Assembly (NCBI GenBank): GCA_965248435.1
Contig: OZ252100.1
Location: 1,088,001 to 1,152,000, forward strand
From: Candidatus Latescibacterota bacterium
Lineage (GTDB): Bacteria > Latescibacterota > UBA2968 > GCA-2709665
Reading direction: 5' to 3'
DNA: 64,000 nucleotides
Shown: piece after piece, positions 1-64,000 of the stretch
Layout: every line of letters begins with the position of its first letter
How positions within the stretch are numbered: position 1 is the first letter of the stretch
Position numbers and translations under genes: made by a program
The notes under the pieces: generated by a model
Seen by the model: only the letters and a program-made list of their open reading frames with translations
Database searches by the model: none
What the model was told of the DNA's origin: nothing

Positions 1-2
1 TC

Positions 3-728
3 TACATCGTGACAGATGACGATCCGGCTCTGGCACAGGCATGCGCCGACGAGCTCGGGACCTGGATCTTCGAGCGGAGGGCCGACTGGCATTTTGAGAT
101 GCCGACTACGCGGGAGGCCTTGAAGCTGGCCGACGAGAACGGGAAGTTCCCCGTGATCTTTTCTGACAGAGCGGACAACCCTGGCAGTGGCGCCCCGGGT
201 GACAGCACCGGGATGCTCCGTGCCTTTGTCGAAGCCGGTCTCCAGGATGCCTGCATGCTCTACATCGTGGATCCGGAGGCCATATCTCGCTGCCAGGAAG
301 CCGGAGTGGGCGCGACCCTTCAACTCGAAGTCGGAGGAAAGTCATCCCCTCTCCAAGGGGAGCCCGTTGAAATGACGGCGGAAGTCGTGGCCCTGTCGGA
401 GGGCAAATTCCGCTACGGGGGTTCATTCTGGGCCGGGATGGAAGGCAACATGGGCCCCTCCGCGCATATCCGGGAGGGCGGGATTCACGCTATCCTGGTC
501 ACTCAACGCGAGCAGCCGTTCGACACGGCCTTTTCCCGCACGCTCGACCTCGATCCTCAGCAGATGCGCTACATCGGCGTGAAGTCCGCCGCACATTTCC
601 GCTCAGGTTTCGAATCGTGGGCAGGAGCCATCTACCCGGTGAACGAGCCAGGCGTACACAACCCGCCAGGAGGCAAGCTCGCCTTCCACAATCTAGGTCG
701 CAAATTGTATCCCTTCGACGATATCTGA
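3..728 (+). CDS. M81 family metallopeptidase (MlrC-like), C-terminal part, truncated at window edge
   Basis: Motifs 'DRADNPGSGAPGDST' and 'IGVKSAAHFR' typical of the MlrC C-terminal domain; frame is open to the window start. Confidence 0.85.
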   Translation, partial: YIVTDDDPALAQACADELGTWIFERRADWHFEMPTTREALKLADENGKFPVIFSDRADNPGSGAPGDSTGMLRAFVEAGLQDACMLYIVDPEAISRCQEAGVGATLQLEVGGKSSPLQGEPVEMTAEVVALSEGKFRYGGSFWAGMEGNMGPSAHIREGGIHAILVTQREQPFDTAFSRTLDLDPQQMRYIGVKSAAHFRSGFESWAGAIYPVNEPGVHNPPGGKLAFHNLGRKLYPFDDI

Positions 729-740
729 GGGTCATATCTC

Positions 741-1997
741 ATGAAGGAACATTCAGCAGACGTCCTGGTCATTGGCGGTGGCGCTATCGGCGTCTGTTCG
801 GCCTACTATCTCTCTAAACAGGGTCGAAAAGTCCTCCTTGTGGAAAAAGGCGAGATCTGCTCGGGCAGCTCCTACGGCAATTCGGGGCTGATCGTTCCCA
901 GCCACTGCATTCCACTTGCGTCGCCTGGCGTGATCTCCAAAGGACTGAAATGGATGTTGAATCCAGAGAGCCCCTTCCACATCAAACCTCGGTTCGACCC
1001 TGAACTCTTCTCCTGGCTGTGGAAGTTCCGGGCGGCAAGCAAAGAATCCAGGGTGAGGAAGGCGATACCCACCATTCGCGATCTGAGCCTGGCAAGCCTT
1101 AAGCTCTATAAGGAACTCGCTCAAGATCTGGAATTCGGTTTTGAACAAAAAGGCTGGCTCGTGCTCTTCCAAAGCGAAGATGGGCTCGAAAGTGGAAGAG
1201 AAGAGGCCCTCCTCCTTGAGGAATTCGGCCTCAAGGCCCCGATCCTCAGCGTAGATGAAGCTCAGAAAATGCTGGCCGGAAACCGAATTAAGATCTGTGG
1301 GGCGGTATTCTATCCCCAGGACGCACAGCTTCTCCCAGCTCAGTTTGTCAGAGGGATGGCAGTGCTGGCGGAACAAAACGGCGTGGAAATCCACACCGCA
1401 ACTGAAGTGCTCGGCTTTGAGACAGACGGAACAGGGATAACAAAAACTCAAACCACGCGCGGGGATTTCGAAGCTCGAGAGATCGTTTTGGCCGGCGGAT
1501 CGTGGTCACCCGTAATCGCCCGTGATCTCGACATTCATCTGCCCATCCAGCCAGGAAAAGGCTACAGCGTCACGGTGAAATGCCCCCCTGAGAAGCAGGT
1601 CCCCCTCCCGATTTTCTTCGGTGAAGCGAGAGTTGGGATGACACCCATGGGTGACACCCTCAGATTCGGTGGAACGCTGGAGCTTTCAGGACTCGATCTC
1701 TCAATCAACAGGCGCCGCGTAAATGCCATCCTCAATACTGTGCCTAAATATCTGCCCGATCTCGATCCAAGAAGCCTGGAGCTTGTCGAGACCTGGCGTG
1801 GCCTCCGGCCCTGTACGCCGGATGGGCTACCGTTTCTGGGTCGTTCCCCCACTTATGAGAACCTCACCGTAGCCGCCGGGCATGCCATGATCGGGATCTC
1901 CCTGGCCCCGATCACAGGTAAGATCGTCTCTCAGCTCGTGACGGGCGAACAACCCCGGATCGATCTGAACCTCCTTCGCGTCGATCGGTTTTCGTGA
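741..1997 (+). CDS. FAD-dependent D-amino acid dehydrogenase (DadA-like)
   Basis: GGGAIG Rossmann motif, 'SSYGNSGL', 'GKGYS', 'WRGLRPCTPDGLP', 'AAGHAMIGISLAP'. Confidence 0.9.
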   Translation: MKEHSADVLVIGGGAIGVCSAYYLSKQGRKVLLVEKGEICSGSSYGNSGLIVPSHCIPLASPGVISKGLKWMLNPESPFHIKPRFDPELFSWLWKFRAASKESRVRKAIPTIRDLSLASLKLYKELAQDLEFGFEQKGWLVLFQSEDGLESGREEALLLEEFGLKAPILSVDEAQKMLAGNRIKICGAVFYPQDAQLLPAQFVRGMAVLAEQNGVEIHTATEVLGFETDGTGITKTQTTRGDFEAREIVLAGGSWSPVIARDLDIHLPIQPGKGYSVTVKCPPEKQVPLPIFFGEARVGMTPMGDTLRFGGTLELSGLDLSINRRRVNAILNTVPKYLPDLDPRSLELVETWRGLRPCTPDGLPFLGRSPTYENLTVAAGHAMIGISLAPITGKIVSQLVTGEQPRIDLNLLRVDRFS

Positions 1998-2005
1998 GGA
2001 CTAGG

Positions 2006-3229
2006 ATGGAAGAAACGCCCTGCATATGGAATGTTAATGTCGTCGACGTCGCCGCGGGCACGATCCTGCCGGGTCGATCCGTTTACCTTCGGGGCGAAAA
2101 GATCGATTCGATAGCAGATGCTGAGCCCGAGCCGCCTGAAGGCGCCATCGATGCAACCGGGTCTTACCTCTCGCCTGGACTGATAGACTGCCACGTGCAC
2201 TTCTTCCTGGATGCAGGTGATTCTCCGCGGATCAGCTACCTCGAGAGCGACGACGAGACGAAACTACAGTGGGCCAGGACGAACGCGAAGGATGCGATCG
2301 AAGCCGGAATCACGACCACGCGAGACTGCGCAGCGCCGGCTGAGCTTATGTTTGACTTTCAGCGGCGGGTCGAGCGCAGTGAGATCCCTGGACCCCACAT
2401 CATCAGCTGCGGACACGCGTTGATGAGACCCGGTGGCCACTGCCACTTCATGGGAGGGGAGGTCGGAAGCGTCCAGGACGTTCGCCGTCTGGCCGAATAC
2501 CAACTGAAACGGGGGGCCGGATTCGTCAAACTGATGGCCTCGGGCGGCGGATTGACGCCCGGCACGCTGCCACACGAGGCGGACCTCCCCCTGGAGCAGA
2601 TGCAGGAGGCGAAGAAGGTGGCGTGCGAACACGGCGTGCAGATTACTGCCCACTGCCACGCCACGGAGAGTATCGAACGCGCCGTCGAAGTCGAACTGGA
2701 CATGATCGAACACGTGAACTTCGTAGAACCGCCGGGCAGATATCGATTCGACGAGGAGATTGCCAGACGGATTCGAGATCGGGAAATCGTCGTGAGCCCT
2801 ACCGTGTTCAGCGGACTCAAGACCGCGCAGAGGTTTCGGGAGACGGGCGAGTCGCACAACCCCGGCGACGTCGCCGCTGTAGAGCGCCTGGAGGGGCGGC
2901 TCACAAACACGTCACATTTTCATCGCCTTGGGATGAAGATCATCGCGGGCACCGATTGCGGCGCGACGAATACGCCGTTCAATTCCCTTCAGGACGAGCT
3001 CCTGGCCTATGTGAAAGCCGGGCTTTCAAACGTGCAAGCGCTGCGAACAGCGACCTGCCAGAGTGCGGAATTTATGAACTTACGGGAGGTTGGTGAGGTC
3101 AGGGAGAGCTACCGGGCGGACCTTATTCTGTTGGGGGCGAATCCGATTGAGGACCTGAACGCCCTGCGAAGGCCGGCGAGAGTTTTCAAATCAGGAAAAG
3201 TCGTCCATCAGGCGGAAGCGGCGGTGTAA
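2006..3229 (+). CDS. Metal-dependent amidohydrolase (Xaa-Pro dipeptidase-like subgroup)
   Basis: 'PGLIDCHVH' HxH, 'VKLMASGG', 'AHCH', 'IEH', 'AGTD'; alternative GTG start at 1994. Confidence 0.88.
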   Translation: MEETPCIWNVNVVDVAAGTILPGRSVYLRGEKIDSIADAEPEPPEGAIDATGSYLSPGLIDCHVHFFLDAGDSPRISYLESDDETKLQWARTNAKDAIEAGITTTRDCAAPAELMFDFQRRVERSEIPGPHIISCGHALMRPGGHCHFMGGEVGSVQDVRRLAEYQLKRGAGFVKLMASGGGLTPGTLPHEADLPLEQMQEAKKVACEHGVQITAHCHATESIERAVEVELDMIEHVNFVEPPGRYRFDEEIARRIRDREIVVSPTVFSGLKTAQRFRETGESHNPGDVAAVERLEGRLTNTSHFHRLGMKIIAGTDCGATNTPFNSLQDELLAYVKAGLSNVQALRTATCQSAEFMNLREVGEVRESYRADLILLGANPIEDLNALRRPARVFKSGKVVHQAEAAV

Positions 3230-3280
3230 AACGCCAGACCGTATCGAAGCGATTATATCCATCATCAGCAACCGGCAGCC

Positions 3281-4213
3281 TCACAGAGCGACCGGTTCGG
3301 TCATTCCGATCTCCGTTCTAATCTCTTCTACGGCCTCTTTCAGGTGATTCAACGCCTTGACGTCGGAATCGGTCAAGGGATCCCTCGACACCCGACAAAC
3401 GTCCCGAATGCCAAGCCCCAGCAGAGACAAGAATCGTTTGGCACTTATGGGGTATTTGTGCGCGGCCAGGTGCTGCACGAGGCTCAAAAACCGCTGGACT
3501 TTGGCCGCATCCTCCGGCTCCGTAGCAAAGTTGCTGCACAGCCAGACAAACAGCTCAGGGATAAAGTTCGCCCCTATCCCACTGTATCCGTCCCCGCCCT
3601 CCTGAAGTGTGGAGAGCAGATTCGGTGTGTTGGCAAGGTAGAAACTCAGCCGGCTGTTCCGGGTCGTCTCGATCTTCTCCGCGATGAGTTCCATTCTCCC
3701 CGACGTCTCTTTCAGAAACAGGAATCGGCCTGTGGATGCGCACCAGCGAGTATGCTCCGCGTCGAGCACCCTGTGGTAAGGTTTGGGACACTCGTAGAGC
3801 CCCATGGGAATGTCCCCGGTCTGCTCCAGGAGGGCCTCCATATTGGCCTTCCACGTCTGATCCGTCTCCGAGTCGTCGGCGAGCTGGCAGACGATCGCCA
3901 CGACCGCGTCCACGCCTGTATCGGCCATCTGCCTCACGAAATCGGCTTGCTCCTTGGTTTCTCCTCCAAAAGTTCCCGCTGCAACGACAGGAACCCGTTC
4001 GCTAGATCGGGTGACGACTCGGCCTGCAAGCTGCAGACGCTCCTCGTTGGTGAGCTCGTAAATCTCGCTGGACAAGCAAACTGAAAACAGACCCGCCACG
4101 CCTGAATCGATGTACCAATCTGTTAAGCGATCAAGACCTTCCCAATCTATTGTTTTGTCTGAAGAGAATGGCGTCAACATCACAGGCCAAACACCCTTTG
4201 GAAGCTCAGTCAT
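3281..4213 (-). CDS. Dihydrodipicolinate synthase / class I aldolase family protein
   Basis: 'GVWPVMLTPF', 'GLYECP', 'FLKETS' Schiff-base Lys; start taken at MTELPKG. Confidence 0.85.
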   Translation of the reverse strand: MTELPKGVWPVMLTPFSSDKTIDWEGLDRLTDWYIDSGVAGLFSVCLSSEIYELTNEERLQLAGRVVTRSSERVPVVAAGTFGGETKEQADFVRQMADTGVDAVVAIVCQLADDSETDQTWKANMEALLEQTGDIPMGLYECPKPYHRVLDAEHTRWCASTGRFLFLKETSGRMELIAEKIETTRNSRLSFYLANTPNLLSTLQEGGDGYSGIGANFIPELFVWLCSNFATEPEDAAKVQRFLSLVQHLAAHKYPISAKRFLSLLGLGIRDVCRVSRDPLTDSDVKALNHLKEAVEEIRTEIGMTEPVAL

Positions 4214-4368
4214 GAAAAACCCCTTTCGCCAGAATAGATAATTTCCAGATCTCTTCAGACTCGCCCATTCGCAGCATAGCCGCTCTGTGGTGTGAAAGGT
4301 AATATGCCCATTTCCCCCTGTCAATCTCGTCGAGCCCACACGACTCGGGGATCGTTTTGAATTAGATC

Positions 4369-4397
4369 TTGACAGCCCTTTCCGCTTTGCTTATCTT
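4369..4397 (+). promoter_or_regulatory. sigma70-type promoter for tRNA-Thr
   Basis: TTGACA-N17-TATCTT about 40 nt upstream of the tRNA. Confidence 0.65.
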
Positions 4398-4435
4398 TCG
4401 AAATATCTTATAAAAATCTGTTTTTAATCAGGTTA

Positions 4436-4511
<76 letters not shown>

Positions 4512-4514
4512 GCC

Positions 4515-4552
4515 AAAAGGGCCTCTGTCCAAACGGACACAGGCCCTTTTTT
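4515..4552. terminator. Bidirectional intrinsic terminator
   Basis: aaaagggcct..gtcc-aaac-ggac..aggcccttttt hairpin between convergent tRNA-Thr and transaldolase. Confidence 0.8.
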
Positions 4553-4579
4553 GTGCCTTCAATGAATCCTCGCTCGCAG

Positions 4580-5251
4580 CTACGCAATGACTGCGCCGCT
4601 TTCCTGCCTTTCGGACCACGCCCTCCAGTCTGTCAAGAACCGCTCCAGCCCGAGGTCTGTCAAAGGATGGGTCAACAATTTGCTCAGGACGTCGGGTGGC
4701 AGAGTCGACACATCGGCCCCAGCCAATGCTGCTTCTACAACGTGCAGGGGGCTTCTGAGGCTGGCCGCAAGAACCTGCGTCTCGAATCCGTAATTGTCGT
4801 AGATCTGCCGGATCGTTCGGACCAGATCCATCCCGACGTGCCCGATGTCATCGAGCCGTCCCAAAAAAGGACTGATGTAGGTTGCTCCCGCCTTGGCCGC
4901 AAGAAGGGCCTGGTTCGCAGAGAAACACAGGGTTACGTTGGTCCTGATACCCTCTGCGCTGCAACGCTTGAGGGCCTTCAGGCCGTCCAGGGTGATGGGC
5001 AGCTTTACGACGACCTGCTCGTGGATAGCGGCGTGGCGTCGGGCCTCCTCCAGCATTTCCTCCCACTCCGTGGTCACGACCTCAACACTAACCGGGCCAT
5101 CCACCACACCGCAGATTTTCAGGATAATGTCCACGAACGCCCCGTCTTCCTTTGAGATATGCGATGGATTGGTCGTCACCCCATCCAACACGCCCATCTC
5201 GTGGGCCTCACGGATGGCGTCCAGATCTGCAGTATCGATGAAAAATCTCAC
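4580..5251 (-). CDS. tal: Transaldolase / fructose-6-phosphate aldolase (short type)
   Basis: 'FFIDTAD', 'GVTTNPS', 'VVKLP', 'NVTLCFS', '[11 protein letters not shown]', 'LAASLR'. Confidence 0.93.
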
Positions 5252-5306
5252 GACTCACCTCCTTTGCGATGGTCCCCCGCAAACATAGGAAACAGTCCCT
5301 AAAACG

Positions 5307-6350
5307 CTAGAATGCCCGCTCTACGAGAAACTGACACATTTCTCCGAGCACGTCCCTGGCCTCCGAGGCCGATATCCGATTCAGGTGTGTCTCGGCCTCC
5401 CTGGCTTGACGCCAGCACGCATCCTCTGCTCTTGAAATCGAGCCATAACGATCCATAAGCGCGATCATCCACTCGATTTCGTCCTCCGTTGTCTCAGAAC
5501 GGTCACGAGCCAGGATTTCCAGAACTCGGCTTTTCTCGTCCAATGCACACTTGTGGTAGACGTCTATGACCATGAGCGTGCGCTTCCCTTCGGCAATATC
5601 GCCTCCCCGCTCCTTGCCATAGCCGCCGGCCGTCGTCGTAGGTGCAGTGACGGCATCCTCGGCTCGAACAGAGAGGTTAAGGAGGTCGTCCCGGACCTGA
5701 AACGCCACGGCCATCGCCTCGCCAAAATTTCCGATCGCCCTTCTTTGATCTTCGGACGCGCTGGCTATGATCGCCCCGGCCTCGCACGGCCCCCGGCCGC
5801 TGTACCACCCCGTTTTCAGTCGAAGCATCTCCGTGAATTCCTCGACATTCGGAATCTTCTCCGCTCTGATCCACCCGATGTCTAAGGCTTGACCCTCGAA
5901 CGTGAGCCGGGCTCCCCGAATCATCTCCTGAATCAGGTCCAGGGTCCTGTCATCTCCCAATGCCTCGCGATTTTCGGATAAGGCCTCAAAAACCTTCGAA
6001 TACAGCGCATCTCCCACATTGATGCTCAACGGAATGCCGAGGAGTCGATGCAGGCAGGGCTTCCCCCTTCGCATCTCGGACCCATCCTCAATATCATCGT
6101 GAATCAAGGCAAAGGACTGAAACATCTCGAAAGCGGCAGCCGTTCGCATCGCCTTGTCTTTCTCTCCGCCCAACGCCTCGCAGGACAACAACACGAGTGC
6201 TGAGCGAAAGCGCTTCCCTCCCCTGAGGGGATAATCCCGCATCGGCTCATACAGGAAGTTTCGAGGTTCGGCATCCGGCAGGAATGCGAACATCTCCGCG
6301 TCTATCAGCGGCACATTCTCTTCCAGGTAACCCTTTAGTAAGGAATTCAC
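5307..6350 (-). CDS. Polyprenyl diphosphate synthase (GGPP synthase-like)
   Basis: 'GGKRFR', FARM 'FALIHDDIED', 'RRG', 'GQALD', SARM 'FQVRDD', 'DIAEGK'. Confidence 0.92.
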   Translation of the reverse strand: MNSLLKGYLEENVPLIDAEMFAFLPDAEPRNFLYEPMRDYPLRGGKRFRSALVLLSCEALGGEKDKAMRTAAAFEMFQSFALIHDDIEDGSEMRRGKPCLHRLLGIPLSINVGDALYSKVFEALSENREALGDDRTLDLIQEMIRGARLTFEGQALDIGWIRAEKIPNVEEFTEMLRLKTGWYSGRGPCEAGAIIASASEDQRRAIGNFGEAMAVAFQVRDDLLNLSVRAEDAVTAPTTTAGGYGKERGGDIAEGKRTLMVIDVYHKCALDEKSRVLEILARDRSETTEDEIEWMIALMDRYGSISRAEDACWRQAREAETHLNRISASEARDVLGEMCQFLVERAF

Positions 6351-8785
6351 TTTCTAAATCCCCGAACTTTCTTGCGGATCTTGGTCTCAACGCTGGCGGG
6401 CAAAGGTTTGACAGGCACGCTCGACGAAGATACCAGGACAGGTGCCGCCGTATCGACCTCGGCCTCTCTGAGACAGGGCGACTTTGGAACATAAGCCTCT
6501 CTTTCCAGAAGTGCGTGAAGGAGTATCAACGCTGCCTCCTTGTCAGGCACAGTTCCCCTCACACCCCCATCGCCACCTGGAGTCGACGGTGCCCCAACAC
6601 AGGAGGGGCAGCCATCCTCACACGAGCACTCTGATACCACCATCAGACACGCTGTAAGGACCTCCTCCATCATCTCATAAACCTTTTCGGAAAACCCGAT
6701 GCCTCCAGGATAGCGGTCATAAATAAACAGTGTAGAGCGTCCTATGTTCGAGCTATCGATCGTGGCCCCAATGTCAGCAGGATCGCACATTGCAAACAGT
6801 GGAACCACTTCAACCATAACGTTTGCTATGCCCTTCAGACCCTCTACCGGAACCCTGCCGTATCGACGAACGAGACCAGTGGCTTCCCTGGGCGGCATGA
6901 CCCAGCAAGCCGCCGTGTCGAGTGTAATGGGTGGCAGGTCCAGGTTTTCCCAGCCAATGCTGTCTCGATCTTCAAACTTCACTTTCTTGAACATGATAAC
7001 AAGCGTTGTGACAGATACCTCACCAAAGGAGATCCGACTCACTCTCCAATCAGTTTCTGCTTCGGTCTCGTTCACTTTTATGTTTGTTTCGTCTACCGCC
7101 TGAGTGTAGTAGTCTAGCCCCTGCTGGCCAACAAACGCGATCTTGCGGTCTACATCCAGCCGATCTACAAAGTAGGTTTGGGCGTTATGCATATAAACAG
7201 CGTGTGTATGCAGCTGGAAATAGGCACTCACCTCATCCAGTGTACCGATGACTTCCGGCTCCCCATCTCTCTCATCAATAATCGTGAAAGTGGGCTCGCT
7301 GATGTTTCTGAGCCCCACCTCGGCAGCCGGGTAGCCAGACCGGCTGTAGTACCAGCGGCCGTCGAGTTTGTGTGCTTGATTTTCCTCTTCAAGGATCTCG
7401 AGCATGGCACCTGTAAACTCCCCGAACACCTCCCCTTCCTCTCCGCTAACAGGAAGTTCTCGCAGGGCGCATCGAAGGTGGCCGACAGCAACGTGTGGGT
7501 TGGCCGGATCGATAATGGCATGCTCTGGAGACTGACCGAAAAAGTAATGTGAGTTTCGCACGAGAAACTGATCCACAGGTGCGTTGTGTGCGATGAAAAT
7601 GACCAGAGAATTATCGACGTCTCTGCCTGCTCTCCCCGCCTGCTGCCACATGCTCGCTACGGTTCCAGGATAACCCACGATGAGTGCCGCGTCCAAACCG
7701 CCGATATCAATGCCCAATTCCAGCGCATTGGTGCTTACAACGCCCAGGAGTTCCCCCTCGAAAAGCTGTCGTTCTATCTCCCTTCGTTCGCTCGGGAGAT
7801 AGCCTCCACGATACGCCCTGATCGCCGAGGCCAGTTTCGGTCCAATACGAGAAAGATCTTCCTGGCAATAGCGGTAAATTACCTCTGCCGTGACACGCGC
7901 TCGGGTGAACGCAATCGTTTTGACTCGGCTTTCGATCAATCGGGTCAGGAGCTGCCGGGCTTCCGTGTTGGAGCTTCGACGATCGCTGTTACTGCCCTCC
8001 AAGAAAGGCGGGTTCCAAAACACGAAGTGGCGTGGCCCTCTGGGGGACCCGTCATTGTCGATACAGGCCATTTTCCGCCCCGTGAGGGCCTCTGAAAATT
8101 CCTTGGGATTGGCGATCGTAGCCGAACAGCAGATGTACTGTGTCTTGGCCTCATAATGGGCACATATCCGATTCAGCCTGCGGATGACGTTGGCTGCGTT
8201 GGAGCCAAATACCCCACGGTAGGCGTGCATCTCGTCCAGGACCACAAAGCGGAGGTTTTGAAAGAACCTTGCCCATCTGGGATGGTTGGGAAGAATGCCC
8301 TGATGAAGCATGTCGGGATTCGTGAGAATGACCCGACCCTCATCACGGAGAGTGCGTCTCAGGTTGGGGGGCGTGTCTCCGTCGTAGGTCCCGAAAATGA
8401 ACTCCCCCGCGTCGAACCGCCCCAGCGAGCGAGCCTGGTCCTGTGCCAGCGCTTTGGTTGGATATAGATAAAGAGAGGTAGCTTCACTGTCCTGGAGGAC
8501 CGACTCCAGCGTCGGGATCTGGTAGCAGAGCGTCTTTCCGCTGGCCGTGGAAGTCACGAGGGTTACATTCTCACCACCCCGCAGGGCATTGATCGCATTT
8601 GCCTGGTGAGTATAGAGCTGTTGTATGCCGAGCTTTTGAAGGGAGCCGTTAATACGCGGATGCAGAGGTGCCCGGAGGACGTCAAATCGGGCCTCACGTG
8701 ACGGAAGATGCTCAACGTGAACGACCTGGCCGCCGTAACCGTACGCGCTTTGAAGCTCATCTAGGAAGTCTGAGAAATCCATCAA
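6347..8785 (-). CDS. DEAD/DEAH helicase with DUF1998 Zn-binding domain (MrfA/YprA/Hrq1-like)
   Basis: 'TASGKT', 'DEMH', 'SAT', 'QQAGRAGR', C-terminal 'CSCEDGCPSC'. Confidence 0.92.
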   Translation of the reverse strand: MMDFSDFLDELQSAYGYGGQVVHVEHLPSREARFDVLRAPLHPRINGSLQKLGIQQLYTHQANAINALRGGENVTLVTSTASGKTLCYQIPTLESVLQDSEATSLYLYPTKALAQDQARSLGRFDAGEFIFGTYDGDTPPNLRRTLRDEGRVILTNPDMLHQGILPNHPRWARFFQNLRFVVLDEMHAYRGVFGSNAANVIRRLNRICAHYEAKTQYICCSATIANPKEFSEALTGRKMACIDNDGSPRGPRHFVFWNPPFLEGSNSDRRSSNTEARQLLTRLIESRVKTIAFTRARVTAEVIYRYCQEDLSRIGPKLASAIRAYRGGYLPSERREIERQLFEGELLGVVSTNALELGIDIGGLDAALIVGYPGTVASMWQQAGRAGRDVDNSLVIFIAHNAPVDQFLVRNSHYFFGQSPEHAIIDPANPHVAVGHLRCALRELPVSGEEGEVFGEFTGAMLEILEEENQAHKLDGRWYYSRSGYPAAEVGLRNISEPTFTIIDERDGEPEVIGTLDEVSAYFQLHTHAVYMHNAQTYFVDRLDVDRKIAFVGQQGLDYYTQAVDETNIKVNETEAETDWRVSRISFGEVSVTTLVIMFKKVKFEDRDSIGWENLDLPPITLDTAACWVMPPREATGLVRRYGRVPVEGLKGIANVMVEVVPLFAMCDPADIGATIDSSNIGRSTLFIYDRYPGGIGFSEKVYEMMEEVLTACLMVVSECSCEDGCPSCVGAPSTPGGDGGVRGTVPDKEAALILLHALLEREAYVPKSPCLREAEVDTAAPVLVSSSSVPVKPLPASVETKIRKKVRGFRK

Positions 8786-8849
8786 ATGGATCTACGAAGA
8801 AGGGGGTGAAATGCGGAGGGAGAGTCTGTCGCGGGGAACACTGCAGTGG

Positions 8850-8878
8850 AATATAGCCGCGGGATGTTTCAGCGTCAA
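8850..8878 (-). promoter_or_regulatory. sigma70-type promoter for the helicase operon
   Basis: Minus strand TTGACG-N17-TATATT. Confidence 0.6.
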
Positions 8879-9039
8879 CCCATTTCCGAAATATCTCGTG
8901 TTTCGGACCAAGACGCCCAACCCCTTCCGCGTCGAGGCGCACCTCGGTACAGCCCTTCGGGCCTACGCGGTGCGCGCGGGACATCCCCCTCGGCAGGCTC
9001 GGTGCTTCTATATAGGGAAGGGGAGAACATAAAAGACAT

Positions 9040-9073
9040 ATCGCCCACCGGCAGCTTGCTGCCGGTGGGCGAT
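9040..9073. repeat. Perfect 16-bp inverted repeat in a hairpin-rich intergenic region
   Basis: atcgcccaccggcagc-tt-gctgccggtgggcgat. Confidence 0.85.
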
Positions 9074-9252
9074 GCTGGGCGTGTTTCGTGATTCAGCCGG
9101 AGAGTCGTTTTGCACAGGCGGACACCTCGCTAGCCCGCTTCGCGGGCCACTCGCCAAAGGCAGGCCGCCCGTGGACACGTGATCAGGTTTCTCGAACAAC
9201 GAACGACGGCGCTTACGAGATACGCCTCAAAAGATACGTGACGATAATTGTT

Positions 9253-9286
9253 AAAAAAAGAGGCCGCAGCCATGGCTGCCGCCTCT
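9253..9286 (-). terminator. Intrinsic terminator of the lipid/radical SAM operon
   Basis: Minus strand agaggcggcagc-catg..cggcctct hairpin followed by a T run. Confidence 0.75.
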
Positions 9287-9314
9287 CAACTCAAACCCGA
9301 TTGGAAGGATCAGA

Positions 9315-10280
9315 CTAACTCATGGCCAGTTCCTTGAACCGTTCGATGGAAACCGGAACCTGGGACTCACCTCGACATCCATACCAGCATTTCGTACAGT
9401 CCACCTGTTCTTTCCAAGGCTTGTAGTCCGAAAAGTGCTGTGTCACTGGCATTTCTGGGCAGGCCTTCAGGTAGCCGTCCGGAGTGGCCTGAATGAATTT
9501 CCGCCCCGCCTTGCAGTTCTCGACCTGTCCATGTTCGAAGTAATACGGCACCATATCCAGGTAATAGGACGACGACACGACGTTCTTGTAGGTTCCTTTC
9601 AATTCTTTGATCTCGCTGATGACATCCTTAAGTTTCGCCAACCTTTCACGGCCGATAAGGTGCTGAGTGTTTCCATTCTTTAAAGAGGTGTAGGAGCTGA
9701 ACGAGACCTTGATTCCCCACTCGTAGGCCTGCCGAAGGATTCTGGGGATGATATCCAGGTTTTCATCCATGATCACTGTATTCAGCATCACGTTGTCCAC
9801 GCCTACCATCGGGAGCTGGGGAATCAGTTTGGAGAGATGGTCGAAGAGACCCGGAATGCCTCGTTCTCGATCGTGGGCCTCACCTAAATAGTTCATCGAA
9901 ATCGATAACTGGTCCAATCCTGAGTCCCATAGTTCTTTGGCCTTCTCAACGGTAAGCAGCTGGCCGTGCGTAACCATGCCGATGTAGATGAAGAACGTAT
10001 TCTCGTGGATCCGCCGAATCAGATTCGGTAAATCTTTTCGAAGTAGGGGTTCCCCGCCAGTGATGTTTACGACGATCGGCTTGACCTTCTGGACCATTTC
10101 AACGTAGTCGTCCAATCTGGGAGACTTCTTCGTCTTCCAGTAGTCACAGAAGTCGCACTTCGCGTTGCAGAATTTAGTGACCTCGAGGTTCATCAGTCGA
10201 GGCCGTCTCTGCAGGGTAGTCAATCCCAGCTTCAACAGTGCCTTGACTTTCCTCGTTGCCGTGAGTTTCTGAGTTAGCAT
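9315..10280 (-). CDS. Radical SAM protein with SPASM/twitch domain
   Basis: CxxxCxxC 'CNAKCDFC', 'TGGEPLLR', 'CKAG..PDG..KAC', C-terminal 'CTKCWYGC'. Confidence 0.9.
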   Translation of the reverse strand: MLTQKLTATRKVKALLKLGLTTLQRRPRLMNLEVTKFCNAKCDFCDYWKTKKSPRLDDYVEMVQKVKPIVVNITGGEPLLRKDLPNLIRRIHENTFFIYIGMVTHGQLLTVEKAKELWDSGLDQLSISMNYLGEAHDRERGIPGLFDHLSKLIPQLPMVGVDNVMLNTVIMDENLDIIPRILRQAYEWGIKVSFSSYTSLKNGNTQHLIGRERLAKLKDVISEIKELKGTYKNVVSSSYYLDMVPYYFEHGQVENCKAGRKFIQATPDGYLKACPEMPVTQHFSDYKPWKEQVDCTKCWYGCRGESQVPVSIERFKELAMS

Positions 10281-10375
10281 ACAAAATCCCCAAGTTTCAA
10301 TGTACCTTCGACGCCCTCGCTAAGGTGATAAAATAAGACTTATGGCAGGTGGCGTCAAGGAAAACGGCCTCAGGC

Positions 10376-12823
10376 TCAATCACCGGTTTTTAATGCGCTT
10401 TCGTAATCCCCTTGTACGCTCCGATTTCGGACATTCTCGATCACTTGCAGAATAGCAGGAAGCACGACAACGGCGGAAATAAAGCAGGTGATAAGTCCGA
10501 TGAAGGCCAGCTTCCCGATGGAGTTCAGACCGGGATGGGTCGCCAGCATCAGACCCAGGAACCCTACCATCGTCGTCATCGTGGACACAAACATAGCTCC
10601 GCCAGTACTCCTCAAAACGAGAATCAGTGAGCCCGGCCCTTCTTCTCTATACCGGTGGTGAAAATGAACGCCATTGTCAATGCCCATCCCGATGATCGTG
10701 GGTAACGCGACCATATTGTAGAAATTTAGTTTCATGTCTGTCAAAAACATCGCACCTAACATCCAAATGGCACCGCAGACCAATGGGAACATAACAAGAG
10801 CCACTTCCTTCAAACCTCGAAAATCAGCCAGGACGATCAAGAAAACCACGACGATGGTAAGAATAATGGCCGTCCTGCTATCTCGGATCATGAGCTTCAA
10901 CATGTCCGCAAATATGATGCTCGAACTGGAAGAATAGAAAGTCTTTCCTGACTTCGTTTCGATCACTTCAGAATCATCCGCGAACGCCATCGCATTTTTT
11001 CCATCCCTGAGCGGCACGTCCGGGTAGATAAATGCGAAATGGGCTCGACTTCCGTCGACCGTGGAAAACTTTCGCAGAATGTTCTGCGGGAGATCATCCA
11101 CGGTTAAAGACGCCACTTCCAACAGGTCGCGAAGCTCATCGAGACGCTCCTTTTGCTCACCTTTGATAAGCTTGGCACCTTCACCCTCGGTCAACACCCG
11201 AATCTCTTCAATGACCTCGAGTTTTTCCCGCTGACGTTTGGGAAGGGCCGACCAGAGGGTGCGAACCGTATGGATTGTGGGTGTGGCATCTTGGGACGCT
11301 ATCTTTGCCTCCACGGCAGCTACGACCTCGTCCAACTCCTCCTTGCTATCGGCTAAAACTAAACTGGGCGACTGAGAAAGCTTGTTGAACTTCGGGATGG
11401 TGCCCATCTTGTCTTTGACAGCCTGTGAAGCTGGCAGCCTGGATCTCAGGTTCGTAAAATCGTACTCGAACTCTATTGTGTGCAGATTCGAAGCCAGGTA
11501 AACGGTCAGGCAGACCGCCGCCACAAAAATCATCCCGGCGAAATAGAACCGTCCCTTATGATTTACTCTACTGTGCCCCCACACAGGCCTCAGGCGGACG
11601 ATGTTCAGTCTGTGATCCGCAAGGACAATAAAGGCAGGAAGCACGGTCAACATTGAGACAAGCGACATCAGGATACCCGTACCGACTATAAACCCGAATT
11701 CTGAGAACCCTTTGAAGTCCGTGACCGTCAAGGAAAAGAAGGCCATCGAGGTCGTTAATGCAGCTGTCAGAATGGCGAGCCCCGTCTGGCTCAACATCGT
11801 TTGGAGGGCCACCAGGACGTTCATTCTTGCGATTCGGTCCTCAAGATACCTGGAGAACATGTGGATGCCAAAGTCTACCCCCAGACCAAACAGGATCACG
11901 AAAAGGAACCCTGTCATCGTGTTCAGGTTGCCGATGACCCAGTAGGTGATCGCGAAGGCCCACATCAAACCCATCGTAAGGGGAATGGCAATAAAAAGGA
12001 CAGCCAGGGGCTGCCTGAAGTAGAACGTCAGAAGAAGGACAACACCGACGACGCCGTATATAAGCGTCGATTTGATGTCACCCAAAATGACGTCATATTC
12101 ATCAATCTTGTTCTTGAAAGGACCACCGTATTCGACGACCAATCCGGGGTGGTAGGACGAGGGGTTCATGCTGCTGACCGCATCTCGGACGACATCGTAC
12201 ATTTCCTTCGCGAACCCGATGTTGCTGACCGTCCCGGCAGCAACGAGCTCCAGTGCTACGATGCTACGCTCTGGATTCGAATAGTATGGGTCCTCTCCGT
12301 TCCGGTCCTCCTCGTATTTTTCTTCAATATCCGAAAAATCAAGCGCTTCCTCCTCGTCACTAAGGCTTATGTAGAGCGGTGACAACTTCAGCTTCTCTTC
12401 AGTAATTCGGTCTTCTATTCGAATTTGAATTTCTTCAAGATCCTCCAGGTCCATGTAGAGCAACGCATTTTTCTTGAAGAAGTCTATGTCTGCCTTGTAG
12501 TCGACATAATTCACGTACTCTTTGTAAGACTCCGTCTTCAGCTTTGCCGCCAGGTCTTCGGCGAATCGCTTTGAAATTTCGTAGTCTTCGCACTCTACGA
12601 GGACAACAAGCCCGCCCACACCCCCGACCCGCGACTTGATATCCTCAAGCGTCCTTACGCTCGGGTAATCCTTCGGGATCAGCGAGGCGATATCGGTGTC
12701 GATTCGCTTGACAAGCTGGTAGACAAAGTAGCTGCAGAAGAGCGTCAGCAGTCCGGATAGAACCACAATGCTCAGATATCGTTTATAGGCGATTCGCGCC
12801 AAGAAGTTGAACAATGCTTCCAT
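10376..12823 (-). CDS. MMPL/RND family lipid transporter (HpnN-like)
   Basis: Two repeats with 'GLGVDFGIH' and 'GMGIDNGVH' TM4/TM10 motifs; large periplasmic loops. Confidence 0.9.
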   Translation of the reverse strand: MEALFNFLARIAYKRYLSIVVLSGLLTLFCSYFVYQLVKRIDTDIASLIPKDYPSVRTLEDIKSRVGGVGGLVVLVECEDYEISKRFAEDLAAKLKTESYKEYVNYVDYKADIDFFKKNALLYMDLEDLEEIQIRIEDRITEEKLKLSPLYISLSDEEEALDFSDIEEKYEEDRNGEDPYYSNPERSIVALELVAAGTVSNIGFAKEMYDVVRDAVSSMNPSSYHPGLVVEYGGPFKNKIDEYDVILGDIKSTLIYGVVGVVLLLTFYFRQPLAVLFIAIPLTMGLMWAFAITYWVIGNLNTMTGFLFVILFGLGVDFGIHMFSRYLEDRIARMNVLVALQTMLSQTGLAILTAALTTSMAFFSLTVTDFKGFSEFGFIVGTGILMSLVSMLTVLPAFIVLADHRLNIVRLRPVWGHSRVNHKGRFYFAGMIFVAAVCLTVYLASNLHTIEFEYDFTNLRSRLPASQAVKDKMGTIPKFNKLSQSPSLVLADSKEELDEVVAAVEAKIASQDATPTIHTVRTLWSALPKRQREKLEVIEEIRVLTEGEGAKLIKGEQKERLDELRDLLEVASLTVDDLPQNILRKFSTVDGSRAHFAFIYPDVPLRDGKNAMAFADDSEVIETKSGKTFYSSSSSIIFADMLKLMIRDSRTAIILTIVVVFLIVLADFRGLKEVALVMFPLVCGAIWMLGAMFLTDMKLNFYNMVALPTIIGMGIDNGVHFHHRYREEGPGSLILVLRSTGGAMFVSTMTTMVGFLGLMLATHPGLNSIGKLAFIGLITCFISAVVVLPAILQVIENVRNRSVQGDYESALKTGD

Positions 12824-12825
12824 TT

Positions 12826-13425
12826 TTAGTCCTGGTCCGTCTCTTCGATCAGCTTGTCCTTTAGCTTCTGCACAAGTCCTTCATAGGAGGACTTCCGAAT
12901 TTCTTTCCTGAACTGCGCTCGGTTGCTACGCGTAATGCTCAGGTCATCCACAACCATGTCGTATATCAACCATCCGGCTTCCACTTTGTGCATCTTGTAA
13001 TCAAGGCTACTCATCTCGCCCTTGTAATGCACCTCGGTCTGCACCACTGCCTCTGTGCTGTTCATCTCCACTCCGATGTAGTCTATCTTTTCTGATTTCG
13101 TATAAAGCTTAGGGTCCCCATAATTCTTTTCCGTTAAACGCCTACAAAGATCGGTGAATTCTCTCTGTTCGTCCTGCGTGCGCTCCTTCCAGTATCTTCC
13201 AAGTGACAACTGGCTGAATCGTCCGTAGTCAAACAACTCTCCGATAAGCTCCTTTAGGCGCTCGCGTTCTGCGTCCGTCTCGCCTTTCGTCTCTGAACCT
13301 ACGATCTCCATTATGGCCTGATCGCGTGTCTTGATGAGGTCCAAAAGCGCACCGCCCTCGTCCCCGGCGTGAGCCGGGAAGATAGCGAGAAGCCAGAAAA
13401 GAAAAGTGAAAAGCAGAAAGGTCAT
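12826..13425 (-). CDS. MlaC/Ttg2D (HpnM-like) periplasmic lipid-binding protein
   Basis: Signal peptide ending AHA; 'FDY..FSQLSLGRYW', 'WLIYDMVVDDLS...RAQF'. Confidence 0.88.
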   Translation of the reverse strand: MTFLLFTFLFWLLAIFPAHAGDEGGALLDLIKTRDQAIMEIVGSETKGETDAERERLKELIGELFDYGRFSQLSLGRYWKERTQDEQREFTDLCRRLTEKNYGDPKLYTKSEKIDYIGVEMNSTEAVVQTEVHYKGEMSSLDYKMHKVEAGWLIYDMVVDDLSITRSNRAQFRKEIRKSSYEGLVQKLKDKLIEETDQD

Positions 13426-13522
13426 GTCAAGTATCAGATTGTGGGTGCAAGTTCTTGCGTACACAACACATGGAACCTCTCGGGAGTGGAAAGGTTCCAA
13501 TTCGCCTGCCCCTCTTTCTAAA

Positions 13523-14989
13523 TCAGTCGGCTTTTTCGGAAATCAGCCCCTCTTCTTCCAACTGGCGACCGACGGCTACGGGCCAGACCCCCTTTGTCCG
13601 GAGCATATGACCTGCGTACCCAAAGATCCCTGCCGTTACAAGGATCGAACCCGTCGTAAAAATCCAGTAGATCGCGTCTAGCCGGTTCGCGATGGCGAGC
13701 AGACAGAACAGTGCGGCAAAGAAATCCCGCCGGCAGGCAAACTTCAATGAACAGCAGAACCGGTGAAACCACCCACGCTTCTCCTTGGGCACGTCCCCTG
13801 AAAAGGCAAGGTTGAAGCTGGCGATGCTTCCTGATCCTGTGCTTTGGAGATAGATCGAAACCAGAGAAACACTCAGGATGTTGAGGGCAATGGCCACGAA
13901 CCCAAGTGTGAGAATGGAGCTTTGCCCCGACAGCTGATACATCCCATAGGTCACACCGACAAAAAAGGCTATGTATGAAATGTTGTCCGAGACGGTGTCC
14001 CACCACTCGCCCGAAAGTGAGCCTTCGAATTTTAACTTGGCGATCTCTCCATCACATCCGTCCACAATCGATGCGAATTGGAAGGTTAGACCTCCGAGTG
14101 CCAGCAACCAGTATTCTCCTGCCGATACCATCCAGGCTGATAGAAAACTGATGAGCAGCACACCAATCGAGACTTGATTCGGCGTGATCGGCGTCTTCAC
14201 AAGCAGGCGGCTTATCTGTCTGGAGATCTTTCGGTTGAATTTCCGGGATACGACGCCATCTGAAGGCTTTCCAAGTTGCTCCAAAAGGACCTGTTCTGCA
14301 TAGCGACGAGATTCCGGTGTATCCACATCCAGCCAAAACAGGCCATCCACCTCCACGGCGCTCACCTTCTGCTTCTGCGCCAGTATCCGAATTCCACCAG
14401 AGAGCGAGTCGTCGCTCATAGAGACAGAACGTCCCAACGCGCCGAATATGCTTTGGCTGCATAGAAAGATTCCGGTGTCGATCGCATTGAACGAATGCAA
14501 TCCTTTTCCGATCTGGACGATTTTACCCCCCTCGACAGCGACCTTCGTTGCATCATCCAAATCATAAACGCGATCTAGCTCCGGATCAACGCAGAGTAAG
14601 ATTTCATCCTTTCCAAGTGGCCTGTTTTGAAGCTTGACCAGGACCTGCGGGTCGAACAGGTGATCCGACATCAATAGAAAGAAAGGGCCATCTACGCTTG
14701 CCCGAGCCTTGAGCACCGACAACCCGTTTCCACGTTTCCATTCCAGGTTTTCGATCCACTCCATGCGAACGTCAAGCTGCGGATCCGACTCTATCTCCCT
14801 CCGAATCTCCTCTCCTCGATACCCTACAACAATCACGAAATCCGTAACGCCCGCAGATTTCGCGGAAACGATCGTTCGTTTAAGCAGGCTGAGTCCTGCA
14901 ATCTCAACAAGTGGCTTCGGTCGGTCTCCAGAACTTCCGTTAAGTCGACTGCCCACGCCTGCGGCGATTACAACTGCCTTGCTGACCAT
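13523..14989 (-). CDS. Bifunctional sugar/polyol-phosphate cytidylyltransferase + CDP-alcohol phosphotransferase (IPCT-DIPPS-like)
   Basis: N-terminal 'AVVIAAGVGSRL..PKPL'; C-terminal 'TPNQVS' and 'DGCDGEIAKLK...GEWWDTVSD' CDP-alcohol phosphotransferase signature. Confidence 0.9.
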   Translation of the reverse strand: MVSKAVVIAAGVGSRLNGSSGDRPKPLVEIAGLSLLKRTIVSAKSAGVTDFVIVVGYRGEEIRREIESDPQLDVRMEWIENLEWKRGNGLSVLKARASVDGPFFLLMSDHLFDPQVLVKLQNRPLGKDEILLCVDPELDRVYDLDDATKVAVEGGKIVQIGKGLHSFNAIDTGIFLCSQSIFGALGRSVSMSDDSLSGGIRILAQKQKVSAVEVDGLFWLDVDTPESRRYAEQVLLEQLGKPSDGVVSRKFNRKISRQISRLLVKTPITPNQVSIGVLLISFLSAWMVSAGEYWLLALGGLTFQFASIVDGCDGEIAKLKFEGSLSGEWWDTVSDNISYIAFFVGVTYGMYQLSGQSSILTLGFVAIALNILSVSLVSIYLQSTGSGSIASFNLAFSGDVPKEKRGWFHRFCCSLKFACRRDFFAALFCLLAIANRLDAIYWIFTTGSILVTAGIFGYAGHMLRTKGVWPVAVGRQLEEEGLISEKAD

Positions 14990-15004
14990 AACCTCCCTCC
15001 CATA

Positions 15005-16336
15005 CTACTTTACAACCGCGTTTCCGGTCGCAATCTGTAGGGCAGCCCACGTCGTGTTCAAATTGTAGACCGCCTCAAGGTACTTCGCGCGAATAACGCC
15101 ATATTCTTTCACGGCCTCGATCAGCTCCCCTGACTCTTCGAGCCCGGCATTAAACCCTTCCCGTGCAGAATTGATCCATCGTCTAGTTGCTCGCTTCGCC
15201 TTTCTCGCTTCGGCCACGTTTCCCTGGGCCTCTTTCAAGCTTGCGTAGATTCTTTCGAGTTCGATGCGGGCCCCAGCTCTCGCGAGGCGTTCTTGATGAA
15301 TCAGCTTTTGGTGTTCGAGTTGCACCTTCCGAACCTTGGCACGGGTGGCTCCAAAGGACAGGGACTGGCGTAAGCCGACAACGGCACCCAGGTGCTTAAA
15401 GTTGAAATCGTCCTTGGCGAAGGGGCTGTCTTGATCATCTCTGTTCGGCGCAAACGAATACTTGAACTGGCCTCCCAGGAAGAGCTGTGGATAATAGTCA
15501 CTGCGTGCGACCCGGACCTGCGCCTCACGGATGCCGATAACAGAACGAAGTTGCCTCAATCCTGGTCGATCATCCGATTTGGCGACATAATCTTCAAGCG
15601 GCAGGAGTTCAACTGAAATCGGACTCAACCTCTCTTGTGCCAGCACAAGGGAATCGCTCCTCGCAAGTCCAAGCAGAGACTTGAGTGCGGATCGAGACAA
15701 CGACTTCAGCTTGGCAACCTTGTTCAGGTTCTCGTGAACATCGAACAGAAAGCGATCCAACCGCGCAAGATCTATGTAGGTATAATCTCCTTCTTCAGCT
15801 TCCAGCTTTTCCAGAATCGTCTCACGCGCATCACCGATGTCTCGCTTCGCTTCAACGGCCAGCTCCCAGAGTTCATTCCCCAGCAACAGTCCGTAGTAGG
15901 CTTTGTTCACCTGAAGCGCCACCTTGTGCTGTGATCGCTCCAAGCCGGCCTTTTGGGCGGCGATCCCACCGGATGCCGCATCCTCGATCGCCGAGAGTTT
16001 TCCAAAAGTGAACAGGGGCTGGACCAAGCTGACTTCAGATCGCGAGAAAAGGCTCAGGTTCCCCAGATCGGTATCCCCGGCAAGCGCATTTCCCCGGGCC
16101 TCCGGGGAGGGCCCCAGTATCCAGCTCAAATCGAACTTCGGGAGAATGCGAGCCGCACGGGCGCGTGACCGCTCCGTCTCGGCGATCTTCAAATCGGTTT
16201 CTGAGGCACGAACTGCCGGGCTCGCCTCGATCGCGCGTGCCAAGGCAGTCGCCAGATCCAGACGAACCAGGTGATCGTCCCCGAACGCTGGACACGCCAA
16301 GACAAAACTGAGACATCCTGCCAGCAACCGTGCCAT
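15005..16336 (-). CDS. TolC family outer membrane efflux protein
   Basis: Signal peptide; 'QPLFTFGK', 'ARSDYYPQL', helical repeats, C-terminal 'LQIATG'. Confidence 0.88.
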   Translation of the reverse strand: MARLLAGCLSFVLACPAFGDDHLVRLDLATALARAIEASPAVRASETDLKIAETERSRARAARILPKFDLSWILGPSPEARGNALAGDTDLGNLSLFSRSEVSLVQPLFTFGKLSAIEDAASGGIAAQKAGLERSQHKVALQVNKAYYGLLLGNELWELAVEAKRDIGDARETILEKLEAEEGDYTYIDLARLDRFLFDVHENLNKVAKLKSLSRSALKSLLGLARSDSLVLAQERLSPISVELLPLEDYVAKSDDRPGLRQLRSVIGIREAQVRVARSDYYPQLFLGGQFKYSFAPNRDDQDSPFAKDDFNFKHLGAVVGLRQSLSFGATRAKVRKVQLEHQKLIHQERLARAGARIELERIYASLKEAQGNVAEARKAKRATRRWINSAREGFNAGLEESGELIEAVKEYGVIRAKYLEAVYNLNTTWAALQIATGNAVVK

Positions 16337-16585
16337 TTTGCCACGGGTGTGGTATTTTTGCAACACTAATCTCCGCAGCATCGGATGCCTGCAGTCGCAA
16401 TGCTTTTAGATGATTTGACCTTATTTTATAAAAAACAAATACTTGGTGATTGCTCAAGTAGGTCAGTCTAACATGACAATGCGAACGGTGTGCCACAATG
16501 TTCCTTCGAAGGGGTACGGGAAAGGGCGATGCCGATTCCTGTCTTGCATCGCCCTCTCTAATGAATCTTCCACAAACGTTTCAGA

Positions 16586-18139
16586 TCAGTTAATTCTAAA
16601 AATGATGTGATACCCCAGAGCCGTTTTGACCACTCCGCTGAGCTTGCCCACCCCCAGATTCAACACGGCCGCTTCGAATTCCACGTGCAAGTCCCCAGGC
16701 GAGAAAAAGCCAAGGTTTCCACCATCCTCTTTGGAGGCCGGGTCGATCGAATATTTTCGAGCCAGTTCAGCGAAGTCTCCGTTCGCTTTGAGTCTGCCAA
16801 GGACCTCGAGCGCCTCCTGCTTCGTCCTGACCAGAATGTGCCTCGCACTCAGTTCCCCGGCGCGAAGGGAAGCAACGACCTGAAGTCGTTGCTGGGCGTG
16901 TTTCAAGTCCGCAGCATTGTCGCTGTACTTCAGAGCCGCCTGGTAGGCGGTTTCTGCATCATCGAGCCTCTGAAGGAGCATGTGGACGAATCCCAGGTCA
17001 CTGTAAACGGTGACGTCCGTCGAATCTACAGACAATGCCTTTTTGAGTATGATGAGTGCCGAATCCGCGTCCTCCAGTCTCAGATAAAGCAATCCGAGGC
17101 CCTTGTATGGATCGACCCAGTCCGGTTCGAGTCGGATGGCCTCGTTGAATTCAAACCTGGCACGCGCTACCTCTCCACTCGAGAGCAGTAGCTGCCCGAG
17201 CGCGAGCCGAACTGAGGGATCCTTCGGGAGCATCTGAGCCAGATTCTGGTACTCGCCGATCGCACGGTCCAGATTGCCCTGCTCCGCGTAGAGCTGCCCC
17301 AAAGCGTCTCGGACCTCCAGGTCTTCTGGATTCAGTTCAACGGCCTTGATGAACGACTGCAGGGCCACGTCGTATGAGTCCACCTCGGAAGCCATAAAGC
17401 CCATGGCTCGAAAGACACTGGGATCTTTTGGGGCGACTTCAGCGGCCCGCCGGTAGGCCTTGAATGCCTCCGAAACCTTCCCACTGGAATGGTAGACCCC
17501 TCCCAGGTTGACGAGCAACCGAACGTGATCAGGATGCCGTGACAACCCCTTGTTCAACACCTGAACCGCCGTTTCAAAATTCTCCGTTCCTACGTGTATC
17601 AATGCGAGGTGAGTGTAGGCGTCGGTAAAGTCCGGGTCTCTCGTGATCGCTTTTTCCAAATCATCAACGGCAAGCCCCGGAAGGCCACCACTGCCGTAGA
17701 TTACAGCCCGATTCAAAAGCAGCGCTGCAGACCCGGGATTCTGTTGTAGACCTTCGTTCAGGACCTCCAGGGCTCTTGGTCCGTCACCAACCTTCACGTA
17801 TAGCAAGGCTAGACCGTTGTATCCGTCCACCAGATCAGGCCTCAGCTCGATCGAGCGACGAAACGCGGCTCGCGCGTCCTCTATTCGCCCGGTCTCTGTG
17901 TAAAGCGTCCCCAGATAACCCTGCGCTTCGGCGCTGTCGGCGTATGCGGACACAAAGGACTGTGCGACAATCAGGGCAGAATCAATTTTCCCGGCGCCGT
18001 AGTAGGCATCGATATCCCCTCTGAAGTCACGCGCAAGGAGAAGCGTGGGCCGGCAGAGCAAACCAAGGCACAGGATCGACAGAATGAAGGTGCCTGTTTT
18101 ACGTCTGCTCACATCTTGACAAGAGTCAGGCTTCCACAT
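16586..18139 (-). CDS. Exported TPR-repeat protein with C-terminal parvulin (PpiC) PPIase domain
   Basis: Many TPRs; 'SARHILV..FAELARKYSIDP..GGNLGFF..GYHII'. Confidence 0.88.
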   Translation of the reverse strand: MWKPDSCQDVSRRKTGTFILSILCLGLLCRPTLLLARDFRGDIDAYYGAGKIDSALIVAQSFVSAYADSAEAQGYLGTLYTETGRIEDARAAFRRSIELRPDLVDGYNGLALLYVKVGDGPRALEVLNEGLQQNPGSAALLLNRAVIYGSGGLPGLAVDDLEKAITRDPDFTDAYTHLALIHVGTENFETAVQVLNKGLSRHPDHVRLLVNLGGVYHSSGKVSEAFKAYRRAAEVAPKDPSVFRAMGFMASEVDSYDVALQSFIKAVELNPEDLEVRDALGQLYAEQGNLDRAIGEYQNLAQMLPKDPSVRLALGQLLLSSGEVARARFEFNEAIRLEPDWVDPYKGLGLLYLRLEDADSALIILKKALSVDSTDVTVYSDLGFVHMLLQRLDDAETAYQAALKYSDNAADLKHAQQRLQVVASLRAGELSARHILVRTKQEALEVLGRLKANGDFAELARKYSIDPASKEDGGNLGFFSPGDLHVEFEAAVLNLGVGKLSGVVKTALGYHIIFRIN

Positions 18140-18176
18140 ATAATCCCTCAAAAAATACGACCTGGTTAATGAACCC

Positions 18177-18794
18177 GTGAAACTAGAACTGCTTCCACAT
18201 ATCGTCACGTCAATCGTCTTCGTGGTCTCTATCCTGGCTTACGACTTCCTTGCCCCCAAGATCCCCATTCATTGGGGTATCGACGGCCGAATCGACACCA
18301 CCGCATCCAAGGGCTGGGGCATCTACCTGAATCCCGGGGCCATGGTATTGACGTACGTCTTCTTTTGGCTCATCACTTATATCGATCGGCCCCGGGTCAG
18401 GCGGCTACGAGAAGTCGGCGTCTATGACGCCCTGAGAGATGGCGCGGTCTCTCTTTTCGGCTATGCCCAGCTGCTTGCCGTGGGTAGCGGACTCGATTGG
18501 GTGAGCACCGAAGCCAACTTCCTGGTCGGAGCATCCTCGATCTGGATTCTCGTCGCCGGCTTGCACCTTCGGCGTCCTCCACACGTCAAAGTCTTCTGGT
18601 TACTCAGCCGCATGGGGATTGTGTCTTCCGATACAGCAGCAGCACATCTCTACGGAATCCTGATCGTTGCCGGAGCAGCCGGGGTTTGCGGCACCTTTAC
18701 CGGACGAGCCCAGATTTGGTGGCCGACCGCCGCACTTGGACTGGGTCTGTTCTGGACTCGGAGACGTTTCTCTTCCGCAAGTTCATCCACGTGA
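18177..18794 (+). CDS. DUF1648/SdpI-like membrane protein
   Basis: 'IPIHWGIDGRID' motif plus several TM helices. Confidence 0.75.
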   Translation: MKLELLPHIVTSIVFVVSILAYDFLAPKIPIHWGIDGRIDTTASKGWGIYLNPGAMVLTYVFFWLITYIDRPRVRRLREVGVYDALRDGAVSLFGYAQLLAVGSGLDWVSTEANFLVGASSIWILVAGLHLRRPPHVKVFWLLSRMGIVSSDTAAAHLYGILIVAGAAGVCGTFTGRAQIWWPTAALGLGLFWTRRRFSSASSST

Positions 18795-19678
18795 ACTCAC
18801 ATACCCCGCGCTTGACCCTGAGCGCTTGCGCCCTTGCTCTGCTCACTGCAATGCTCTGGGGTGGGCTCTCCGTCTCCATCAAAGTGGCCCTTGGTGGCCT
18901 GCCCCCCTTTCTGCTTGCCGCGGCTCGCTTCCTGCTCGGCCTGATCACCGTCTTCATCTGGGTCTTCTTCAGCCGGATTCCCCTGCGCCTTGCTCCCGGA
19001 GAACGACGCGGACTCCTCCTCCTCATCCCGCTGTTTGTCGGGCAGATCTACGTCTTGAACCTGGGCACACATCTTACCCTGGCCAGCCGAGCCACGATCT
19101 TCACCTGCTCCTATCCCCTTTTCACTGCGCTGCTTGCCCACTTCACCCTCGACGGCGATCGCCTGAGTGTGTCCAAAGGGGTCGGAATGGCTCTCTCTTT
19201 CGGGGGCGTCCTCCTGGTCTTCGCGGAAAGCCTGGCCCTGCACGAACTCAGCTACATCCCAGGGGACCTATTGTCGCTCGGAAGCGGCTTCCTCCTGGGG
19301 GCACGCCACGTCTACGCGAAACACCTCTTGAAAGATATCCATCCGGGCAAATTGCTTTTCTGGCAAGCGACCCTGAGCGTGCCGTGCTTCCTGCTCCTGA
19401 GCGCCGCTTTTGAGCAGCAAGTCCACTACGCGTTCACCCCTGAGATCGGAGTGGCCATTCTCTATCAGGGGATGGTCGTCGCAGGCTTCTGCTTTATCGT
19501 TATGACCAGTCTGCTTAGAAAGTACCGCGCAAGTCAGCTGGGTACATTCGGCTTTGCTACCCCTGTCTTCGGTGTGCTCCTCAGCAACATTTTGCTCGCA
19601 GAACCGATTTCTGCGGGCCTCCTCGCGAGTATGCTTCTCGTAGGCGCCGGCATCGCTATCGTCAACAGAGAAAGCTGA
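18791..19678 (+). CDS. DMT/EamA family transporter
   Basis: About 10 TMs; 'MLWGG..SIKVAL..PPF.LAAARF', 'PVFGVLLS.ILLAE'; GTG start overlaps the upstream stop. Confidence 0.88.
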   Translation: MNSHTPRLTLSACALALLTAMLWGGLSVSIKVALGGLPPFLLAAARFLLGLITVFIWVFFSRIPLRLAPGERRGLLLLIPLFVGQIYVLNLGTHLTLASRATIFTCSYPLFTALLAHFTLDGDRLSVSKGVGMALSFGGVLLVFAESLALHELSYIPGDLLSLGSGFLLGARHVYAKHLLKDIHPGKLLFWQATLSVPCFLLLSAAFEQQVHYAFTPEIGVAILYQGMVVAGFCFIVMTSLLRKYRASQLGTFGFATPVFGVLLSNILLAEPISAGLLASMLLVGAGIAIVNRES

Positions 19679-19696
19679 CTGCCTTCCCATCGTTCC

Positions 19697-21037
19697 TCAA
19701 TCTCCTACAAGCACAAACGCCACGTCTGCCACATTTGTTCCCGTTGGCCCTGTCATCACCAGGTCCTCGAGGGCCTTGAAGTAGTGGTAGGCGTCGTTAT
19801 TCTTCAGATAGGCGTTAGCCGAAAGCCCGAGTTCCGCTGCCCGGGAAATCGTGAAGCCGTCGGCTACAGCCCCGGCCGCGTCTGTTGGGCCGTCTGTACC
19901 ATCTGTGCCCCCGCTGAAGAGTACCACACCGTCCCAACCCGCGAGTTGCAGGGCGCCAGCCAGGGCGATTTCCTGATTTCTGCCTCCCTTACCCGATCCG
20001 CGGACCGTTACGGTCGTCTCCCCACCCGCGATCACACAGGCTGGCGTACGGACGGGTTGCCCCGAAGTCAACACCTCCTTCGCGACCGCCGAATAGACGT
20101 GCGCGACTTCTCTGGCCTCACCCTCGAGTCTGGTGGACAGGACCAGTGTATTGTAGCCCAGCTCCTTGGCCCGATCCTTTGCTGCTGATACCGCCAGGCC
20201 GTTGCTCCCCACCACAACGTTCTGACATCGCTCGAGCGCCTCATCACCAGGCTTGGGTGTGTCTGGAATACGCCCTGCAAGGCCTTCCTGCATCCGATCC
20301 TGGACGGACGGTGGAAGCTGGTCGCCCAGGTCGTATTTATCCACGATCTCCTGGCAGGTCTTGAAGGTGGAGGTATCGGGCACGGTCGGGCCTGACGCGA
20401 TCACATCCAGAGGATCCCCGATGACGTCCGATAGCATCAGGGCGACGACACGGGCCGGAAAAGCCGCACGCGCCAACCCACCCCCTTTGATTTGGGAAAA
20501 ATGTTTCCTGATCGCATTCAGCTCCACGATATTGGCGCCGCACTCCAGGAGAAGCCGCGTCGTCTCCTGTTTTTCCGCGAGCGTGATGCCCTCCGAGGGG
20601 GCGGGCATCAGCGCGGATCCCCCACCCGATATCAAACAGATCACCAATGTCCGCTCGTCTGCACTTTTGAGGAGTTCTAGGATTTTGAGAGTGCCCTGCA
20701 CGCCGGCCTCATCCGGGACGGGATGCCCGCACTCCACGATCTCGATTCGTTCTAGAGGTTCTGAATGTCCGTACTTCGTATTCACGATCCCGCTCGTCAA
20801 TCTCGCCCCGAGGATGTCCTCCAGGGCAACCCCCATACGCGGCGAGGCCTTCCCCGTCCCCACCGCCAGGATCTGCTCGAACTGGCTCAAATCGTAGGAT
20901 CCGTCCCCGACCACCAGTCTATCCCCCTCGAGCGAGACGAATCGGCGCACGCACTCCTCTGCATCCACGGCGCGAACCGCCGCATCGAAGATGGTTCGGG
21001 CATCCTGCCGCAGCTCTTCTACCGACTCCTGAGTCAT
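19697..21037 (-). CDS. Glycerate 2-kinase (MOFRL family, TtuD/GckA-like)
   Basis: 'GKAS', 'GHPVPD', 'LISGGGSAL', 'GGETTV', 'GGRNQE', 'TDGTDG', 'TGTNVAD'. Confidence 0.93.
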   Translation of the reverse strand: MTQESVEELRQDARTIFDAAVRAVDAEECVRRFVSLEGDRLVVGDGSYDLSQFEQILAVGTGKASPRMGVALEDILGARLTSGIVNTKYGHSEPLERIEIVECGHPVPDEAGVQGTLKILELLKSADERTLVICLISGGGSALMPAPSEGITLAEKQETTRLLLECGANIVELNAIRKHFSQIKGGGLARAAFPARVVALMLSDVIGDPLDVIASGPTVPDTSTFKTCQEIVDKYDLGDQLPPSVQDRMQEGLAGRIPDTPKPGDEALERCQNVVVGSNGLAVSAAKDRAKELGYNTLVLSTRLEGEAREVAHVYSAVAKEVLTSGQPVRTPACVIAGGETTVTVRGSGKGGRNQEIALAGALQLAGWDGVVLFSGGTDGTDGPTDAAGAVADGFTISRAAELGLSANAYLKNNDAYHYFKALEDLVMTGPTGTNVADVAFVLVGD

Positions 21038-21741
21038 TTGATTCGCTCCTCATATTCCACGATGGCCTGTTCCTGCTCATCGGACTCCACTGAGCCGGGG
21101 CGTTTCTCCCGGACATCCTGAAGTGCCATTTGCGCGGGCTGGCCACAGTAGACCAGATAGCAGGTCAGCATCGTTCCGGTCCGGCCGTATCCGCCCAAAC
21201 AGTGCACACCCACAGGTTTATTCTCGAGCAGTCTTTCGTCAATGTACTCCACGAACTGGTCAATCTGGTCGGGGGTTGGGGCCTTCCTATCTGGTATGGG
21301 CAGGTGCAATACCTCAAATCCCATCGCGCTCAGGGTTTCGCCATCAAGCGGGGTTTCTGTAAGAGAAACGAGAGTATGAATACCCTGCTCCCGGAGGAAG
21401 GACAGGTCCGCTTCAAGACGTTTCGTGGACAGATCGAACCTATCCAGAGATCCGCCATCACTTCCGAATCCCTCGCGATAGCCGGCAAGGATACCCCAGA
21501 TGTCTCTGAACTTTTTATAGAGATCCAGCATTCGCTGGTCCAATTGAAGCGCACCGCTCGCCTTAATCCCAATCCGTTTCGCGAGCTTTTGCCTGTCCGA
21601 AGAGAGGGAAGGTGAAAACCAGAGCCAGGAGAGGAACCGTCGCTCGTGTGGCAGCATTTCACCTGCCAACTCGAGTCCACATCCCGGGCGACCGATGCCG
21701 GCCAAACACCCTTTCGTGATCCACTCAAAATTATGCGGCAT
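21034..21741 (-). CDS. Dual-specificity protein phosphatase family protein
   Basis: P-loop 'VHCLGGYGRTG', 'HLPIPDRKAP', 'VREKRPGSVE'. Confidence 0.88.
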   Translation of the reverse strand: MPHNFEWITKGCLAGIGRPGCGLELAGEMLPHERRFLSWLWFSPSLSSDRQKLAKRIGIKASGALQLDQRMLDLYKKFRDIWGILAGYREGFGSDGGSLDRFDLSTKRLEADLSFLREQGIHTLVSLTETPLDGETLSAMGFEVLHLPIPDRKAPTPDQIDQFVEYIDERLLENKPVGVHCLGGYGRTGTMLTCYLVYCGQPAQMALQDVREKRPGSVESDEQEQAIVEYEERIK

Positions 21742-21745
21742 GCAG

Positions 21746-24178
21746 TTACTCCTGAATTTTGAACCTCGCGATGGCCCTGGCACTCTTGCCGCTGTTCTCG
21801 TCCGTAACCTTGATCCTCAACAGCTGACGACCCGGCTCCGATCGAGACATATCCAGCTCCAGATATCCCTGCTCATCAGACTCAGAGCCGATCTGTTCGT
21901 ACTCGATCGTTATAATGCCGCGCTCTTCGCGCTGGTCGAGCAGGTTACCGAATCCTCCAAGGATGCGGGCCCCGATTGACTTCCGTTCCAGCGACCGAAC
22001 CTCATACGACACGCGATACTTCGTGGCTCCGAACTCATCCTGCTTGAGGTTGTAAATCTCATAATAGATGAAAACCGGCTGGCCTGGCAGATAGGCCTTC
22101 GATGCCATAGGAACAACAGCAATGTCTCCCTTCTGGAATCGCCCTTGATCTGCGACTTCGATCGCGCCGGCCAGCTCGATATCGCTCAGCATGAGCGATT
22201 CGCCACCGTATCCCTTCACGATCCTGTTCTGACTGTAAACCTGCGATTTCCCGGAACTCCGATCCATAACCTGCACTGCCAGGCGATAGCTACCCGGCGA
22301 GAGTTCGACCCGGTCCATTTCCGGGATGAATGCCCCCGCGGACTTCTCCACATCCCCCCTCACGAGCAGGGGCATGTCGTGGCTCACCCGGTGCACTTCC
22401 CTGTCGGATGCGTCGTAGATGGCCACGCCTCGCTCGAGATGGACGCTCTGTGCACCGTCCTCTGTGGGCACAACCGTAAGATCCTTCATCGGAATACCGA
22501 AGTAGATCTCCAGCCCACTCTCCTTCTCTTTTCCCTTGAACGCGGCCGTGTAGAAGTAGAACTCGAGTATACCAGAGACAAAGTCAGGTTCGTACGTATT
22601 CGGCGTCTTGAGCGCCACCCGCTGGACGACGACCTCGGGGTTCATCGCGCGCCAGATCTGCGCTGTTCGGTCTGTCCCTAGTGGCATCCTCGCGTACTCG
22701 TAGGATCCGCTCTGCCCTCGCTGTACGAATGTCACCTCGATCCCGGGTCCCACATCGGCATAGATCCAGTACTCCCAGGATGCGTGATCGGCGACAGGGT
22801 AGACGGGCCACCCGAGGATCGTTGCCGTTCTCAGCCTGGACTCCTCCACGATCTGCTGACCTGACCGCCCCTCCTCCTCCCCCTCCGGATCCTCGTCAAC
22901 CGAGAGCCTCCCTTCTGCTACGAATCCCGCCCGTCTCGTCATCCTCTCCCGGTCTCGGATCAACTGGGGAATCGCCTCTCCCGCGCGGTGGATCAGGCGG
23001 TCTTTGAGGGCAACCAGCTTGGGGTCCCGCTCAAGTCGTATGTCCTTCAAACGGCTCACGTGATCCGGTTCCCCGTACCGGATATAGGCCTTACCCCTGT
23101 CGTCCCAGGGATAGGTTGCGGAACCGTAGTGCTCCCTTGCGTGGGCGACCCGGCGATAATGCTCCAACAGCCGTTCGTTCGCTTCTGTCACAGGGGCTGG
23201 GTCTCGATCCCTCCAGAACGTTTCCGAAATCGCCTTTCGTTCCTCTTCAGATGCCGCTTCGAAGCGCTGAAGCTCCCTTCCTCCGGCCACGAGTCTCAAG
23301 TCGGCATAGAGCGCCTGCTCTTTCGGGTCCAATGCTTCGATGTAGGTTTCGAACAAAGACTGGGAACGGTCGAAATCCCGCCGGTCCTGATGGACCGAAG
23401 CCAGCTCAAGCACCGCGTGACGCCGATACGGATTGGGTGTCACGGCAACCCCTTCGAGCACTGCCGCCGCCTCGTCGTTTCGACCCTGGTGGTTCAGCAC
23501 GACACCCAGCCGAAGCTGGGCGCCAAAGTGCGCTGGATGCACATCGACCTGCCGCCTGTAGGCGGTTTCCGCTTTCGAGAACTCTTCAGCCGCTTCGTGG
23601 ATGCGCCCGAGCTGAAACAGGGCGTCTGGGTGATCGGGATCGATCTTCAGTACGTCTTGGTACGCACCAAGGGTCTCGCTGCTCACATACTGCTGAAAGG
23701 TCTGCGCCAGGTTGTACTGCGCTTCCGCGTAGGCCTTGTCAGATCGAAGGGCGTCCCGGAAGAACCCGATCGCCTTCCGAAGCCCCTTGTCTTTCTCCCG
23801 GTAGACCAGCCCCAGGCCGTTGAAGGCCGGCGCGAATTTCTTCTGTTTGCGCAGCGCCTGCCTGAAGGCCTTTTCTGCTTCCTTTAAGTTTTTCTGTTGC
23901 AGGTGGATATGACCCAAGCCGACGTACGACTGCGCGTGCCTGTCGTGGATCCCGATGGCTTTTCGGAACCGATCAGCGGCCTCACCAAGCTGCTCCGCCT
24001 CCTGAAGCGCGAGGCCTTCCTTATAGAGGGCCTCGGCACGGGCCTCTGTTGAGTCCTCTGAAGCTGTGCTCACGGGAACAGCTAGCCAGACGACGATGAA
24101 AGCGGTAGATCGGTATAGCCCTAACAACAGGCACCTCCAACATTGTCGTGTTCGAGACTCGACGCGATCCCCATCCAA
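21746..24178 (-). CDS. TPR + GWxTD-domain protein
   Basis: N-terminal TPRs; 'FWRDRDP.P.TEANERLLEHYRRV', 'PWDDRGKAYIRYGEPD'. Confidence 0.85.
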   Translation of the reverse strand: MDGDRVESRTRQCWRCLLLGLYRSTAFIVVWLAVPVSTASEDSTEARAEALYKEGLALQEAEQLGEAADRFRKAIGIHDRHAQSYVGLGHIHLQQKNLKEAEKAFRQALRKQKKFAPAFNGLGLVYREKDKGLRKAIGFFRDALRSDKAYAEAQYNLAQTFQQYVSSETLGAYQDVLKIDPDHPDALFQLGRIHEAAEEFSKAETAYRRQVDVHPAHFGAQLRLGVVLNHQGRNDEAAAVLEGVAVTPNPYRRHAVLELASVHQDRRDFDRSQSLFETYIEALDPKEQALYADLRLVAGGRELQRFEAASEEERKAISETFWRDRDPAPVTEANERLLEHYRRVAHAREHYGSATYPWDDRGKAYIRYGEPDHVSRLKDIRLERDPKLVALKDRLIHRAGEAIPQLIRDRERMTRRAGFVAEGRLSVDEDPEGEEEGRSGQQIVEESRLRTATILGWPVYPVADHASWEYWIYADVGPGIEVTFVQRGQSGSYEYARMPLGTDRTAQIWRAMNPEVVVQRVALKTPNTYEPDFVSGILEFYFYTAAFKGKEKESGLEIYFGIPMKDLTVVPTEDGAQSVHLERGVAIYDASDREVHRVSHDMPLLVRGDVEKSAGAFIPEMDRVELSPGSYRLAVQVMDRSSGKSQVYSQNRIVKGYGGESLMLSDIELAGAIEVADQGRFQKGDIAVVPMASKAYLPGQPVFIYYEIYNLKQDEFGATKYRVSYEVRSLERKSIGARILGGFGNLLDQREERGIITIEYEQIGSESDEQGYLELDMSRSEPGRQLLRIKVTDENSGKSARAIARFKIQE

Positions 24179-24260
24179 ACGGAGAACCGAACCTCTTACC
24201 GAATTTTTATGATAAACAAATCCGGTCTCAGAAACAAGCCGTGGGGCAGCGACGCCTTAA

Positions 24261-25253
24261 CTAAGCTAAGAAGCGTATGGATCCTGCGTCAGATTCGATC
24301 CATTCAATCAAATGGGAATAAGCCTCAATCCAGGCCAAAGCCTGATCGTTGGCCCGCTCGAGAAGACCGATCTTCAGCCAAAGGGTCAGCCCGCGAACCA
24401 GGGAAAGGGTCAAGACGTCGGGGAGAAGTCTGGCCTCTTCTTCGGTCAGACCCGCGGTTTGATGATACGTTTGCAGAAATGTGATGCGATCCTCAGGACC
24501 GAGCGGCGAACTGCCAATCACGGCTTGAAAGAACAAAACAGCGTATGCAGTATCGAACAGCCTTGGGGCAGGTCGAGCACCGTCCAGATCCAGGATACCC
24601 GAGATCTCAGGACCCTTGAACAAAAGATTCTGACCCCGAAAATCACCGTGAATGATCGCCCTTGGCAGCGATCCGAGTTCGTCCATGTTCAGATCGTTGA
24701 CGACTCGGTGAAGGAGACAACGCAACTGCTTTCCTTCGCTCGGCAGTCGACTCATGTCGTCGGCCCCAAGATCATTCCAGATTTTGCTGGCAGCTTCGCA
24801 CAAATCGTCTGTGAAAGATGACGATGAATGTCCAGATGGCGGCATTTCGGAGGTAGCGAGGTGCATCTGTCCCAGTAGGTCAGCCGCCGCGTTCAATTGG
24901 CTTACATCTCCCGGAACGTAGCTCTCTCCCTCCAGGAAGGGCCAGAGCAGGAGGACGTGTCCCTCGACGGACAACAGCGTGGATCCATCCAGGCCCTGAA
25001 TCGGCAGGGGCGCCGGGAATCCTGCAGAACCGAGGTGCTCGCTCACCGAGACGCCGAATGCAAGCTGCTTGGCATTCACCTCTTTCTCCTGATAAACCTT
25101 CAGCAGCCAATCGCCACCCTGGCCTGACAATCTCGCAGTCGTGCTGAAATATCCTTGTTTGACCTGTTCGATCTCTACCGTCAGGCCGTAACGCTCTGTT
25201 ACAAACTGCCTCAGACGATGCTCAGAAAGATTCAACTTGCTTTGATAAGGCAC
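24261..25253 (-). CDS. Phosphotransferase (APH / homoserine kinase type II family)
   Basis: 'LLKVY', Brenner motif 'IIHGDFRGQNLLF', 'ILDLD'. Confidence 0.85.
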   Translation of the reverse strand: MPYQSKLNLSEHRLRQFVTERYGLTVEIEQVKQGYFSTTARLSGQGGDWLLKVYQEKEVNAKQLAFGVSVSEHLGSAGFPAPLPIQGLDGSTLLSVEGHVLLLWPFLEGESYVPGDVSQLNAAADLLGQMHLATSEMPPSGHSSSSFTDDLCEAASKIWNDLGADDMSRLPSEGKQLRCLLHRVVNDLNMDELGSLPRAIIHGDFRGQNLLFKGPEISGILDLDGARPAPRLFDTAYAVLFFQAVIGSSPLGPEDRITFLQTYHQTAGLTEEEARLLPDVLTLSLVRGLTLWLKIGLLERANDQALAWIEAYSHLIEWIESDAGSIRFLA

Positions 25254-25273
25254 CTATTCCCCCGGTCTTGATA

Positions 25274-26164
25274 TCAAAACCTTTCCGACACATCCGCCTT
25301 GAGAAATTCCAAAAACATATCAGCCGCCTGAGACAGCCGGCCCCCGGCTCGTCTTACCACACCCACTTTCCGCATCGGGAGATCCTTTACTCGCGCAGTT
25401 GCAAGTTTATCGCTCTGAATCTCTGAACTGACGGCCACCTTCGGCACGATGGCGATGCCTAATCCAATCTCTACGAACCGTTTGATCACCTCTATGCTTC
25501 CGAGTTCCATAGCGACCTCGGGGACAACACCTGCATCCAGGAAGGATCGGTCCATCAACGCTCGGCTCGTACTGCCGCGTTCAAGCACGAGCAGTGGACG
25601 TGCCCCGAGGTCCTTCAGCGCGACCGTGCCCTTTCCAGCGATGGAGTGACCGTGAGGGAAAATCGCCACATCTTCGCGATCGAAAAGCGGATAACTTTCC
25701 AGCCGAGGCTCTGCGACAGGAAGTGTAGCCAGGCCAAAATCGACAACGCCATCCAGCACGAGCTGTGCTACCCCTGGCGACATCCTGTCCATAAGGCGAA
25801 TCTCTACACCGGGGTAGGCCCCCCGAAAAGCCGTAACGGAGTAGGGCAGGACATAGGCGCAATTCGTGTCGCTTGCGCCGACCGAAACCCGACCTACGCG
25901 GAGTTCTCTCAAGGCAGACACTTCCTGTCTCGCGGACTCGACCGCATCAAAGATCTCCTCCGCCTTCCGAAGGAGCAGGCGGCCGGCCTCGGTCAGGATG
26001 ACCTGCTTCCCGCTTCGCTCGAACAGCCTTTCACCCAGTTCCTCCTCGAGCGCCTTGACCTGCAAACTCACGGCCGGCTGAGTCAGGAAGAGCTTCTTGG
26101 CAGCACGGGTAAAACTCTTCTCCCGTGCCGTTTCAAAGAAGCCCCTTAGCTGATCGAGATCCAT
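25274..26164 (-). CDS. LysR family transcriptional regulator
   Basis: 'SFTRAAKKLFLTQPAVSLQVKALEEELGERLFER' HTH. Confidence 0.95.
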   Translation of the reverse strand: MDLDQLRGFFETAREKSFTRAAKKLFLTQPAVSLQVKALEEELGERLFERSGKQVILTEAGRLLLRKAEEIFDAVESARQEVSALRELRVGRVSVGASDTNCAYVLPYSVTAFRGAYPGVEIRLMDRMSPGVAQLVLDGVVDFGLATLPVAEPRLESYPLFDREDVAIFPHGHSIAGKGTVALKDLGARPLLVLERGSTSRALMDRSFLDAGVVPEVAMELGSIEVIKRFVEIGLGIAIVPKVAVSSEIQSDKLATARVKDLPMRKVGVVRRAGGRLSQAADMFLEFLKADVSERF

Positions 26165-26223
26165 GTCGACTAATCCGAGAAACAACGACGCGTATGTGAA
26201 TAAATTGAATTAATGCTTAAAGT

Positions 26224-26252
26224 ATGTTATGCCCTGCAGCGGACTGTGTCAA
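26224..26252 (-). promoter_or_regulatory. sigma70-type promoter for the LysR gene
   Basis: Minus strand TTGACA-N17-TAACAT. Confidence 0.6.
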
Positions 26253-26313
26253 CACGTGAGATAAAAGGAAGCCATCCTTGACTCGAGACCATGCCGTCCG
26301 TCGACTGCCAACC

Positions 26314-26352
26314 AAAAAAAAGGGTGGATTCCATATGATGGGATCCACCCTT
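26314..26352 (-). terminator. Intrinsic terminator
   Basis: Minus strand aagggtggatccc-atcatat-ggaatccaccc followed by a T8 run. Confidence 0.85.
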
Positions 26353-26501
26353 CGCGGCTTCCGACGCATCCGAACACCCGCTCTACTCCTCCCCCTCTCC
26401 CCCTCGAAGAAGAGAAAAAGTGGGCGAGGATGCTGGAAGCGCTTCTATATCAAAGTTTCTGCGATTAGTGCGGGACGTTTAGACGACTCTCCCAGATCTG
26501 T

Positions 26502-26816
26502 TCAGTTCCTCCTTTCTCCGAGCTCATCGAGGATGTTCAACCAGCGCGTTTCATATTCGGCAAGTGCGGCCTTCCAGGCCCTCGGGGCACAGAGTCCTCT
26601 CTGCAATTCAAGGGCCCTGACATCTATGGTCTGCTCAGCCACTTCGACCTCTGTTAGAACCTCCGGGTCAAGCGAATCGATGCTACGATCGCTGAGCTCG
26701 TTAGAGATTCGGTCTACGACCCTCCGGAACTCGTCACTGAGCTCTGTGAGGGCGGCGTGATTGGCAGAGTAAGTTTCCATGATCGGCTCCCGAAAGGCAT
26801 TTTGATCGGCTGACAT
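26502..26816 (-). CDS. Small acidic helical hypothetical protein (104 aa)
   Basis: ATG preceded by AAGGGTGA and a near-consensus promoter; downstream terminator. Confidence 0.7.
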   Translation of the reverse strand: MSADQNAFREPIMETYSANHAALTELSDEFRRVVDRISNELSDRSIDSLDPEVLTEVEVAEQTIDVRALELQRGLCAPRAWKAALAEYETRWLNILDELGERRN

Positions 26817-26840
26817 ATCGAAGGATTCACCCTTGCAAAT

Positions 26841-26869
26841 AGTATACTAAACAGATGTTCAGGTGTCAA
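26841..26869 (-). promoter_or_regulatory. sigma70 promoter with a LexA (Cheo)-like box in the spacer
   Basis: TTGACA-cctGAACATCTGTTTag-TATACT, 17-nt spacer. Confidence 0.7.
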
Positions 26870-27003
26870 GGGTGACTTTTCATTTTAATTGAAATCAATT
26901 AAATATGTATCACATTGATAATAATATAAATATATGGTTTTATTAAACTCGATTCTGGGAGTTCACGACCTGCAGGTAGGAAATCGGTCCAGAGTCAGGA
27001 AAC

Positions 27004-27190
27004 AAAAAAACCCCTTTCCCGATCCAGGGGCTTTTTGGTGGGAGGGAAATCCAAAAAGCGTGCTCGGGAAAAGGGCCGTCTTCAGCCCTTATACGCCCCG
27101 GAGTAGGCCGGGGTTGCATAAAAACAGGATCCCCGGCCATCCCACCCCTAATATGTCCGAGGATCCCAATTGGGCCATCCCATAGCCCCA
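27004..27190 (-). ncRNA. Candidate ~185-nt structured small transcript, possibly encoding a 29-aa peptide (27089-27178)
   Basis: TTGACA-N17-TATATT promoter at 27195-27223, several hairpins, long terminator hairpin followed by T7. Confidence 0.55.
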
Positions 27191-27328
27191 CCAAAATATA
27201 CAACGTCCTATGCTTTTTGTCAACAGGGATTTACGCCCATAACCGCCTGACTCCCTCCCCGGATAGGGTGGTATCACCCTTCCCTGTCATCCCGGGCCTG
27301 AACGGCCGAGTTCCGAGGTCAAATTCCT

Positions 27329-28658
27329 TCAGGCGGCCTCCATCTCCCTGAACCGTCGCCCAACATACCTCACAGCCGTCAGCCACAAGGTAAGGATCAC
27401 CAGGGTGAGCAAAGACAGCCAGCGAAGGCTGCCAAACCCCGAAGCCAGGGTCGTAATCAAAAGGCTTAGACCAACAGCGACCGCCTTCGCGAATCGCTGG
27501 ACGAACATATCGATAAACGCTTTGGCCTTGTATTTTTCCTCCCTGCTGGTCGGTACATAAAGCACCTCTTTGGCCGACTGATTGATGGAATAGCTGAATC
27601 CGTTGTCACACGTATTCAACGCACTCCCCAATAGGAGCACGGGCGCCACGAAAAACCCGGCCGAGCCCAGCAAGGCAGCAACGGGCAAGAACAACAACGC
27701 GACCCCGACCCCGAAGCGGGTCATCACAAAGCTCGTCAAAAACAGCTGAACGAAAAGCGCGATCCAGTTCGTAAACGCAAATACCGATGCAAAATGCGCC
27801 CCGATTTCCGGTCCATCGAGATAGTGGGATACCGTTGCCGAAAACTGAAAGTCCATAATCGTAGATACCATCTCGTAGAGCCCCACGATGGCTACGATGG
27901 AAAGCAGGTATGTCGATCTGAAGACCAGCCTGGCGCCTTCAAAGGCCGGATTGCCTCCTGGTACCACGGATTCCGGCTCCGCCTCCGTGGCTGGGAGGTT
28001 CCCCGCAACCCTCCGGCCCACCAGCGACGCAATTACCGCGATCAAAGCCGATTCCCAGACAGACCCACAGCCACTCGGACATACTCAGTTCTTCTACCTT
28101 GGTCCTAAGCATGGTCGAACCGAAGGTACCCCCCAGCACGCCGCCGAGTCCGATCACACCGTAGAGGCGCTTGGCTTCATCGGGTACCACGCTGTCGTTC
28201 AGGAACGCAAAGAAGGTGGCGACCATAATCGTACTGTAGAGATCGCCGAAAAGATAGAATGTCCACACCGTAAAATCCCCGGGGGCATCCAACACGAAGC
28301 TGTAGAGTAAATAACAGACAGCAAAAAACGCTGAAAAGATATACGTCAGCTTTTCCCGCTGGAAAAAACGCACGAGCACGGTAAACACGGTCACGGCCAC
28401 GAAGGCCACTCCCATATTCAGCACCTTCGCGATCAGCTCCGCCTGTGCCGCGTCCAGATGCCAGGCCATCAGATCAAACCCAGTCTGATCGTAATACCCG
28501 ATGAAAAGGCCCTTCTTGAGGGGCTTCAAGATCCAGAACGTGGTTATCACCAAGAAAAAATAGAGAAACATCAAAATCGCCAGGGGTGCCTCTTCCCGGC
28601 GGATGTCAAGAATTTGCCTTAGGGGGTTGCTGGACTGGGCCAAAATAGCTCCTATCAA
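27329..28658 (-). pseudogene. NTT/TLC-family (Npt1-like) ATP/ADP translocase, split by a single frameshift near 28045
   Basis: 'FWILKPLKK.LF', 'EAKRLYG.IG.GG.LG', 'YSINQSAKEVLYVPTSREEKYKAKAFIDMFVQRFAK'; removing one T in ggcTTTgatc joins the two ORFs. True lesion or sequencing error. Confidence 0.82.
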
Positions 28659-28778
28659 CGAATCGAGTTCAGGTTACTGTCGTTTATTCCTTCAGCCTTT
28701 ACTCATCAATCTTGAATCTTCAATCCGCAATTTGCAACGGTTCCGGTACCCGTGTTTTGGTTTCCCGGTACCCTGTTT

Positions 28779-30470
28779 CTAGCTCTCTCGCTCCACGCGC
28801 ACGATTTGATACCGCCCCTGCTGCCACGCATAAAAGTAAACGTTCGTCGCCTTGCCCCAACCCGACCTACCCGGTCGCCTTGCTTGAATCCTGAACCCAT
28901 AGTATTTCCGTGGTGGCAACTCGGCTGGCACTTTCAGCGTAACTTCACCTCGATGCATTCCTATCGGACCTACGGGGTTGCCTTCTGCATCGATCAGCGT
29001 GTATCGATACGTTGTCCCTTCGGCTGAAGCCAAGTTTCCATTCACGGCCTGATCCTCAAACCGAAGTCCATCCGGATCTATCCAGAATTTATCCAACGGG
29101 TTGATTTTGTCAAACCAGTACTTGCCGATCATATCTCGCCGCTCGATCAACAGCCGCGTCAACTCGGCGGTGGCGTCAGGGTTGGAATAGTGCCCGGTCT
29201 GAACCATGGCCGCGATCTCTTCATCAGAGAACGACATGACGATCTTGGCTCCCCAATAGCCGTCTCGTGCTGTGCATCGTTCGAATGCAGGGTTGGGATA
29301 GGTCGGAACCCACCTGCCCGGCCGGAACGTCTCGTTCTCAAAGTAGCCGAGTTCCGGATATTTCATTGGAAGGGGCTCGTCCCACGCCTTCCGGTAGAGC
29401 CCGAGAGAAATCAACGATAGTCCAACCGTTCGGGCATCCCATAAGTACTCGTTTCCGTATTTGGGCTTGTGCGGCATCAGATTGTTGCTTCCGAAGGTCG
29501 ACCCCATATCAATGATATAGTGTTTCAGATAGCGTCGCCCTTCCTCATCGGCTACGTACATGTCCAGCGTGTTGGCGGCCCGCCGGTCCGCGTCGTTCAT
29601 CCAGGAACCGATCACCCGCAGCCCCCTGAGTTCCCTGCGATGCTGGTGCCTTACCCGGTCGTTTGGGTCGTCCCTTCGCTTGCTGTGATAGTTGAACACA
29701 CCCGCGGGGATGCCGCTCAGGAATCTGCTGGCTACACACCGCAGTCGGCCGTCCGACTGCGGGATGATGTTATCCAGGGTGCCCCGCACGTCAGACCGAT
29801 TCATCGATCGCTTTCCACCCCGACCGTCCGGCACCCTCGCCTTCCGTCCAATCTCTAGAATGGCCGGGTCGAAGGTAACGACGGAGTTTGACGGAACGTT
29901 GTAACCGGCCGCGTGGAGGATCTTTGTCGCAATCACCTCGGCGGCCGAACCCATCTCGTTGTTCCCCTCAGAATCGAACTTGAGCAGGAACAGCGCGCCT
30001 TTTGGATCTCTGATCGTGAACCCGGCCGTGCCGCCTTCGAATTTTCCAGCCACAATCTCCCAGGACCCGCTGGTGTCCGGCTGGGCAAGGCCGGGCCCGC
30101 GCCTCAGTTCATCCAGGCTCATCCGCTCTAGGAAGTGACGATTCGTAAACCAGGAGGAGTTGGGCACCTCGTCCAATGCGTTCACATTGTCCGCTTCCTG
30201 CACGGGCGCAACCCCCAGGATGTTGCCTGTACGTCGGGCGGTCCAGCCCAGGTCGAGCAGCTTGCCGAATTCGTAGAACAGTGTGTGATCGATCACGTCC
30301 CAAATCTGGTTCTCTTCCATCTCTTCGGGCTCTGGAATATGCCGGTTGTCTGGATCCGCCCACTTGATCGGGTCTGTAGTCAACTTCGGGCTGCTGGCGC
30401 AGCCGCTCAGCAGAAGCAAACACAGCACGCTCCAGTACGTGCTCACCGTTCGGTCAAACGCTGATCTCAT
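28779..30470 (-). CDS. Lipoprotein with atypical kinase-like (PI3K/PI4K/HipA-type) motifs
   Basis: Lipobox LSG-C; 'EGGTAGF', 'LLKFD', 'SAAEV', 'NDADRRAAN', 'IIDMGSTFG'. Confidence 0.7.
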   Translation of the reverse strand: MRSAFDRTVSTYWSVLCLLLLSGCASSPKLTTDPIKWADPDNRHIPEPEEMEENQIWDVIDHTLFYEFGKLLDLGWTARRTGNILGVAPVQEADNVNALDEVPNSSWFTNRHFLERMSLDELRRGPGLAQPDTSGSWEIVAGKFEGGTAGFTIRDPKGALFLLKFDSEGNNEMGSAAEVIATKILHAAGYNVPSNSVVTFDPAILEIGRKARVPDGRGGKRSMNRSDVRGTLDNIIPQSDGRLRCVASRFLSGIPAGVFNYHSKRRDDPNDRVRHQHRRELRGLRVIGSWMNDADRRAANTLDMYVADEEGRRYLKHYIIDMGSTFGSNNLMPHKPKYGNEYLWDARTVGLSLISLGLYRKAWDEPLPMKYPELGYFENETFRPGRWVPTYPNPAFERCTARDGYWGAKIVMSFSDEEIAAMVQTGHYSNPDATAELTRLLIERRDMIGKYWFDKINPLDKFWIDPDGLRFEDQAVNGNLASAEGTTYRYTLIDAEGNPVGPIGMHRGEVTLKVPAELPPRKYYGFRIQARRPGRSGWGKATNVYFYAWQQGRYQIVRVERES

Positions 30471-30507
30471 ACCCCTTCTTTACCTCCACGCCTTGAACAC
30501 GAAAGGC

Positions 30508-31974
30508 CTAAAACGCCTGCTCCATAACCAGCCCTACCAGCGCCTTCTCTTCGGCGCTGTGCCCCACTCGGATCTTGCCCAGGAGCCCGATCTCGGTTCG
30601 GAGGGAGATTCCTCCTCCCCACGATGTTCGAAAACCGCCTCCCTCGATCTCATCAAAATCGTCAAATATCTGGGTCTCATCCCAGAAAACGAACGCGTTC
30701 CAGGTATCCCAGATCGGGTACCGGTATTCTACGCTGAAGAGCAGTGCCCCCTGACCCCTGAAGTACCCCCTGCGGTATCCACGGGCCGAGGTGCTGCCCC
30801 CTAAAAGCACAAGATCGGTATATGGAATCGCGTTGTCATCCGCACTGCTCACCTTCTCCAGTCTGGCACGAAGCGCGAGGATCCTGTCCCGCCAGAACAG
30901 GGTCACATACCGCGACAGCTCAGCCGCGATCCGGGTGAACTTCACCTCCTCCGACCCGCTCACCCACTCCGCTTCCGCCGCAATCAATCCCCCTCCCTCT
31001 GGATACCCCAGATCCCTGTAGGAATGGTAGAGCCCGTTCGAATAAGTCAACACCCGCCCCGGCAGTACATAGTTCAGCGGGAGCAAGATTTCCTGAACTG
31101 GCCGCTTATGGTCCCGGTCGTCATAGGCGACACGCCCCCCGAACCGGTAGAGATCGATCTGCAGGCCCAACCCGTTCAGCGCGTTTGCCCGAGCCGTTGA
31201 TCCCGGGTGAGTCAGCGGGCCTGGAGGCCCCTCCCGCTGCCGCAGGTCACGCCGTCCGTAGCCCGCCCAGACGTCGATGATGAAATTGCGTTTGTGAGTC
31301 GCCAGATCGCCCGCATTCAGCCGCCAGCCCAGCGTAGTCCGGATGTCCGCTCGCTCGATCTGGTAGAGTCGGATGTCGTCTTCCCGAACGGCTGCGTTGA
31401 CCGTGGCGCTGCGGTTGCGCGTTCGTAGGTATTCCCCTTCGAACTTCCACACGAAACTGCTGCCAAGCAGGCTCGGGTCCAGATACACCCCCCCTGCCAT
31501 TTGCCCACGTCCTCCCGCGTAGATGAAGAAGCCTTGGAACTGCTTTCCGTTTCCCCAAAGGTCGGTGTGGAACAGGCGAGCGCCTCCGCCCGACCCGGTC
31601 TCTCCTCCAAGCTGAACCTGTGGGAAAACTCCAAACGTGCCCGCTTCGTTCGTGAAGAATTCAGAAAATTTTTCCGCGAGCTTGCCTCGTTCCGCGCGAA
31701 TGGCAAGCATTCCCAAGGGAATGAACAGCGAAGAGTAGACGGTTCGGGGCAGAGCCAGCAGGAAGTTTGGCGATGGGGAACGATACACATCGGCACTGTC
31801 AACTTGCCCAGCCTTCGAGATGTCGTAGGGGCTATGTCGCGTCAATGATCCTGTGGAGTTGTGCAGGTGGAGGGAGTCTGCAGAACTGCTATCGGCGTCA
31901 AGGGGTGAAGGAAGGACGAGCGCCTGCCCCAACAAGACACCTGAAATACACATCGGGATCCAAATTTGCTTCAT
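30508..31974 (-). CDS. Omp85 (BamA/TamA family) outer membrane beta-barrel, apparently lacking POTRA domains
   Basis: Signal peptide; 'LLGGSTSARGYRRGYFRG', 'SVEYRYPI', terminal Phe. Confidence 0.82.
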   Translation of the reverse strand: MKQIWIPMCISGVLLGQALVLPSPLDADSSSADSLHLHNSTGSLTRHSPYDISKAGQVDSADVYRSPSPNFLLALPRTVYSSLFIPLGMLAIRAERGKLAEKFSEFFTNEAGTFGVFPQVQLGGETGSGGGARLFHTDLWGNGKQFQGFFIYAGGRGQMAGGVYLDPSLLGSSFVWKFEGEYLRTRNRSATVNAAVREDDIRLYQIERADIRTTLGWRLNAGDLATHKRNFIIDVWAGYGRRDLRQREGPPGPLTHPGSTARANALNGLGLQIDLYRFGGRVAYDDRDHKRPVQEILLPLNYVLPGRVLTYSNGLYHSYRDLGYPEGGGLIAAEAEWVSGSEEVKFTRIAAELSRYVTLFWRDRILALRARLEKVSSADDNAIPYTDLVLLGGSTSARGYRRGYFRGQGALLFSVEYRYPIWDTWNAFVFWDETQIFDDFDEIEGGGFRTSWGGGISLRTEIGLLGKIRVGHSAEEKALVGLVMEQAF

Positions 31975-32075
31975 CCGGCCACCCAAAACGCGCTTTCAAC
32001 TTTCAAGATCAAACGCTTAACTCCGTCAAGACGCAAGCCGGCACATCCAAATCACTCGACCAGAGACCTTTACGC

Positions 32076-32791
32076 TCACGGAGCAAAGACCTGAACCCGG
32101 TTGTTAAACACGTCGGCTACGTAGATTCGACCCTGCGAGTCCAGTGCGATTCCTGCCAGCGACTCGAGACCTGCGTCCACTGGAAAGAAGGGGGAAAGGC
32201 CGGAAAACTGAAACACCCCCTCCTCTGTACCGAAATCACCCCACTCGGTGAGTAACTCGCCGTCCGAAAACACTTTCACTTCAGACTGGATCGCGTCGAT
32301 CACGAAGATGCGACCATCTTCACTGACGCGGAATCGACGATAAATCCTCGCATCTTCAAGGGCTTCAGACACCCATATGAGATCCTCTGCGACGGCCAAG
32401 TTGAAGGCAGCCGAGGGATCCTCGGCCTGAAATCCATATTCTCCAACCCGGATTCGCTCGTGCCCCACCTGGGAGCAGGTCGCCTCTGCAAGCCGGACGA
32501 AGAACTCCCGATCATCGGAAACGCCTGCCATAGCCTGCATGTCGACGAAGATGGGAAGAAACCGACACCGAGCCGACCGTTCAGGATCTGGAATAGGATG
32601 GATGTCTTCCCGCTCCGCCGTTCGCCGACGAAGAGGAGGACGCACCCCTCAGTTTCCGCGACCAATCGCTAACGGGCATAGGCGAAATCCTCCTCACGCC
32701 CGAAGAACAGGTTCGGGTCGCGGACTGGATTGCCCGTGATGAACGGATTCGGGGAAATGGGAGTAAATTCGGTCGTGTCTTCAGATCCCAT
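32076..32791 (-). pseudogene. Degraded chimera: AAA/STAND-like ATPase N-terminus joined to an NHL-repeat C-terminus
   Basis: 'NPFITGNPV...FFGRE', in-frame TAG at 32669-32671, Walker A 'GERRSGKTS', frameshift near 32558, then 'GIALDSQGRIYVADVFNNRVQVF'. Confidence 0.78.
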
Positions 32792-32829
32792 GGCCAGGCC
32801 TTTGCAAAAGCCCCTTTCTGAAAACCAGA

Positions 32830-32899
32830 AGAGCCCAACTGGAATCGATCCCGCCGGGCTCTGTCACATTGCTTATGTATGGTGGCCCCGAGGAGAGTC
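32830..32899. repeat. att-like junction 1: conserved hairpin + degenerate tRNA-Glu 3' end
   Basis: Hairpin 32830-32862 (loop ctggaatcgatccc); tggtggccccgaggagagtc at 32880-32899 matches 44953-44972 at 18/20. Confidence 0.78.
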
Positions 32900-33001
32900 C
32901 AAGGGAAAGCAACGCTTAAAGGACTCGTGTATCAGCTAGAAATCCAGCCAACCCGTCTCGACGCCGCACTCCCTCAAGTCATCTCCGCTTCTATTAATCA
33001 A

Positions 33002-33868
33002 TCATACCTCCACAACCATTCCATCATAAGCCAGAACGACGCCCCTCCGGGCCATATCCTCGACAATATCCTCGTGGGGTCCGACCTGCCTCAGGCTGAT
33101 GTGCGAGCCTACGATAGCCGTATCGCTACTGATAATCCCCGCTTGGCTAAGCTCAGAAATGGTGTGTTTAACCATGGAAAAATTCTGGTGCCCGGAGCGG
33201 GCCGGGTCGATCTCTAGATCCCCGAAGGTCGCATCGAATACGGCCAGATCCACCTGAAATCGGCGCAGGTAGTCCAGAGTCAGCGGTAGAATATAAGAGG
33301 AATCCAGGCCGTAAAAAACCGTTTTCCCGCCGCGCTCGAAGACATAATTCAGGGCCCGCTGCTCCCTGATCGTGTACTGCTTGTTGATGCAGTGATTGGC
33401 GTCCACTGCCGTGACCGTGGTGTCCCCAACCTCAAAACGCTCCTCCGGCCGAACCAGGTGGAAGTCGACATTTGGCTCGCTCCTCCGAGCGCAGAACCTC
33501 TTGATGCTCTCCTTCCACTCATAGCTCGCCGCAAACTCCAGAGCATCCCCCACCATCCCGTTGCCGTAGATCTGGAGCGTATGGCGCAGACGAGCGGCAA
33601 ATTCCAGAATGGCGACCGGCTGGAAATGATCCTGGTGTCCGTGAGTGATCAACAGGTGCCGGATCGTATCCCCGTTGACGCCGAATTTTCTTAACTGACG
33701 GTCGTCGTAGAAGTCTATCGAAATGTCTGGGGAAATCATGACAGAGGACGCTCGGCGCAGGTTCTTACCCCCGAGTTGCCGAGCCCGGACCAAGTGCTTG
33801 CTTTGGTCCTCCAGATCGTCCAGGAGGTGGAAATCGCCAGCCCCGGTGCCTAGAAACAGGAGCTTCAC
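33002..33868 (-). CDS. MBL-fold metallo-hydrolase (PhnP-like)
   Basis: 'LLFLGTGA', 'LITHGHQDH', 'ANH', 'DAT', 'SH', 'AYDGM'. Confidence 0.85.
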   Translation of the reverse strand: MKLLFLGTGAGDFHLLDDLEDQSKHLVRARQLGGKNLRRASSVMISPDISIDFYDDRQLRKFGVNGDTIRHLLITHGHQDHFQPVAILEFAARLRHTLQIYGNGMVGDALEFAASYEWKESIKRFCARRSEPNVDFHLVRPEERFEVGDTTVTAVDANHCINKQYTIREQRALNYVFERGGKTVFYGLDSSYILPLTLDYLRRFQVDLAVFDATFGDLEIDPARSGHQNFSMVKHTISELSQAGIISSDTAIVGSHISLRQVGPHEDIVEDMARRGVVLAYDGMVVEV

Positions 33869-33934
33869 GCTGTCCTCGAACCGGTCATAGCGCCCGGGCT
33901 CTGCAATCCCGAAACGTCGGCGAACGCAAGGTGC

Positions 33935-35887
33935 TCAAACTGAATGGTCGTCCTCCTTCAGATACTGGCGCAGCCAGTTAATTACGCGCTCGGCCATGTC
34001 CCGTACATGAGCTCGCTCGATGACTCCGTGGGGCTCTCGCGGGTAGACGATCAGCTCGACGGGTATGCCCTTGTCCTTCAGGGCGCGATAGAAGAGATAC
34101 GATTGCTCCACCGGTACGTCTTCGTCCACCTCGCCGTGGAGAATCAGGGTCGGCGTCTGCAGATTGTCGTAGTAGGACAGGGGTGAGAATCGTGTGTATC
34201 GCCCCTCGGCCTCGTAGGGACTGGCCTGGTAGTAGAGCTGGTCCCACGCCGGCAGGCAGCTCTTCCCGTGGAAGCTGAGCCAGTGCGAAATGCCGGCGCC
34301 CATCACCACGGTTCGGAAACGGTCGGTCTGCGACACCGCCCAGGCCGCTATGAAGCCTCCGTAGGACCAGCCGGAAAGGGCCAGTCGATCGGCGTCGGCG
34401 ATACCCGTCCCGATCAGCGAGTCAATACCCAGCATCATGTCCTCGAAGTCCTTGCCGCCCATGTCGCCGAGGTTGCTCTCGGAAAACTTCCGCCCCCAGC
34501 CGACGGAGCCGCGGTAGTTGGGCATGAACACGGCGTAGCCCTCGTTGGCCATCAGCTGGGCCCAGCCGCTGGCGGCGTAGTAACGCGAGCCACTCACACC
34601 GCTCGGCCCTCCGTGCACGCTCATCACCAGCGGGTAGCGCTTGCCGACCTCGTACCCCACCGGCTTTATCAGCAGGCCCTGCATCTTCTCTCCGTCGGCG
34701 CCCATCCATTCGTGGACGTCGGTCTCGCCGATGTCGATATCGGCGCTCTGCGGGTGCAGATTCGTGAGCTGAGTCCACTCGAGGGCGCTGTCCGCCGGGC
34801 GCCCGATCCACACGTCCAGCGGATTTTCGGCGTCCTCCAGCACCACGGCGAGGTCGCCGTTCTCGGCGTGGGAAAAGCGTGGCCAGTTCGCAATGGAGAC
34901 GGCGGCCTGCTGCCACCACAGACTGCTCCGCTCGCCGTCGGCGACACGGATCCGGTAGATCCCCGTGCCGCCCCGCTCGTGACCGATCGTCTGCAGCTCG
35001 CAACCGTCGGGCGACCAGGCCAGCCAGCCGATGCCGGCGACCATGCCCTCGGTGAGGTTGCGCGCCTCCCCTCCGGGCTCGAGCAGCCACGCGTCTCCGG
35101 CCACACACCCCCGATCACTCCAGGTCGAGGAGATGAAGGCCAGTTGCTCGCCGCTGGGCGACCACAGCGGTAGCGCCGCCTGGCACTCCGATTGCCACAG
35201 GGTCTCAACATCGCCGCCCAGATCGAAGCGCACCAGGCGGTTGCCGTACCAGGCGGATTCCGTGGGCAGATCGGACGCCACGGCTGCGATCTCCGATCCA
35301 CTCGGATGCCAGGCGAATTCCCAGATCTGCACCCCCGCCGTCGGTGAGGCACAGCACACTTCCCCTGTCGCCACCTCTACCGTCCACAGCCGCACGTATT
35401 TCAGATTCTGCTCGAAGGTGATAGCGTCGTCTTTGTCTTCGCGCCGCTGTCGCTCCTCGTCGGTCTCCGGGTCTTCCATCAGGAAGCCCAGAGCGCTTCC
35501 ATCCGGCGACCACTGCAGCGCGCTGAGACCTCGCGGCGAGGAGATCTCGCCCTTTATCTCGGTCAGGGCGATGGCTTCGCCGCCGCCGGCCGGGAGCAGA
35601 AACACCTGCCGCTGGCCCTCCTGCAGACGATCGGACAGAAAGGCCACTTGACGGCCGTCCGGCGACCAGCGGGGCAATGAATCGGTCCGCGGTCCGGCAG
35701 TGAGCTGGATCGCTGGCCCTCCCGCTGTACTCACCGTCCAGATGGTGGACCTGGGCCACTTGCTGTCCAACTTGAAGGAATCCCCGACTGTGAAGGCGAC
35801 CCGCGTTCCGTCGGGAGAGATCTGCGCGTCTTCGACACTCTTGAACGACAGTACATCTTCGGTTGTGAGAGGACGCCTTGAAAGCAT
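33935..35887 (-). CDS. S9 family peptidase (acylaminoacyl-peptidase / dipeptidyl aminopeptidase-like)
   Basis: WSPDG propeller repeats, 'VHGGP', 'NYRGS.G.G', 'GWSYGG', 'HGEVDEDVP', 'YPREPH'. Confidence 0.93.
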   Translation of the reverse strand: MLSRRPLTTEDVLSFKSVEDAQISPDGTRVAFTVGDSFKLDSKWPRSTIWTVSTAGGPAIQLTAGPRTDSLPRWSPDGRQVAFLSDRLQEGQRQVFLLPAGGGEAIALTEIKGEISSPRGLSALQWSPDGSALGFLMEDPETDEERQRREDKDDAITFEQNLKYVRLWTVEVATGEVCCASPTAGVQIWEFAWHPSGSEIAAVASDLPTESAWYGNRLVRFDLGGDVETLWQSECQAALPLWSPSGEQLAFISSTWSDRGCVAGDAWLLEPGGEARNLTEGMVAGIGWLAWSPDGCELQTIGHERGGTGIYRIRVADGERSSLWWQQAAVSIANWPRFSHAENGDLAVVLEDAENPLDVWIGRPADSALEWTQLTNLHPQSADIDIGETDVHEWMGADGEKMQGLLIKPVGYEVGKRYPLVMSVHGGPSGVSGSRYYAASGWAQLMANEGYAVFMPNYRGSVGWGRKFSESNLGDMGGKDFEDMMLGIDSLIGTGIADADRLALSGWSYGGFIAAWAVSQTDRFRTVVMGAGISHWLSFHGKSCLPAWDQLYYQASPYEAEGRYTRFSPLSYYDNLQTPTLILHGEVDEDVPVEQSYLFYRALKDKGIPVELIVYPREPHGVIERAHVRDMAERVINWLRQYLKEDDHSV

Positions 35888-36187
35888 GGAAGGTCCCTGT
35901 GTGAAGTTTGAGGAGCAGAGGCTTACGGGCACCCGCTATCTCGGGTCCGTGGGTCAGTTGACGAGGTGGGCGGACTTCATCGACACCCCCAAATATGTAC
36001 AGGGGTACACACGGTAAAACACTGCAGGACGACTGTGTCCCCACCAGTCCCAAAGTGAAGCCCGATCGCACGAGCAAAGCCTGCGACCGGTCACAAAACC
36101 TTCCCCTTTGCTGCGGTCTCTAGGTATCCAACGCAAAGCTCCTTGCAAACCCACTGCCGAACTCTCCGACACGCTCCAACCCGCGCC

Positions 36188-38032
36188 TTACCAGTAGATC
36201 CGCTCTCTCGAGACGAACCGTTCGATCTTCTGCCAGCGGGTGCTGTCGCGTCGATAATGGTCCCGTTGGTACAATGGACAGAGCCGCCCCGGCGGATCGA
36301 TGGCGACCACATCATTGCCCTTCCGCACCAGCGTGAACTTTTCCTTCTCGATCCACACCTCATCGGTCCGCTCCGCAATGGGGAAGGTCATCGTCGCCAC
36401 ATCCCCTGGTTTCACCTCGCCCACCTCCGCATAGCGACCATCCCGACCCACTGGACGATCATTGCCGTTCAACTGCAGTCTCACTTCATCGTGCTTCACC
36501 CACTCCGGGATGCGAATCGACAGCTCTACTGACTCCTTAATTCTCACATCCACCTGCCCTACGTAGGGGACGTGGCTATCAACATCCGCCCAGGGAGAGG
36601 CGCGATTCAGAAGCAGGTTCAGCCGCAACTTGCCAGAATCATGGGTCAAGATATTCTCCCACACGTAATAGAGGGCTCGACTGCCGGTTCCCGTGCAGCA
36701 GTGCATTATACCGTTGCCAACGCCTTCGTACCAGTCGTTGGCCTTGGGCCATCCTCCAAAGGCGCCGATGTTTCGCTCTATCACCCGCTCCGTGGTTTGA
36801 CCCATCGGATCCACTTCCGAGCGGGGCTGTCCCGCCGAATAGCGCCTGAGCCAATCGCCCTTCGCGGGCGTCAACTGCATTTCCACGAGCATGTTCCGCA
36901 CCCAACGATCCACGTCGTCGAGATAGTCTCCCACACCGGCCTCGGTCAGCTTCAGGCCCAGGGCGATCATGGTGGCCACCTCACAGATCTCGGAATGCTG
37001 CAGGTGCGGTGATCCTATAGTCTCCGGGAAATACCCGGTGAGCATTTCGCCGTTGGCCATGCCGTACTGAAAACCCCGGTGGGCGAAATCGATCATCTCC
37101 TGGTCTCCGCTGAGCATGCCATACTCCAGCATGGCCTGCAGACCGATGGCATGGTGATAGAAATGAGCTGTCGGTCTTTCCAAGGGACGGTCGGGCAAGA
37201 AGGTGCCGTCTGGAGCGAAGTGGTTGTTATGGTCCTTCAAATGGCGGCACAACTTGCCTGCCAGTTCCAGGGCCGGCTCGTAGTTCAGGGCCCGATACGC
37301 CTGCGCCAGCCCCACGGCGACCCAGCCGCCAAAGCTGCCCAGAAACGGACCGGGTATTTCTGCGTTCGGGTCTGTCTCCTCTCCCGGCAGAAAAATCGCC
37401 TGTGGGCAGTAAGCGTAATCTTCTCGCTCGATGGCACGCGCAGCCAGGGCATCGACCAGACGCTCGACAACCGACCGCCATACGTCACTACTGTCCCGAA
37501 GCGCGTAGAGGCTCAACGCACCCAGGGCACATCCGCAGTCAGCGGGAAGGGTAAGATGGTCCGCAGCCAAAGTGCGCTCGAGGTCATCATACTTGTCCAG
37601 ACGAACACGTGCCCACGGCCGGCCCCTTGTGGGCATGTAGAGCAGGCCGTCCGGCCCCTGCATGCGCAGGATCACCTCCATCCAGCGCCGCTCCACGTGC
37701 TCGTTCACGTCCGAGCCGCTCACGAGACGCACGAGTTGAAGCGACTCCATGAACTTCCACTGATTTTCGTGATCCCAGCATTGGTGCCGCATCATCGGCG
37801 GATTATGATTCAAGGTGGCGAGGAAATACAGTTCATAATCCGCGTCTGGATCGGTGGGGCCGGTGAGCCCACTTACCGCGAGTGCGGCCCGCTCCTGAAG
37901 ATCCAGGGTATCCGGCACCTGCGCCTCGTAACGCTCCCCGTTGCGGGCGGGAAGCTGAAACTCGGGGATGTCCGGACGGATATAAGCTATGGGGTCCCCT
38001 TGCCTCAGTTGCGTATTAGGCCTATCGCTCAT
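36188..38032 (-). CDS. (alpha/alpha)6-barrel protein, GH127/GH146-like glycoside hydrolase
   Basis: 'HSEICEVA' and 'MHCCTGTG' resemble the GH127 E-x-C and CC Zn/catalytic motifs; 'LSIRIPEWV' C-terminal sandwich. Confidence 0.62.
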   Translation of the reverse strand: MSDRPNTQLRQGDPIAYIRPDIPEFQLPARNGERYEAQVPDTLDLQERAALAVSGLTGPTDPDADYELYFLATLNHNPPMMRHQCWDHENQWKFMESLQLVRLVSGSDVNEHVERRWMEVILRMQGPDGLLYMPTRGRPWARVRLDKYDDLERTLAADHLTLPADCGCALGALSLYALRDSSDVWRSVVERLVDALAARAIEREDYAYCPQAIFLPGEETDPNAEIPGPFLGSFGGWVAVGLAQAYRALNYEPALELAGKLCRHLKDHNNHFAPDGTFLPDRPLERPTAHFYHHAIGLQAMLEYGMLSGDQEMIDFAHRGFQYGMANGEMLTGYFPETIGSPHLQHSEICEVATMIALGLKLTEAGVGDYLDDVDRWVRNMLVEMQLTPAKGDWLRRYSAGQPRSEVDPMGQTTERVIERNIGAFGGWPKANDWYEGVGNGIMHCCTGTGSRALYYVWENILTHDSGKLRLNLLLNRASPWADVDSHVPYVGQVDVRIKESVELSIRIPEWVKHDEVRLQLNGNDRPVGRDGRYAEVGEVKPGDVATMTFPIAERTDEVWIEKEKFTLVRKGNDVVAIDPPGRLCPLYQRDHYRRDSTRWQKIERFVSRERIYW

Positions 38033-38304
38033 GGCATTGTCCCCTCCTCTTTTTCGTCTCCCGTAAATTAAAAGTATCTTTAAATCTAACGACTCATCGG
38101 GCAAACAACGGTGGAACCGACTGTATCCTTGAGTATGGAAAATGGCTGCCGCAACGACGGAGATCGAGGGTCTGATAGTGGGCTTCGCCACGTGTTTCGA
38201 GCCCGACTGTGTCACGCCGGTCGATCTGCGCCTGTATGGAATGCTTATACAATGTACTCCAAATGAATATCACCGAAATCCGCATCCTCAGGGAGAAAAA
38301 AGGG

Positions 38305-38368
38305 AAAGTCCTGCTGGAATCGAATCCCGCAGGACTTTTAGAGCCTTGTTTTTGGTGACCCCGAGGGG
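38305..38368. repeat. att-like junction 2: conserved hairpin + tRNA-Glu 3' end
   Basis: Hairpin aaagtcctgc-tggaatcgaatccc-gcaggacttt at 38305-38338; tggtgaccccgagggg at 38353-38368 is an exact 16-bp match. Confidence 0.85.
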
Positions 38369-38791
38369 TCACGCACAAGTCGCAAACACTTTTGGGGACC
38401 TCTACGCGCTGGAGAAAACGGGCTTCCTGTACGTCGGACCTGCGTGTCGGCAGGCAGCATGAGGCTAGGACTGGATTTTCCGCTCAAAGGAGGGTAGGTA
38501 GCCCCGGTTTCGCAAGCGCACAAAGATAGCCTCCACACGTGCAAATTCCCAGAACAAAAAGGCATCCTCGCGAATTACTACCTCTGAACCGCATTCGCCT
38601 GCACGAGCGACTCACTCCTGATTCGCGTTCCAAGACACACCTTGCAACCCTCATCCTACCTGCATATCTTACCGTAAATTAGTGACTTCATGCTCCGAGG
38701 CTGAAGACGGGACGAACAAATCGGACACCTGTTGAGGGGCACGCTTCGGAGAGAGGTGTGCCCGATTCTCGTGGAGATCTGGCTCTCTTCT

Positions 38792-41700
38792 ATGGTTACT
38801 TCTGTTCGCATATTGCTTGTAGGCTTCTGGATCTCCGGATTTGTCCTCTCAGTCGGAGCTGCGCCGGGGGACATCACCACCGTGGCCGGTGGAGGCGTCG
38901 GCGACGGGCGTCCAGCGACTAATGCGGGCTTGAATGTCCCTAGTAGGCCATTCTTGGATGCGGCGGGCAATCTCTATATCGCGGATACGTTTAATCATCG
39001 GATCCGGAAGGTGGATAGGTCAGGCACCATCACCACCGTGGCGGGAAACGGGTCCGCTGGTTTTTCCGGCGATGGGGGTCCTGCGACCCGTGCAAGCTTG
39101 AATAGACCCTTCGGAGTCTTCGTTGATGAGTCAGGCAATCTCTACATTGCGGATACGGACAATCACCGGATTCGCAAAGTAGATGCGTCGGGCATCATTA
39201 CCACCGTGGCAGGAACTCTCTTCTTTGGTTTTTCCGGCGATGGGGGTCCAGCGACCCGCGCAAGCTTGAATAGTCCTAACGGAGTCTCCGCGGATATGGC
39301 GGGTAATCTCTATATTGCCGAATTTGAAAATCACCGCATCCGCAAAGTGGATACGTCGGGCACCATCACCACCGTGGCGGGAGATGGGACCGCTGCTTAT
39401 TTCGGTGATGGGGGCCCCGCAACGGATGCGAGTTTGGGTTTTCCTTTTGACGTTTTCGTGGATATGTCAGGAAATCTTTACATTGCAGATACGGGCAATA
39501 ACCGAGTTCGCAAAGTGGATACGTCGGGGACCATCACTACCGTGGCAGGAAATGGGACCCATACTTATTTCGGTGATGGGGGCTCTGCAACGGATGCGAG
39601 TTTGGCTTTTCCTTATGGTGTATTCGTGGATCGTTCAGGCAATCTCTATATTGCGGATACGTTTAATAATCGGATTCGGAAAGTAGATCCGTCGGGCACT
39701 ATCACCACCGTAGCTGGAAGTGGGGACTCCTTTAGTCCTTTAGCCGATATAGGTCGTGCAATTACCTTTAACCTATGGGCGCCCAGAGGGATTTTCGGGG
39801 ACGGATCAGGCAATCTCTATATTGCGGATACGTTTAATCATCGGATTCGAAAGGTAGGCCCAGGAGGTGATATCAGCACTGTAGCTGGAGGTGGTTTTGT
39901 CGGCGATGGAAGTCCGGCGACCCACGCAGGCTTGTTCGGCCCTCAAGGCATATTCGTCGACGGGTCGGGAAATCTCTATATCGCCGATCGGGGAAACAAT
40001 CGGATTCGGAAGATAGATGGGACTGGCACGATCACCACCGTGGCGGGAAATGGAAGGATTCGTTTTCGCGGGGATGGAGGTCCGGCAACCAGTGGGAGGG
40101 TGTGGGAGCCTGGAGGCGTTTTCGGAGATCGATCAGGCAATCTCTATATTGCGGATACGTTTAATGATCGGATTCGGAAAGTAGATCCGTCGGGCACTAT
40201 CACCACCGTGGCGGGAAATGGGAACCCTACATTTTCTAGCGAGGGGGGGCCGGCGATCGGTGCAAGCTTGTTTGGTCCTTCTAGCGTTTTTGTAGATAGG
40301 TCAGGCAATCTCTATATTGCGGATACGTTTAATCATCGGATTCGCAAGGTACATCCCTCGGGCGCCATCACCATCATCACCACCGTGGCGGGAAATGGGA
40401 CCCGTGGTTTTTCCGGGGATGGGGGTCCCGCGATCCGTGCAAGTTTGACTTTTCCTTTCGACGTTTTCGTAGATGGGTTAGGCATCCTCTATATTGCGGA
40501 TAAAGACAATCACCGGGTTCGGAAGGTGGATGCGTCGGGGACGATCACCACCGTTGCGGGAAATGGGATCCCTAGTTTTTCCGGCGATGGAGGCCCGGCG
40601 ACGCGCGCGAGCTTGGTTGCACCCAATAGCCTCTTCGTAGATGGGTCGGGCAATCTCTTTATTGCGGATAGAGGCAACAACCGGATTCGGCGAGTGGAAG
40701 GCATTGCGGCACCTCCCAACTTGGTGGTGGGTGTTTTCGAGCCGCCAGCTCTCGTATCTTCCCTGCCGGGGCTTGGACCTGCTTCTCCGGGTGTAGGGCC
40801 AACGCTTTCCGGTCCGCTTCCCATCCTCGGCCCGGGGCTGAACGATCCGCAGGAGGCGGGCACCATTCGAACTATCGCGGGAGGCGATGTTGGTGATGGC
40901 CGGGGCGCCCTGGAGGCAAACCTCCTTTTTCCAAACGATGTTGTTACCGACCAGGAGGGCAACCTCTACATCTCTAGCGGGAGCAACAACCGGGTGCGCC
41001 GCGTCGATGCCCTCACCGGTCTGATCAGCACCGTCGCAGGAACCGGCATCCGCGGCTTCTCCGGCGACGGAGGCAGCGCCGTAGACGCCAAACTTGCTTT
41101 CAATGTTGGTCTTGCCATCGACAGTGCCAGCAACCTCTTCCTTGCGGATGCCGCCAACCACCGCATCCGCCGGGTAGATGCTCAAACAAGCATTATTACA
41201 ACGGTCGCCGGAACAGGTGAGCCCGGCTTCTCCGGGGATGAGGGACCGGCAGTCAATGCGCAACTTTTGTTCCCGGAGGACATAGCTGTAGATCGCGCAG
41301 GAAATCTTTTCATCGCTGACAGGAGCAACCATCGTGTCCGGATGGTCGATTCATCTACCGGACAGATCGTCACTGTAGCAGGCAACGGGGCCCCAGGGTT
41401 TGCGGGAGACGGAGGGCATGCGCTCGCTGCACAGATAGAAGTCCCCGAGAGAATCGCCGTCGATAATTCGGGAAATCTCTATGTCTCAACGGGCAGCCGC
41501 ATCCGCCGCATCGATGCAAAGACGGGCACCGTGACCACAGTCGCGGGCACTACCACCGGCTTTTCCGGAGACGGTGGCCCGGCAACGGAAGCGCAATTCA
41601 GCGACTCTCAGAGAATTGCTATAGACGCACAGGGCAACATCTTCGTGGCGGATCAGGGCAATCACCGCATCCGGAAAGTCGATGCCCAGAGCGGGATTGT

Positions 41701-43087
41701 CACCACCCTGGTCGGCACAGGTAAGTTGGGCTTTTCCGGAGACGGTGGTCCGGCTGCCCAGGCCCAGCTCTTTTTTCCAGAAGCTGTCGCCTTAGACAAC
41801 AAGGGAAGCCTGTTGATTGCAGACCAAGGGAACAGTCGCATTCGAAAGGTGGTCCTTCGAACAAACACCATCACTACTGGAGCGGGCGGGGGTGTAGGCG
41901 ATGGACGGCCCGCATTACAGGCACAGCTTGGCTTTCCGAGGCACATCGTTCTGGATGACTTGGGCAATCTCTACATTGCAGACCGCAGCCATAACCGCAT
42001 TCGAAGAGTCGATGCGAAGACCGGACTCATCAGCACGATCGCAGGTACAGGTATTCGCGGATCTACGGGAGACGGTGGACCGGCCACAAGCGCCCTGATT
42101 GCATTTCCATTCGGCCTGGCCGTAGATCGTGCAGGAAACCTGTTTATTTCTGATTTCGAAAACGACCGCATCCGGAAGACCGATCTCAAGACAGGCATCA
42201 TCGCAACGGTTGCAGGAGCCGATACAGCAGGGTTTTCCGGGGACGGCGGGCAAGCTGTGCAAGCTCAACTCGACGATCCATTAGGCCTCGCTCTCGACAG
42301 TGCCGGCAACCTCTTCTTTGCAGATGCCGAGAACCACCGTGTCCGGCGTGTGGATACGAAAACCGGTGTGATTACCACCATTGCAGGCACGGACACGGAA
42401 GGACTCTCAGGAGATGGCGGTCCAGCGACAGCGGCGGCCTTGTTGCATCCCCGGGATGTGGCCGTGGACGCCGCAGATAACCTGTTTATCGCGGATACTT
42501 TCAACGACCGCATCCGGAAGGTCGATCTCAAGACAGGCATCATTACAACGGTTGCAGGAGCCGATACAGCAGGGTTTTCCGGAGACGGCGGGCCCGCTGT
42601 GGAGGCTACACTTAGTTTTCCATCATCCATTGCTCTGGATGCCAAAAGTAACCTGTTTATAGGCGACCTTGGCAACGACCGTATCCGGAAGGTCGATGCC
42701 AGCACGGGCATCATAAGCACGGTTGCCGGCAGCGGGACACGCGGATTTTCCGGGGACGGCGGGCCTGCTACCAAGGCGGCCTTTTTGGGGCTCTGGGGGG
42801 TAGCGATCACGCCTTCGGGAGACCTCCTGATCTCCGATGCCACCAATCATCGAATCCGTCGTGTAGCGGGCATCGCTGCGCCTACGACGCATGGGGATGC
42901 CGTGGTTAAGACTTCCGATTTCAACGGAGATGGAACGGTAAACTTTGAGGATTTCCTTGAATTTGCGCAGAATTTCAGCAAGAACCAGAGCGATCCGGAT
43001 TTCGACGCGACGTATGATCTAAACGACGACGGGGAGGTGAATTTCATGGACTTTTTCCAGTTTGCCCAGGCCTTCGGTCAGGCCTGA
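38792..43087 (+). CDS. Large secreted NHL-repeat (teneurin-like beta-propeller) protein with C-terminal EF-hand/dockerin-like tail
   Basis: Signal peptide; about 23 'GNLYIAD..NHRIRKVD..G.ITTVAG.G..GFSGDGGPA' repeats; Pro-rich linker; 'SDFNGDGTVNFEDF..YDLNDDGEVNFMDF'. Confidence 0.9.
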   Translation: MVTSVRILLVGFWISGFVLSVGAAPGDITTVAGGGVGDGRPATNAGLNVPSRPFLDAAGNLYIADTFNHRIRKVDRSGTITTVAGNGSAGFSGDGGPATRASLNRPFGVFVDESGNLYIADTDNHRIRKVDASGIITTVAGTLFFGFSGDGGPATRASLNSPNGVSADMAGNLYIAEFENHRIRKVDTSGTITTVAGDGTAAYFGDGGPATDASLGFPFDVFVDMSGNLYIADTGNNRVRKVDTSGTITTVAGNGTHTYFGDGGSATDASLAFPYGVFVDRSGNLYIADTFNNRIRKVDPSGTITTVAGSGDSFSPLADIGRAITFNLWAPRGIFGDGSGNLYIADTFNHRIRKVGPGGDISTVAGGGFVGDGSPATHAGLFGPQGIFVDGSGNLYIADRGNNRIRKIDGTGTITTVAGNGRIRFRGDGGPATSGRVWEPGGVFGDRSGNLYIADTFNDRIRKVDPSGTITTVAGNGNPTFSSEGGPAIGASLFGPSSVFVDRSGNLYIADTFNHRIRKVHPSGAITIITTVAGNGTRGFSGDGGPAIRASLTFPFDVFVDGLGILYIADKDNHRVRKVDASGTITTVAGNGIPSFSGDGGPATRASLVAPNSLFVDGSGNLFIADRGNNRIRRVEGIAAPPNLVVGVFEPPALVSSLPGLGPASPGVGPTLSGPLPILGPGLNDPQEAGTIRTIAGGDVGDGRGALEANLLFPNDVVTDQEGNLYISSGSNNRVRRVDALTGLISTVAGTGIRGFSGDGGSAVDAKLAFNVGLAIDSASNLFLADAANHRIRRVDAQTSIITTVAGTGEPGFSGDEGPAVNAQLLFPEDIAVDRAGNLFIADRSNHRVRMVDSSTGQIVTVAGNGAPGFAGDGGHALAAQIEVPERIAVDNSGNLYVSTGSRIRRIDAKTGTVTTVAGTTTGFSGDGGPATEAQFSDSQRIAIDAQGNIFVADQGNHRIRKVDAQSGIVTTLVGTGKLGFSGDGGPAAQAQLFFPEAVALDNKGSLLIADQGNSRIRKVVLRTNTITTGAGGGVGDGRPALQAQLGFPRHIVLDDLGNLYIADRSHNRIRRVDAKTGLISTIAGTGIRGSTGDGGPATSALIAFPFGLAVDRAGNLFISDFENDRIRKTDLKTGIIATVAGADTAGFSGDGGQAVQAQLDDPLGLALDSAGNLFFADAENHRVRRVDTKTGVITTIAGTDTEGLSGDGGPATAAALLHPRDVAVDAADNLFIADTFNDRIRKVDLKTGIITTVAGADTAGFSGDGGPAVEATLSFPSSIALDAKSNLFIGDLGNDRIRKVDASTGIISTVAGSGTRGFSGDGGPATKAAFLGLWGVAITPSGDLLISDATNHRIRRVAGIAAPTTHGDAVVKTSDFNGDGTVNFEDFLEFAQNFSKNQSDPDFDATYDLNDDGEVNFMDFFQFAQAFGQA

Positions 43088-43096
43088 GCAAGGACC

Positions 43097-43175
43097 AGCC
43101 CTGCTGGAATGGATCCAACAGGGCTTCTATCGTCATCAGGTGTTTGCGAGTTCTTTGGTGACCCCGAGGGGAGTC
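43097..43175. repeat. att-like junction 3: conserved hairpin + tRNA-Glu 3' end
   Basis: Hairpin 43097-43125 (loop ctggaatggatccaa); tggtgaccccgaggggagtc at 43156-43175 is an exact 20-bp match to 44953-44972. Confidence 0.88.
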
Positions 43176-43422
43176 CACCGGTATGCAACGCTTGTGATAG
43201 CTCGAAATCCAGCTCTATTGCTGATGGAGCTGCGTGACGCAGCTTAGTCTGGCACCGCCTGATCCGACGTCACTTCAATTCCAGCAATCCCCTCCATAAG
43301 CATCTCTTGGCCGCCGTTCCTCGCCGTCGTATCTTGGGTTGCGATGTGCACCTATGTCACCATCCATAAGACACATTTGCTATCCACTGCTCTTCGCGGA
43401 AAACCAAAGGACGAGCCCAGCC

Positions 43423-44508
43423 ATGGACGAAAACCCTACGGTCAGCACCGTATTCGAGATCGAGCCGCCGGATCCACCCAACGACGGCATCATGTTCGTA
43501 GACCACGCCCGATCGGGCCGTAGTGGCCACCTGGGCCACGCGCTCGTTGAATATGCACCGGGGAAAATCCTGGCGTTCTACTCCAACTGCTCGGATAGGA
43601 ACGACGGACACACGGGGGACGGGTGGATGGAATACCGGCGTTCCGAAGACGGGGGACGAACCTGGAGCGCCGGCGAAGTGCTTGCCTACTCCAAGGCGGT
43701 CTACGACAGGAACGCTGGAAAGTCCGTCATGTGTGAGAATGCCGTGCGAGCCGACGACGGGGCGGTCGTCCTGTTCAACCTGGAGTGCGGGAACACGGCC
43801 GAAGAGAAGTGGGCGTGGGCGCCGCTGGACGTTCCCACGTGTCTTCGCAGTACGGATGACGGCCGTACGTGGGGACCTGCGGAACCGATGGGCGATCAAC
43901 CCGGCCGCATCTGGGATGCGATGGTTCACGACGGCAGCATCCTGGTTCTCGAGCTGTGCAACGACAGCTCGATCCAATGGTACGGCAACCTTCCCGAGCA
44001 CTTCTACGGGCTCTATGCAAGCACCGATCACGGGCGCAGCTTCGCCCTGCGGAGCAAGCTGCCGCTCGAGATCCAGTGTCGGGGCTACGGCGCCCTGTCG
44101 ATTCTCCAAGACGGCGGACTGATCGCCTACGTCTACAACATGGCCGACGAAAAACACCTGGACTACGTCATCAGTCACGACGGCGGCTACACCTGGAGCG
44201 ACGTGCAAACCGCGTTTTTTGAGAAGCAGATTCGAAATCCGCAGATGGCCCGCTTCAAAGGCGGATACGTCCTTCACGGACGGAGCGGAGCCCAGGGAGA
44301 AGGGAGCGGACATTTCGTACTGTATACGTCGGACGACGGCATCCACTGGGACTCGGGACGCTACCTGCGGATGCAGGAGGCGCGCGCCGGCGCATACTCG
44401 AACAATTTACGCGTGCACAGCCCCGATGCACCGGAACGCCTGCTGATCCAGGCTTCCCACGCGTACGAAGGATATATGACGAACATCCTGCACTGGTGGC
44501 TGACTTAG
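43423..44508 (+). CDS. BNR/Asp-box (sialidase-fold) protein
   Basis: Five Asp-boxes: SEDGGRTW, STDDGRTW, STDHGRSF, SHDGGYTW, SDDGIHW. Confidence 0.85.
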   Translation: MDENPTVSTVFEIEPPDPPNDGIMFVDHARSGRSGHLGHALVEYAPGKILAFYSNCSDRNDGHTGDGWMEYRRSEDGGRTWSAGEVLAYSKAVYDRNAGKSVMCENAVRADDGAVVLFNLECGNTAEEKWAWAPLDVPTCLRSTDDGRTWGPAEPMGDQPGRIWDAMVHDGSILVLELCNDSSIQWYGNLPEHFYGLYASTDHGRSFALRSKLPLEIQCRGYGALSILQDGGLIAYVYNMADEKHLDYVISHDGGYTWSDVQTAFFEKQIRNPQMARFKGGYVLHGRSGAQGEGSGHFVLYTSDDGIHWDSGRYLRMQEARAGAYSNNLRVHSPDAPERLLIQASHAYEGYMTNILHWWLT

Positions 44509-44568
44509 TGGAAGGTCCCACGGGCCTCAGATTTCGCCAGGTCACATGACTCTCGGAGGTCCGATGAC

Positions 44569-44871
44569 TCATCAAATTCACCGACAGCGGCAGCGTGACG
44601 GTGAATGCGGCCACCGAGGACTGGCAACGTCATCGCCGTGTCCGATACCGGCAAGGGCATCCCCTCAGACGAACCACCCACCATCTTCGACGAATACCGT
44701 CAGGCCGAAGGGTCCGAGAGCAGCGTGCAGAAGGGCACCGGGCTGGGGCTGTCGATTACGAAGAAATTCGCGGAGCTGCTGGGCGGGACGATCGGCGTGG
44801 TGAGCGAAGTGGGCAAGGGCAGCACGTTTACGGTGCGGGTGCCGGTTGAGTATGGCGACGGACAATCCTGA
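44569..44871 (+). pseudogene. Histidine kinase HATPase C-terminal fragment
   Basis: 'IKFTDSGSV' then a frameshift, then 'VSDTGKGIP..IFDEY.Q..GTGLGLSITKKFAELLGG..GKGSTF'; no N-terminus. Confidence 0.82.
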
Positions 44872-44903
44872 CCGCTGACCTCTGTCTTCTGCTCTCTAAT
44901 CAC

Positions 44904-44940
44904 AAAGGCGCCCCTTCGGTCTGGCCGAAAGGGCGCCTTT
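44904..44940. terminator. Bidirectional terminator downstream of tRNA-Glu
   Basis: aaaggcgcccc-ttcgg..ccgaa-agggcgccttt. Confidence 0.8.
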
Positions 44941-44952
44941 CATTGTCAAAAA

Positions 44953-45027
44953 TGGTGACCCCGAGGGGAGTCGAACCCCCGTTGCCGGATTGAAAGCCCG
45001 GTGTCCTAACCGCTGAACGACGGGGTC
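44953..45027 (-). tRNA. tRNA-Glu(TTC)
   Basis: Minus strand GACCCCG...CGGGGTC-A-CCA, anticodon loop ctTTCaa, GGTTCGACTCC T-arm. Confidence 0.95.
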
Positions 45028-45276
45028 ACCTTCCTCTTTTGACAACACTGGCGAATATATTCAAATCCCTCAGTTGAAGCAAGTTCTATTGGCTTGAATG
45101 GGAGCCATTTACGGTTCGAGGGGCGCCGATCGGGTATGAACAAGGTGCTTGACTTTCCCTGGCTCTTTATGTTTATTTAATGCCCCAAATTGACCAGGAA
45201 CCGCATTGTATCAGACCTTAAAAAGCCAATGGCCGGAGGAAACTTATTGAAGTTGCCTCTCAGATTGCCTCCATTT

Positions 45277-45350
45277 GGGCGATTAGCTCAGTTGGTTAGA
45301 GCGCTGGTCTCACATACCAGAGGTCACTGGTTCGAATCCGGTATCGCCCA
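45277..45350 (+). tRNA. tRNA-Val(CAC)
   Basis: GGGCGAT/ATCGCCC acceptor, CTGGT-ctCACat-ACCAG anticodon arm, GGTTCGAATCC; CCA not encoded. Confidence 0.94.
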
Positions 45351-45509
45351 TTCTTCAAAGCCTACCGACCCGCACCAGTCACGCAGGGTGGACTCGGGCG
45401 GTGAGAAAACGGAAGAGATGATCGAGTTTAGAAGGGTGCATCGAGAATCGATGCGCCCTTCTTTTTTGCCTTCCTGACAGAGGTTGTTCTTCCAAGGAGC
45501 GGAGCAGGA

Positions 45510-46229
45510 ATGAAAGAAAACTTGACGCTGTTGTTGAACCTACAGGAGATCGACACTGAGATCGACGTGCTGAGAAGATCCCAGGATGACTACCCGACAG
45601 AGATCGCAGAGCTCCAGGGTGAACTGGATCGGGCAAAACACCGGTTGGACGCAAAAGTCCAGAAGGAAGGTGGGCTCGAGAAGAATCAGCGCCTCATGGA
45701 ACAGGAACTTGAGGCCCTTAACCTTGACTTGAAGAAACACCAGGACCGCCTGTATGAAGTCAAGTCCAACAAGGAATACGATGCCCTTCAGCATGAAATA
45801 GAGGCACTGAGAGGCCGCGTAGAAGAGACCGAGACGGCCATCCTCGAATCCATCGAAGCAGCGGATGCGCTGAAAGAAAAATTGAAGGATGAGCGGCAGC
45901 TCTTCAAGGATTTGGAGAACGAAAAGCAGGAAAGGATTACGTCCCTTCAATCCCAGCTGGATTCCCTGGACGAGGACGTGAGGGGACGGGAGGAAAAAAG
46001 GGATGGCTTGGCGTCTCAGATCGATAAGAAACCGCTCTCCATCTATACACGCATCCGGAGAGTCGTGAAGGGCGGCGTTGCGGCCGTTCCGCTCGAGAAG
46101 GGTTCTTGCGGAGGGTGCTTCCGACGGATGCCGCCCCAGCGAATGGTCGAAATCCGAAGGCGGGATCAAGTCATTCGCTGCGAAAACTGTGGGCGATTGC
46201 TCGTGTGGAGAGAAGAGGTGAGTGCGTGA
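45510..46229 (+). CDS. Coiled-coil + C4 zinc ribbon protein (DUF164/CT398/HP0958 family)
   Basis: 'LLNLQEIDTEID', long coiled coil, 'CGGCF...CENCGRLL'. Confidence 0.9.
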   Translation: MKENLTLLLNLQEIDTEIDVLRRSQDDYPTEIAELQGELDRAKHRLDAKVQKEGGLEKNQRLMEQELEALNLDLKKHQDRLYEVKSNKEYDALQHEIEALRGRVEETETAILESIEAADALKEKLKDERQLFKDLENEKQERITSLQSQLDSLDEDVRGREEKRDGLASQIDKKPLSIYTRIRRVVKGGVAAVPLEKGSCGGCFRRMPPQRMVEIRRRDQVIRCENCGRLLVWREEVSA

Positions 46230-46660
46230 GCAGTCAGGTCACGCTCTATGTGGATGGGGCCTCCAAAGGAAACCCTGGCCGGTCCGGAATTGGTGTGCGA
46301 ATCGAATCAAACGGCGAGCTGATCCTGGAATCTTCAGACTACATCGGCGAGACCACGAACAACTCCGCAGAATACCAGGCACTGATTCGCGGTCTTGAGA
46401 TGGCAAAGGAAGTCGGTGCAAGTCTCGTCGACGTCGTGTCCGACAGCGAGCTTATGGTAAAACAGTTGAATGGCCTCTATAGAGTTAAGACCCAGTCGCT
46501 TAAGCCACTATATGATAAGGCGATAAAACTGTCTGGCGGGTTTGATGGGTTCCGGATTCGGCACGTTGATCGATCGAAGAACCAGGAGGCCGACAGGCTG
46601 GCGAACGAGGGAATTCTAAAGGCAGCATTGGCGAGTGGGCCGGATGGTCGCGCCCGATAG
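46226..46660 (+). CDS. rnhA: Ribonuclease HI
   Basis: 'YVDGASKGNPG', 'TNNSAEY', 'DSEL', 'N.EADRLAN'. Confidence 0.92.
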   Translation: MSSQVTLYVDGASKGNPGRSGIGVRIESNGELILESSDYIGETTNNSAEYQALIRGLEMAKEVGASLVDVVSDSELMVKQLNGLYRVKTQSLKPLYDKAIKLSGGFDGFRIRHVDRSKNQEADRLANEGILKAALASGPDGRAR

Positions 46661-47009
46661 GGTGAGGAAAGTCCGAGCTCCGAAGGGCAGGATGCTGGGT
46701 AACGCCCAGGCGGGGTAACCCGACGGAAAGTGCCACAGAGAATAGACCGCCAGCGAGCGGGACCGCAAGTCTCGCAGCGGGCAAGGGTGAAACGGCGGGG
46801 TAAGAGCCCACCGCGCCTCCCGGTGACGGGGGCGGCACGGCAAACCCCATCTGAAGCAAGGCCAAATAGGAGCGGAGAGGTGGCCCGCCTCGCTACAACG
46901 CTCGGGTTGGCCGCGTGAGGCATCGGGTAACCGATGCCCCAGATAAATGACCATCCATTCGGTCCTCATCCGGACCGAGGGACAGAACTCGGCTTACAGG
47001 CCCACTCGC
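46631..47009 (+). ncRNA. rnpB: RNase P RNA (type A)
   Basis: GAGGAAAGTCC, AGTGCCACAGA, GGGTGAAAC, GGCAAACCCC, ACAGAACTCGGCTTA; P1 gcgagtgggcc/ggcccactcgc. Confidence 0.96.
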
Positions 47010-47019
47010 TTTTCAAACC

Positions 47020-47051
47020 GGCGGACTCCCCCATTCGGAATCCGCCGTTTT
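47020..47051 (+). terminator. Intrinsic terminator after rnpB
   Basis: ggcggactcc..ggaatccgcc hairpin followed by gttttt. Confidence 0.65.
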
Positions 47052-47074
47052 AACAACCGTGCGCAAGGAACACG

Positions 47075-47905
47075 ATGGGATTTCACGAAAAATACAGTCG
47101 ATCTGCTGACAAAAACAGGAGCCTGGTCTGTGTCGGACTGGATCCCGATCCCAAGAGGCTTCCAGAACACCTTGAAGGGAAATCCGACGCCGTCCTGACC
47201 TTTCTGCGGGATATCGTTCTCGCTACGCAGGATCTGGTCTGCGCCTACAAGCCGAACTTCGCCTTCTACGGTGCCATGGGCGTGAGCGGATGGGAAACCC
47301 TCATTGGTGTAGTGGAAACGATCCCAGACGACATCCCAGTCATCCTTGATTACAAGGCGGGAGACATATCCAACACGGCATCCCGGTACGCGGCCATGGC
47401 CTATGAGCAGCTGAAAGTAGATGCTGTGACCGTGAACCCCCTTCTCGGCCGCGATTCGGTGATGCCCTTCCTGGATTACAAAGATCGGTGTGCCTTCCTG
47501 CTCTGTCTGACTTCGAACCCCGGCTCTGCCGACCTTCAACGCCTATCCGCCGATGGAAAGCCCCTCTACGAGACCCTGGCCTGCAAGGCCGTCTCGTGGT
47601 CGGCCGACGGCCCCTGCGGCCTCGTGGTCGGTGCGACCCACCCGGATGAAATGAGAAAGGTCCGGGACATCGCGCCCAACCTTCCCATCCTCGTACCCGG
47701 TATCGGTGCCCAGGGGGGGGAGACAGAGAACGTGATCATCAACGGGCAGGACGCATCTGGCAGAGGACTCCTCATAAACGCCTCCCGCAGTATCTTATAT
47801 GCCTCAGGGGGTCTGGACTTCGCCGACACGGCGAGAGAGGTCACAGAATCCCTGAGACAGCGGATAGAAGCGACCCGTGTTGCAGACTGCACCGAAGCCA
47901 CCTAG
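47075..47905 (+). CDS. pyrF: Orotidine-5'-phosphate decarboxylase (subfamily 2)
   Basis: 'CVGLDPD', 'YKPNFAFY', 'DYKAGDISNT', 'TSNPGS', 'VVGAT', 'LVPGIGAQGG', 'NASRSI'. Confidence 0.95.
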   Translation: MGFHEKYSRSADKNRSLVCVGLDPDPKRLPEHLEGKSDAVLTFLRDIVLATQDLVCAYKPNFAFYGAMGVSGWETLIGVVETIPDDIPVILDYKAGDISNTASRYAAMAYEQLKVDAVTVNPLLGRDSVMPFLDYKDRCAFLLCLTSNPGSADLQRLSADGKPLYETLACKAVSWSADGPCGLVVGATHPDEMRKVRDIAPNLPILVPGIGAQGGETENVIINGQDASGRGLLINASRSILYASGGLDFADTAREVTESLRQRIEATRVADCTEAT

Positions 47906-47907
47906 AG

Positions 47908-48282
47908 CTACACCTCCCTCACCGGCGTCGGCCTTCCCTCATCGTTCAGGGCAACGTAGACGGCCCGGGCCTGAGTCACCCGGACCCGCCCACTTCCGTC
48001 AGTCCGATCCGCCTCCACATCTATCGAGACCGTAACCGACGTTCGTCCAACGCTCTGCAGCTGCGTGTAGAAAGAGACCACGTCACCCACGAACACGGGC
48101 GCGACGAATTCGATCTTGTCGATCGCCACGGTCACGACGCGATGGGCCGTATGCTTGCGCGCTTCGATCGCACCGGCGATGTCCAGGTGACTCATGATCA
48201 CGCCCCCGAACACGACGCCGTAAGCGTTCGTATCTTTCGGCAGCAGGACCACCCGGATTGTCGGACTGAGTTCTTCGGTCAT
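47908..48282 (-). CDS. Acyl-CoA thioesterase (YciA-like hotdog fold)
   Basis: '[21 protein letters not shown]', 'VGRTS'. Confidence 0.92.
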
Positions 48283-48297
48283 TTTCTTTCCTCATAA

Positions 48298-48395
48298 AGT
48301 TTCTGGTTTCTAGTTTCTAGTTCATATTAACACGGCTGTGAGTTCGCATACCGCTTTGTCTTTCAACTCGAAATCCGAAACCCGCGACTCGAAAC
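48298..48395. repeat. Inverted heptamer tandem arrays
   Basis: (gtttcta)n facing (tcgaaac)n-like units. Confidence 0.65.
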
Positions 48396-48399
48396 TGTC

Positions 48400-50544
48400 T
48401 CATTTAAAATAGCGCTTCAGCAGCCGACCTGCCTCCCCCGCTTCGACGCCCTGCGCCTTCAAGGATTGCAGCCTCTCAAACGCTTCCGCATCCCGACCGA
48501 ATCTTCTGACGGCCGCGATGTAAGCGGAATCCGACTGAGCGTAGTCTTTGTTCACCAGGTAAAACAGTGCAAGGTCGAAATGCGCGCTGCTCAGGTCTGG
48601 GTTCAGCGCGACGGCTTCCTTTGCCTCCAAAATGGCCTCTACAAAATACCCGGCCTGGAAATATTCGCGTCCCAGACTTTGTCTGATCTCTGCCAGGTCC
48701 ATCGTGGGCCGCGAGTGCATCGAAGTGAGTAGCCTCTCGATAATCACCTGTGCCTCCTCCACGCTTCCCGATCTCAAGTATGCACGGCCCAGCTTATACA
48801 CAACAGGGAGATAGTCCGGCGCCAATTCAGCTGCCAATCCATACTCCCTGATCGCTTGATCGTTCAGACCGAGCTGGAAGTGAATGTCGCCCATGGTCTC
48901 CCGGGCCAGCGGCTGCCCGTATAGCTGGTCTGAAAACAGGTGCGTGACCCGCTCATTCCAGGATGGCACTGAACGTTGCTCTCCTTTTGGCGCTGCTTGA
49001 GTGCGTTCGTAGACCGATACCGTTCCGAAATCTCTGGCCAAACGATAGACTGGGATATGCCCCGCTCTCAGGTATCTATAAAAATAGTGTGAATCAAGGA
49101 ATAGATCCTTGCCCAGCTGGGTCCGGCTAGTATCACCCAGATCACTATAATGGCTCGCCGTGGCCTCCCGAACCACAAGCAGATCTGGTTTCAGATGGTT
49201 CACCATTGGATAACTCTGCCCGATCGCAGTCGGTACCGCCTTGAGAAATTTGGGTGGAACGTAGGCATAGGCGTCGTAAAGGACCGACCTCTCCGGTGGA
49301 AAGGTCGCCTCGATCCACTTGCCAGCCGAAATTTCATGGCTGAGTTTCTCCCGCTTCCACCTCCCACGGAAAAAGCTTGCATCTCCGGCAAGGGGCTCCC
49401 ACAGAAGCAGCGCGAGAAACAGGGGGAGCAGAACCTGGAGGACCGGAATCCTTTCTGACAGCCGAGCCCGGGTCCACATCATGCTTCGGTGGACCAAATC
49501 GGATACAAAGAGCAGCGCGACTGGCAGGATTGGAAGCAAGTACCTTGTTCGCCTCACGTTGATTTCAAGAACGAGATACGAAAGCACGACACCGATCCAG
49601 ACTAGCAAGATCCCACGATCCATCGGAAGTTTGCGACGACTCAACGAATAGCTCGCAGCGCCCAGGGCACAGACAAAAATCAGCAGGCCGACCCTTCCCA
49701 ATATCCCGGCAAGTGCCCCGACCCACATTATCCCTCTGTCGTCTTCGCGGACAACGTGACCGGTTTCCATGATCTCTTTGAAGGCTGACAGACTGCCCGT
49801 GAATTCCCCAAACCGGACGACAGCGTAAGGAGTCGTAAAGGCAAAGACAAGCGCAAAAACGCATGGGACGATCAGCAGAGCCCTCAAGAAGCCCCAATCG
49901 TTTATCTGTTGGGCCACGCCTCCCGGTCGCGAGGCAGATGCCGCCAACGCGATAACCGGGAGCAGGAAGATCCCGATGTATTTGGTCCCGAATGCGAGTC
50001 CCGCGAACAGTGAGGCGAGCAGGATCCATCTCAACCTGAATTCGTTCGCCAGTCGACAGCACGCGAGAAGCGCGCACAGTACCCAGAACAACTGGGGAAG
50101 ATCGGGATGGGACTCTACCGACCAGCGTATGAAAACGGGCATTACAGCCAGCAGGACGCAGGCGATGGATGCCGCCACCGGATTGAACACCCGGAGACCG
50201 ATCCGATAGGTCATCCAAAGACACCCCAATCCGGCCAGCGTACAGAACCCACGAAGCGTGACGACGATCATTCGTTCGGAAACGTCTCCCAACGCACCAA
50301 GAAATTTCAGGGCGACCATCGGCAGGTAGTAGAAGAGCCCACCATATTTGTACGTGCCAGGATCGAGCGTTTCCCCCCGGTAGAGGTGACGCACAACCGT
50401 TGCGGCCCCAAACTCATCCAGGGAGTAAACACCGGCCATTCGGAGATCGTCTGCCGCTACGGAGAGCAAGGGAAGCGTGAAGGCAATGTAGAAGAGCCCG
50501 CAGAGTACCGCGCAGAGGGACGGCCATTCTCTAACGGCTCGCAT
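48400..50544 (-). CDS. GT-C (ArnT/PMT, GT39/83-like) glycosyltransferase with C-terminal TPRs, copy 3
   Basis: 'YSLDE', 'YKYGG', 'HPDLPQLFW', 'AFGTKY', 'RYLLPILP', TPR tail. Confidence 0.85.
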   Translation of the reverse strand: MRAVREWPSLCAVLCGLFYIAFTLPLLSVAADDLRMAGVYSLDEFGAATVVRHLYRGETLDPGTYKYGGLFYYLPMVALKFLGALGDVSERMIVVTLRGFCTLAGLGCLWMTYRIGLRVFNPVAASIACVLLAVMPVFIRWSVESHPDLPQLFWVLCALLACCRLANEFRLRWILLASLFAGLAFGTKYIGIFLLPVIALAASASRPGGVAQQINDWGFLRALLIVPCVFALVFAFTTPYAVVRFGEFTGSLSAFKEIMETGHVVREDDRGIMWVGALAGILGRVGLLIFVCALGAASYSLSRRKLPMDRGILLVWIGVVLSYLVLEINVRRTRYLLPILPVALLFVSDLVHRSMMWTRARLSERIPVLQVLLPLFLALLLWEPLAGDASFFRGRWKREKLSHEISAGKWIEATFPPERSVLYDAYAYVPPKFLKAVPTAIGQSYPMVNHLKPDLLVVREATASHYSDLGDTSRTQLGKDLFLDSHYFYRYLRAGHIPVYRLARDFGTVSVYERTQAAPKGEQRSVPSWNERVTHLFSDQLYGQPLARETMGDIHFQLGLNDQAIREYGLAAELAPDYLPVVYKLGRAYLRSGSVEEAQVIIERLLTSMHSRPTMDLAEIRQSLGREYFQAGYFVEAILEAKEAVALNPDLSSAHFDLALFYLVNKDYAQSDSAYIAAVRRFGRDAEAFERLQSLKAQGVEAGEAGRLLKRYFK

Positions 50545-52711
50545 CGTGAGTGATCCCTTCGAAATGGGTATCAAGCAATTTCATCCCCGCCTCCACTGCG
50601 ATGCCCCTCTGAATCAGACGCTGCAGCATATCAGCCCCGTTCCGGTCCGGACCAAAACGGCCAACAGCTCTCGTAAGGGACGAATCGGCCCGGTCGGGCT
50701 GGCCGTCCGCCAGACGGGCGACGGCCACCTGAAAGAAGGGTCCGGGAAGGGCTGGATCCAGTTCAGTGGCGGCCTCCGCGTAGGCTGAGGCCTCCGAGAA
50801 ATATCCTGCCTTGAAATACTCCGTCACCACCTTTTCGAGGACAGCCGCCCGATATCGCGGGGGCTTCGAAGACACGGCTTCCAATGCGGCATCAAACGCC
50901 TCTCTGGCCCGCGGAAGCCTACCCGCTGACAACTCCACTTTGCCGTGCTGATAGATCTGAATGGCGAAAGTTTCCGACGCCTTGGCAATGCTGTATTCCC
51001 GTTCGGCGTGCTCTGCCAATCCGAGCGACATATGGATACTCCCCATAGTCCATCGCGCCGAAACCATCCCGTAGAGTTTGCCTTCAAATTTCATCTTTGC
51101 GAGTTTCAACCACCGTTCGGACGGGTCCTGCCATTCCCGGACCCTCGGAGCGACCCGTCCGTAGACCTGCATTCGCCCAAAATCCTTGACCAGACGATAG
51201 GTCGCAATGCGACCCTCGGCTAGATGGCGGTAAAAGAAGTGCCTGTCCAGGAACGCCGGTTTTCCCATGCGCGAATCATCAGCATCTTCAATGTTTTCAT
51301 AGTCTTTTCGAATCGCCTCTCTGATCACAAGCAGATCCGGCTCAAAGTGACTAACGAGCGGATAATGATGGCCAAACGTCCTGAAAACATTCTGAAATTT
51401 GGAAGGGACGTAGGCATAGGCATCGTGCAGGACACTCGTTTCAGCCTGATAGCTCCCAGCCAGCCAGCGCCCGACCCTCAACTCGAGACTATCCCGCACA
51501 CGATTCCATTTCCCCTCATAGAGGCCAGCGGCTTGCTCCATCTGGCCCAGCGAAAAGCCAATCACAATCGCGGCAAGACCGATTCCAGCCCCCCGAAGAG
51601 GCCTCACAACCTTCAGTCGGTCGCCGATCCACCGATACCCGTCTGCCGCGAACAAGAGCACGACAGGGATGATGGGCAGAAGGTGGCGAGCCTGCCTGAA
51701 GTTCACTTCCAGAGCCAGATAGGCGAGATAGACTCCGATCCAGATCAAGAGCACGCCTTGCTTCGAATGAAGTTTTCCTCCCTTCACGAAGTGGAATGCG
51801 CCGGCAAGGAGAGTGATCAAGAATGTCACGGCGTGCGGTCTCCCCAGGCCGCCAGCCAGGCTTGAGAACCACAAGAATCCCCGAGTGTCGGCCCGCAGCG
51901 TGTGACCAAATTCCATGATCTTCTTTTCGGCCATCAGACTATCCGTGAATTCCTCAAAGAAAATAACGGAGAACGGATTCGTCACGGCAAAGACAAGGAC
52001 GAACACGACAGGGACGAGACCCAGATATACAAGGACCTGCCTCTGCCTCAGCCTTAGGGTTGCAGTTTTCAGACTCAGTGCGCCATCCTTTGATGGAAGC
52101 AACACCGCGGCGTAGACAGCCGGGAGCAGAAAGATCCCGGCATACTTCGTCCCGAACGCGAGTCCCGAAAACAGCGAGGCCAGGACAATCCACTTTGGCC
52201 GGATCCCTTCACAGATCCGACAACCCGCATACAGGGCACACAGGATCCAGAAAAGTTGTGGTAGATCCGGATGGGCCTCCACAGACCACCGGAGGAAGAC
52301 CGGGGTGACGAGCAGGATAAAGGTCCCGATGAGCCCTGCGACCTGACCAAAAGTGACAGATCCGATTCGATAGACCATCCAGAGACATCCGACCCCCGAA
52401 ATGGCACCAAACCCCCGCAGCACCATGATGACAACCCGATCGGTTACCTCTCCCAGAATTCCATACAGTTTCAGAAAGGCCACAGGCAAATAGTAGTAAA
52501 GCCCTCCATACTTGAATGAGGGCTTCTCCAGAAATCCCTTCTTGTGGAGTATACCAACAGCAGCCTGGATGTCGGCTTCATCGATCGAAAAGACGCTTAC
52601 GACTCGAATATCATCGCTTCCCAGTGGCACGAGCGGCAACACAAACCCGACGTAGATTACAAAGCATACCGCCAGAAGGATTTGGGCCTTTTCAAAACGA
52701 ATCACGCTCAC
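50531..52711 (-). CDS. GT-C glycosyltransferase with C-terminal TPRs, copy 2
   Basis: 'FSIDE', 'FKYGG', 'HPDLPQLFW', 'AFGTKY', 'RHLLPIIP', TPR tail. Confidence 0.85.
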   Translation of the reverse strand: MSVIRFEKAQILLAVCFVIYVGFVLPLVPLGSDDIRVVSVFSIDEADIQAAVGILHKKGFLEKPSFKYGGLYYYLPVAFLKLYGILGEVTDRVVIMVLRGFGAISGVGCLWMVYRIGSVTFGQVAGLIGTFILLVTPVFLRWSVEAHPDLPQLFWILCALYAGCRICEGIRPKWIVLASLFSGLAFGTKYAGIFLLPAVYAAVLLPSKDGALSLKTATLRLRQRQVLVYLGLVPVVFVLVFAVTNPFSVIFFEEFTDSLMAEKKIMEFGHTLRADTRGFLWFSSLAGGLGRPHAVTFLITLLAGAFHFVKGGKLHSKQGVLLIWIGVYLAYLALEVNFRQARHLLPIIPVVLLFAADGYRWIGDRLKVVRPLRGAGIGLAAIVIGFSLGQMEQAAGLYEGKWNRVRDSLELRVGRWLAGSYQAETSVLHDAYAYVPSKFQNVFRTFGHHYPLVSHFEPDLLVIREAIRKDYENIEDADDSRMGKPAFLDRHFFYRHLAEGRIATYRLVKDFGRMQVYGRVAPRVREWQDPSERWLKLAKMKFEGKLYGMVSARWTMGSIHMSLGLAEHAEREYSIAKASETFAIQIYQHGKVELSAGRLPRAREAFDAALEAVSSKPPRYRAAVLEKVVTEYFKAGYFSEASAYAEAATELDPALPGPFFQVAVARLADGQPDRADSSLTRAVGRFGPDRNGADMLQRLIQRGIAVEAGMKLLDTHFEGITHDASR

Positions 52712-54876
52712 TCATCTCCTCCGAAATACCGGTTTAGAATCCGTCTCGGACCCCCTGCGCCCAGGCCCCTCCGGATCAACATCCTGAGCAGGTCCTTCGC
52801 ATAGGGGTCTGCACCATAGTGTTGGACAGCTCCAACAAAAAGGGAATCTCCTCGAAGGAAATCTCCCTGAGCCAGTGTGAAAGCCCCCAGGTCAAAGTGG
52901 GCCTCTTTCAAGTCTGAATTCAGCTCGATCGCCTCTCGGGTCCAGGCGATCGCTTCGGAATAGAGGCCCGCTTCGAAGTACTGACGGGCGATGTGGTGTT
53001 GGACCGAGGCGCGCTGCGCCGCCGACTGTGAGGATATGGCGGACATCAATTCGTCAAAAAGGCTTCTGGCAGCCTCTGTTCTGCCTTCGCTCAAATGCAC
53101 TGTCGCCAGGTTGTATTGCTCTACCGGATGACTTTCAGCTTCCTCCGCGAGGCGAAGCTCCCTTTCGGACTCCGCATTCAGGCCAACCGCCTCGTGGATC
53201 GCCGCCATGGACTTGCGTGCCTTCTCCACCCCATACACGGTTCCCGCCGCGTACTGCTTCAGGCGTTCCGGCCAGGCACTTGCGGGCTCCGTCCCCTTGC
53301 GAACCTTGGGGGCGTTCCGTTCATAGATTCCAATGCGCTCAAACTCCTTGATGCGGTCATAGGTAGATAATCGTCTCTCACTCAGATACTTATAAAAGTA
53401 GTGACGATCCAAGAAGGCCGCCCCGCCCACCCGAGCGCGGTCCGCGTCCTCCAGGTTGGCGTAGCGCCCCGCCATCGCGTCCCTTACGACGAGCAGGTCG
53501 GGTTCGAAATGGTTGACCATCGGATACGTCATCCCGAACGTCCGGTGTACGTTCCGGAATTTTTCAGGCACGTAGGAATAGGCGTCGAATAGGATTGTGG
53601 TCTGTTCCGGAAAGTTCTCTGAAAGCCACCTCCCCGCTGACAATTCGACACGGCCTTCTTCCCGATTTCCGATCTCCTTGAACATCCCGAATGCGCGTCC
53701 GATGTGACCCTGTGCGAAGGCGAGAGCAACAACGACGCCGACAAGGGCGGGGGCAAGATTGCCGCCCAATCTACGCCCCAGCTGCAGTCCGAACCGTCTG
53801 TAGGATTCCCCTACAAAAAGCAGAACACAGGGAAGAATGGGAAGCAGATGGCGCTCGCGCTGGACGTTGATCTCAATGGCCAGAAACGAAAAGAACAGAA
53901 GCACCCAGCAACCGAGCAGTGCCCGGCCGCTACGGACCCGCCTGTCGCGGGTGACGGCGAAAATTCCAGTCAGGGCATAGATTGCGAAAAGCGTCGCGTT
54001 GACCCAGCCAATCGTTTGGATCAGCCCATTTGTCCAGGTACGCCATCCGGCCATTTCGGCCACCCTGAATCCGAAGGTCAAAATCTCCTTTTCCGATTGC
54101 AGCCGAGCCTCGAAGAGATCGAAGTGGATGAGGGCATAGGGATTCGTGACCACGAAGGCCACGGCGAAAACCGCAGGAATGGCAATGAGGGAGTAAAGGA
54201 CCCGTCGGTCCTTTAGTCTTTCCGCCCAGGAATCCAACCCGAAATATCCAGCATCTGAAGGCATCGCCGCGGACAGTGCGATGATGGGCAGGAGAAAGAG
54301 ACCCGCGTATTTGGTCCCGAATGCCAGCGCCGCGAAAAGAGAGGAGAGGGCCATCCACTTCAAGGAAAACTGATCTGAAAGTCGACAACAGCATAAAAGC
54401 GCAAGGAGGATCCACAGGAGTTGGGGTAAGTCAGGGTGAGTAAACACGGACCAGCGCAGGAAAGGCGGTGAAATGATGAGCAGCGTGGCCGCCAACAGGC
54501 CCGTGGTTCTGTGGAAGACCGTCGCACCAAGGCGGAGCGTGATCCAGACGCAACCCAGGCCGGCTGCCGAGCACATCCCTCTCATCACCAGTATGATAAC
54601 GTGATCGTTGACCTCCATTCCCAGGAAATCGATCAGGTTCAGGAACAGAAGCGGGACGTAGTAAAAGACGCCCCCATAGGTGAAGGATTGGAGCTCGTAG
54701 CCCCCTAGCCGATGAAGATGGCGAACGACCGCCGCTGCCCCCGATTCATCTACAGAAAAAACGTCGGCCATTCTGACATCATCTGAGGCAACGGAAACGA
54801 GCGGCAGAACAAAGGCCAGGTAGAGCGTTGAACAAACGCCAAATGAGATGAAAGTGTGTTTCGAGAAGGATCGCAT
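52708..54876 (-). CDS. GT-C glycosyltransferase with C-terminal TPRs, copy 1
   Basis: 'FSVDE', 'FTYGG', 'HPDLPQLLW', 'AFGTKY', 'RHLLPILP', TPR tail. Confidence 0.85.
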   Translation of the reverse strand: MRSFSKHTFISFGVCSTLYLAFVLPLVSVASDDVRMADVFSVDESGAAAVVRHLHRLGGYELQSFTYGGVFYYVPLLFLNLIDFLGMEVNDHVIILVMRGMCSAAGLGCVWITLRLGATVFHRTTGLLAATLLIISPPFLRWSVFTHPDLPQLLWILLALLCCCRLSDQFSLKWMALSSLFAALAFGTKYAGLFLLPIIALSAAMPSDAGYFGLDSWAERLKDRRVLYSLIAIPAVFAVAFVVTNPYALIHFDLFEARLQSEKEILTFGFRVAEMAGWRTWTNGLIQTIGWVNATLFAIYALTGIFAVTRDRRVRSGRALLGCWVLLFFSFLAIEINVQRERHLLPILPCVLLFVGESYRRFGLQLGRRLGGNLAPALVGVVVALAFAQGHIGRAFGMFKEIGNREEGRVELSAGRWLSENFPEQTTILFDAYSYVPEKFRNVHRTFGMTYPMVNHFEPDLLVVRDAMAGRYANLEDADRARVGGAAFLDRHYFYKYLSERRLSTYDRIKEFERIGIYERNAPKVRKGTEPASAWPERLKQYAAGTVYGVEKARKSMAAIHEAVGLNAESERELRLAEEAESHPVEQYNLATVHLSEGRTEAARSLFDELMSAISSQSAAQRASVQHHIARQYFEAGLYSEAIAWTREAIELNSDLKEAHFDLGAFTLAQGDFLRGDSLFVGAVQHYGADPYAKDLLRMLIRRGLGAGGPRRILNRYFGGDE

Positions 54877-54958
54877 GGGAGGTCAAAACGGAATATAGGC
54901 CCCCTCCGATTGCCCGGTCAAGATGACTTTGATAAAGCACTGTTCGCCGAAAAAGCCC

Positions 54959-55024
54959 TTGACCCGTTTGGGCACATTTACTATGATTTGGTAGTCTCAA
55001 TTATACCCTCACAATATGTTGTGC
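54959..55024 (+). promoter_or_regulatory. sigma70 promoter with tandem NrdR-box-like palindromes
   Basis: TTGACC-N17-TATGAT (54959-54987); CACAATATGTTGTG at 55010-55023, with a weaker copy 31 bp upstream over the -10 element. Confidence 0.55.
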
Positions 55025-55130
55025 TGTAGCCGAGTGTTCATCTCCGCTGCAGCCGCCTCTCGGAGCCGCTCGGTCGCCCGGTCAAGCGGCTCTGGTTATT
55101 TTTGGAAGAGGAATCGAGGAACAAAAACAC

Positions 55131-55244
55131 GAGTGCTGGAGTAATGCTGGAATGGAGTGTTGGAGTCATGTAAAGGCAGGTCCTGCAATACTCCCGTACT
55201 CCAGTACTCCAGTACTCCAGTACTCCAGTACTCCAGTACTCCAG
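55131..55244. repeat. Octamer tandem repeat (TACTCCAG)x6 plus one variant, with an upstream inverted partner
   Basis: 55189-55244 can pair with gagtgctggagtaatgctggaatggagtgttggagt at 55131-55166. Confidence 0.9.
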
Positions 55245-55284
55245 GATCGGGTGGCCGAAAAGTCAAAGTAAAGGCGAGTTTGTT

Positions 55285-56025
55285 TTGCGAACGACGAACG
55301 ACGAACGACGAACGACGGGTTCCAGGATTCTAGTCGTTGACGACCTGCCCTACAACATCGAGTTTCTGGAAGAAGCGCTTACCAAGCTTGGGTTTGAGGT
55401 CATCAGCGCCTCCAATGGCGAGGAGGGGCTTCGCCAAGTGGCCGATACCGATCCAGACCTTGTGCTTCTTGACCTCTCCATGCCTGTGATGGGCGGGTTG
55501 GACGTGCTCAGATCTCTGAGGGCCGACCCAAACCATGGCACACTCCCGGTCATCTTACTTACCGCAAAGACTGAACTGAACGATCTCGTGACCGGGCTTG
55601 ACAGCGGCGCAGATGACTACATCCGAAAACCCTTCCGCATTGAAGAAGTCGCTGCAAGGATCAAGGCCCATCTGCGAATTCAGGCCCTTCAGAGGCAGAT
55701 TCTCGAAAACGAAAAACTCTTGGGAAAGGTGGAAGGCATTGGGCAGACACTGGTCACACTCGCTCACCACATCAACAACGCCACGCAGGCCATCTCTGGA
55801 ATGGCTCAGGTGTGCAATGCCAGAAAAGACAACTTGCAGCAGCATCATCAGCTCGCCGAAATCGCGATAAGCCAATCCGCACGAATCAGCGCTGTCTTGA
55901 AGAGTATCCAGCAGATGGTAGATCACGTTCAGGTGAAGACGACTGATTATGCTGGAGATCCAGATCGGATGCTGGATATCGAAGCGGACTTGCAACAGCG
56001 TCTGGAGCGCCTGGACCGGGAATAG
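55285..56025 (+). CDS. Response regulator (REC) with a C-terminal HisKA-like helical region and no HATPase domain
   Basis: 'ILVVDD', 'LVLLDLSMP', 'LLTAK', 'GADDYIRKPF', 'TLAHHINN'; start uncertain. Confidence 0.85.
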   Translation: MRTTNDERRTTGSRILVVDDLPYNIEFLEEALTKLGFEVISASNGEEGLRQVADTDPDLVLLDLSMPVMGGLDVLRSLRADPNHGTLPVILLTAKTELNDLVTGLDSGADDYIRKPFRIEEVAARIKAHLRIQALQRQILENEKLLGKVEGIGQTLVTLAHHINNATQAISGMAQVCNARKDNLQQHHQLAEIAISQSARISAVLKSIQQMVDHVQVKTTDYAGDPDRMLDIEADLQQRLERLDRE

Positions 56026-56112
56026 CTGGCTCTCGGTGTCCGACCCGTCCCAACAGACACAAAAAAGGCCGCAGTCCAAGACTACGGCAGTGAGTATTAT
56101 AAAGTTACCTTG

Positions 56113-56189
56113 ACCGCAGACCGCGTACCACAGACCGCCGAATTCTAAAAGGTCGTCATCTCGCGGTCTGCCGTCTGTTGTCTGCTGTC
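56113..56189. repeat. Inverted heptamer arrays between convergent genes
   Basis: (gaccgca)n-like units facing (gtctgcc)n-like units. Confidence 0.65.
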
Positions 56190-56194
56190 CGCCC

Positions 56195-56617
56195 TTAGGC
56201 GATCGTCGCCATCATTTCCGCCTCCGCCGCAAGCGTCTCGCCCACGAAGGCCTTACCCGAGACCCGACACACGTTCTTCCTCCTCTGCAGCAGCTCCACC
56301 TCGAGCCGAAGCTGGTCCCCCGGGACAACCTGGCGCCTGAACCGCGCCTTGTCTATTCCCATAAATAGGGGAACCCTCCCGCTTTCAGCCCCATCACCCA
56401 TCAACACACCAGCCGTTTGGGCCATCGCCTCGATGATCAGAACCCCGGGCATAACGGGCCGACCGGGAAAATGGCCCTCAAAGAAAGGTTCATTCGCACT
56501 TACATTCTTTATGCCGACGGCTCCCTCGCCCGGCCTCAGTTCCACGATTCGGTCGATGAGCAGGAATGGATAACGGTGAGGCAACACGCGTCGAATAGCT
56601 TCTAAGTCCAGTTCCAC
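56195..56617 (-). CDS. fabZ: 3-hydroxyacyl-ACP dehydratase FabZ
   Basis: 'LPHRYPFLLIDR', 'FFEGHFP.RPVMPGVLIIEAMAQ'. Confidence 0.96.
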   Translation of the reverse strand: MELDLEAIRRVLPHRYPFLLIDRIVELRPGEGAVGIKNVSANEPFFEGHFPGRPVMPGVLIIEAMAQTAGVLMGDGAESGRVPLFMGIDKARFRRQVVPGDQLRLEVELLQRRKNVCRVSGKAFVGETLAAEAEMMATIA

Positions 56618-56641
56618 TTGCTTCCTCCGGCGGCCGAATCC

Positions 56642-57199
56642 TTAGCGCCCGGAACGATCCGACTGCTTTGTCTCCGCCTCCATCTCCTTCTGAAGCTCTT
56701 CCAAAACCTGCACGGTCAAATCATGAGTTTCGTTGGCGTAAGCCAGCGTTGACGAGTTGAAAACAAAGTCAAATCCACTTTCTTTCGCCAGCCTCTGGAC
56801 GACCGTGTTCACTCGATTGATGATTGGAGCCAGAATCTCCTGGCTCTTTTTGGCAAGCTTCCCATCTTGGGGCGCTGAAATCTCGGAAAGGTACCGCTGC
56901 AGATTTTCCTGCTTCTGAATAATGGCCCGTTGCTCCTCCTGCTTCCGTTTTTCGCTCAGGAGTAGGGCCTGCCTCTCATAGGTCTCTGTCATCTTCTCCA
57001 ATTCGTTCTGGCGTTTCGTGAATTCCTTCTCGAGCTCCATTCGGTATCGTTGCACTTCCTTTTCGCCCTCTTGAAAAGGCTTGTGCTTGGCCAGAATCTC
57101 ATCAGAATCGATGTACCCGATCTTGAGCTCTGCGCTGGCCACCGAGGGAAGAACGATCCAGCAAACTGCCAGAACCGGAATTACTCGTTTGAATCTCAT
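56642..57199 (-). CDS. skp: OmpH/Skp periplasmic chaperone
   Basis: Signal peptide, 'KIGYIDS', coiled coil, 'DLT..VL..L'; lies after bamA. Confidence 0.9.
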   Translation of the reverse strand: MRFKRVIPVLAVCWIVLPSVASAELKIGYIDSDEILAKHKPFQEGEKEVQRYRMELEKEFTKRQNELEKMTETYERQALLLSEKRKQEEQRAIIQKQENLQRYLSEISAPQDGKLAKKSQEILAPIINRVNTVVQRLAKESGFDFVFNSSTLAYANETHDLTVQVLEELQKEMEAETKQSDRSGR

Positions 57200-57217
57200 G
57201 CCTCAGCTCTCCTTCTA

Positions 57218-59560
57218 TTAGAAAAATTGTGGTCCAAACTGGAAGTGCGTAACCATATGAGGGGCCAATCCATCCACTTGACGCCTATCGATTCCCCAGG
57301 CAAAATCGAATCCCATAATTCCGAGGAGCGGTGCCTGGATGCGAAGACCGAACCCCACCGACCGGCGGAGATCGAAAACGCTCACTTCAGACAACGTGTC
57401 CCAGGCATTCCCTGCATCAGCGAAGGCCAGGCCATAGAGCTGATTTTCCATGATAGGAATCGTGATCTCCGCGTTGAAGATCAACTGAGAATGGCCGCCG
57501 ACGGGAACCAAACGCTGGGTGCTGCCGGATGTGACAGGCTCTCGTGGGCCGACCGACTGCTCGTCGTATCCGCGTAGCGTTGTCCTTTCGAAAAGGTCGA
57601 CGCCTCCGGGCCTGTACAACTCGTTGAAGGGAGCGGTCAACTTGCCAAATCCGGCGACGAGCCCCAGCTGTGTTTTGAGGCCCAACGCAAATTTCCAGAG
57701 AAGGGGAACGTAGAAACTCGTGGCAAAGTCGTGCTTATGAAAGTTCGTATTCCCACCGAGAACACCACCTGCGACAGAGGGTGTATAAGAGAAAGTCGAT
57801 CCGCTCGTTGAAAATACCGGAAAGTCACGACTGTCTCGCGTATAGTTGAGATTCACGAGGCTCGTAACATTGTCTATGAGTCTCGATTGAAATGTGGCAT
57901 CCAGGTCTTCGCGGATATTGATGTAATCTGTCCGTTCAATCCGGTATCCGATACCCACCCTCGAATAATCGGGCCAGGCCAGCCTTCGACCCACCCGAAC
58001 GATGCCCCCCAGGCGCCTCAGGTCGTAATCGGTGAAAAAGCGCTGCGTGTCCTGAAAAATCTGCCCCGATAGACTTGTTGGCGTATTGAGAAACCAGGGC
58101 TCGGTAAACCCGGCCCTGAGGGTCGAGCGTCGAGGCCCCACCTCTGCCTGGAAATCCAGAATCTGTCCGTTCCCCAGGAAGTTCGGGATCTGCAATCCGA
58201 TCGTGCCTACAATTCCGTCTCTACCGCTGTAGCCCATGCCGATAGAAGCCGTTCCCGTCGCCTTTTCTTCAACCTTGAAGGTCAAGTCGATTTCCGAGTC
58301 CTTCTCGATCGGCTTCATGGGCACATCGACATTGTTAAAGAAATTCAGCTGCTGGAGGTTCCGAACAGATCGCTCGACCAGATTCCTGCTGAACTTATCC
58401 CCAGGGTTGATCCACAACTCCCGCCGAATCACCCGGTCCTTCGTCTTCGAATTGCCCGTAACTGTAATCTCCCTGACTTTCCAGGGCTTATTCTCCTCTA
58501 TCTTATAGTGGAGGCCCACACGATGGCCCTCTGCGGGAGTTTCTCTGCGGGTCACGATCGCTCCGATATAACCGATGTCCGCATAAAAACTTCGCATTTG
58601 CTCCAGGGTCTTTTCTACGCGTTCAGAATTGTAGACATCGTCTTCCTTTGCGACAACATGGGCCACAATCACGCCATCTGAAACCTTCTCATTGCCGTCC
58701 CAGGTCACCTCGCCGAAGGTATAGAGGGGACCTTCCCTAACATCTATATCAATGTAAAGATCTTTCCTGTCTTCGTCATAATAGAGACTGTCACTAACGA
58801 TTTCTGCGTCACGATACCCGTTCTGGCGATAATAAGCCAGAACTTTCTGCTTGTCCTCGGGGTATTTCTCCTGACTGAATTTCCCGTGTCCGAACCACCA
58901 CCCATCCTGTTTCGTCTCTTCCATCTGCTTTCGAAGCTTACGATCGGAAAACTTCGTATTTCCCTCAAAAGAGATCCGTTTCAAATTCACCTTGCGTCCT
59001 TCTAGCACGTCAAAGATCAACGGAATGCGCCCTTCTGAATCCGGATCTCCTCTAGCCGATCTGACTTCTGCCAGGAGATACCCCTCCTCGCGATACTTGC
59101 CCACAAGTTTCGCCTGTGCCTGCTTCTGCTCCTGAGGTGAAATAAACTGCCCTCGGATAAACCCCAATTCTTTCTTCAGTTTCTTGGATTTGATCTTTCT
59201 GTTTCCCTCAAACCGCACCTCCCCCAGTTTCGGATTCTCCTCAACGACGATCTCTACAGCCACACCCTCCTCGACGCTCGGATCGACATATAACTGAATA
59301 TCGGAGAAGTAATCCAGTTTGTAGAGGTTCTGGATTGCCCGAGCTGCATCATTCGGCAACACCAAGAGCTGTCCTACGCTCAGGCCGCAAGAAAATCGAA
59401 TAAGGGTTTCTTCGATGATCTTATTGCCACGAACGCGGATTTCAGAAATCACGTGTGATTGCTGCTGCGCTTCCGCTCGAGTTGCAGGCAAGAGCATCAG
59501 GATGAGCAGCGCAACAATTGACCGCTTAAAATTGCTCAATGTGCACGCTTCCAATGTCAT
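57218..59560 (-). CDS. bamA: Outer membrane protein assembly factor BamA
   Basis: Five POTRA domains ('GNSKTKDRVIRREL'), 'LRGY', 'FADAGNAW', C-terminal 'HFQFGPQFF'. Confidence 0.95.
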   Translation of the reverse strand: MTLEACTLSNFKRSIVALLILMLLPATRAEAQQQSHVISEIRVRGNKIIEETLIRFSCGLSVGQLLVLPNDAARAIQNLYKLDYFSDIQLYVDPSVEEGVAVEIVVEENPKLGEVRFEGNRKIKSKKLKKELGFIRGQFISPQEQKQAQAKLVGKYREEGYLLAEVRSARGDPDSEGRIPLIFDVLEGRKVNLKRISFEGNTKFSDRKLRKQMEETKQDGWWFGHGKFSQEKYPEDKQKVLAYYRQNGYRDAEIVSDSLYYDEDRKDLYIDIDVREGPLYTFGEVTWDGNEKVSDGVIVAHVVAKEDDVYNSERVEKTLEQMRSFYADIGYIGAIVTRRETPAEGHRVGLHYKIEENKPWKVREITVTGNSKTKDRVIRRELWINPGDKFSRNLVERSVRNLQQLNFFNNVDVPMKPIEKDSEIDLTFKVEEKATGTASIGMGYSGRDGIVGTIGLQIPNFLGNGQILDFQAEVGPRRSTLRAGFTEPWFLNTPTSLSGQIFQDTQRFFTDYDLRRLGGIVRVGRRLAWPDYSRVGIGYRIERTDYINIREDLDATFQSRLIDNVTSLVNLNYTRDSRDFPVFSTSGSTFSYTPSVAGGVLGGNTNFHKHDFATSFYVPLLWKFALGLKTQLGLVAGFGKLTAPFNELYRPGGVDLFERTTLRGYDEQSVGPREPVTSGSTQRLVPVGGHSQLIFNAEITIPIMENQLYGLAFADAGNAWDTLSEVSVFDLRRSVGFGLRIQAPLLGIMGFDFAWGIDRRQVDGLAPHMVTHFQFGPQFF

Positions 59561-59720
59561 GGGACACTGCAGTAATCTATAGGATCAATACTATATTGAG
59601 ACGCGTCACCCGGCGGAAGGTTCCGTACGACAAATCGGCCCGGGCAAAGAATACCCGGGCCGAATGCCAGGGCAACCGCCCTGACAGGGGCCCACAGAGA
59701 CCGAACGACTTATGGAGGAA

Positions 59721-62189
59721 TCAGGCCTTGTCCTGATCCAACAGTTCCTGATCCATCGAGCCGGTATCCGCTCCGGATTCGTCGTGAAAATTTAGCCCGT
59801 CTCCCTTCTTGGAAACCCGGACCTTGCTGCCTGTCCTGAACCTGCCCTGCAGGATTTCCTCGGCAAGTGGATCTTCGACCAGCTTTTGTATCGTCCGCTT
59901 CAGATGCCGGGCGCCAAAGGTCGGATCGTAACCCTTCTCCGCGATCAATGATTTCGCTCCAGGCGTCAGGCTCACGTGGATCCCTCGTTCTTCCACGCGA
60001 GATAGGATAGCCGCCAGCTCGATATCCACGATCTGTACGATCTCCTTCTTTTCAAGGGGATTGAATATCACCGTTTCATCGAGCCTATTCAGAAACTCCG
60101 GACTGAATGTCTTTTTGAGCTCATCCTGAATCTTTTCTTCCATCTGCTGACGTAGCGACTTCTTGTCTGACTTTTGAAACCCGAGGCCTCCAGCCTTGGA
60201 CAGGTCCTTCGTGCCCAGATTCGATGTCATGATCAGGATCGTGTTCTTGAAATTGACCTTGCGGCCAAAGCTGTCTGTCAACCGGCCTTCGTCAAACACC
60301 TGGAGCAAGATATTGAACACATCGGGGTGTGCCTTTTCAACTTCATCCAGCAGGACCACGGAATAGGGTCGTCTCCTCACCTTTTCGGTCAGCTGACCCC
60401 CCTCGTCATAACCGATGTATCCCGGGGGCGCTCCAACGAGCCTTGAAACCGCGAACTTCTCCATGTATTCCGACATGTCGACCGTTACGAGGGCATCGTC
60501 GTCATCGAAAAGATATTTGGCCAGCGCCTGTGCAAGGTAGGTCTTTCCAACACCGGTCGGCCCAAGGAAGAGGAAGTTACCGATCGGTCTGTTCGGATCC
60601 TTCAGGCCCGCCCGGGTCCGGCGAATCGAGCGGGTCACAGTCTTGACGGCCTCGTCCTGCCCAACGACCCACTTATTGATCTCATCCTCCATGCGCATCA
60701 ATTTTTCAGACTCGGCTTGTGTCAGCCTGAAGATCGGAATCCCCGTCATGGCGGAAATCACTTCGGCGATGTCATCTTCGGTCACCTCCACCACCTCGTC
60801 CCTCACCTTCTGTTCCCAGTCCTGCCTCATCTCCTCGAGGCGTTCTTTGATTTTGCGTTCCTCATCGCGTAGCTTTGCGGCCTCCTCGAACTGCTGGCTG
60901 TTGGCAGCATCATTCTTCTGTCTGGTGATCTTCTCCACTTCGAGCTCCAACGATTTGATCTCCTCAGGAGGATTTAACCGCCCGAGCCGTACGCGCGATC
61001 CACTTTCGTCGATCACATCGATCGCCTTGTCAGGCAAATGTCGATCGCTTATGTACCGATCAGCCATCTGAACCGCCCCGCTGATCGCATCGTCCGTGTA
61101 TTTGACCATATGGTGCGTCTCGTAACTCGACTTGAGACCCTTTAGGATCTCCACCGTATCCTCTACAGAAGGCGCTTCCACCAATATCGTCTGAAACCGT
61201 CGCTCTAAAGCCCCGTCTTTTTCAATGTACTTGCGATACTCATCCAAAGTGGTGGCACCGATGCACTGGAGCTCGCCCCGAGAAAGGGCCGGTTTGAACA
61301 TATTTGACGCATCAAGCGTCCCCTCTGCACTCCCGGCGCCCACAATCGTATGCAGCTCATCGATGAAAATAATCACTTCCTGACTCTGCTGCAGTTCATT
61401 CATAACGGCCTTGATGCGTTCCTCAAACTGCCCACGATATTTGGTTCCTGCAACGATTCCGCCCATGTCAAGTGTCACTACTCGTCGTTCCGTCAAGACG
61501 TGAGGCACACGCCGTTCCACAATTCGCTGAGCCAGTCCCTCTACAATCGCCGTCTTGCCGACGCCAGGCTCGCCGATCAAAACCGGGTTGTTTTTCTTCC
61601 GCCGACTCAGCACCTGAGAGACGCGCTCGATCTCCTTATCTCTGCCGATAATGGGATCCAGTTTCCCTTCTCGAGCCAGCTCGGTAAGATCCCGCCCAAA
61701 GTGATCCAGGAACGGGGTCTTGCTCTTCTTCTTTTCTCGTTTACCGGAGGACTTACCCTGCAAAACGGCGATCACCTCCTCTTTTGCGGTCTTATGATCA
61801 ACACCAAAGGCAGCCAGGATCTGAGCGGCAATCGTTTCCTTGTCCTTGAGGAGCGCAAGAAATAGATGACACGTCCTCACAAACTGGCTCTTCATCTCTT
61901 TGGCTTCGTTTGCCGCGATTTCCAGAATCTGCTTGGCTCGCGGAGTGAATGGCACTTCTCCCATTGTCATGGATCCGCCGGAAGAGGCAACATAGTCATC
62001 GATCGATTGCTTAATGCTATCCAGGTTCAGGCCCAGGTTTATCAAGACCGTTACCGCCGAGCCCTTCCCTTCGCGAATGATTCCAAGTAAGAGGTGCTCC
62101 GTCCCGATGTAGTTGTGTCCAAGACGCGCCGCCTCTTCTCTTGCCAGTTGCATCACTCGCTTTACACGATCCGAAAACATGTTATTCAT
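59721..62189 (-). CDS. clpC: ATP-dependent Clp protease ATPase ClpC
   Basis: Clp N repeats, 'GEPGVGKT', UVR coiled coil, 'GPTGVGKT', 'GGLGF' ClpP-binding loop. Confidence 0.96.
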
Positions 62190-62240
62190 TGCGACTCCCC
62201 TTCCCTGTCGGTTCTCAGGATATCGACCTCAAACCAACTG

Positions 62241-63302
62241 CTAGACCTTTCCAAGACCTGCCATTCGATTTCGAACCATCTCCGCACGGATCTGGTCTCG
62301 ATCCGCGGGATCGATCCTTCGACCCAATCGACACTGGAGGTGAGCGGGCCTCGTTTGCACCATCAACTCGTTGAGCACACCTACATCTTTAAGCGGCAAT
62401 ACACCGAGTCCGATCCCAAATCGAACCGCCGACGAAAAGTTCATGAACTCCTGAGACGTAAGCACCCTCGCGTGGGAGAGAATGCTGTAGGCTCGCCAAA
62501 TCTTGTCCTCTATTTGTGCACGAGCATCCCGGACCAATGCTTCTCGCGCGTTCTGCTCGCATTCAAGGAATTGCTTTGCCACCTTTTCGAGTGATTCTAT
62601 GGTTTTAAGCTCCGAGCACCCAAGGGTGAGTTGATTAGAGACCTGAAACAGGTTGCCAGACACCTCGGTCCCCTCGCCGTAAAGGCCTCGAACCGTAAAT
62701 CCCATCTGCGTCACGCCGCGGACGACGCTCTCCATCTGCTGCGCCAGAACGAGCCCGGGAAGATGGACGAGAATAGATGCCCTGAGTCCCGTGCCCGTAT
62801 TCGTGGGACACGCCGTGAGGTAGCCCCACCTGTCGGAAAAGGCGTAGTCGAGTCGCTCCGAGAGACTTCGCTCCAAACATTCTACGCCTTCCCACACCTC
62901 GCCGGACTGAAAACCTGACAGGACCATTTGCATGCGCAGGTGGTCCTCCTCGTTGGTCATCACACTCAGCGATTCATCGGACGCCATCAAGACCCCGCGG
63001 GGGCCTCGCCCCTCGGCCAGCGCAGGACTAATCAAATGCCGCTCTACGAGCAGCTCCCGCTGCAGCTCGGAAAGGCTCGATGCGTCGAAAAACGTCATCT
63101 CGCTCGTTGACGAACCATCCTTGCAGGAACCAACAACAGCATCCATGATCTGGCGTAGTTGTTCTTCTTTTGCCCGATGGGCAAACGGAAATCCGGTCAG
63201 ATTTCGCGCCACCCTCACCCGGGTGCTGACAACGCTGGTGGATTCCGGGCCTGACCCGTCCAACCACTTTGCCGTTCGGCAGGTCAGATCTTCAAAAGTC
63301 AT
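62241..63302 (-). CDS. mcsB: Protein arginine kinase McsB
   Basis: 'STRVRVARN', 'NEEDHLR', 'GYLTACPTNTGTGLRAS', 'FQVSNQ.TLG'. Confidence 0.95.
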   Translation of the reverse strand: MTFEDLTCRTAKWLDGSGPESTSVVSTRVRVARNLTGFPFAHRAKEEQLRQIMDAVVGSCKDGSSTSEMTFFDASSLSELQRELLVERHLISPALAEGRGPRGVLMASDESLSVMTNEEDHLRMQMVLSGFQSGEVWEGVECLERSLSERLDYAFSDRWGYLTACPTNTGTGLRASILVHLPGLVLAQQMESVVRGVTQMGFTVRGLYGEGTEVSGNLFQVSNQLTLGCSELKTIESLEKVAKQFLECEQNAREALVRDARAQIEDKIWRAYSILSHARVLTSQEFMNFSSAVRFGIGLGVLPLKDVGVLNELMVQTRPAHLQCRLGRRIDPADRDQIRAEMVRNRMAGLGKV

Positions 63303-63306
63303 CAGA

Positions 63307-63756
63307 CTACCCCTTCTCATTCAGAGTCAACAAACGGTCTCGAAGTCTTGCAGCTTCCTCGTAGTCCTCCACGTCCACGGCCTCCTTCAAACGATTCCTC
63401 AAACGTTCGGCGCTCTCATCATCAGCCTCTTCGGCCACGTCGTATTGCGCAGCGCCGTGGATACGTTTGAAAATGCCGTCCAGCCTGGGCTCAAAGGCCT
63501 CATAACACGCCGGGCAACCGAAGAGACCGCCCTTTTGGAACTGGGCGAAGGTCAAACCGCAGTCAGGACAGGACAGGTTCTGCGCTCGAGCCACCTCGGG
63601 CATTGGCTGGGCTGTCACAGATAGGGTAACACCGACTGAGGTTTCGGATTTCAGCTCAGCGCACCTCCTGCAGAGGTGATGGACGTGCTTTTCCTGGCCG
63701 ACAATCTGTGTAAAAAGGACGTTTGCTTCCTTCTGACCACATAGTTCACAAAGCAT
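63307..63756 (-). CDS. mcsA: McsA (CxxC motifs + UVR domain)
   Basis: Four CxxC motifs and C-terminal 'EDYEEAARLRD'. Confidence 0.92.
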   Translation of the reverse strand: MLCELCGQKEANVLFTQIVGQEKHVHHLCRRCAELKSETSVGVTLSVTAQPMPEVARAQNLSCPDCGLTFAQFQKGGLFGCPACYEAFEPRLDGIFKRIHGAAQYDVAEEADDESAERLRNRLKEAVDVEDYEEAARLRDRLLTLNEKG

Positions 63757-63770
63757 TAAAAGGTCCGGAG

Positions 63771-64000
63771 CTAGGCTTCATTCAGGGCGGAAGATCCAAT
63801 CCTCCCATCTTCCATCCGTATGATACGATCCGATCGCTCCGCAAGCGCGCCATCGTGTGTGACCAGAACGACCGTCTGCTCGAAGCGTCGTGCGAGGTCC
63901 CAGATCAAATCGTGGAGTTCTGCACTCCTCTCCACATCGAGATTGCCGGAAGGTTCATCTGCGAGAAGCAATTTAGGCCGCGATATCAGGGCCCTGGCCA
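63771..64000 (-). CDS. lolD: ABC transporter ATP-binding protein (LolD-like), partial
   Basis: 'LLADEPSGNLD', 'VLVTHD', 'MEDGRI'; truncated at the window end. Confidence 0.75.
   Translation of the reverse strand, partial: ARALISRPKLLLADEPSGNLDVERSAELHDLIWDLARRFEQTVVLVTHDGALAERSDRIIRMEDGRIGSSALNEA

Follow-up and report, generated by a model that had tools for sequence, protein, structure and literature searches.

Can a bacterium supply nucleotide to a kinase-like enzyme working outside its cytoplasm? This question is raised by three genes in the window, the whole 64,000-nt stretch of Candidatus Latescibacterota DNA analysed here. The initial annotation had described them as a co-oriented, closely spaced set encoding an Omp85 barrel, a kinase-like lipoprotein and an ATP/ADP translocase, and the sequence confirms this layout: the three share the minus strand and have the coordinates listed below, with gaps of 37 nt (barrel to lipoprotein) and 120 nt (lipoprotein to carrier). 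The core of the module is the 563-aa exported kinase-like lipoprotein, hereafter KIN. The three genes represent a widely conserved bacterial gene set, composed of an exported kinase-like enzyme, its own outer-membrane barrel and an ATP-carrier-like transporter, for which no published description was found in the literature. The features of the locus, with the evidence for each, are:

30508..31974, minus strand: Omp85-family outer-membrane barrel without POTRA (PF01103, AF2 model, Foldseek)
28779..30470, minus strand: 563-aa kinase-like lipoprotein KIN (AF2 model; search for relatives)
30399..30470, minus strand: signal peptide with lipobox L-S-G-C, Cys24 (translation)
29103..30113, minus strand: atypical protein-kinase-like domain, residues ~120-456 (VIA-align, Foldseek)
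29979..29981, minus strand: codon of K164, the beta-3 lysine in LLKFD (conservation in alignments A1 and A2)
29571..29594, minus strand: catalytic-loop-like D293-A-D295-R-R-A-A-N300; family consensus NHxDxxxxN (A1, A2)
29502..29513, minus strand: DFG-like I-D321-M-G; family consensus IDFG (A1, A2)
29625..29669, minus strand: invariant family motif DDPNDxxxHxHRRELRG, just ahead of the catalytic loop (A1, A2)
28782..29102, minus strand: C-terminal FN3-like beta-sandwich, residues ~457-563 (VIA-align)
27939..28658, minus strand: TLC/NTT-like MFS carrier, N-terminal piece, 239-aa ORF (PF03219; L002 orthologue)
27329..28045, minus strand: the same carrier, C-terminal piece, 238-aa ORF in another frame (PF03219; L002 orthologue)
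28044..28047, minus strand: carrier frameshift site (contigs of other runs; alignment of intact orthologues)

The window's KIN protein matched no family in Pfam or NCBIfam; its relatives, likewise unnamed, run to thousands, with 3136 scored at E ≤ 0.001 and 2826 representatives at 50% identity. The lipobox claimed for it is present in the translation. Among 235 full-length relatives, a crude regular expression assigned 89 N-termini to a lipobox-like class and 122 to another hydrophobic run, and the remaining 24 are signal-peptide-like by eye. Judged by these N-termini, signal peptides appear to be general in the family.

The AF2 model of KIN (pLDDT 85.8, pTM 0.87) is predicted to combine an atypical protein-kinase fold with an FN3-like domain. 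When the model was run in VIA-align against 48,161 chains, the top matches were atypical kinases only: CtkA (Z 13.0, 220 aligned, model residues 130-460), Fam20 (Z 12.0-12.5, Fam20C), CotH and PI4KII-alpha (Z 11.2 each), actin-fragmin kinase (Z 10.6), HipA (Z 9.9) and MavQ (Z 9.2). Fam20C was also ranked first by Foldseek (E 1.9e-4). A kinase fold had been suspected for 28779-30470 and is now predicted, with Z of 9.9-13.0 to CtkA, Fam20C, CotH, PI4KII-alpha and HipA; the match is a distant one (~10% identity, Foldseek TM-scores 0.27-0.54, best E about 1e-4). Residues 457-551 resemble fibronectin type III and cytokine-receptor domains, many of which matched with Z of 7.6-8.9. No sequence profile ties KIN to a kinase family: Pfam returned nothing for the window protein and the PDB profile search nothing relevant, and Pfam searches with three relatives gave sub-threshold HipA_2 (E 0.0026) and HipA_C (E 0.062) matches in two.

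All the motifs quoted in the initial annotation occur in the translation (FEGGTAGF 144-151, LLKFD 162-166, SAAEV 175-179, DADRRAAN 293-300 and IIDMGSTFG 319-327), and their order is canonical: Gly-rich loop, K164, E178, D295-x4-N300 and D321. They are also conserved in homologues. K164 is invariant in A1; in A2, which holds 32 relatives at 32-56% identity, it is kept in 30 and D321 in 29, and for D295 and N300 the share is at least 90%, so that each of the four residues is found in at least 90% of these sequences. Three of the 32 diverse relatives are without D321 or other catalytic residues. As read from its sequence, KIN itself carries a complete set of catalytic residues. Six further residues (D268, D271, H275, R278, R279 and R282) vary in neither A1 nor A2, and the DDPNDxxxHxHRRELRG motif may be a substrate or phosphate-binding site.

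The barrel is 488 aa long from its ATG (an alternative TTG start at 31986 adds 4 aa), and begins with a signal peptide; an acidic tail rich in Ser/Thr follows and extends to about residue 67. Its AF2 model (pLDDT 75.4) has two helices at 71-107 and ~16 strands at 114-483. Membership of the Omp85 family is indicated by PF01103 (49.2 bits, cut-off 24) and by Foldseek matches to TamA (4c00, E 3.4e-14) and many BamA barrels. The RG[FY]-type loop motif conserved in that family is retained in the A3 consensus of the barrel. Pfam gave no POTRA match, and the earlier description of the barrel as POTRA-less agrees with this and with the model. Pfam likewise gave no TPS domain, nor any other beyond the Omp85 and TLC matches.

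The initial annotation had taken the carrier for a single gene and missed a frameshift that splits 27329-28658. Both pieces match PF03219 (TLC; 30.6 bits for the N-terminal and 56.8 bits for the C-terminal piece, cut-off 21) and align with consecutive parts of the intact L002 orthologue (75% identity to residues 11-207 and 74% to residues 206-445, respectively). In an alignment with six intact orthologues, the relatives have one uninterrupted ORF of ~445 aa; the window lacks 2 nt, near 28046, that near-identical strains have. Contigs of public runs X5, X6 and X7, from other studies, have 'AG' inserted behind 28046, and run X1, the likely source (depth 34), agrees with the window and has no such insertion. 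Despite the frameshift in the adjoining carrier, KIN and the barrel are intact in this genome, which has four TLC loci in 5.67 Mb, one of them abutting KIN. Either the module is decaying here, or it is served by one of three TLC-HEAT paralogues elsewhere on the chromosome. The L002 orthologue matched the solved ADP,ATP carriers 9j3j (E 3.4e-11) and 9j3n; its distance from characterised NTTs is large (46 bits to 9j3j), and TIGR00769 scored 54.9 bits on the carrier, below the cut-off of 387. Characterised NTTs are importers (PMC1951785, PMC5381601), PamNTT1 favours ATP import with negligible reverse exchange (PMC1951785), relatives with other cargo, e.g. NAD or SAM, are named in titles cited by PMC5381601, and an NTT working in 'reverse' has been the subject of speculation for an endosymbiont (PMC7969357).

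Do the three genes belong together? A functional link among them is well supported, and co-occurrence of the three families elsewhere, as the initial annotation anticipated, was seen in gene neighbourhoods, in the phyletic pattern and in fusions both ways. An Omp85 match lies on the same strand within 600 nt upstream of KIN in 64 of the 73 loci with enough flank, and somewhere in the locus in 67; of the six loci without one (L014, L015, L017, L018, L019 and L077), five belong to chromosome-level or large-contig genomes and the sixth to a short contig. TLC matches were found within 600 nt downstream of KIN in 27 of 69 loci, downstream on the same strand at any distance in 39 and anywhere in the locus in 43, leaving 26 with none within ~6 kb. 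Where the KIN locus had no TLC match, the genome had one elsewhere in 10 of the 10 cases tested. In a second lineage, sampled in soil metagenomes, the gene order is TLC-KIN-Omp85: Omp85 follows KIN within 700 nt downstream in 33/45 loci, and TLC precedes it by no more than 2 kb in 21/47. The same order, opposite to that of the window, is followed by the domains in both kinds of fusion. Four carrier-KIN fusions (P0279, P0281, P0282 and the L086 open frame; 48-58% mutual identity) share one layout, in which the TLC domain is followed by a basic patch, a single additional hydrophobic segment and finally KIN, with a lipobox-like site retained after the additional segment. MFS carriers have a 12-TM topology, and because of this KIN would lie on the periplasmic side in these proteins. 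Two KIN-Omp85 fusions (P0280 and P0283) are 52.6% identical.

The phyletic survey covered 151 genomes of the phylum, with KIN in 37. An orthologue of the short carrier (E ≤ 1e-91) was present in 20 genomes, all 20 of them KIN-positive. When any TLC match is counted, 33 genomes have both families, 4 only KIN, 22 only TLC and 92 neither (hand count), figures that overstate the association since related genomes are not independent. In three of the four genomes with KIN but no TLC the KIN match is fragmentary, and two of the four are 81-85% complete. TLC-like genes occur in 22 of 114 KIN-negative genomes, and therefore such carriers have other uses too. The KIN family was found in none of 14 control genomes. 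On account of these co-occurrence counts, the three-gene arrangement is far beyond chance. Calcineurin-like metallophosphoesterase genes, nearly all with lipoprotein signal peptides, are present in 17 of 80 loci, which would fit a kinase/phosphatase pair outside the cytoplasm. The docking of the lipoprotein on its barrel, also suggested in the initial annotation, is weakly supported by complex prediction: barrel residues 68-488 with KIN 25-563 scored 0.56 and the best of three controls 0.00, with at least 43% of contacts in agreement between runs and partner pLDDT of at least 82. Of 80 solved complexes 58 reach the score mark used, as do 2 of 110 mismatched pairs, and among those passing, scores of 0.60 or less belong to 7 of the 80 solved complexes and to both mismatches.

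Our preferred reading, tentative at a probability of about 0.45, is that the module unites an inner-membrane NTT/TLC nucleotide carrier, an exported kinase-fold enzyme and a dedicated POTRA-less Omp85. KIN would be exported through its signal peptide, in the present case as a lipoprotein, and would reside outside the cytoplasm, bound or close to its barrel, where it would phosphorylate an envelope or exported substrate with a nucleotide, most simply ATP; the carrier would bring the nucleotide across the inner membrane and return the spent one. Catalysis, ATP as cargo, outward direction, docking on the barrel and the nature of the substrate are what we infer here. Against this proposal, ATP in the periplasm could leak via porins.

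The least unlikely of the alternatives makes the barrel a two-partner-secretion or type V translocator that places KIN on the surface or releases it, to act on matrix, competitors, prey or host with external or carrier-released ATP. The tight barrel-KIN adjacency in both lineages (64/73 and 33/45 loci) speaks for this, as does the position of the enzyme N-terminal to the barrel in P0280 and P0283, which resembles that of autotransporter passengers; a PlpD-type patatin-Omp85 gene lies nearby in L022, the C-terminal domain is FN3-like, as is typical of proteins at the surface or outside the cell, and the nearest fold, CtkA, is by its PDB title a proinflammatory kinase of Helicobacter pylori. CtkA is secreted. 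However, there is no POTRA or TPS domain, nor any Pfam domain beyond the Omp85 and TLC matches, and the TpsB and type Vd barrels known to us possess POTRA. Moreover, the enzyme would be tethered to the inner membrane in the carrier-TM-KIN fusions unless the lipobox-like site is cleaved, and secretion or display alone leaves the 20/20 co-occurrence with an inner-membrane nucleotide carrier unexplained. Next, and unlikely as well, KIN may perform another chemistry or none: it could be an AMPylase or resemble a glutamylase, it could phosphorylate lipid or polysaccharide of the outer membrane as a lipid or glycan kinase, or it could regulate the barrel as a pseudoenzyme, with the carrier supplying the co-substrate. 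The fold matches include lipid kinases (PI4KII-alpha and MavQ), a Fam20 entry with bound sugar and, in the Foldseek list, SidJ; the invariant basic H275-x-H-R278-R279-E-L-R282 could be a binding site for a lipid or glycan that is phosphorylated or anionic, and the three aberrant relatives are pseudokinase-like. The full canonical phosphotransfer residues in canonical order speak against this, and it differs from the preferred reading solely in the acceptor and the group transferred.

Nucleotide scavenging seems improbable: the barrel would admit external nucleotides, KIN would bind or process them in the periplasm, NTT-type carriers would import them and exported phosphoesterases would trim them. 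It agrees with the import direction of the characterised NTTs and with the metallophosphoesterase lipoproteins in 17/80 loci, whose Pfam family also contains the periplasmic 5'-nucleotidases. The runs that contain the window's stretch are from seawater and marine metagenomes, a setting in which nucleotides in solution serve as a resource, and a carrier fused to a binding domain would suit ligand hand-over. Yet the catalytic Asp and the metal-holding Asn and Asp, each kept in at least 90% of relatives, would be superfluous in a protein that only binds its ligand, and the RG[FY]-type motif of the barrel is that of Omp85 proteins, which to our knowledge are protein insertases or translocators and not solute channels; nor do we know of MFS carriers that work with binding proteins. 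Finally, that the genes are adjacent by descent or chance, each working alone, is very improbable. KIN does occur without an adjacent barrel or carrier in the six loci named above, and the window's own carrier gene is broken, but the same families come together in two gene orders, fusions in both directions occur in diverged sequences, the carrier orthologue is confined to KIN-positive genomes, and one of only four TLC loci in the whole chromosome abuts KIN.

With the module read as a carrier-fed kinase system, the gene set suggests that some bacteria may feed nucleotide to an enzyme working outside the cytoplasm.

The initial annotation had described three closely spaced, co-oriented genes for an Omp85-type barrel, an exported kinase-like lipoprotein (KIN) and an ATP/ADP translocase of the TLC/NTT type. 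The genes are indeed arranged head to tail on the minus strand, with intergenic gaps of 37 and 120 nt, but the carrier gene proved to be split by a frameshift that had been missed:

30508-31974, minus strand: Omp85-like barrel gene; ATG start, with a TTG at 31986 also possible; PF01103, 49.2 bits (cut-off 24)
28779-30470, minus strand: KIN, 563 aa; no Pfam match
27329-28658, minus strand: TLC-like carrier; PF03219, 30.6 and 56.8 bits on two ORFs (cut-off 21)
27939-28658 and 27329-28045, minus strand: the two carrier ORFs, from ORF reading, split by a frameshift near 28044-28047

NCBIfam agrees with Pfam on these genes, but its scores lie far under the equivalog cut-offs. Six orthologues of the carrier are single ORFs of ~445 aa which can be aligned through the break. 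Contigs from three public sequencing runs of other studies (X5, X6 and X7) have two extra letters behind 28046; the depth of all three is low (2.8-3.3), and the X6 contig looks identical to that of X7. The apparent source run (X1, depth 34) agrees with the window at 28046, and the 2-nt deletion is therefore probably real in this population. Judging from the three contigs, near-identical strains have an intact carrier gene. The gene for the 12-helix carrier is intact in the relatives and in X5, X6 and X7, and broken in the window's own copy. A promoter and terminator scan of 26800-32400 gave no excess over shuffled sequences (4 versus 2.8 and 4 versus 6.2, respectively) and is silent on operon structure; one metatranscriptome run contained 0.05 of the sampled words of the window stretch.

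KIN is single-copy in its own 5.67-Mb genome. The lipobox (L-S-G-C, Cys24) and all the kinase-like motifs quoted in the initial annotation were recovered in its translation, and structure prediction bears out the fold suspected from them. The AlphaFold2 model (38-row alignment) has a pLDDT of 85.8 and a pTM of 0.87. In a VIA-align search of 48,161 chains its top 14 rows were all atypical kinases (Z 9.2-13.0, 212-262 residues aligned): CtkA came first (Z 13.0, rmsd 3.9 over 220 residues), followed by Fam20C and Hydra Fam20 (Z 12.0-12.5), CotH and PI4KII-alpha (11.2 each), actin-fragmin kinase (10.6), HipA (9.9) and MavQ (9.2). Foldseek ranked Fam20C first (E 1.9e-4), with low TM-scores (0.27-0.54), and also had CtkA and PI4KII among its top rows. 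KIN is thus predicted to have a bilobal kinase fold of the atypical branch (Fam20/CotH/HipA/PI4KII-like) of the protein-kinase-like (PKL) superfamily. Its residues 457-551 match FN3 domains (VIA-align, Z about 8-9).

The expected active-site residues are all present and in kinase order: K164 as the beta-3 Lys, E178 as the helix-C acid, D295 and N300 as the catalytic Asp-x4-Asn and D321 as the DFG-like Asp, an equivalence based on order, spacing and secondary structure rather than on a residue-level structural alignment. K164, D295, N300 and D321 are invariant in one alignment of the family (A1) and retained in at least 90% of the 32 relatives in a second (A2, 32-56% identity), so that the motifs are conserved in homologues as the initial annotation required. 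The wider consensus, NHxDxxxxN plus IDFG, corresponds to an active site of the HxD/DFG type. Among the A2 relatives a motif specific to the family (D268, D271, H275, R278, R279 and R282) is invariant. Three of the 32 look like pseudokinases: the DFG-like Asp is missing from the proteins P0184, P0186 and P0238, and the catalytic loop is also partly lost.

The family itself is large. At E ≤ 0.001 there were 3136 scored relatives (2826 representatives at 50% identity), all unnamed or 'hypothetical' and none with a Pfam domain. According to record titles they come from Latescibacterota, Calditrichota, KSB1, Rhodothermales, Balneolaceae, Zixibacteria, Gemmatimonadota and other taxa, and the ESM Atlas extends the clusters to Myxococcota and Acidobacteriota. 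At 0.98 the Atlas has only unnamed clusters; the nearest named ones (Fam20C 0.79, HipA_2 0.78, four-jointed 0.77) are leads only. Pfam gave no family for the window's KIN even at E ≤ 10, PF06702 (Fam20) included, and NCBIfam gave none either. The profiles for Fam20, HipA (PF07804, PF20613), CotH and PI3_PI4_kinase all stayed below their cut-offs for KIN; two relatives have sub-threshold N-lobe matches, to HipA_2 (17.5 bits, cut-off 27) and HipA_C (13.4 bits, cut-off 30.5). No kinase was returned by a phmmer search of KIN against the PDB, and the sole match of a profile of the 32 relatives, a methyltransferase at E 0.92, was taken as chance. We conclude that KIN is an exported member of the PKL superfamily outside any described family.

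Several relatives are unusual. Nine (P0270-P0278) are 1122-1164 aa long owing to a C-terminal extension of ~600 aa; the two that were scanned, P0270 and P0273 (the latter from an Acidobacteriota MAG), have no Pfam family. P0264 (955 aa) carries a GT4 glycosyltransferase ahead of the kinase-like part, which conflicts with export unless the gene model is wrong. Tandem barrel-kinase pairs, or a second kinase-like copy beside the first, occur at the loci L026, L029, L076 and L012. The relative at L028 lies on a 2-kb contig of a Heimdallarchaeota MAG, for which a binning error is likelier than an archaeal gene.

Export signals were assessed by pattern. In the window's KIN a hydrophobic run precedes the lipobox ([LVI][ASTVI][GAS]C), and the protein is a predicted bacterial lipoprotein. 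Among 235 full-length relatives, a crude pattern search found a lipobox-like sequence in 89 and another hydrophobic N-terminal run in 122; the last 24 have signal-peptide-like ends as judged by eye. Predicted signal peptides are therefore general across the family, and the lipobox is confined to part of it.

The barrel was modelled from a 33-row alignment of neighbouring genes (pLDDT 75.4). Residues 1-67 form a disordered, acidic, Ser/Thr-rich tail, 71-107 two helices and 114-483 the barrel. The PF01103 match and the 16 strands of the barrel place it in the Omp85 superfamily, and its Foldseek matches were TamA and BamA barrels (E 3e-14 to 2e-10; TamA 4c00, E 3.4e-14). It scores 25.6 bits with the NCBIfam BamA model (cut-off 297) and is likewise far from the Omp85_fam cut-off. 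The description of this Omp85 as POTRA-less holds: there is neither a PF07244 match nor a POTRA fold in the model, the N-terminus of which consists of the tail and the two helices; the canonical Omp85 machines BamA, TamA and TpsB have between one and five POTRA domains there. A variable acidic Ser/Thr-rich tail also follows the signal peptide in the other barrels paired with KIN (alignment A3); the window's barrel has Ser or Thr at 14 of the 49 tail positions, and the tail may serve as a substrate or simply as a flexible linker.

Docking of KIN on the barrel was addressed by complex prediction. The pair scored 0.56, against 0.00 for the best of three controls; at least 43% of contacts agreed between runs and the partner pLDDT was at least 82. 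The mark applied to such scores is passed by 58 of 80 solved complexes and by 2 of 110 mismatches, but scores of 0.60 or less comprise only 7 of the 80 solved complexes and both of the passing mismatches. The prediction gives weak support to the proposed association.

If the three families work together, they should be found together elsewhere, as the initial annotation had anticipated. In a sample of 80 KIN loci, one genome per species, with adjacency counted from tblastn, an Omp85 match ended within 600 nt upstream of KIN on the same strand in 64 of the 73 loci whose flank was 1200 nt or longer, and was present anywhere in the locus in 67 of the 73 (absent in L014, L015, L017, L018, L019 and L077). 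A TLC match started within 600 nt downstream of KIN in 27 of 69 loci; it lay downstream on the same strand in 39 and anywhere in the locus in 43. All 10 tested KIN genomes lacking TLC in the KIN locus have it elsewhere. A second lineage, from soil metagenomes, has the order carrier-KIN-barrel: 33 of 45 loci have Omp85 no more than 700 nt downstream of KIN, and 21 of 47 have TLC no more than 2 kb upstream of it. The occurrence of the same three families in two gene orders argues against mere inheritance of synteny.

Fusions join the families further. A search among longer proteins gave four carrier-KIN fusions (P0279, P0281, P0282 and an open frame at L086; mutual identity 48-58%) and two KIN-barrel fusions (P0280 and P0283, 52.6% identical), the domain orders being opposite to the gene order of the window and the same as that of the second lineage. 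They are the exception: a single fused case (L086) was seen among the 27 loci of the second lineage with both carrier and KIN matches, the rest having separate genes. Between their TLC and KIN domains the carrier-KIN fusions have a basic patch and then an additional hydrophobic segment. Plain hydropathy counts on these proteins (12, 14 and 15 segments) were too crude to resolve 12 + 1 helices, and the extra segment was read off the junction sequences. Carriers of this type usually have 12 helices with both ends inside; if that topology holds, a thirteenth segment would put KIN at the periplasmic face. A lipobox-like G-C is retained at the end of the extra segment in three of the four fusions, so that cleavage after it may be possible.

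The phyletic pattern is also in agreement. KIN occurs in 37 of 151 genomes of the phylum, and all 20 genomes with an orthologue of the short carrier (E ≤ 1e-91; next match 1e-46) are KIN-positive. For any TLC match the 151 genomes divide into 33 with both, 4 with KIN only, 22 with TLC only and 92 with neither, in a table tallied by hand in which kin genomes are not independent. None of 14 control genomes has the KIN family. Taken together, neighbourhood counts, the two gene orders, fusions and the phyletic pattern (20/20) strongly support a functional link of the barrel, KIN and carrier families. The window's own genome (estimated contamination 7%) has KIN and four TLC loci, with three TLC-HEAT genes, and no KIN or TLC match was found in 18 other genomes of its family, one of the same genus included; the module may therefore have been acquired by transfer here.

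Both pieces of the carrier exceed the PF03219 gathering score, and intact orthologues reach 80.3 and 91.7 bits. The orthologue at locus L002 is homologous to two solved ADP,ATP carriers, 9j3n and 9j3j; its residues 131-445 align with 9j3j at E 3.4e-11, including the C-terminal K-x-K-x-K-A-x-I-D motif. The model for strict ATP/ADP antiporters, TIGR00769, gave only 54.9 and 21.9 bits on the two pieces (cut-off 387.2). Relative to the NTT/TLC proteins with which it shares the PF03219 profile (9j3j, 9j3n, PamNTT1), the window-type carrier is remote, shorter (~445 aa) and found in free-living bacteria.

At many loci the short carrier is followed by a TLC-HEAT protein, a cNMP-binding protein or domain, a response regulator and a 7TMR-DISM histidine kinase, and 24 of the 80 KIN loci have a TLC ORF of at least 600 aa. 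The TLC-HEAT proteins (about 900-1060 aa) adjoin the module before or after it (L002:3724-6894, L010:3623-6799, L051:9052-12244, L044:1938-4670); the cNMP-binding domain either forms part of them or has a gene of its own next to theirs, often with the response regulator and histidine kinase beyond. These are the architectures (TLC + HEAT_2 with or without cNMP_binding) of the NTT-HEAT and NTT-HEAT-cNBD proteins of free-living bacteria. Major, Embley and Williams (2017) reported genes for NTT, NTT-HEAT and NTT-HEAT-cNBD in such bacteria and, in the passages concerned, stated their functions to be unknown (PMC5381601); those passages mention no exported kinase or Omp85 partner. KIN loci thus supply a genomic context for NTT-HEAT-cNBD proteins.

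Other neighbours vary. Calcineurin-like metallophosphoesterase genes, nearly all with lipoprotein signal peptides, occur in 17 of the 80 KIN loci and adjoin KIN in L004:4835-5944, L055:7723-8964, L039:9052-10221 and L044:7653-8792; the sole copy in the window's genome is a distant one (27.7% identity) and lies far off, at G000:C1:2809832-2810611. Proteins of about 900-1050 aa at L045:5595-8611, L039:10356-13503 and L022:9969-12686 form one BLAST cluster, in which one member carries a Metallophos domain at its N-terminus and a second matches Omp85 below threshold (22.8 bits, cut-off 24); they may be enzyme-barrel fusions. L022 also has a patatin-Omp85 (PlpD-like) gene at 7598-9919. In the window, the genes shortly downstream of the carrier, all on the minus strand, encode an APH-family phosphotransferase (25274-26185; PF01636, 89.8 bits), a cytoplasmic-type small-molecule kinase whose adjacency to the module is not kept in relatives, and a LysR-like protein named by eye (24261-25253); the gene at 21746-24178, on the same strand, encodes 810 aa with TPR repeats plus a GWxTD domain (PF20094, 32.7 bits).

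Among known systems, the Fam20 kinases (Fam20C, the Golgi casein kinase; 4kqa, 5yh0, 5xom) have an atypical kinase fold in common with KIN and are likewise exported by signal peptide to act outside the cytosol, as predicted for KIN. The eukaryotic secretory lumen needs a nucleotide carrier for its ATP, and Fam20 kinases in a carrier-supplied lumen are the nearest analogy for how the module may work. Identity is ~10%, however, and KIN is bacterial, with an extra conserved N-terminal region, an FN3-like tail and an Omp85 partner. HipA toxins are cytoplasmic and paired with antitoxins; from kinases of the HipA/CtkA/HipT type (3akj, 4pu3, 5k98, 7ab3) KIN differs in its signal peptides, its genomic context and the lack of a family match at threshold. 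CotH (5jda), PI4KII-alpha (4hnd) and MavQ (7m7a) are like KIN in fold, in the D-x4-N loop and in a DFG-like metal Asp, but no membership of KIN in their sequence families was found. The barrel has the 16-strand fold of TamA, BamA, TpsB and PlpD, of which BamA is able to hold a lipoprotein (according to the title of entry 6t1w), and is paired, or fused (P0280, P0283), with an enzyme as in PlpD-like patatin-Omp85 proteins; it differs from them in lacking POTRA and in having a partner without a TPS domain. LpxT uses undecaprenyl diphosphate, not ATP, as phosphate donor and is not of kinase fold. The KIN system would need nucleotide outside the cytoplasm. LpxT is reported to be an inner-membrane enzyme which phosphorylates lipid A on the periplasmic side (PMC2229476). 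Full-text searches of the open literature returned no account of a module that joins an exported kinase with an Omp85 barrel and an NTT carrier: the parts belong to known superfamilies, and in that literature the module as a system is without a described counterpart in bacteria.

The best available reading remains the mechanism proposed in the initial annotation, to which we assign a probability of about 0.45. The carrier would bring nucleotide across the inner membrane, the exported KIN would use it outside the cytoplasm, and the barrel would be the outer-membrane partner of KIN; catalysis, cargo, direction, docking and substrate are what we infer here. This reading is favoured because a homologue of nucleotide carriers is linked to an exported enzyme whose kinase active site is complete. 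Against it, the carrier is remote from characterized NTTs, many KIN loci have no carrier nearby, TLC-like genes are also present without KIN and the carrier beside KIN is broken in the window's own genome. PamNTT1, moreover, prefers ATP import (PMC1951785); outward passage of ATP by an NTT has been speculated for a ciliate endosymbiont (PMC7969357). A more specific form of the proposal, a trans-envelope machine in which ATP from the cytoplasm passes directly from a dedicated NTT-type carrier to a kinase lying in the periplasm under or in its own POTRA-less Omp85 barrel, is put forward tentatively.

The import preference of PamNTT1 would suit a scavenging route for nucleotides, which the kinase fold would bind or process for import; with the catalytic residues so widely retained, we regard this as quite improbable. 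Export of the enzyme by the barrel, as a secretion or display system, seems rather unlikely. Type Vd (PlpD-like) autotransporters have a passenger enzyme, POTRA and an Omp85 barrel in one chain; the window genes are separate, and in the two KIN-barrel fusions KIN precedes the barrel and Omp85 is the only domain detected. KIN has no TPS domain as in two-partner secretion, nor any Pfam domain at all. That the kinase fold serves some other chemistry, or acts on a lipid or glycan acceptor, is a reading that overlaps the best one, and we consider it unlikely; the acceptors of CotH, PI4KII-alpha and MavQ (coat proteins, phosphoinositides) are mere hints to the substrate of KIN, and the consensus active site is that of a kinase. 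The loci lacking one partner or the other might suggest a chance neighbourhood of three genes, which the recurrence of the same families in two orders and as fusions makes very improbable.

By record titles, the module is carried by the cultured Balneolaceae Halalkalibaculum sp. DA3122 (L051) and Aliifodinibius salipaludis WN023 (L044), which makes the idea testable at the bench. The L051 locus has the full module, with Omp85, KIN, TLC, TLC-HEAT and cNMP-binding genes. The analysis adds a large kinase-like family absent from Pfam and NCBIfam and shows a POTRA-less Omp85 barrel paired with an enzyme. In textbook accounts the periplasm is without ATP, and the envelope processes in it are held to be indirectly powered; that picture would be called into question by a conserved module coupling a nucleotide carrier to an exported enzyme whose kinase active site is intact. 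If the trans-envelope form of the proposal is true, envelope or exported substrates would be phosphorylated at the expense of ATP in a compartment thought to be free of it, in a bacterial counterpart of the eukaryotic arrangement of Fam20 and a lumenal ATP carrier, and the NTT and NTT-HEAT-cNBD proteins of free-living bacteria would gain a concrete and testable role and their first function.

Follow-up and report, generated by a model that had tools for sequence, protein, structure and literature searches.

The tRNA-Glu(TTC) locus and its cassettes

The window that we analysed, a stretch of 64,000 nucleotides, carries an intact tRNA-Glu(TTC) gene on the minus strand (44953-45027, ARAGORN), and the last 20 nt of this gene (44953-44972) form a core that is found again in three plus-strand copies. 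Copy C (43156-43175) has no mismatch to the tRNA 3' end, copy B (38353-38372) has 3, all in its last 4 nt, with the first 16 nt identical, and copy A (32880-32899), with 2 mismatches, marks the far end of a 12-kb insert. The window thus holds 4 matches to the 20-nt core, against 0.01 expected. Genome-wide, 7 true copies are confined to two loci, which are the sites of the only two tRNA-Glu genes among the 48 tRNAs of this genome. Each copy keeps just the last 16-20 nt of the tRNA, and the similarity ends at the same point.

The surroundings of the copies are also related to each other. Hairpin A (32830-32862) is the native terminator-like hairpin of tRNA-Glu(TTC) and forms the chromosomal arm of the outermost junction, while hairpin B (38305-38338) has the same loop and stem family and hairpin C (43097-43125) belongs to that family as well, so that the hairpins ending the first two cassettes share their family with the native tRNA-Glu terminators. 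On the other side of the core, the element-side arm of A (32900-32947, plus strand) includes GCAACGCTT at 32909-32917. The DNA that the original prediction saw in common between units A and C outside the core is indeed there: it starts just right of the core (GCAACGCTT...) and is 84% identical over 38 nt (family D18). It is probably the non-coding, element-side arm of an att site.

The repeats delimit three cassettes, 12 kb in total, whose genes were assigned with Pfam. Cassette 1 (32900-38352) carries three genes, all on the minus strand: an MBL-fold hydrolase (33002-33868), an S9 peptidase (33935-35932) and a GH127-like protein (36188-38215). Cassette 2 (38373-43155) holds a plus-strand gene (38732-43087) for an NHL-repeat protein of 1451 aa that has a dockerin at its C-terminus. 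Internal repeats of 168/171 nt are found in this cassette. Cassette 3 (43176-44952, 1.8 kb), of which the genome has two copies, each bounded by the core, contains a plus-strand BNR-repeat protein gene (43339-44508), the 3' fragment of a histidine-kinase ATPase domain on the same strand (44605-44871) and a terminator hairpin (44907-44937). The Pfam scan of the 13 ORFs between A and the tRNA recognised neither a recombinase nor a repressor, and cassettes 1 and 2 are each without recombinase. Since there is no large serine recombinase (LSR) gene in the window, it consists of scars and cargo only. The cassettes are flanked by att copies and devoid of integration and transfer genes, as CIMEs are. 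In a genome of the same genus (G001), the tRNA-Glu(TTC) gene runs straight into a near-identical counterpart of hairpin A, and the 16 kb at this gene show no insert, no second core copy and none of the cassette genes.

Peptides read through the repeats

The original prediction held that each att copy opens an in-frame peptide reaching an ssrA-like Ala-Ala, and that a recombinase or repressor reading through attP in the circular form would thereby gain a degradation tag. The tRNA-derived repeats and the three peptides quoted are real and read as given, but the Ala-Ala ending holds for two of the three copies. All three peptides lie on the plus strand, and we judge them non-coding. The peptide at unit C (43153-43247, 30 codons) ends in Ala-Ala followed by a stop, as does that at unit B (38352-38462, 36 codons), which is the tail of a 106-aa ORF (38142-38462). 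The peptide at unit A (32879-32968) is the start of a 112-aa ORF (32879-33217), so that its Ala-Ala, at codons 29-30, is internal to a frame of 112 codons and has no stop after it. The tRNA itself, as fourth copy of the window, gives MVTPRGVEPPLPD-stop, and the closest extra genomic copy, A', which is 90% identical to unit A over 68 nt, ends in ...QLEV-stop in this V-T-P-R frame. Thus, the ending is not conserved when more copies are considered.

The Ala-Ala of unit C is due to a 17-nt palindrome (43228-43244), in which two reading frames run into Ala-Ala-stop; these are both open frames of the arm, and one of them, ending in ...IADGAA, is the frame used by the LSR described below. Ala-Ala ends 817 of the 127,783 stop-to-stop frames of at least 25 codons in the genome (0.64%), and the naive probability of two such tails out of three is 1.2e-4, a value computed for a frame and a pattern that were picked after looking. 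As the tag of the host tmRNA ends in ...MAA, an Ala-Ala end could act as a degron in this bacterium. No recognisable gene crosses the rebuilt circle junctions of the window cassettes, where at most 73 codons are open upstream and match no Pfam family.

One may also ask whether the 61-aa ORF that holds the unit C peptide and the 106- and 112-aa ORFs are real small-protein genes unrelated to recombination, as their open frames with ATG or TTG starts would allow. We hold this to be extremely unlikely: none of the three has a Pfam family, a search of longer proteins with the 61-aa ORF gave no relative, and the other two clash with cassette genes, the 112-aa ORF being antisense to that of the MBL-fold hydrolase and the 106-aa ORF sharing sequence with the start of the GH127-like one. 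Moreover, a stop interrupts the frame in A', the paralogous copy, and no Shine-Dalgarno-like run is seen by eye upstream of the peptide ORFs. The short Ala-Ala peptides are most likely accidents of translation rather than a protein-degradation switch.

A serine recombinase at the other tRNA-Glu gene

The second copy of cassette 3 leads to the other locus. The segment 43154-44975 matches C1:5530875-5532696, 4.4 Mb away, from core to core; the two copies are identical over 43156-44950 and differ only at 44951, 44952 and 44973, so that their sole internal differences are the 2 nt abutting the core. The genome has just one other tRNA-Glu gene, which houses a 97-kb island, and this second copy sits at the far end of that island, flanked on one side by the island itself and on the other by a terminator hairpin of the native tRNA-Glu(CTC) type, for which another genome (G002) has a match. 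The far end of the island is homologous to the arm of A: positions 32880-32947 are 89.7% identical to A' at C1:5532674-5532741 (68 nt), and a second block of 67 nt follows. The presence of cassette 3 at both tRNA-Glu loci is consistent with site-specific movement, as judged from the sequences compared; excision joints were searched for in public contigs, and none was found beyond those explained by the second genomic copy.

The other end of the island is formed by tRNA-Glu(CTC) and a 547-aa LSR with Resolvase, Recombinase and Zn_ribbon_recom domains (C1:5627856-5629499). Its ORF reads through the core, in the frame N-G-D-P-E-G-S, and then runs for 31 codons antisense into the tRNA. The C-terminal tail of the LSR therefore varies with integration: read at the island's own far end, the excised form would finish in ...SPSESNA-stop, 13 codons from the core. 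In the same frame, unit A gives ...SPRESNA-stop, its arm carrying the stop TAA at 32917-32919. In this respect the original prediction keeps its kernel, namely that an integrase spans attP, because the LSR ORF of the island does read across the att core, and such ORFs are also found at the loci of 7 relatives, though nothing of the kind exists in the window. The switch itself fails on the reading frame, since the recombinase does not use V-T-P-R, and the idea that integration removes a tag is the opposite of what is seen here, where the integrated tail is the longer one (31 codons from the core versus 13).

The same layout is found in relatives. In 7 of the 8 LSR loci scanned, a tRNA (Gln, Asn, Met or Glu) abuts the 3' end of the LSR gene, and in all 7, as in our own locus, the open frame continues into the tRNA, entering at the 3' end and extending over 4 to 30 codons. 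The recombinase ORF hence crosses the repeat in 8 of 8 tRNA-bearing loci, and a DNA motif, (G/A)TTC(A/G)(G/A)(C/T)G, stands 10-12 nt before the tRNA end irrespective of the tRNA. Among the relatives, an attP could be rebuilt for G030 alone: its element of 21.8 kb lies between 23-nt tRNA-Gln repeats, with the LSR at the tRNA end, and the rebuilt LSR tail is ...ILYR; in the elements of three other relatives, no distal core copy of at least 14 nt was found. Among the 120 LSR family proteins listed, at least 70 have an antisense T-arm motif within the final 50 residues and none has an Ala-Ala C-terminus. The V-T-P-R frame is used by one family member, P0039, at a tRNA-Glu core, which means that this frame may apply in other elements.

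Origin of the repeats and relation to known systems

The repeats are ordinary att scars. We consider it quite probable that they were left by LSR-type elements at the tRNA-Glu 3' end, and that the peptides read from core and arms are by-products. On integrating there, each such element would bring along a copy of the gene's last ~20 nt; as the element carries these nucleotides, insertion would restore the tRNA and leave a partial copy at the far end. Gene cassettes inserted in this way one after another would build the tandem array of three, and the window cassettes resemble cis-mobilizable elements, since all have lost, or never had, a recombinase. The acting enzyme is most likely the 547-aa LSR of the other tRNA-Glu gene, which has its attP within the 3' end of its own gene. 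We infer that this LSR may have made the window junctions and moved cassette 3, and that the tails are probably without function.

Several other readings have to be set against this one. That the scars were made by a tyrosine integrase, now gone from the window, with the LSR standing beside the tRNA incidentally, is unlikely. An identity of 16-23 nt from the T-loop to the CCA is typical of tyrosine-integrase islands, and a weak Phage_integrase match does occur in the 97-kb island (L006:16356-17669). A review of IMEs also assigns tRNA 3' ends to tyrosine recombinases, and the disruption of protein genes to serine recombinases (PMC5704250). Yet this Phage_integrase match lies 17 kb from the tRNA and thus off the junction, while an LSR abuts and overlaps the tRNA 3' end in all the tRNA-bearing loci, across four tRNA identities and with a motif at fixed distance; the repeat-bounded element of G030 has its LSR at the tRNA end, and serine-recombinase islands with a 20-bp tRNA-like repeat are documented (PMC3146451). 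The copies could alternatively be decayed tandem tRNA-Glu genes, that is pseudo-tRNAs each with its terminator hairpin, and the hairpin of the native family before each of A, B and C would suit this view. We find it hardly credible, because only the last 16-20 nt are kept and the similarity stops at one point, the same-genus relative has a single tRNA-Glu(TTC) and no insert, the arms that follow A and C on the right share homology with the far end of the LSR island and not with a tRNA, and cassette 3 has apparently moved from core to core.

The proteolytic switch first proposed, in which a circular-form recombinase or repressor gains an ssrA-like Ala-Ala tail through attP under the control of recombination, can draw on the crossing of the att core by LSR ORFs, seen both at the paralogous locus and among relatives, on the ...MAA tag of the host tmRNA, on the nominal rarity of two Ala-Ala-stop tails in three (P ~1e-4) and on the precedent of mycobacteriophage BPs (PMC4557955). 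A version of it survives: on joint excision of the island and the 1.8-kb cassette, the outermost att would precede a C-type arm, and the LSR of this composite circle would therefore end in ...DGAA. The tail would then have three states, with 31 antisense-tRNA codons when integrated, ...SNA when excised alone and ...DGAA when excised with the cassette, the last of them being similar to the ...MAA of the host tag. The arm at the island's own far end, like that of unit A, nevertheless ends in ...SNA, neither the rebuilt tail of G030 nor any of the 120 listed family proteins ends in Ala-Ala, the frame first proposed differs from that of the only LSR of the genome, no gene crosses the window junctions, and the palindrome accounts for the Ala-Ala at unit C. 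We thus regard the switch as very improbable, and we give an equally small chance to the idea that the C-terminus of the LSR encodes both the integration state and the identity of an accreted cassette, with a DGAA degron tuning the stability of the recombinase. If ...DGAA were a Clp degron, cassette accretion would tune the stability of the composite-circle recombinase; a serine integrase would then be controlled by proteolysis according to its state.

The value of the LSR-scar reading lies in part in showing the peptides to be ordinary read-offs of att sites and their element-side arms. It also draws attention to an LSR clade of uncultured, mostly aquatic bacteria in which attP is part of the recombinase gene and the targets are 3' ends of ordinary tRNA genes (Glu, Gln, Asn, Met), a niche that reviews mostly credit to tyrosine integrases. 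In this genome, the genes of both tRNA-Glu isoacceptors are a common target, and cassette 3, present in both loci and identical save for the 2 nt abutting the core, would be a clean case of accretion and cis-mobilization in nature. Such LSRs could serve as integration tools, as a tRNA-embedded attB exists in nearly every genome.

Integrase genes that contain their own att site have precedents, among which is IntP/IntX of myxophage Mx8. The archaeal SSV-type integrases also have att within the integrase gene, which is split mid-way (PMC5861418). As in our LSR, integration rewrites or splits the integrase gene in these described cases, but both are tyrosine recombinases, and SSV splits the middle of the gene and not just its tail. 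In mycobacteriophage BPs, attP lies in the repressor gene and a tyrosine integrase acts on it; the viral form is longer and bears an ssrA-like tag, while the prophage form is shorter and stable (PMC4557955). The likeness is an attP inside a gene, such that integration alters the C-terminus of the protein. Here, this is found only at the paralogous island, the gene is that of the recombinase itself, the integrated form is the longer one instead of being shortened, and there is no conserved tag or Ala-Ala end.

Tandem accretion at att sites is described for CIMEs of the ICESt1 family and others, mostly with tyrosine integrases and in Firmicutes (PMC5704250). Like them, the window cassettes are att-flanked, lack integration and transfer genes and have as tandem neighbour an element with a recombinase that could act on them, which would make composite excision possible; unlike the CIMEs described, their mobilization is suggested by one identical second copy. 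The tycheposons of Prochlorococcus are cargo elements at tRNA genes, arranged in tandem and parted by partial tRNAs, with decayed remnants; 27 of 937 carry a large serine recombinase and most have tyrosine recombinases (bioRxiv 10.1101/2020.12.28.424599). Our array is akin to them by description, with cargo at a tRNA gene and partial tRNAs in tandem, but the passages of that preprint drawn on here report no att-in-gene layout.

For the Dehalococcoides ssrA islands, this layout of tandem islands, 20-bp tRNA-like repeat, att-overlapping serine integrase and integrase-less islands is already in print. As described by McMurdie et al. 2011 (PMC3146451), these islands stand in tandem and are delimited by a direct repeat, 20 bp taken from a tRNA-like gene at its 3' end, with a conserved motif starting with TTCAG beside it, and many lack an integration module and are read as cis-mobilizable elements joined by accretion. 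At the junction lies DsiB, a serine recombinase of ~540 aa whose gene overlaps attP/attL and has a context-dependent stop codon, and these authors ask whether DsiB is fully functional only on the circle (PMC3146451). In layout, the tRNA-Glu(CTC) island likewise has an LSR at the junction, a direct repeat at its far boundary and an ORF across the repeat, and in the genome as a whole we find tandem islands with a 20-nt repeat and without integrase. The difference is that the target here is a true tRNA, that of Glu in both of its isoacceptors, and not the tmRNA, and that the host bacterium is marine and belongs to another lineage.

Copies of a tRNA end and the peptides read through them

The window carries a tRNA-Glu(TTC) gene at 44953-45027 on the minus strand (ARAGORN), whose last 20 nt, from the T-loop to the CCA, read TGGTGACCCCGAGGGGAGTC on the plus strand. 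This 20-nt core recurs on the plus strand as copy C at 43156 (0 mismatches to the tRNA 3' end), copy B at 38353 (3 mismatches, all within the last 4 nt) and copy A at 32880 (2 mismatches), so that the window holds 4 core matches against 0.01 expected from dinucleotide shuffles. The intervals between the cores are termed cassettes 1 (32900-38352), 2 (38373-43155) and 3 (43176-44952), and together they form an array of about 12 kb.

The original prediction held that peptides read through these att copies end in Ala-Ala and thus form an ssrA-like degron switch set by recombination. When the three copies were retranslated on the plus strand, starting one base ahead of each core, the quoted peptides were reproduced exactly, as was the DNA common to units A and C right of the core, namely GCAACGCTT, then AGCT.GAAATCCAGC. 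An Ala-Ala ending at every quoted copy held for two of the three: the unit C peptide runs for 30 codons to ...RDAA-stop at 43247 and that of unit B for 36 codons to ...RQAA-stop at 38462, but the unit A frame, from 32879, is a 112-codon ORF in which the AA is internal. The fourth core copy, the tRNA itself, gives MVTPRGVEPPLPD-stop in the same frame. When relatives of the 61-aa ORF around unit C were sought among longer proteins, none of the 93 candidates scored, which counts as weak evidence.

A second tRNA-Glu locus and its recombinase family

A genome-wide search for the core with up to 4 mismatches returned 14 places, 7 of them true copies: the 4 in the window, two on contig C1 (C1:5530877 and C1:5532674), and the 3' end of tRNA-Glu(CTC) at C1:5629406-5629481, the only other tRNA-Glu gene among the 48 tRNA genes of this genome. 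The two tRNA-Glu genes have an identical 30-nt 3' end. Window positions 43154-44975 match C1:5530875-5532696 with differences solely at 44951, 44952 and 44973, so cassette 3 is bounded by the core at both ends in both places, and 1,795 nt (43156-44950) are identical. The dinucleotide next to the right-hand core is AA at the tRNA (44951-44952) and TC at C1:5532672-5532673. A crossover inside the core does not account for these two adjacent changes; as one guess, they reflect gene conversion between the junctions at the two tRNA-Glu genes. Between 0.25 and 0.64 of the words sampled from 42900-45100 were also found in several seawater, marine and hydrothermal-vent metagenomes of different studies, with contigs around the 1.8-kb cassette about 99% identical to it.

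At the second locus, cassette 3 is flanked on the left by a hairpin (D), whose stem is that of the hairpin following tRNA-Glu(CTC) in a relative of the same family. On the right it adjoins A', a flank that shares 89.7% identity with the arm to the right of unit A; a second block, of 67 nt, lies deeper inside. The 97 kb between A' and tRNA-Glu(CTC) form a mosaic island with genes for a D5-type primase, HicB, a small resolvase, a DNA methylase, UvrD-like and RmuC-like proteins, IS, RadC, DUF6876, ThiF, polysaccharide and efflux functions. The island also has a single weak match to a tyrosine integrase, at a distance of 17 kb from the tRNA. Its last gene, P0001 (C1:5627856-5629499; L002:15857-17500), encodes a 547-aa large serine recombinase with Resolvase, Recombinase and Zn_ribbon_recom domains. 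This ORF crosses the core, which it translates as N-G-D-P-E-G-S in a frame shifted by one base from the V-T-P-R frame of the predicted peptides, and then runs antisense through the whole tRNA-Glu(CTC).

Homologues 44-53% identical to P0001 occur in genomes of the same order. Of 12 homologue loci, 8 were scanned for tRNAs, and in 7 of these 8 a tRNA (Gln twice, Asn three times, Met, Glu) abuts the recombinase gene at its 3' end; the eighth, with a more distant homologue (33% identity), had no tRNA, nor did the 9.5-kb locus carrying a homologue of 54% identity in a Latescibacterota MAG. At all 7 relative loci with a tRNA and at the P0001 locus itself, the open frame continues for 4 to 30 codons into the tRNA, which it enters at the 3' end. 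Whichever the tRNA, a motif (G/A)TTC(A/G)(G/A)(C/T)G, coding for (V/I)QR in most cases, lies 10-12 nt before its end. Elements with different targets (L002, L009-L016) have the identical codons GTT CAG CGA at this distance, which probably represent a motif, within its own gene, to which the recombinase binds. The clade whose 3' end runs antisense into tRNA-Gln, Asn, Met or Glu comes mostly from uncultured bacteria. Among the 120 listed family proteins examined, of 210 database proteins with E <= 1e-30, at least 70 carry an antisense T-arm motif in their last 50 residues, and the members differ in their frame relative to the tRNA, all three being represented. In P0039 a tRNA-Glu end is translated as LVTPRGVEPPLPE, that is, in the V-T-P-R frame.

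In one relative (G030), a tRNA-Gln repeat of 23 nt delimits a 21.8-kb element on both sides, and the recombinase gene is at the end next to the tRNA. Distal att copies were not found in the elements of G030 (Gln-ttg), G046 (Asn) and G027 (Met) (20 nt with up to 2 mismatches; 14 nt exact), which limits the attP sites that can be rebuilt to two. Close unintegrated relatives of the recombinase were likewise absent from cultured phages (225 records, all below 60% identity, best 34.5%), plasmids (115 records, all below 60%) and IMG/VR, so no natural attP can be read there.

The 12-kb array as an insert

A GC-rich hairpin with a similar loop (CTGGAA..GATC) lies 15-30 nt left of each of A, B and C. 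A genome-wide repeat was considered for these hairpins and rejected, the loose and crude scan having given 33 loop-motif matches with a stem of at least 5 bp; judged by eye among these matches, the GC-rich stem sequence is common only to hairpins A, B, C and D. In a relative of the same genus (G001), tRNA-Glu(TTC) is directly followed by a hairpin almost identical to hairpin A, which indicates that copy A and hairpin A are the tRNA's original downstream flank, displaced by 12 kb. Neither a second core copy nor the cassette genes were found in the 16 kb fetched at this tRNA, and the gene right of the tRNA pair is kept in 23 of 23 relatives searched. Judged by sequence comparison, then, the 12-kb array is an insert at tRNA-Glu(TTC). 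The hairpins at 38305-38338 and 43097-43125 end cassettes 1 and 2, and that of the second locus lies at C1 ~5530820-5530860. These two cassette-terminal hairpins belong to the sequence family of the native terminators of tRNA-Glu(TTC) and tRNA-Glu(CTC), which suggests, speculatively, that cassettes 1 and 2 include DNA that excision from outer sites once picked up from the downstream side of a tRNA-Glu gene.

Among the 13 ORFs compared with Pfam between 32880 and 44972, no recombinase, repressor or other mobility gene was found. Cassette 1 encodes an MBL-fold hydrolase, an S9 peptidase and a GH127-like protein; cassette 2 a 1451-aa NHL-repeat protein with a dockerin; and cassette 3 a BNR-repeat protein and an 88-aa C-terminal fragment of a histidine-kinase ATPase domain. 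In G001, a copy of the GH127-like gene with 87% identity (window 36190-38065; L046:12247-14121 on that genome's C1) lies at an unrelated place with neither core nor hairpin; it sheds no light on hairpin B. Similarity between the two copies breaks off abruptly at the stop codon and, on the 5' side, some 150 nt into the gene, as if a cassette of one gene had had its N-terminus replaced. The cassette 2 product (38732-43087) has NHL/teneurin-like repeats and an EF-hand-like segment beside its C-terminal dockerin; its gene is a series of some 18 units, each 168-171 nt long, which fall into two sub-families, and many internal skips from unit to unit occur in contigs of public runs. The truncated kinase gene (44605-44871), which covers only the C-terminal two thirds of the domain (HATPase_c 37-110 of 111), rides at the end of the mobile 1.8-kb cassette 3.

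From these observations we infer a mechanism in which the attP of family elements would sit inside the 3' end of the recombinase gene. Upon insertion, the element's copy of the tRNA's last bases would restore the tRNA, while the displaced original end would stay at the far boundary, beside the tRNA's old terminator hairpin. The window holds three att-flanked cassettes without a recombinase, the third of which may have been copied recently between the two tRNA-Glu loci, either as its own circle or as the leftover of a composite insertion followed by re-excision of the island part. A dyad symmetry of the rebuilt attP was considered too weak: by eye, the P' arm (GCAACGCTT, other strand) is like the P-arm motif at 6 of 9 positions, and the centre would fall inside the core.

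Contigs of 4 public runs, which cannot reveal rare circles, were compared with 32500-45400. The sole att-to-att joint goes from 44967 back to 32895 (run X15, depth 10.4), and it was rejected as excision, being explained by the second genomic copy, in which cassette 3 is followed by A' (90% like A); the same contig depth in X15 shows the skip of 32941-33017 predicted from A'. No independent excision joint was found in these contigs.

The Ala-Ala endings and comparison with known systems

A gene crossing attP in the circular form, as the degron switch supposes, was absent from the rebuilt circle junctions of the three cassettes and of the whole array. Upstream of the core, the frame is open there for no more than 73 codons, in ORFs that have no Pfam family and overlap real genes on the opposite strand. 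That the integrase reads through attP was borne out in the intact island, where the recombinase does cross it, but the expected Ala-Ala tail was not, the protein ending in ...SNA: in its frame, the same TAA terminates A' as ...SPSESNA and unit A as ...SPRESNA. The rebuilt excised tail of G030 is ...ILYR, and the two rebuilt tails extend 4-6 residues past the core. Counted from the core, the tail has 31 codons when integrated versus 13 when excised, and is thus longer, not shorter, in the integrated state. In the V-T-P-R frame, A' ends in ...QLEV-stop, so that this frame is not kept by the two closest copies. None of the 120 listed family proteins (of 210) ends in Ala-Ala, and 12 have a single C-terminal A.

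There is one place where such a switch could still act, a composite circle of cassette 3 and the island, in which the recombinase would end in ...IADGAA through the arm of unit C, an arm that gives AA-stop in both of its open frames, that of the recombinase included. The host tmRNA (C1:3129673-3130034) has a tag that itself ends in AA (ANDNSYAMAA), and AA-stop closes 0.64% of random frames of at least 25 codons, giving a naive P of 1.2e-4 for two units of three; however, this pattern was picked post hoc, after inspection, and a 17-nt palindrome (43228-43244) is the source of the AA of unit C. We consider a switch in the composite circle very improbable. The repeats are real, and att scars of an accretion array explain them well; quite likely, the Ala-Ala peptides are incidental. 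The finding in the window is itself of low interest, and its surrounding context of modest interest.

Among tyrosine recombinases, we take Mx8 to be an analogue of the present layout. SSV-type integrases are another (PMC5861418). The BPs switch was the precedent of the original prediction, and the present case is unlike it in every tested feature (PMC4557955). A review of CIMEs and accretion (PMC5704250) credits tyrosine integrases with the tRNA 3' ends and serine integrases with sites whose use disrupts a gene, which makes the targeting of true tRNAs by this clade somewhat unusual; a minority of tycheposons have large serine recombinases at tRNA islands (bioRxiv 10.1101/2020.12.28.424599). 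In the literature covered, mostly outside subscription journals, the only serine integrase gene found to overlap attP at a tRNA gene was that of the Dehalococcoides ssrA islands, and no paper was found on this layout at true tRNA genes. These islands (PMC3146451) are the closest description in print to the present layout: they are tandem and bounded by a 20-bp repeat of the tmRNA gene 3' end; dsiB, encoding a 540-aa serine recombinase, overlaps attP/attL, making its stop codon context-dependent; the authors ask if DsiB is fully functional on the circle only; and 15 islands, which lack an integration module, are taken there for cis-mobilizable elements brought together by accretion.

Follow-up and report, generated by a model that had tools for sequence, protein, structure and literature searches.

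Downstream of an intact tRNA-Glu(UUC) gene, the last 20 nucleotides of that gene recur three times in direct orientation, and separate three blocks of mutually unrelated genes. Foreign DNA was probably spliced in behind this tRNA several times, and I favor, with moderate confidence, the view that three modules (1.8, 4.8 and 5.5 kb) form a tDNA-anchored tandem array here, built by repeated site-specific integration and now made up of integrase-less relics. Repeated insertion behind a tRNA is a known route of bacterial genome growth; here, the gene for the splicing enzyme is absent from the vicinity. The window referred to below is the whole 64-kb stretch of DNA that was analyzed, and the features discussed are collected in Table 1.

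Table 1: Features of the tRNA-Glu array and its borders, with positions counted from the first nucleotide of the window
Feature	Position	Strand	Basis
Frameshifted pseudogene, just outside unit 3	32076..32800	-	Six-frame reading; Pfam NHL, E = 1e-8; weak AAA_14 match, E = 0.065
Unit 3 (u3), outermost displaced copy	32830..32948	+	Pattern match, flank alignment, folding
MBL-fold hydrolase, 288 aa (block 3)	33002..33868	-	Pfam Lactamase_B_2
S9 prolyl-oligopeptidase-family peptidase, 650 aa (block 3)	33935..35887	-	Pfam Peptidase_S9, E = 2e-50; open frame 33935-35932
GH127-like protein, 614 aa (block 3)	36188..38032	-	Weak Pfam Glyco_hydro127M match, E = 8.6e-6
Unit 2 (u2), block 2/block 3 junction	38301..38400	+	Pattern match, flank alignment, folding
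Giant NHL-repeat protein with C-terminal dockerin/EF-hand, sole gene of block 2	38732..43087	+	Pfam TEN_NHL, NHL, Dockerin_1
Unit 1 (u1), block 1/block 2 junction	43097..43213	+	Pattern match, flank alignment, folding
BNR/Asp-box (sialidase-fold) gene, 361 aa (block 1 cargo)	43423..44508	+	Pfam BNR_2
Histidine-kinase remnant, HATPase_c domain only (block 1)	44520..44871	+	Pfam HATPase_c, profile positions 37-110 of 111; six-frame reading
Strong hairpin beside the live tRNA	44904..44940		Fold z = -5.02, 0/200 shuffles
tRNA-Glu(UUC), anticodon ttc, array anchor	44953..45027	-	ARAGORN; Rfam 61.8 bits, full cloverleaf

Displaced tRNA-Glu ends and the units that carry them

A pattern match over the whole window was carried out with the 20-mer at 44953-44972, which represents, on the plus strand, the final 20 nt of tRNA-Glu. 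Exactly four matches with up to three mismatches were obtained, all on the plus strand: the live copy at 44953 (0 mismatches), and displaced copies at 43156 (0 mismatches, 20/20), 38353 (3 mismatches) and 32880 (2 mismatches, 18/20). The copy at 38353 is identical over 16/16 positions, and then reads TCAC where the tRNA copy has AGTC. Since only 0.01 matches are expected, since four were reached in 0/100 shuffles, and since the flanks of the copies are alike too (0/1000 shuffles), it is extremely improbable that the four matches are chance similarity. The recurrence of the tRNA-Glu 3' end, which had been proposed in a sequence-only reading of this DNA, is thereby confirmed, as are the block sizes of about 1.8, 4.8 and 5.5 kb given there: from left to right, the copies are spaced 5473, 4803 and 1797 nt apart, start to start. 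The displaced copies (3/3) have the orientation of the live copy and are all found on the 3' side of the tRNA, at no more than 12.1 kb from it, and the other ~52 kb of the window holds no further copy. A possible fourth unit to the left of 32830 had also been suggested, but no fourth repeat that would close it was found there within the window.

The Rfam alignment, with its structure line, locates the boundaries of the repeat in the tRNA. In the live copy, the identity block is composed of GACU (the final 4 nt of the T-loop), CCCCU and CGGGGUC (the 3' strands of the T-stem and of the acceptor stem), the discriminator A, and CCA. It starts inside the T-loop, and its end is the end of the gene. 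The T-loop is a canonical sublocation of integrase crossover in tRNA genes.

The repeat had been described as a bare 16-20-mer, which is correct for its core but not for its extent: each displaced copy is embedded in a homologous unit of ~100-117 nt, consisting of a hairpin, a spacer and the core, to which a common right arm is added in two of the three units (u1 and u3). In u1, the hairpin (43097-43125) and a 30-nt spacer are followed by the core (43156-43175) and by a right arm, GCAACGCTT...GAAATCCAGC, that reaches 43213. The parts of u3 are a hairpin at 32830-32862 (z = -1.83, 10/200 shuffles), a 17-nt spacer, the core at 32880-32899 and, as far as 32948, a right arm homologous to that of u1. 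In u2, the hairpin is found at 38305-38338 (fold z = -5.03) and the core at 38353-38368; the latter is widened to a perfect palindrome, GTGACCCC-GA-GGGGTCAC, at 38355-38372, and the right arm shows no significant likeness to those of the other units.

On the hairpin side, the flanks of 3/3 unit pairs beat 1000/1000 shuffles, and the same is true of the right arms of u1 and u3. The local alignment between these two units spans 117 nt, with a score of 56 against a shuffle maximum of 31. The unit flanks are unlike the tRNA body (for the right flanks, scores as high were obtained in 668-824 of 1000 shuffles), and no likeness to the downstream flank of the live tRNA was found, which argues that the copies are not duplicates of the tRNA gene. 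Both u1 and u3 break from tRNA identity at the same nucleotide, and continue into the common, non-tRNA arm.

Read in the sense of the tRNA, every core is followed by a stable hairpin 12-30 nt past the CCA, as would be expected if the tRNA gene depended on incoming DNA for a functional 3' end. At the live tRNA, the hairpin is located 12 nt past the CCA and 33 nt past the stop codon of the kinase remnant, and its sequence is unlike the hairpin common to the three displaced units. None of the unit hairpins was picked up by a simple terminator scan, and the word terminator applies to them by positional analogy only.

Cargo of the three blocks and its relatives

Pfam searches support the gene content initially read from the sequence, namely an Asp-box protein with a kinase fragment in block 1, a giant NHL protein in block 2, and MBL, S9 and GH127-like proteins in block 3, the GH127 match being weak. 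There are 2, 1 and 3 genes in blocks 1, 2 and 3, respectively; two blocks lie on the plus strand and one on the minus strand, and the blocks are mutually unrelated, as a paralogue search gave only one NHL match. In composition the array is a mosaic: GC3 is 0.57 for the NHL gene, 0.75 for the BNR gene and 0.81 for the S9 gene (the highest in the window), most window genes being at ~0.60-0.70. The genes adjoining tRNA-Glu are tRNA-Val, a CT398-like protein, RNase H, RNase P RNA and pyrF.

The array had been reported to contain no integrase or transposase, and this extends to the whole window: Pfam searches of 49 ORF translations identified no integrase, excisionase, transposase or remnant of one in the 64 kb, and no mobility-gene remnants were identified in 83 stop-to-stop frames from its intergenic gaps. 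A decayed gene would hardly fit into blocks 2 and 3, which are compact.

In block 1, the start of the BNR gene is that of collection entry P0241, within an open frame of 43339-44508. Its 90% cluster has 24 members, with 92.8-99% identity among the 14 listed members compared; one member, 98.6% identical, is found on a distant contig of 8,426,055 bp, and the next-best homologues beyond the cluster are at 72%. The BNR-carrying contigs of 8.43, 2.38 and 0.78 Mb have no member in the CT398 or RNase H 90% clusters. The MBL homologue on the 8.43-Mb contig is only 50% identical, and pyrF from this contig is absent among the best 120 homologues, which reach down to ~52%. This pattern of identities indicates a recent horizontal transfer of the BNR gene, and by this comparison the block 1 cargo is mobile. 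The adjacent kinase remnant is cut off on its 5' side exactly at the BNR stop codon. Its N-box part contains two in-frame stops and a frameshift, its surviving ORF encodes 88 aa (44605-44871), and near-identical short ORFs of 65-88 aa are present on 5 other entries. At the opposite end of the array, in the pseudogene outside u3 (32076 to ~32800), the N-terminal part, which is Walker-A-like (GERRSGKTS), and the C-terminal part, with NHL repeats, are in different frames. The gene debris previously noted on both sides of the array is well founded on these two remnants.

The giant NHL gene of block 2 is internally repetitive, with periods of 168-171 nt, and its start is likely the ATG at 38792, which precedes a signal-like N-terminus. 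The exact protein, queried with 6 guessed starts, was not found in the protein collection.

For block 3, the start of the GH127-like gene follows collection entry P0390 (open frame 36188-38215), and its relatives, 97.9% and 95.8% identical, are on contigs of 9,169 and 5,182 bp. The relatives of the S9 and MBL genes (P0385, 98.3% identical, and P0122, 89.9%) are each on a contig of 37,468 bp, and this shared length apparently unites them, in the nearest relative, with homologues of the left-flank gene unk563 (96.1%) and of LysR. These identities resemble those of core genes in the same relative (CT398, 99.2%; pyrF, 90.5%). Since S9 and MBL apparently share one contig with left-flank genes, block 3 is apparently old, older than the split from the nearest known relative. 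All cargo genes with a lookup result, including GH127, BNR and the kinase remnant, have homologues at ~90% identity or more; the content of the array may be conserved rather than variable, and does not look strain-specific. Syntenic content in relatives had been named beforehand as an observation that would speak against serial accretion, and the S9 and MBL genes, with the left-flank homologues of the nearest relative, go part of the way towards it.

Origin of the array

I prefer the explanation that site-specific integration took place repeatedly at the T-loop/3' end of the tRNA-Glu(UUC) gene. Each incoming DNA would have carried an attP-like site, made up of the right arm, a 16-20-nt copy of the tRNA 3' end, a short spacer and the hairpin. 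A tyrosine-type integrase would then recombine this site with the tRNA gene, which the incoming copy would make complete again, and each insertion would push the earlier 3' end, plus everything behind it, further downstream, such that the three displaced copies would be the junctions between successive insertions. In this order of events, the tRNA-proximal module, with the BNR gene, the kinase remnant and the perfect repeat, would be the youngest. Deletions would subsequently have removed the integrases and left att-bounded modules, which are most likely fixed relics, or at best mobilizable by the integrase of a related element.

Several observations argue for integration: the co-oriented copies close behind the gene, the block running from T-loop to CCA, the homologous flanks, and scars at the block edges, where the kinase is truncated at the BNR stop and a frameshifted gene lies outside u3. 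The stable hairpin behind every core, the BNR transfer and the mosaic composition argue for it as well. A plain tandem model, in which all elements belong to the same family, however predicts that the family hairpin lies beside the live tRNA and that the flank outside u3 is chromosomal; the opposite is seen. An extra assumption is therefore needed, which could be a deletion or replacement in block 1 together with a fourth, decayed element, or else cassettes captured from tRNA-downstream DNA. Nor has an empty site, a circular junction or a polymorphism come to light. Serial site-specific accretion, as the sequence-only reading had it, is retained as the best explanation, while the capture in trans and the fourth unit proposed with it are not supported, and the content does not look strain-specific.

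Alternatively, the ~100-117-nt unit may itself be the repeated thing, copied locally between resident genes as a terminator-plus-tRNA-end module or as an attP-derived miniature element, in which case the blocks would not be insertions. The three units are complete, homologous on the hairpin side and all in intergenic DNA, the live tRNA is without their hairpin, and in the relative the block 3 genes show synteny with the flank, at core-like identity, all of which would fit. I nonetheless regard this as unlikely, as the window holds only 3 unit copies, all clustered within 12 kb behind the tRNA and in its orientation. Two features of MITE/REP-like elements are also missing: the units have no terminal inverted repeats, only an internal hairpin, and no duplicated flank that would represent a target-site duplication was seen at their edges on reading the sequence. 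A search of 185,579 species genomes, which needed the exact unit pattern, gave two chance matches only. Furthermore, tRNA identity ends exactly at the T-loop, as it does in integrase products, and both the truncated genes at the block edges and the BNR transfer speak against purely local copying. Of the 55 nt of tRNA body that lie upstream of the T-loop, none is retained in any of the three copies (0/3), and it is therefore highly improbable that these copies are what remains of tandem tRNA-Glu genes, or of events of homologous recombination or duplication that involved a native 3' end and terminator and no site-specific recombinase. While the succession of core, spacer and hairpin does resemble the end of a tRNA gene that has a terminator of its own, and the hairpin flank is common to the three displaced copies, such an origin also conflicts with right flanks unrelated to the tRNA body, with the shared breakpoint of u1 and u3, and with intervening blocks that are mutually unrelated.

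It is also conceivable, albeit very unlikely, that the modules never carried an integrase, and that an unlinked tyrosine recombinase cuts and pastes the ~117-nt units in trans, with the tRNA-Glu 3' end as primary site; the array would then be a functional analogue of an integron. This integron-like capture had been offered in the sequence-only reading, and is not supported, since neither the neighborhood of the putative attI nor the rest of the 64 kb encodes a recombinase; an integron has intI and attI beside its first cassette. The blocks contain 1-3 genes in both orientations, one gene being 4.3 kb long, unlike mostly promoterless cassettes with a single co-oriented ORF that ends in an attC site; the units do have a hairpin, but have no Rfam match at E up to 5. 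In favor of this reading, units closely delimit blocks 2 and 3, in which no recombinase debris was seen, the units are homologous to one another, like attC sites within a sedentary integron, and the gene of block 1 is nearly identical in distant genomes; the hairpin flank common to all three displaced units would fit cassettes derived from tRNA-downstream DNA. The block 3 genes, however, look vertically inherited together with the left flank in the relative.

Comparison with known systems

In the cassette arrays of chromosomal integrons, gene blocks lie between similar recombination sites of ~100 nt that contain an imperfect palindrome. The array described here likewise has gene blocks separated by mutually similar ~100-nt units with an imperfect palindrome, but differs in having no adjoining intI, multi-gene blocks in both orientations, and a tRNA 3' end in place of the attC core.

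The regenerated tRNA gene and a displaced 3' fragment lie at the two ends of canonical tDNA islands, as mapped by Islander (PMC4383910; for attR-type tRNA fragments, PMC9897764). An intact target tRNA, co-oriented displaced 3' fragments (n = 3) and a block from the T-loop to the 3' end are all found here, but Islander-type islands carry a tyrosine integrase gene, and this array has none. In Prochlorococcus, tycheposons have integrated successively at one tRNA, with only partial tRNA copies between them, and newer elements push older ones deeper into islands where partial tRNAs and degenerated elements are scattered, as the excerpted preprint describes (bioRxiv 10.1101/2020.12.28.424599). Those islands, in the same excerpts, include integrase-carrying elements and fragmented integrases, none of which are seen here.

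Elements without integrases have been described as well. The cis-mobilizable elements (CIMEs), defined for ICESt1/ICESt3 of Streptococcus thermophilus, retain attL and attR but no longer have genes for integration and transfer, and in the excerpted account sit one behind the other at the target gene's 3' end through integration, decay and further integration, a process of site-specific accretion (PMC5704250). The proposal that the modules were left behind after their integrases decayed corresponds to this published idea. Here too, the block ends are two core copies with homologous flanks, and integration and transfer genes are lacking. As to an origin by decay, the kinase truncation and the frameshifted gene represent deletions at block edges, and no mobility-gene remnants were found. 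Unlike this array, for which no parent element is known and no decayed remnants were detected, CIMEs show homology to known ICE/IME, and their co-movement is proven.

Tandem islands at ssrA in Dehalococcoides have a 20-bp repeat and an insertion point midway through the T-loop of the tmRNA gene, which is related to the canonical sublocations II and III; around the repeats, ~85 bp of extra conservation cannot be aligned with the gene itself (PMC3146451, in excerpt). From the same excerpts, the integrase is described as a serine recombinase of the CcrB type, an integration module of six genes is retained in sixteen islands, and for the islands without this module the authors suggest cis-mobilizable elements or fixed relics (PMC3146451). 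As far as that excerpted description goes, the present array differs in its target, tRNA-Glu, in having 0/3 modules with an integration gene, and in the much smaller size of the modules (1.8-5.5 kb). It shares with those islands the 20-nt 3'-end repeats in tandem downstream of the gene, the conserved repeat flanks, the insertion in the T-loop and, with some of them, the lack of an integration module. The array is similar both to cis-mobilizable elements and to the ssrA island arrays of Dehalococcoides.

The tRNA-Glu repeats and the units that contain them

Four matches to the 3' end of tRNA-Glu are present in the 64 kb at up to three mismatches, all on the + strand, which bears out the direct repeats proposed in an earlier, sequence-only reading. 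The + strand 20-mer at 44953–44972 is the reverse complement of the last 20 nt of the tRNA, encoded CCA included; 0.01 matches are expected by chance, and four were reached in none of 100 shuffles. Besides the live copy in the tRNA gene there are three displaced copies (cores), within units labeled u1, u2 and u3 from the tRNA outwards, and the core-to-core spacings are 1797, 4803 and 5473 nt. In the Rfam structure line, the 20 nt comprise the final four T-loop bases (GACU), the 3' strands of T-stem (CCCCU) and acceptor stem (CGGGGUC), the discriminator A and CCA, so that identity to the tRNA starts inside the T-loop and stops at the gene end. At 38353 it starts one step later, at the T-stem. 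The u2 core also contains a perfect 8-bp inverted repeat with a 2-nt spacer (38355–38372, GTGACCCC-GA-GGGGTCAC), whereas the live tRNA-Glu end is only a near-palindrome. A further displaced repeat, such as would close the fourth unit envisaged in that reading, was found in the window neither by mismatch search nor with a profile of the three displaced units. This profile recovers the live tRNA core at E = 0.078; the next match, at 29394–29427 (E = 0.64), lies inside a gene and was rejected.

The repeat as originally described is real but too short, as the unit spans up to ~117 nt. u1 (43097–43213) and u3 (32832–32948) align over 117 nt with a score of 56, against a shuffle maximum of 31 (n = 100). 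Once the 20-mer is left out, similarity persists over the 70 nt on the hairpin side in all three displaced pairs (0/1000 shuffles reach the score for each pair), and over the 70 nt on the other side in the u1–u3 pair only (0/1000 shuffles). The arm common to u1 and u3 reads GCAACGCTT...GAAATCCAGC, a pattern with two matches where none is expected. The flanks of the displaced copies show no likeness to the tRNA body or to the downstream flank of the live tRNA, these scores being reached by 283–989 of 1000 shuffles.

Each unit carries an imperfect hairpin of 12–17 bp, located 12–30 nt past the CCA in the tRNA sense. A simple consensus terminator scan did not flag these hairpins, and they are therefore terminator-like on position alone. 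No terminal inverted repeats were found on the units, which match no Rfam family at the gathering score or at E up to 5, and u1 has no match in plasmid and phage collections at E up to 1. I also scanned a species-genome collection with a pattern of hairpin-loop motif, gap and core, and obtained two loci, from a Mycobacterium and a Spirochaetaceae metagenome-assembled genome (MAG). Both lie in coding-like DNA lacking a tRNA and are thus taken as chance matches. Since the pattern fits all three units of the window, and only these two outside loci were returned, the collection does not contain the window's own genome. In a MAFFT comparison, the DNA left of u3 appeared to resemble the dockerin end of the NHL gene; this was rejected, as the local alignment stops short of this DNA, in which a minus-strand pseudogene begins.

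Cargo genes, neighbours and the search for a recombinase

The cores delimit three cargo blocks, of ~1.8 kb (block 1, next to the tRNA), ~4.8 kb (block 2) and ~5.5 kb (block 3, the most distal). Domains were assigned with Pfam, and gene starts by exact look-ups in a protein collection.

Features of the tRNA-Glu array and its surroundings
Feature	Position	Strand	Basis or remark
Frameshifted gene just beyond u3	32076–~32800		Walker-A-like N-terminus, NHL C-terminus
u3 hairpin	32830–32862		fold z = -1.83 (10/200 shuffles)
u3 core	32880	+	18/20
MBL-fold hydrolase, block 3	33002–33868	minus	Pfam
S9 peptidase, block 3	33935–35887	minus	Pfam
GH127-like protein, block 3	36188–38032	minus	weak Pfam match, E = 8.6e-6
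u2 hairpin	38305–38338		fold z = -5.03
u2 core	38353	+	16/16, then TCAC in place of AGTC
Giant NHL-repeat/dockerin protein, single gene of block 2	38732–43087		Pfam
u1 hairpin	43097–43125		fold z = -3.54
u1 core	43156	+	20/20
Block 1	43176–44952		BNR/Asp-box gene and histidine-kinase remnant
BNR/Asp-box protein, 361 aa, block 1	43423–44508		Pfam; sialidase-fold
Kinase remnant, surviving 88-aa ORF, block 1	44605–44871		
Live tRNA hairpin	44904–44940		strong, differs from unit hairpins; z = -5.02
Core, live copy	44953	+	20-mer mismatch search
tRNA-Glu(ttc)	44953–45027	minus	ARAGORN; Rfam 61.8 bits
RNase P RNA, class A	46632–47012		303 bits; between RNase H and pyrF genes

The histidine-kinase remnant of block 1 retains the HATPase_c domain alone, its N-box part interrupted by two in-frame stops and one frameshift, and its 5' side is truncated at the stop codon of BNR. 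About two dozen 168–171-nt repeats in two sub-families, split at about 40900, make up the giant NHL protein, which ends in a dockerin/EF-hand module. Apart from NHL-repeat similarity, a paralogue search found no second copy of the cargo genes in the window. GC3 is mosaic, with values of 0.57 for the NHL gene, 0.75 for BNR and 0.81 for S9; most genes lie at about 0.60–0.70. Beyond tRNA-Glu, the right side is housekeeping, with tRNA-Val, a CT398-like protein, RNase H, RNase P RNA and pyrF. ORFs called across the RNase P RNA (e.g. 46616–46969, minus) are spurious.

The earlier observation that the array contains no integrase or transposase extends to the whole window, where none of 49 ORF translations matches integrase, recombinase or transposase families. 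The 83 stop-to-stop frames (30 aa or longer) from the intergenic gaps between 26 and 45 kb likewise match no such family, searched at E up to 1. Little space is left between the genes of blocks 2 and 3; the longest non-coding stretch, about 760 nt, surrounds u2.

Elsewhere in the window, a TLC-type ATP/ADP translocase (27329–28658) is divided between two overlapping ORFs, through a frameshift or because the gene is a pseudogene, and its upstream half is an annotated 234-aa protein forming a singleton cluster. Positions 48400–54876 hold three paralogous genes in tandem, each encoding about 725 aa with a PMT_2 glycosyltransferase domain and TPR repeats. An 8-nt tandem unit, GTACTCCA, is present in about nine copies at 55180–55251, just upstream of a response-regulator gene (55285–56025), and an operon encoding a McsA-like UVR protein, an ATP:guanido phosphotransferase (McsB-like) and a ClpC-type ATPase spans 59721–63756.

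Homologues in relatives and in distant genomes

The window belongs to a 5,656,476-bp contig, and was compared with relatives through proteins only, from the protein collection. Identity to relatives is 97.5–99.2% for the CT398-like protein, 96.5–98.6% for RNase H and 88.7–90.5% for pyrF. Among named sequences, the closest pyrF homologues share about 60% identity and come from MAGs labelled Latescibacteria or Gemmatimonadota; the lineage hosting the array is poorly known. Homologues of LysR, a 563-aa unknown protein (96.1%), S9 (98.3%) and MBL (89.9%) each lie on a contig of 37,468 bp, presumably a single contig. This places at least part of block 3 beside left-flank genes in a relative, and the divergence of S9 and MBL there appears core-like. 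In the nearest relative, the GH127 homologue (97.9%) is on a 9,169-bp contig, the gap between GH127 and S9 being 300 nt here, and CT398 and pyrF are on a third contig, of 14,475 bp. This split of the S9, GH127 and CT398/pyrF homologues could reflect variable junctions or mere assembly breaks. Exact-sequence look-ups in the protein collection gave no match for the NHL giant (six guessed starts), an Omp85-like gene (four starts), the pseudogene (two starts) or two unit-spanning ORFs. The kinase remnant recurs as short ORFs of 65–88 aa in five other entries (90.6–98.9% identity), with three different C-terminal tails.

The BNR protein belongs to a 90% cluster of 24 members across many contigs, with 92.8–99% identity among the 14 listed members compared; the next best homologue beyond the cluster reaches only 72%. 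These contigs include ones of 8,426,055 bp (98.6% protein identity), 2,381,705 bp and 775,674 bp, none of which has a member in the CT398 or RNase H clusters. The MBL homologue on the 8.4-Mb contig reaches no more than 50% identity, and this contig contributes no entry to the 120 best pyrF matches, which extend down to about 52%. A near-identical BNR on a contig whose other detectable homologue is so divergent is a signature of recent transfer between distant genomes. The BNR protein has no plasmid match, and block 1 DNA shows only generic kinase-domain and tRNA similarity to plasmid and phage collections.

Probable serial integration, its alternatives and known parallels

The array is genuine: anchored at a tDNA, it consists of att-bounded modules and has no integrase, and it is most likely what serial integration left behind. 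Its features agree with repeated site-specific insertion at the T-loop/3' end of tRNA-Glu, in which incoming DNA would swap the 3' end for its own copy and shove the older copy downstream. The units would then be junctions, each running from a right arm through the core to the left arm of the following element. Beside the tRNA the repeat is perfect and the cargo includes a transferred gene; farther out come imperfect repeats and genes shared with a relative, an age order consistent with serial integration. In its plain form, this model expects the live tRNA to have the family hairpin next to it and u3 to border a chromosomal flank on its outer side, but the reverse is observed. Either of two added assumptions could repair this contradiction. 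Block 1 may be a deletion fusion, with the kinase truncated at the stop codon of BNR as its scar; an integrase could have been lost in the same event, and a fourth, decayed element would then lie left of u3. Alternatively, the modules may have been made from DNA downstream of tRNA-Glu genes, each starting with a native hairpin.

This last origin is shared by a quite different reading, where the ~117-nt units would still function as recombination sites, and a tRNA-anchored cassette system would be moved in trans. Integrase-less blocks would excise as circles with one unit and re-enter at the T-loop/3' end of tRNA-Glu, through a recombinase from elsewhere in the genome or from a visiting element, the tRNA gene acting as an integron attI does. 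The common hairpin flank would mean that cassettes were minted downstream of tRNA-Glu genes, and the near-identical BNR in distant genomes would be one circulating cassette. Recombinase debris is wholly absent, which keeps this reading alive; nevertheless I consider it very improbable, and the apparent conservation of the cargo in relatives, judged from protein identities, argues against an array that is still being actively shuffled. It is also unlikely that the units are a short repeat copying itself among resident genes.

If the modules are only relics of serial integration, the gain is chiefly one of annotation, namely three tRNA fragments of the attR type, a pair of pseudogenes and a sialidase-fold gene that was transferred recently. 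If movement in trans still occurs, a tRNA could capture genes without a resident integrase, which would bear on the spread of cargo-only DNA between distant bacteria.

Arrays of this kind are already in print, as shown by literature searches aimed at the phenomenon in general. The sublocation scheme cited with the Dehalococcoides ssrA repeats reportedly comes from another paper. These 20-bp repeats, as one account describes them, have the same geometry as the tRNA-Glu repeats, and some of the ssrA islands lack integration modules, for which its authors suggest cis-mobilizable elements or fixed relics (PMC3146451). A published parallel for the array is provided by the description of cis-mobilizable elements and accretion in PMC5704250, and a more general one for the displaced cores by the attR-type tRNA fragments described in PMC9897764. 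In Prochlorococcus islands, partial tRNAs are described as separating successive elements (bioRxiv 10.1101/2020.12.28.424599). The present array is a clean, small example of a tRNA gene acting as a landing pad that grows by accretion, and it is notable for its small clean modules, its conserved ~117-nt junction unit and the near-identical BNR in a distant genome.
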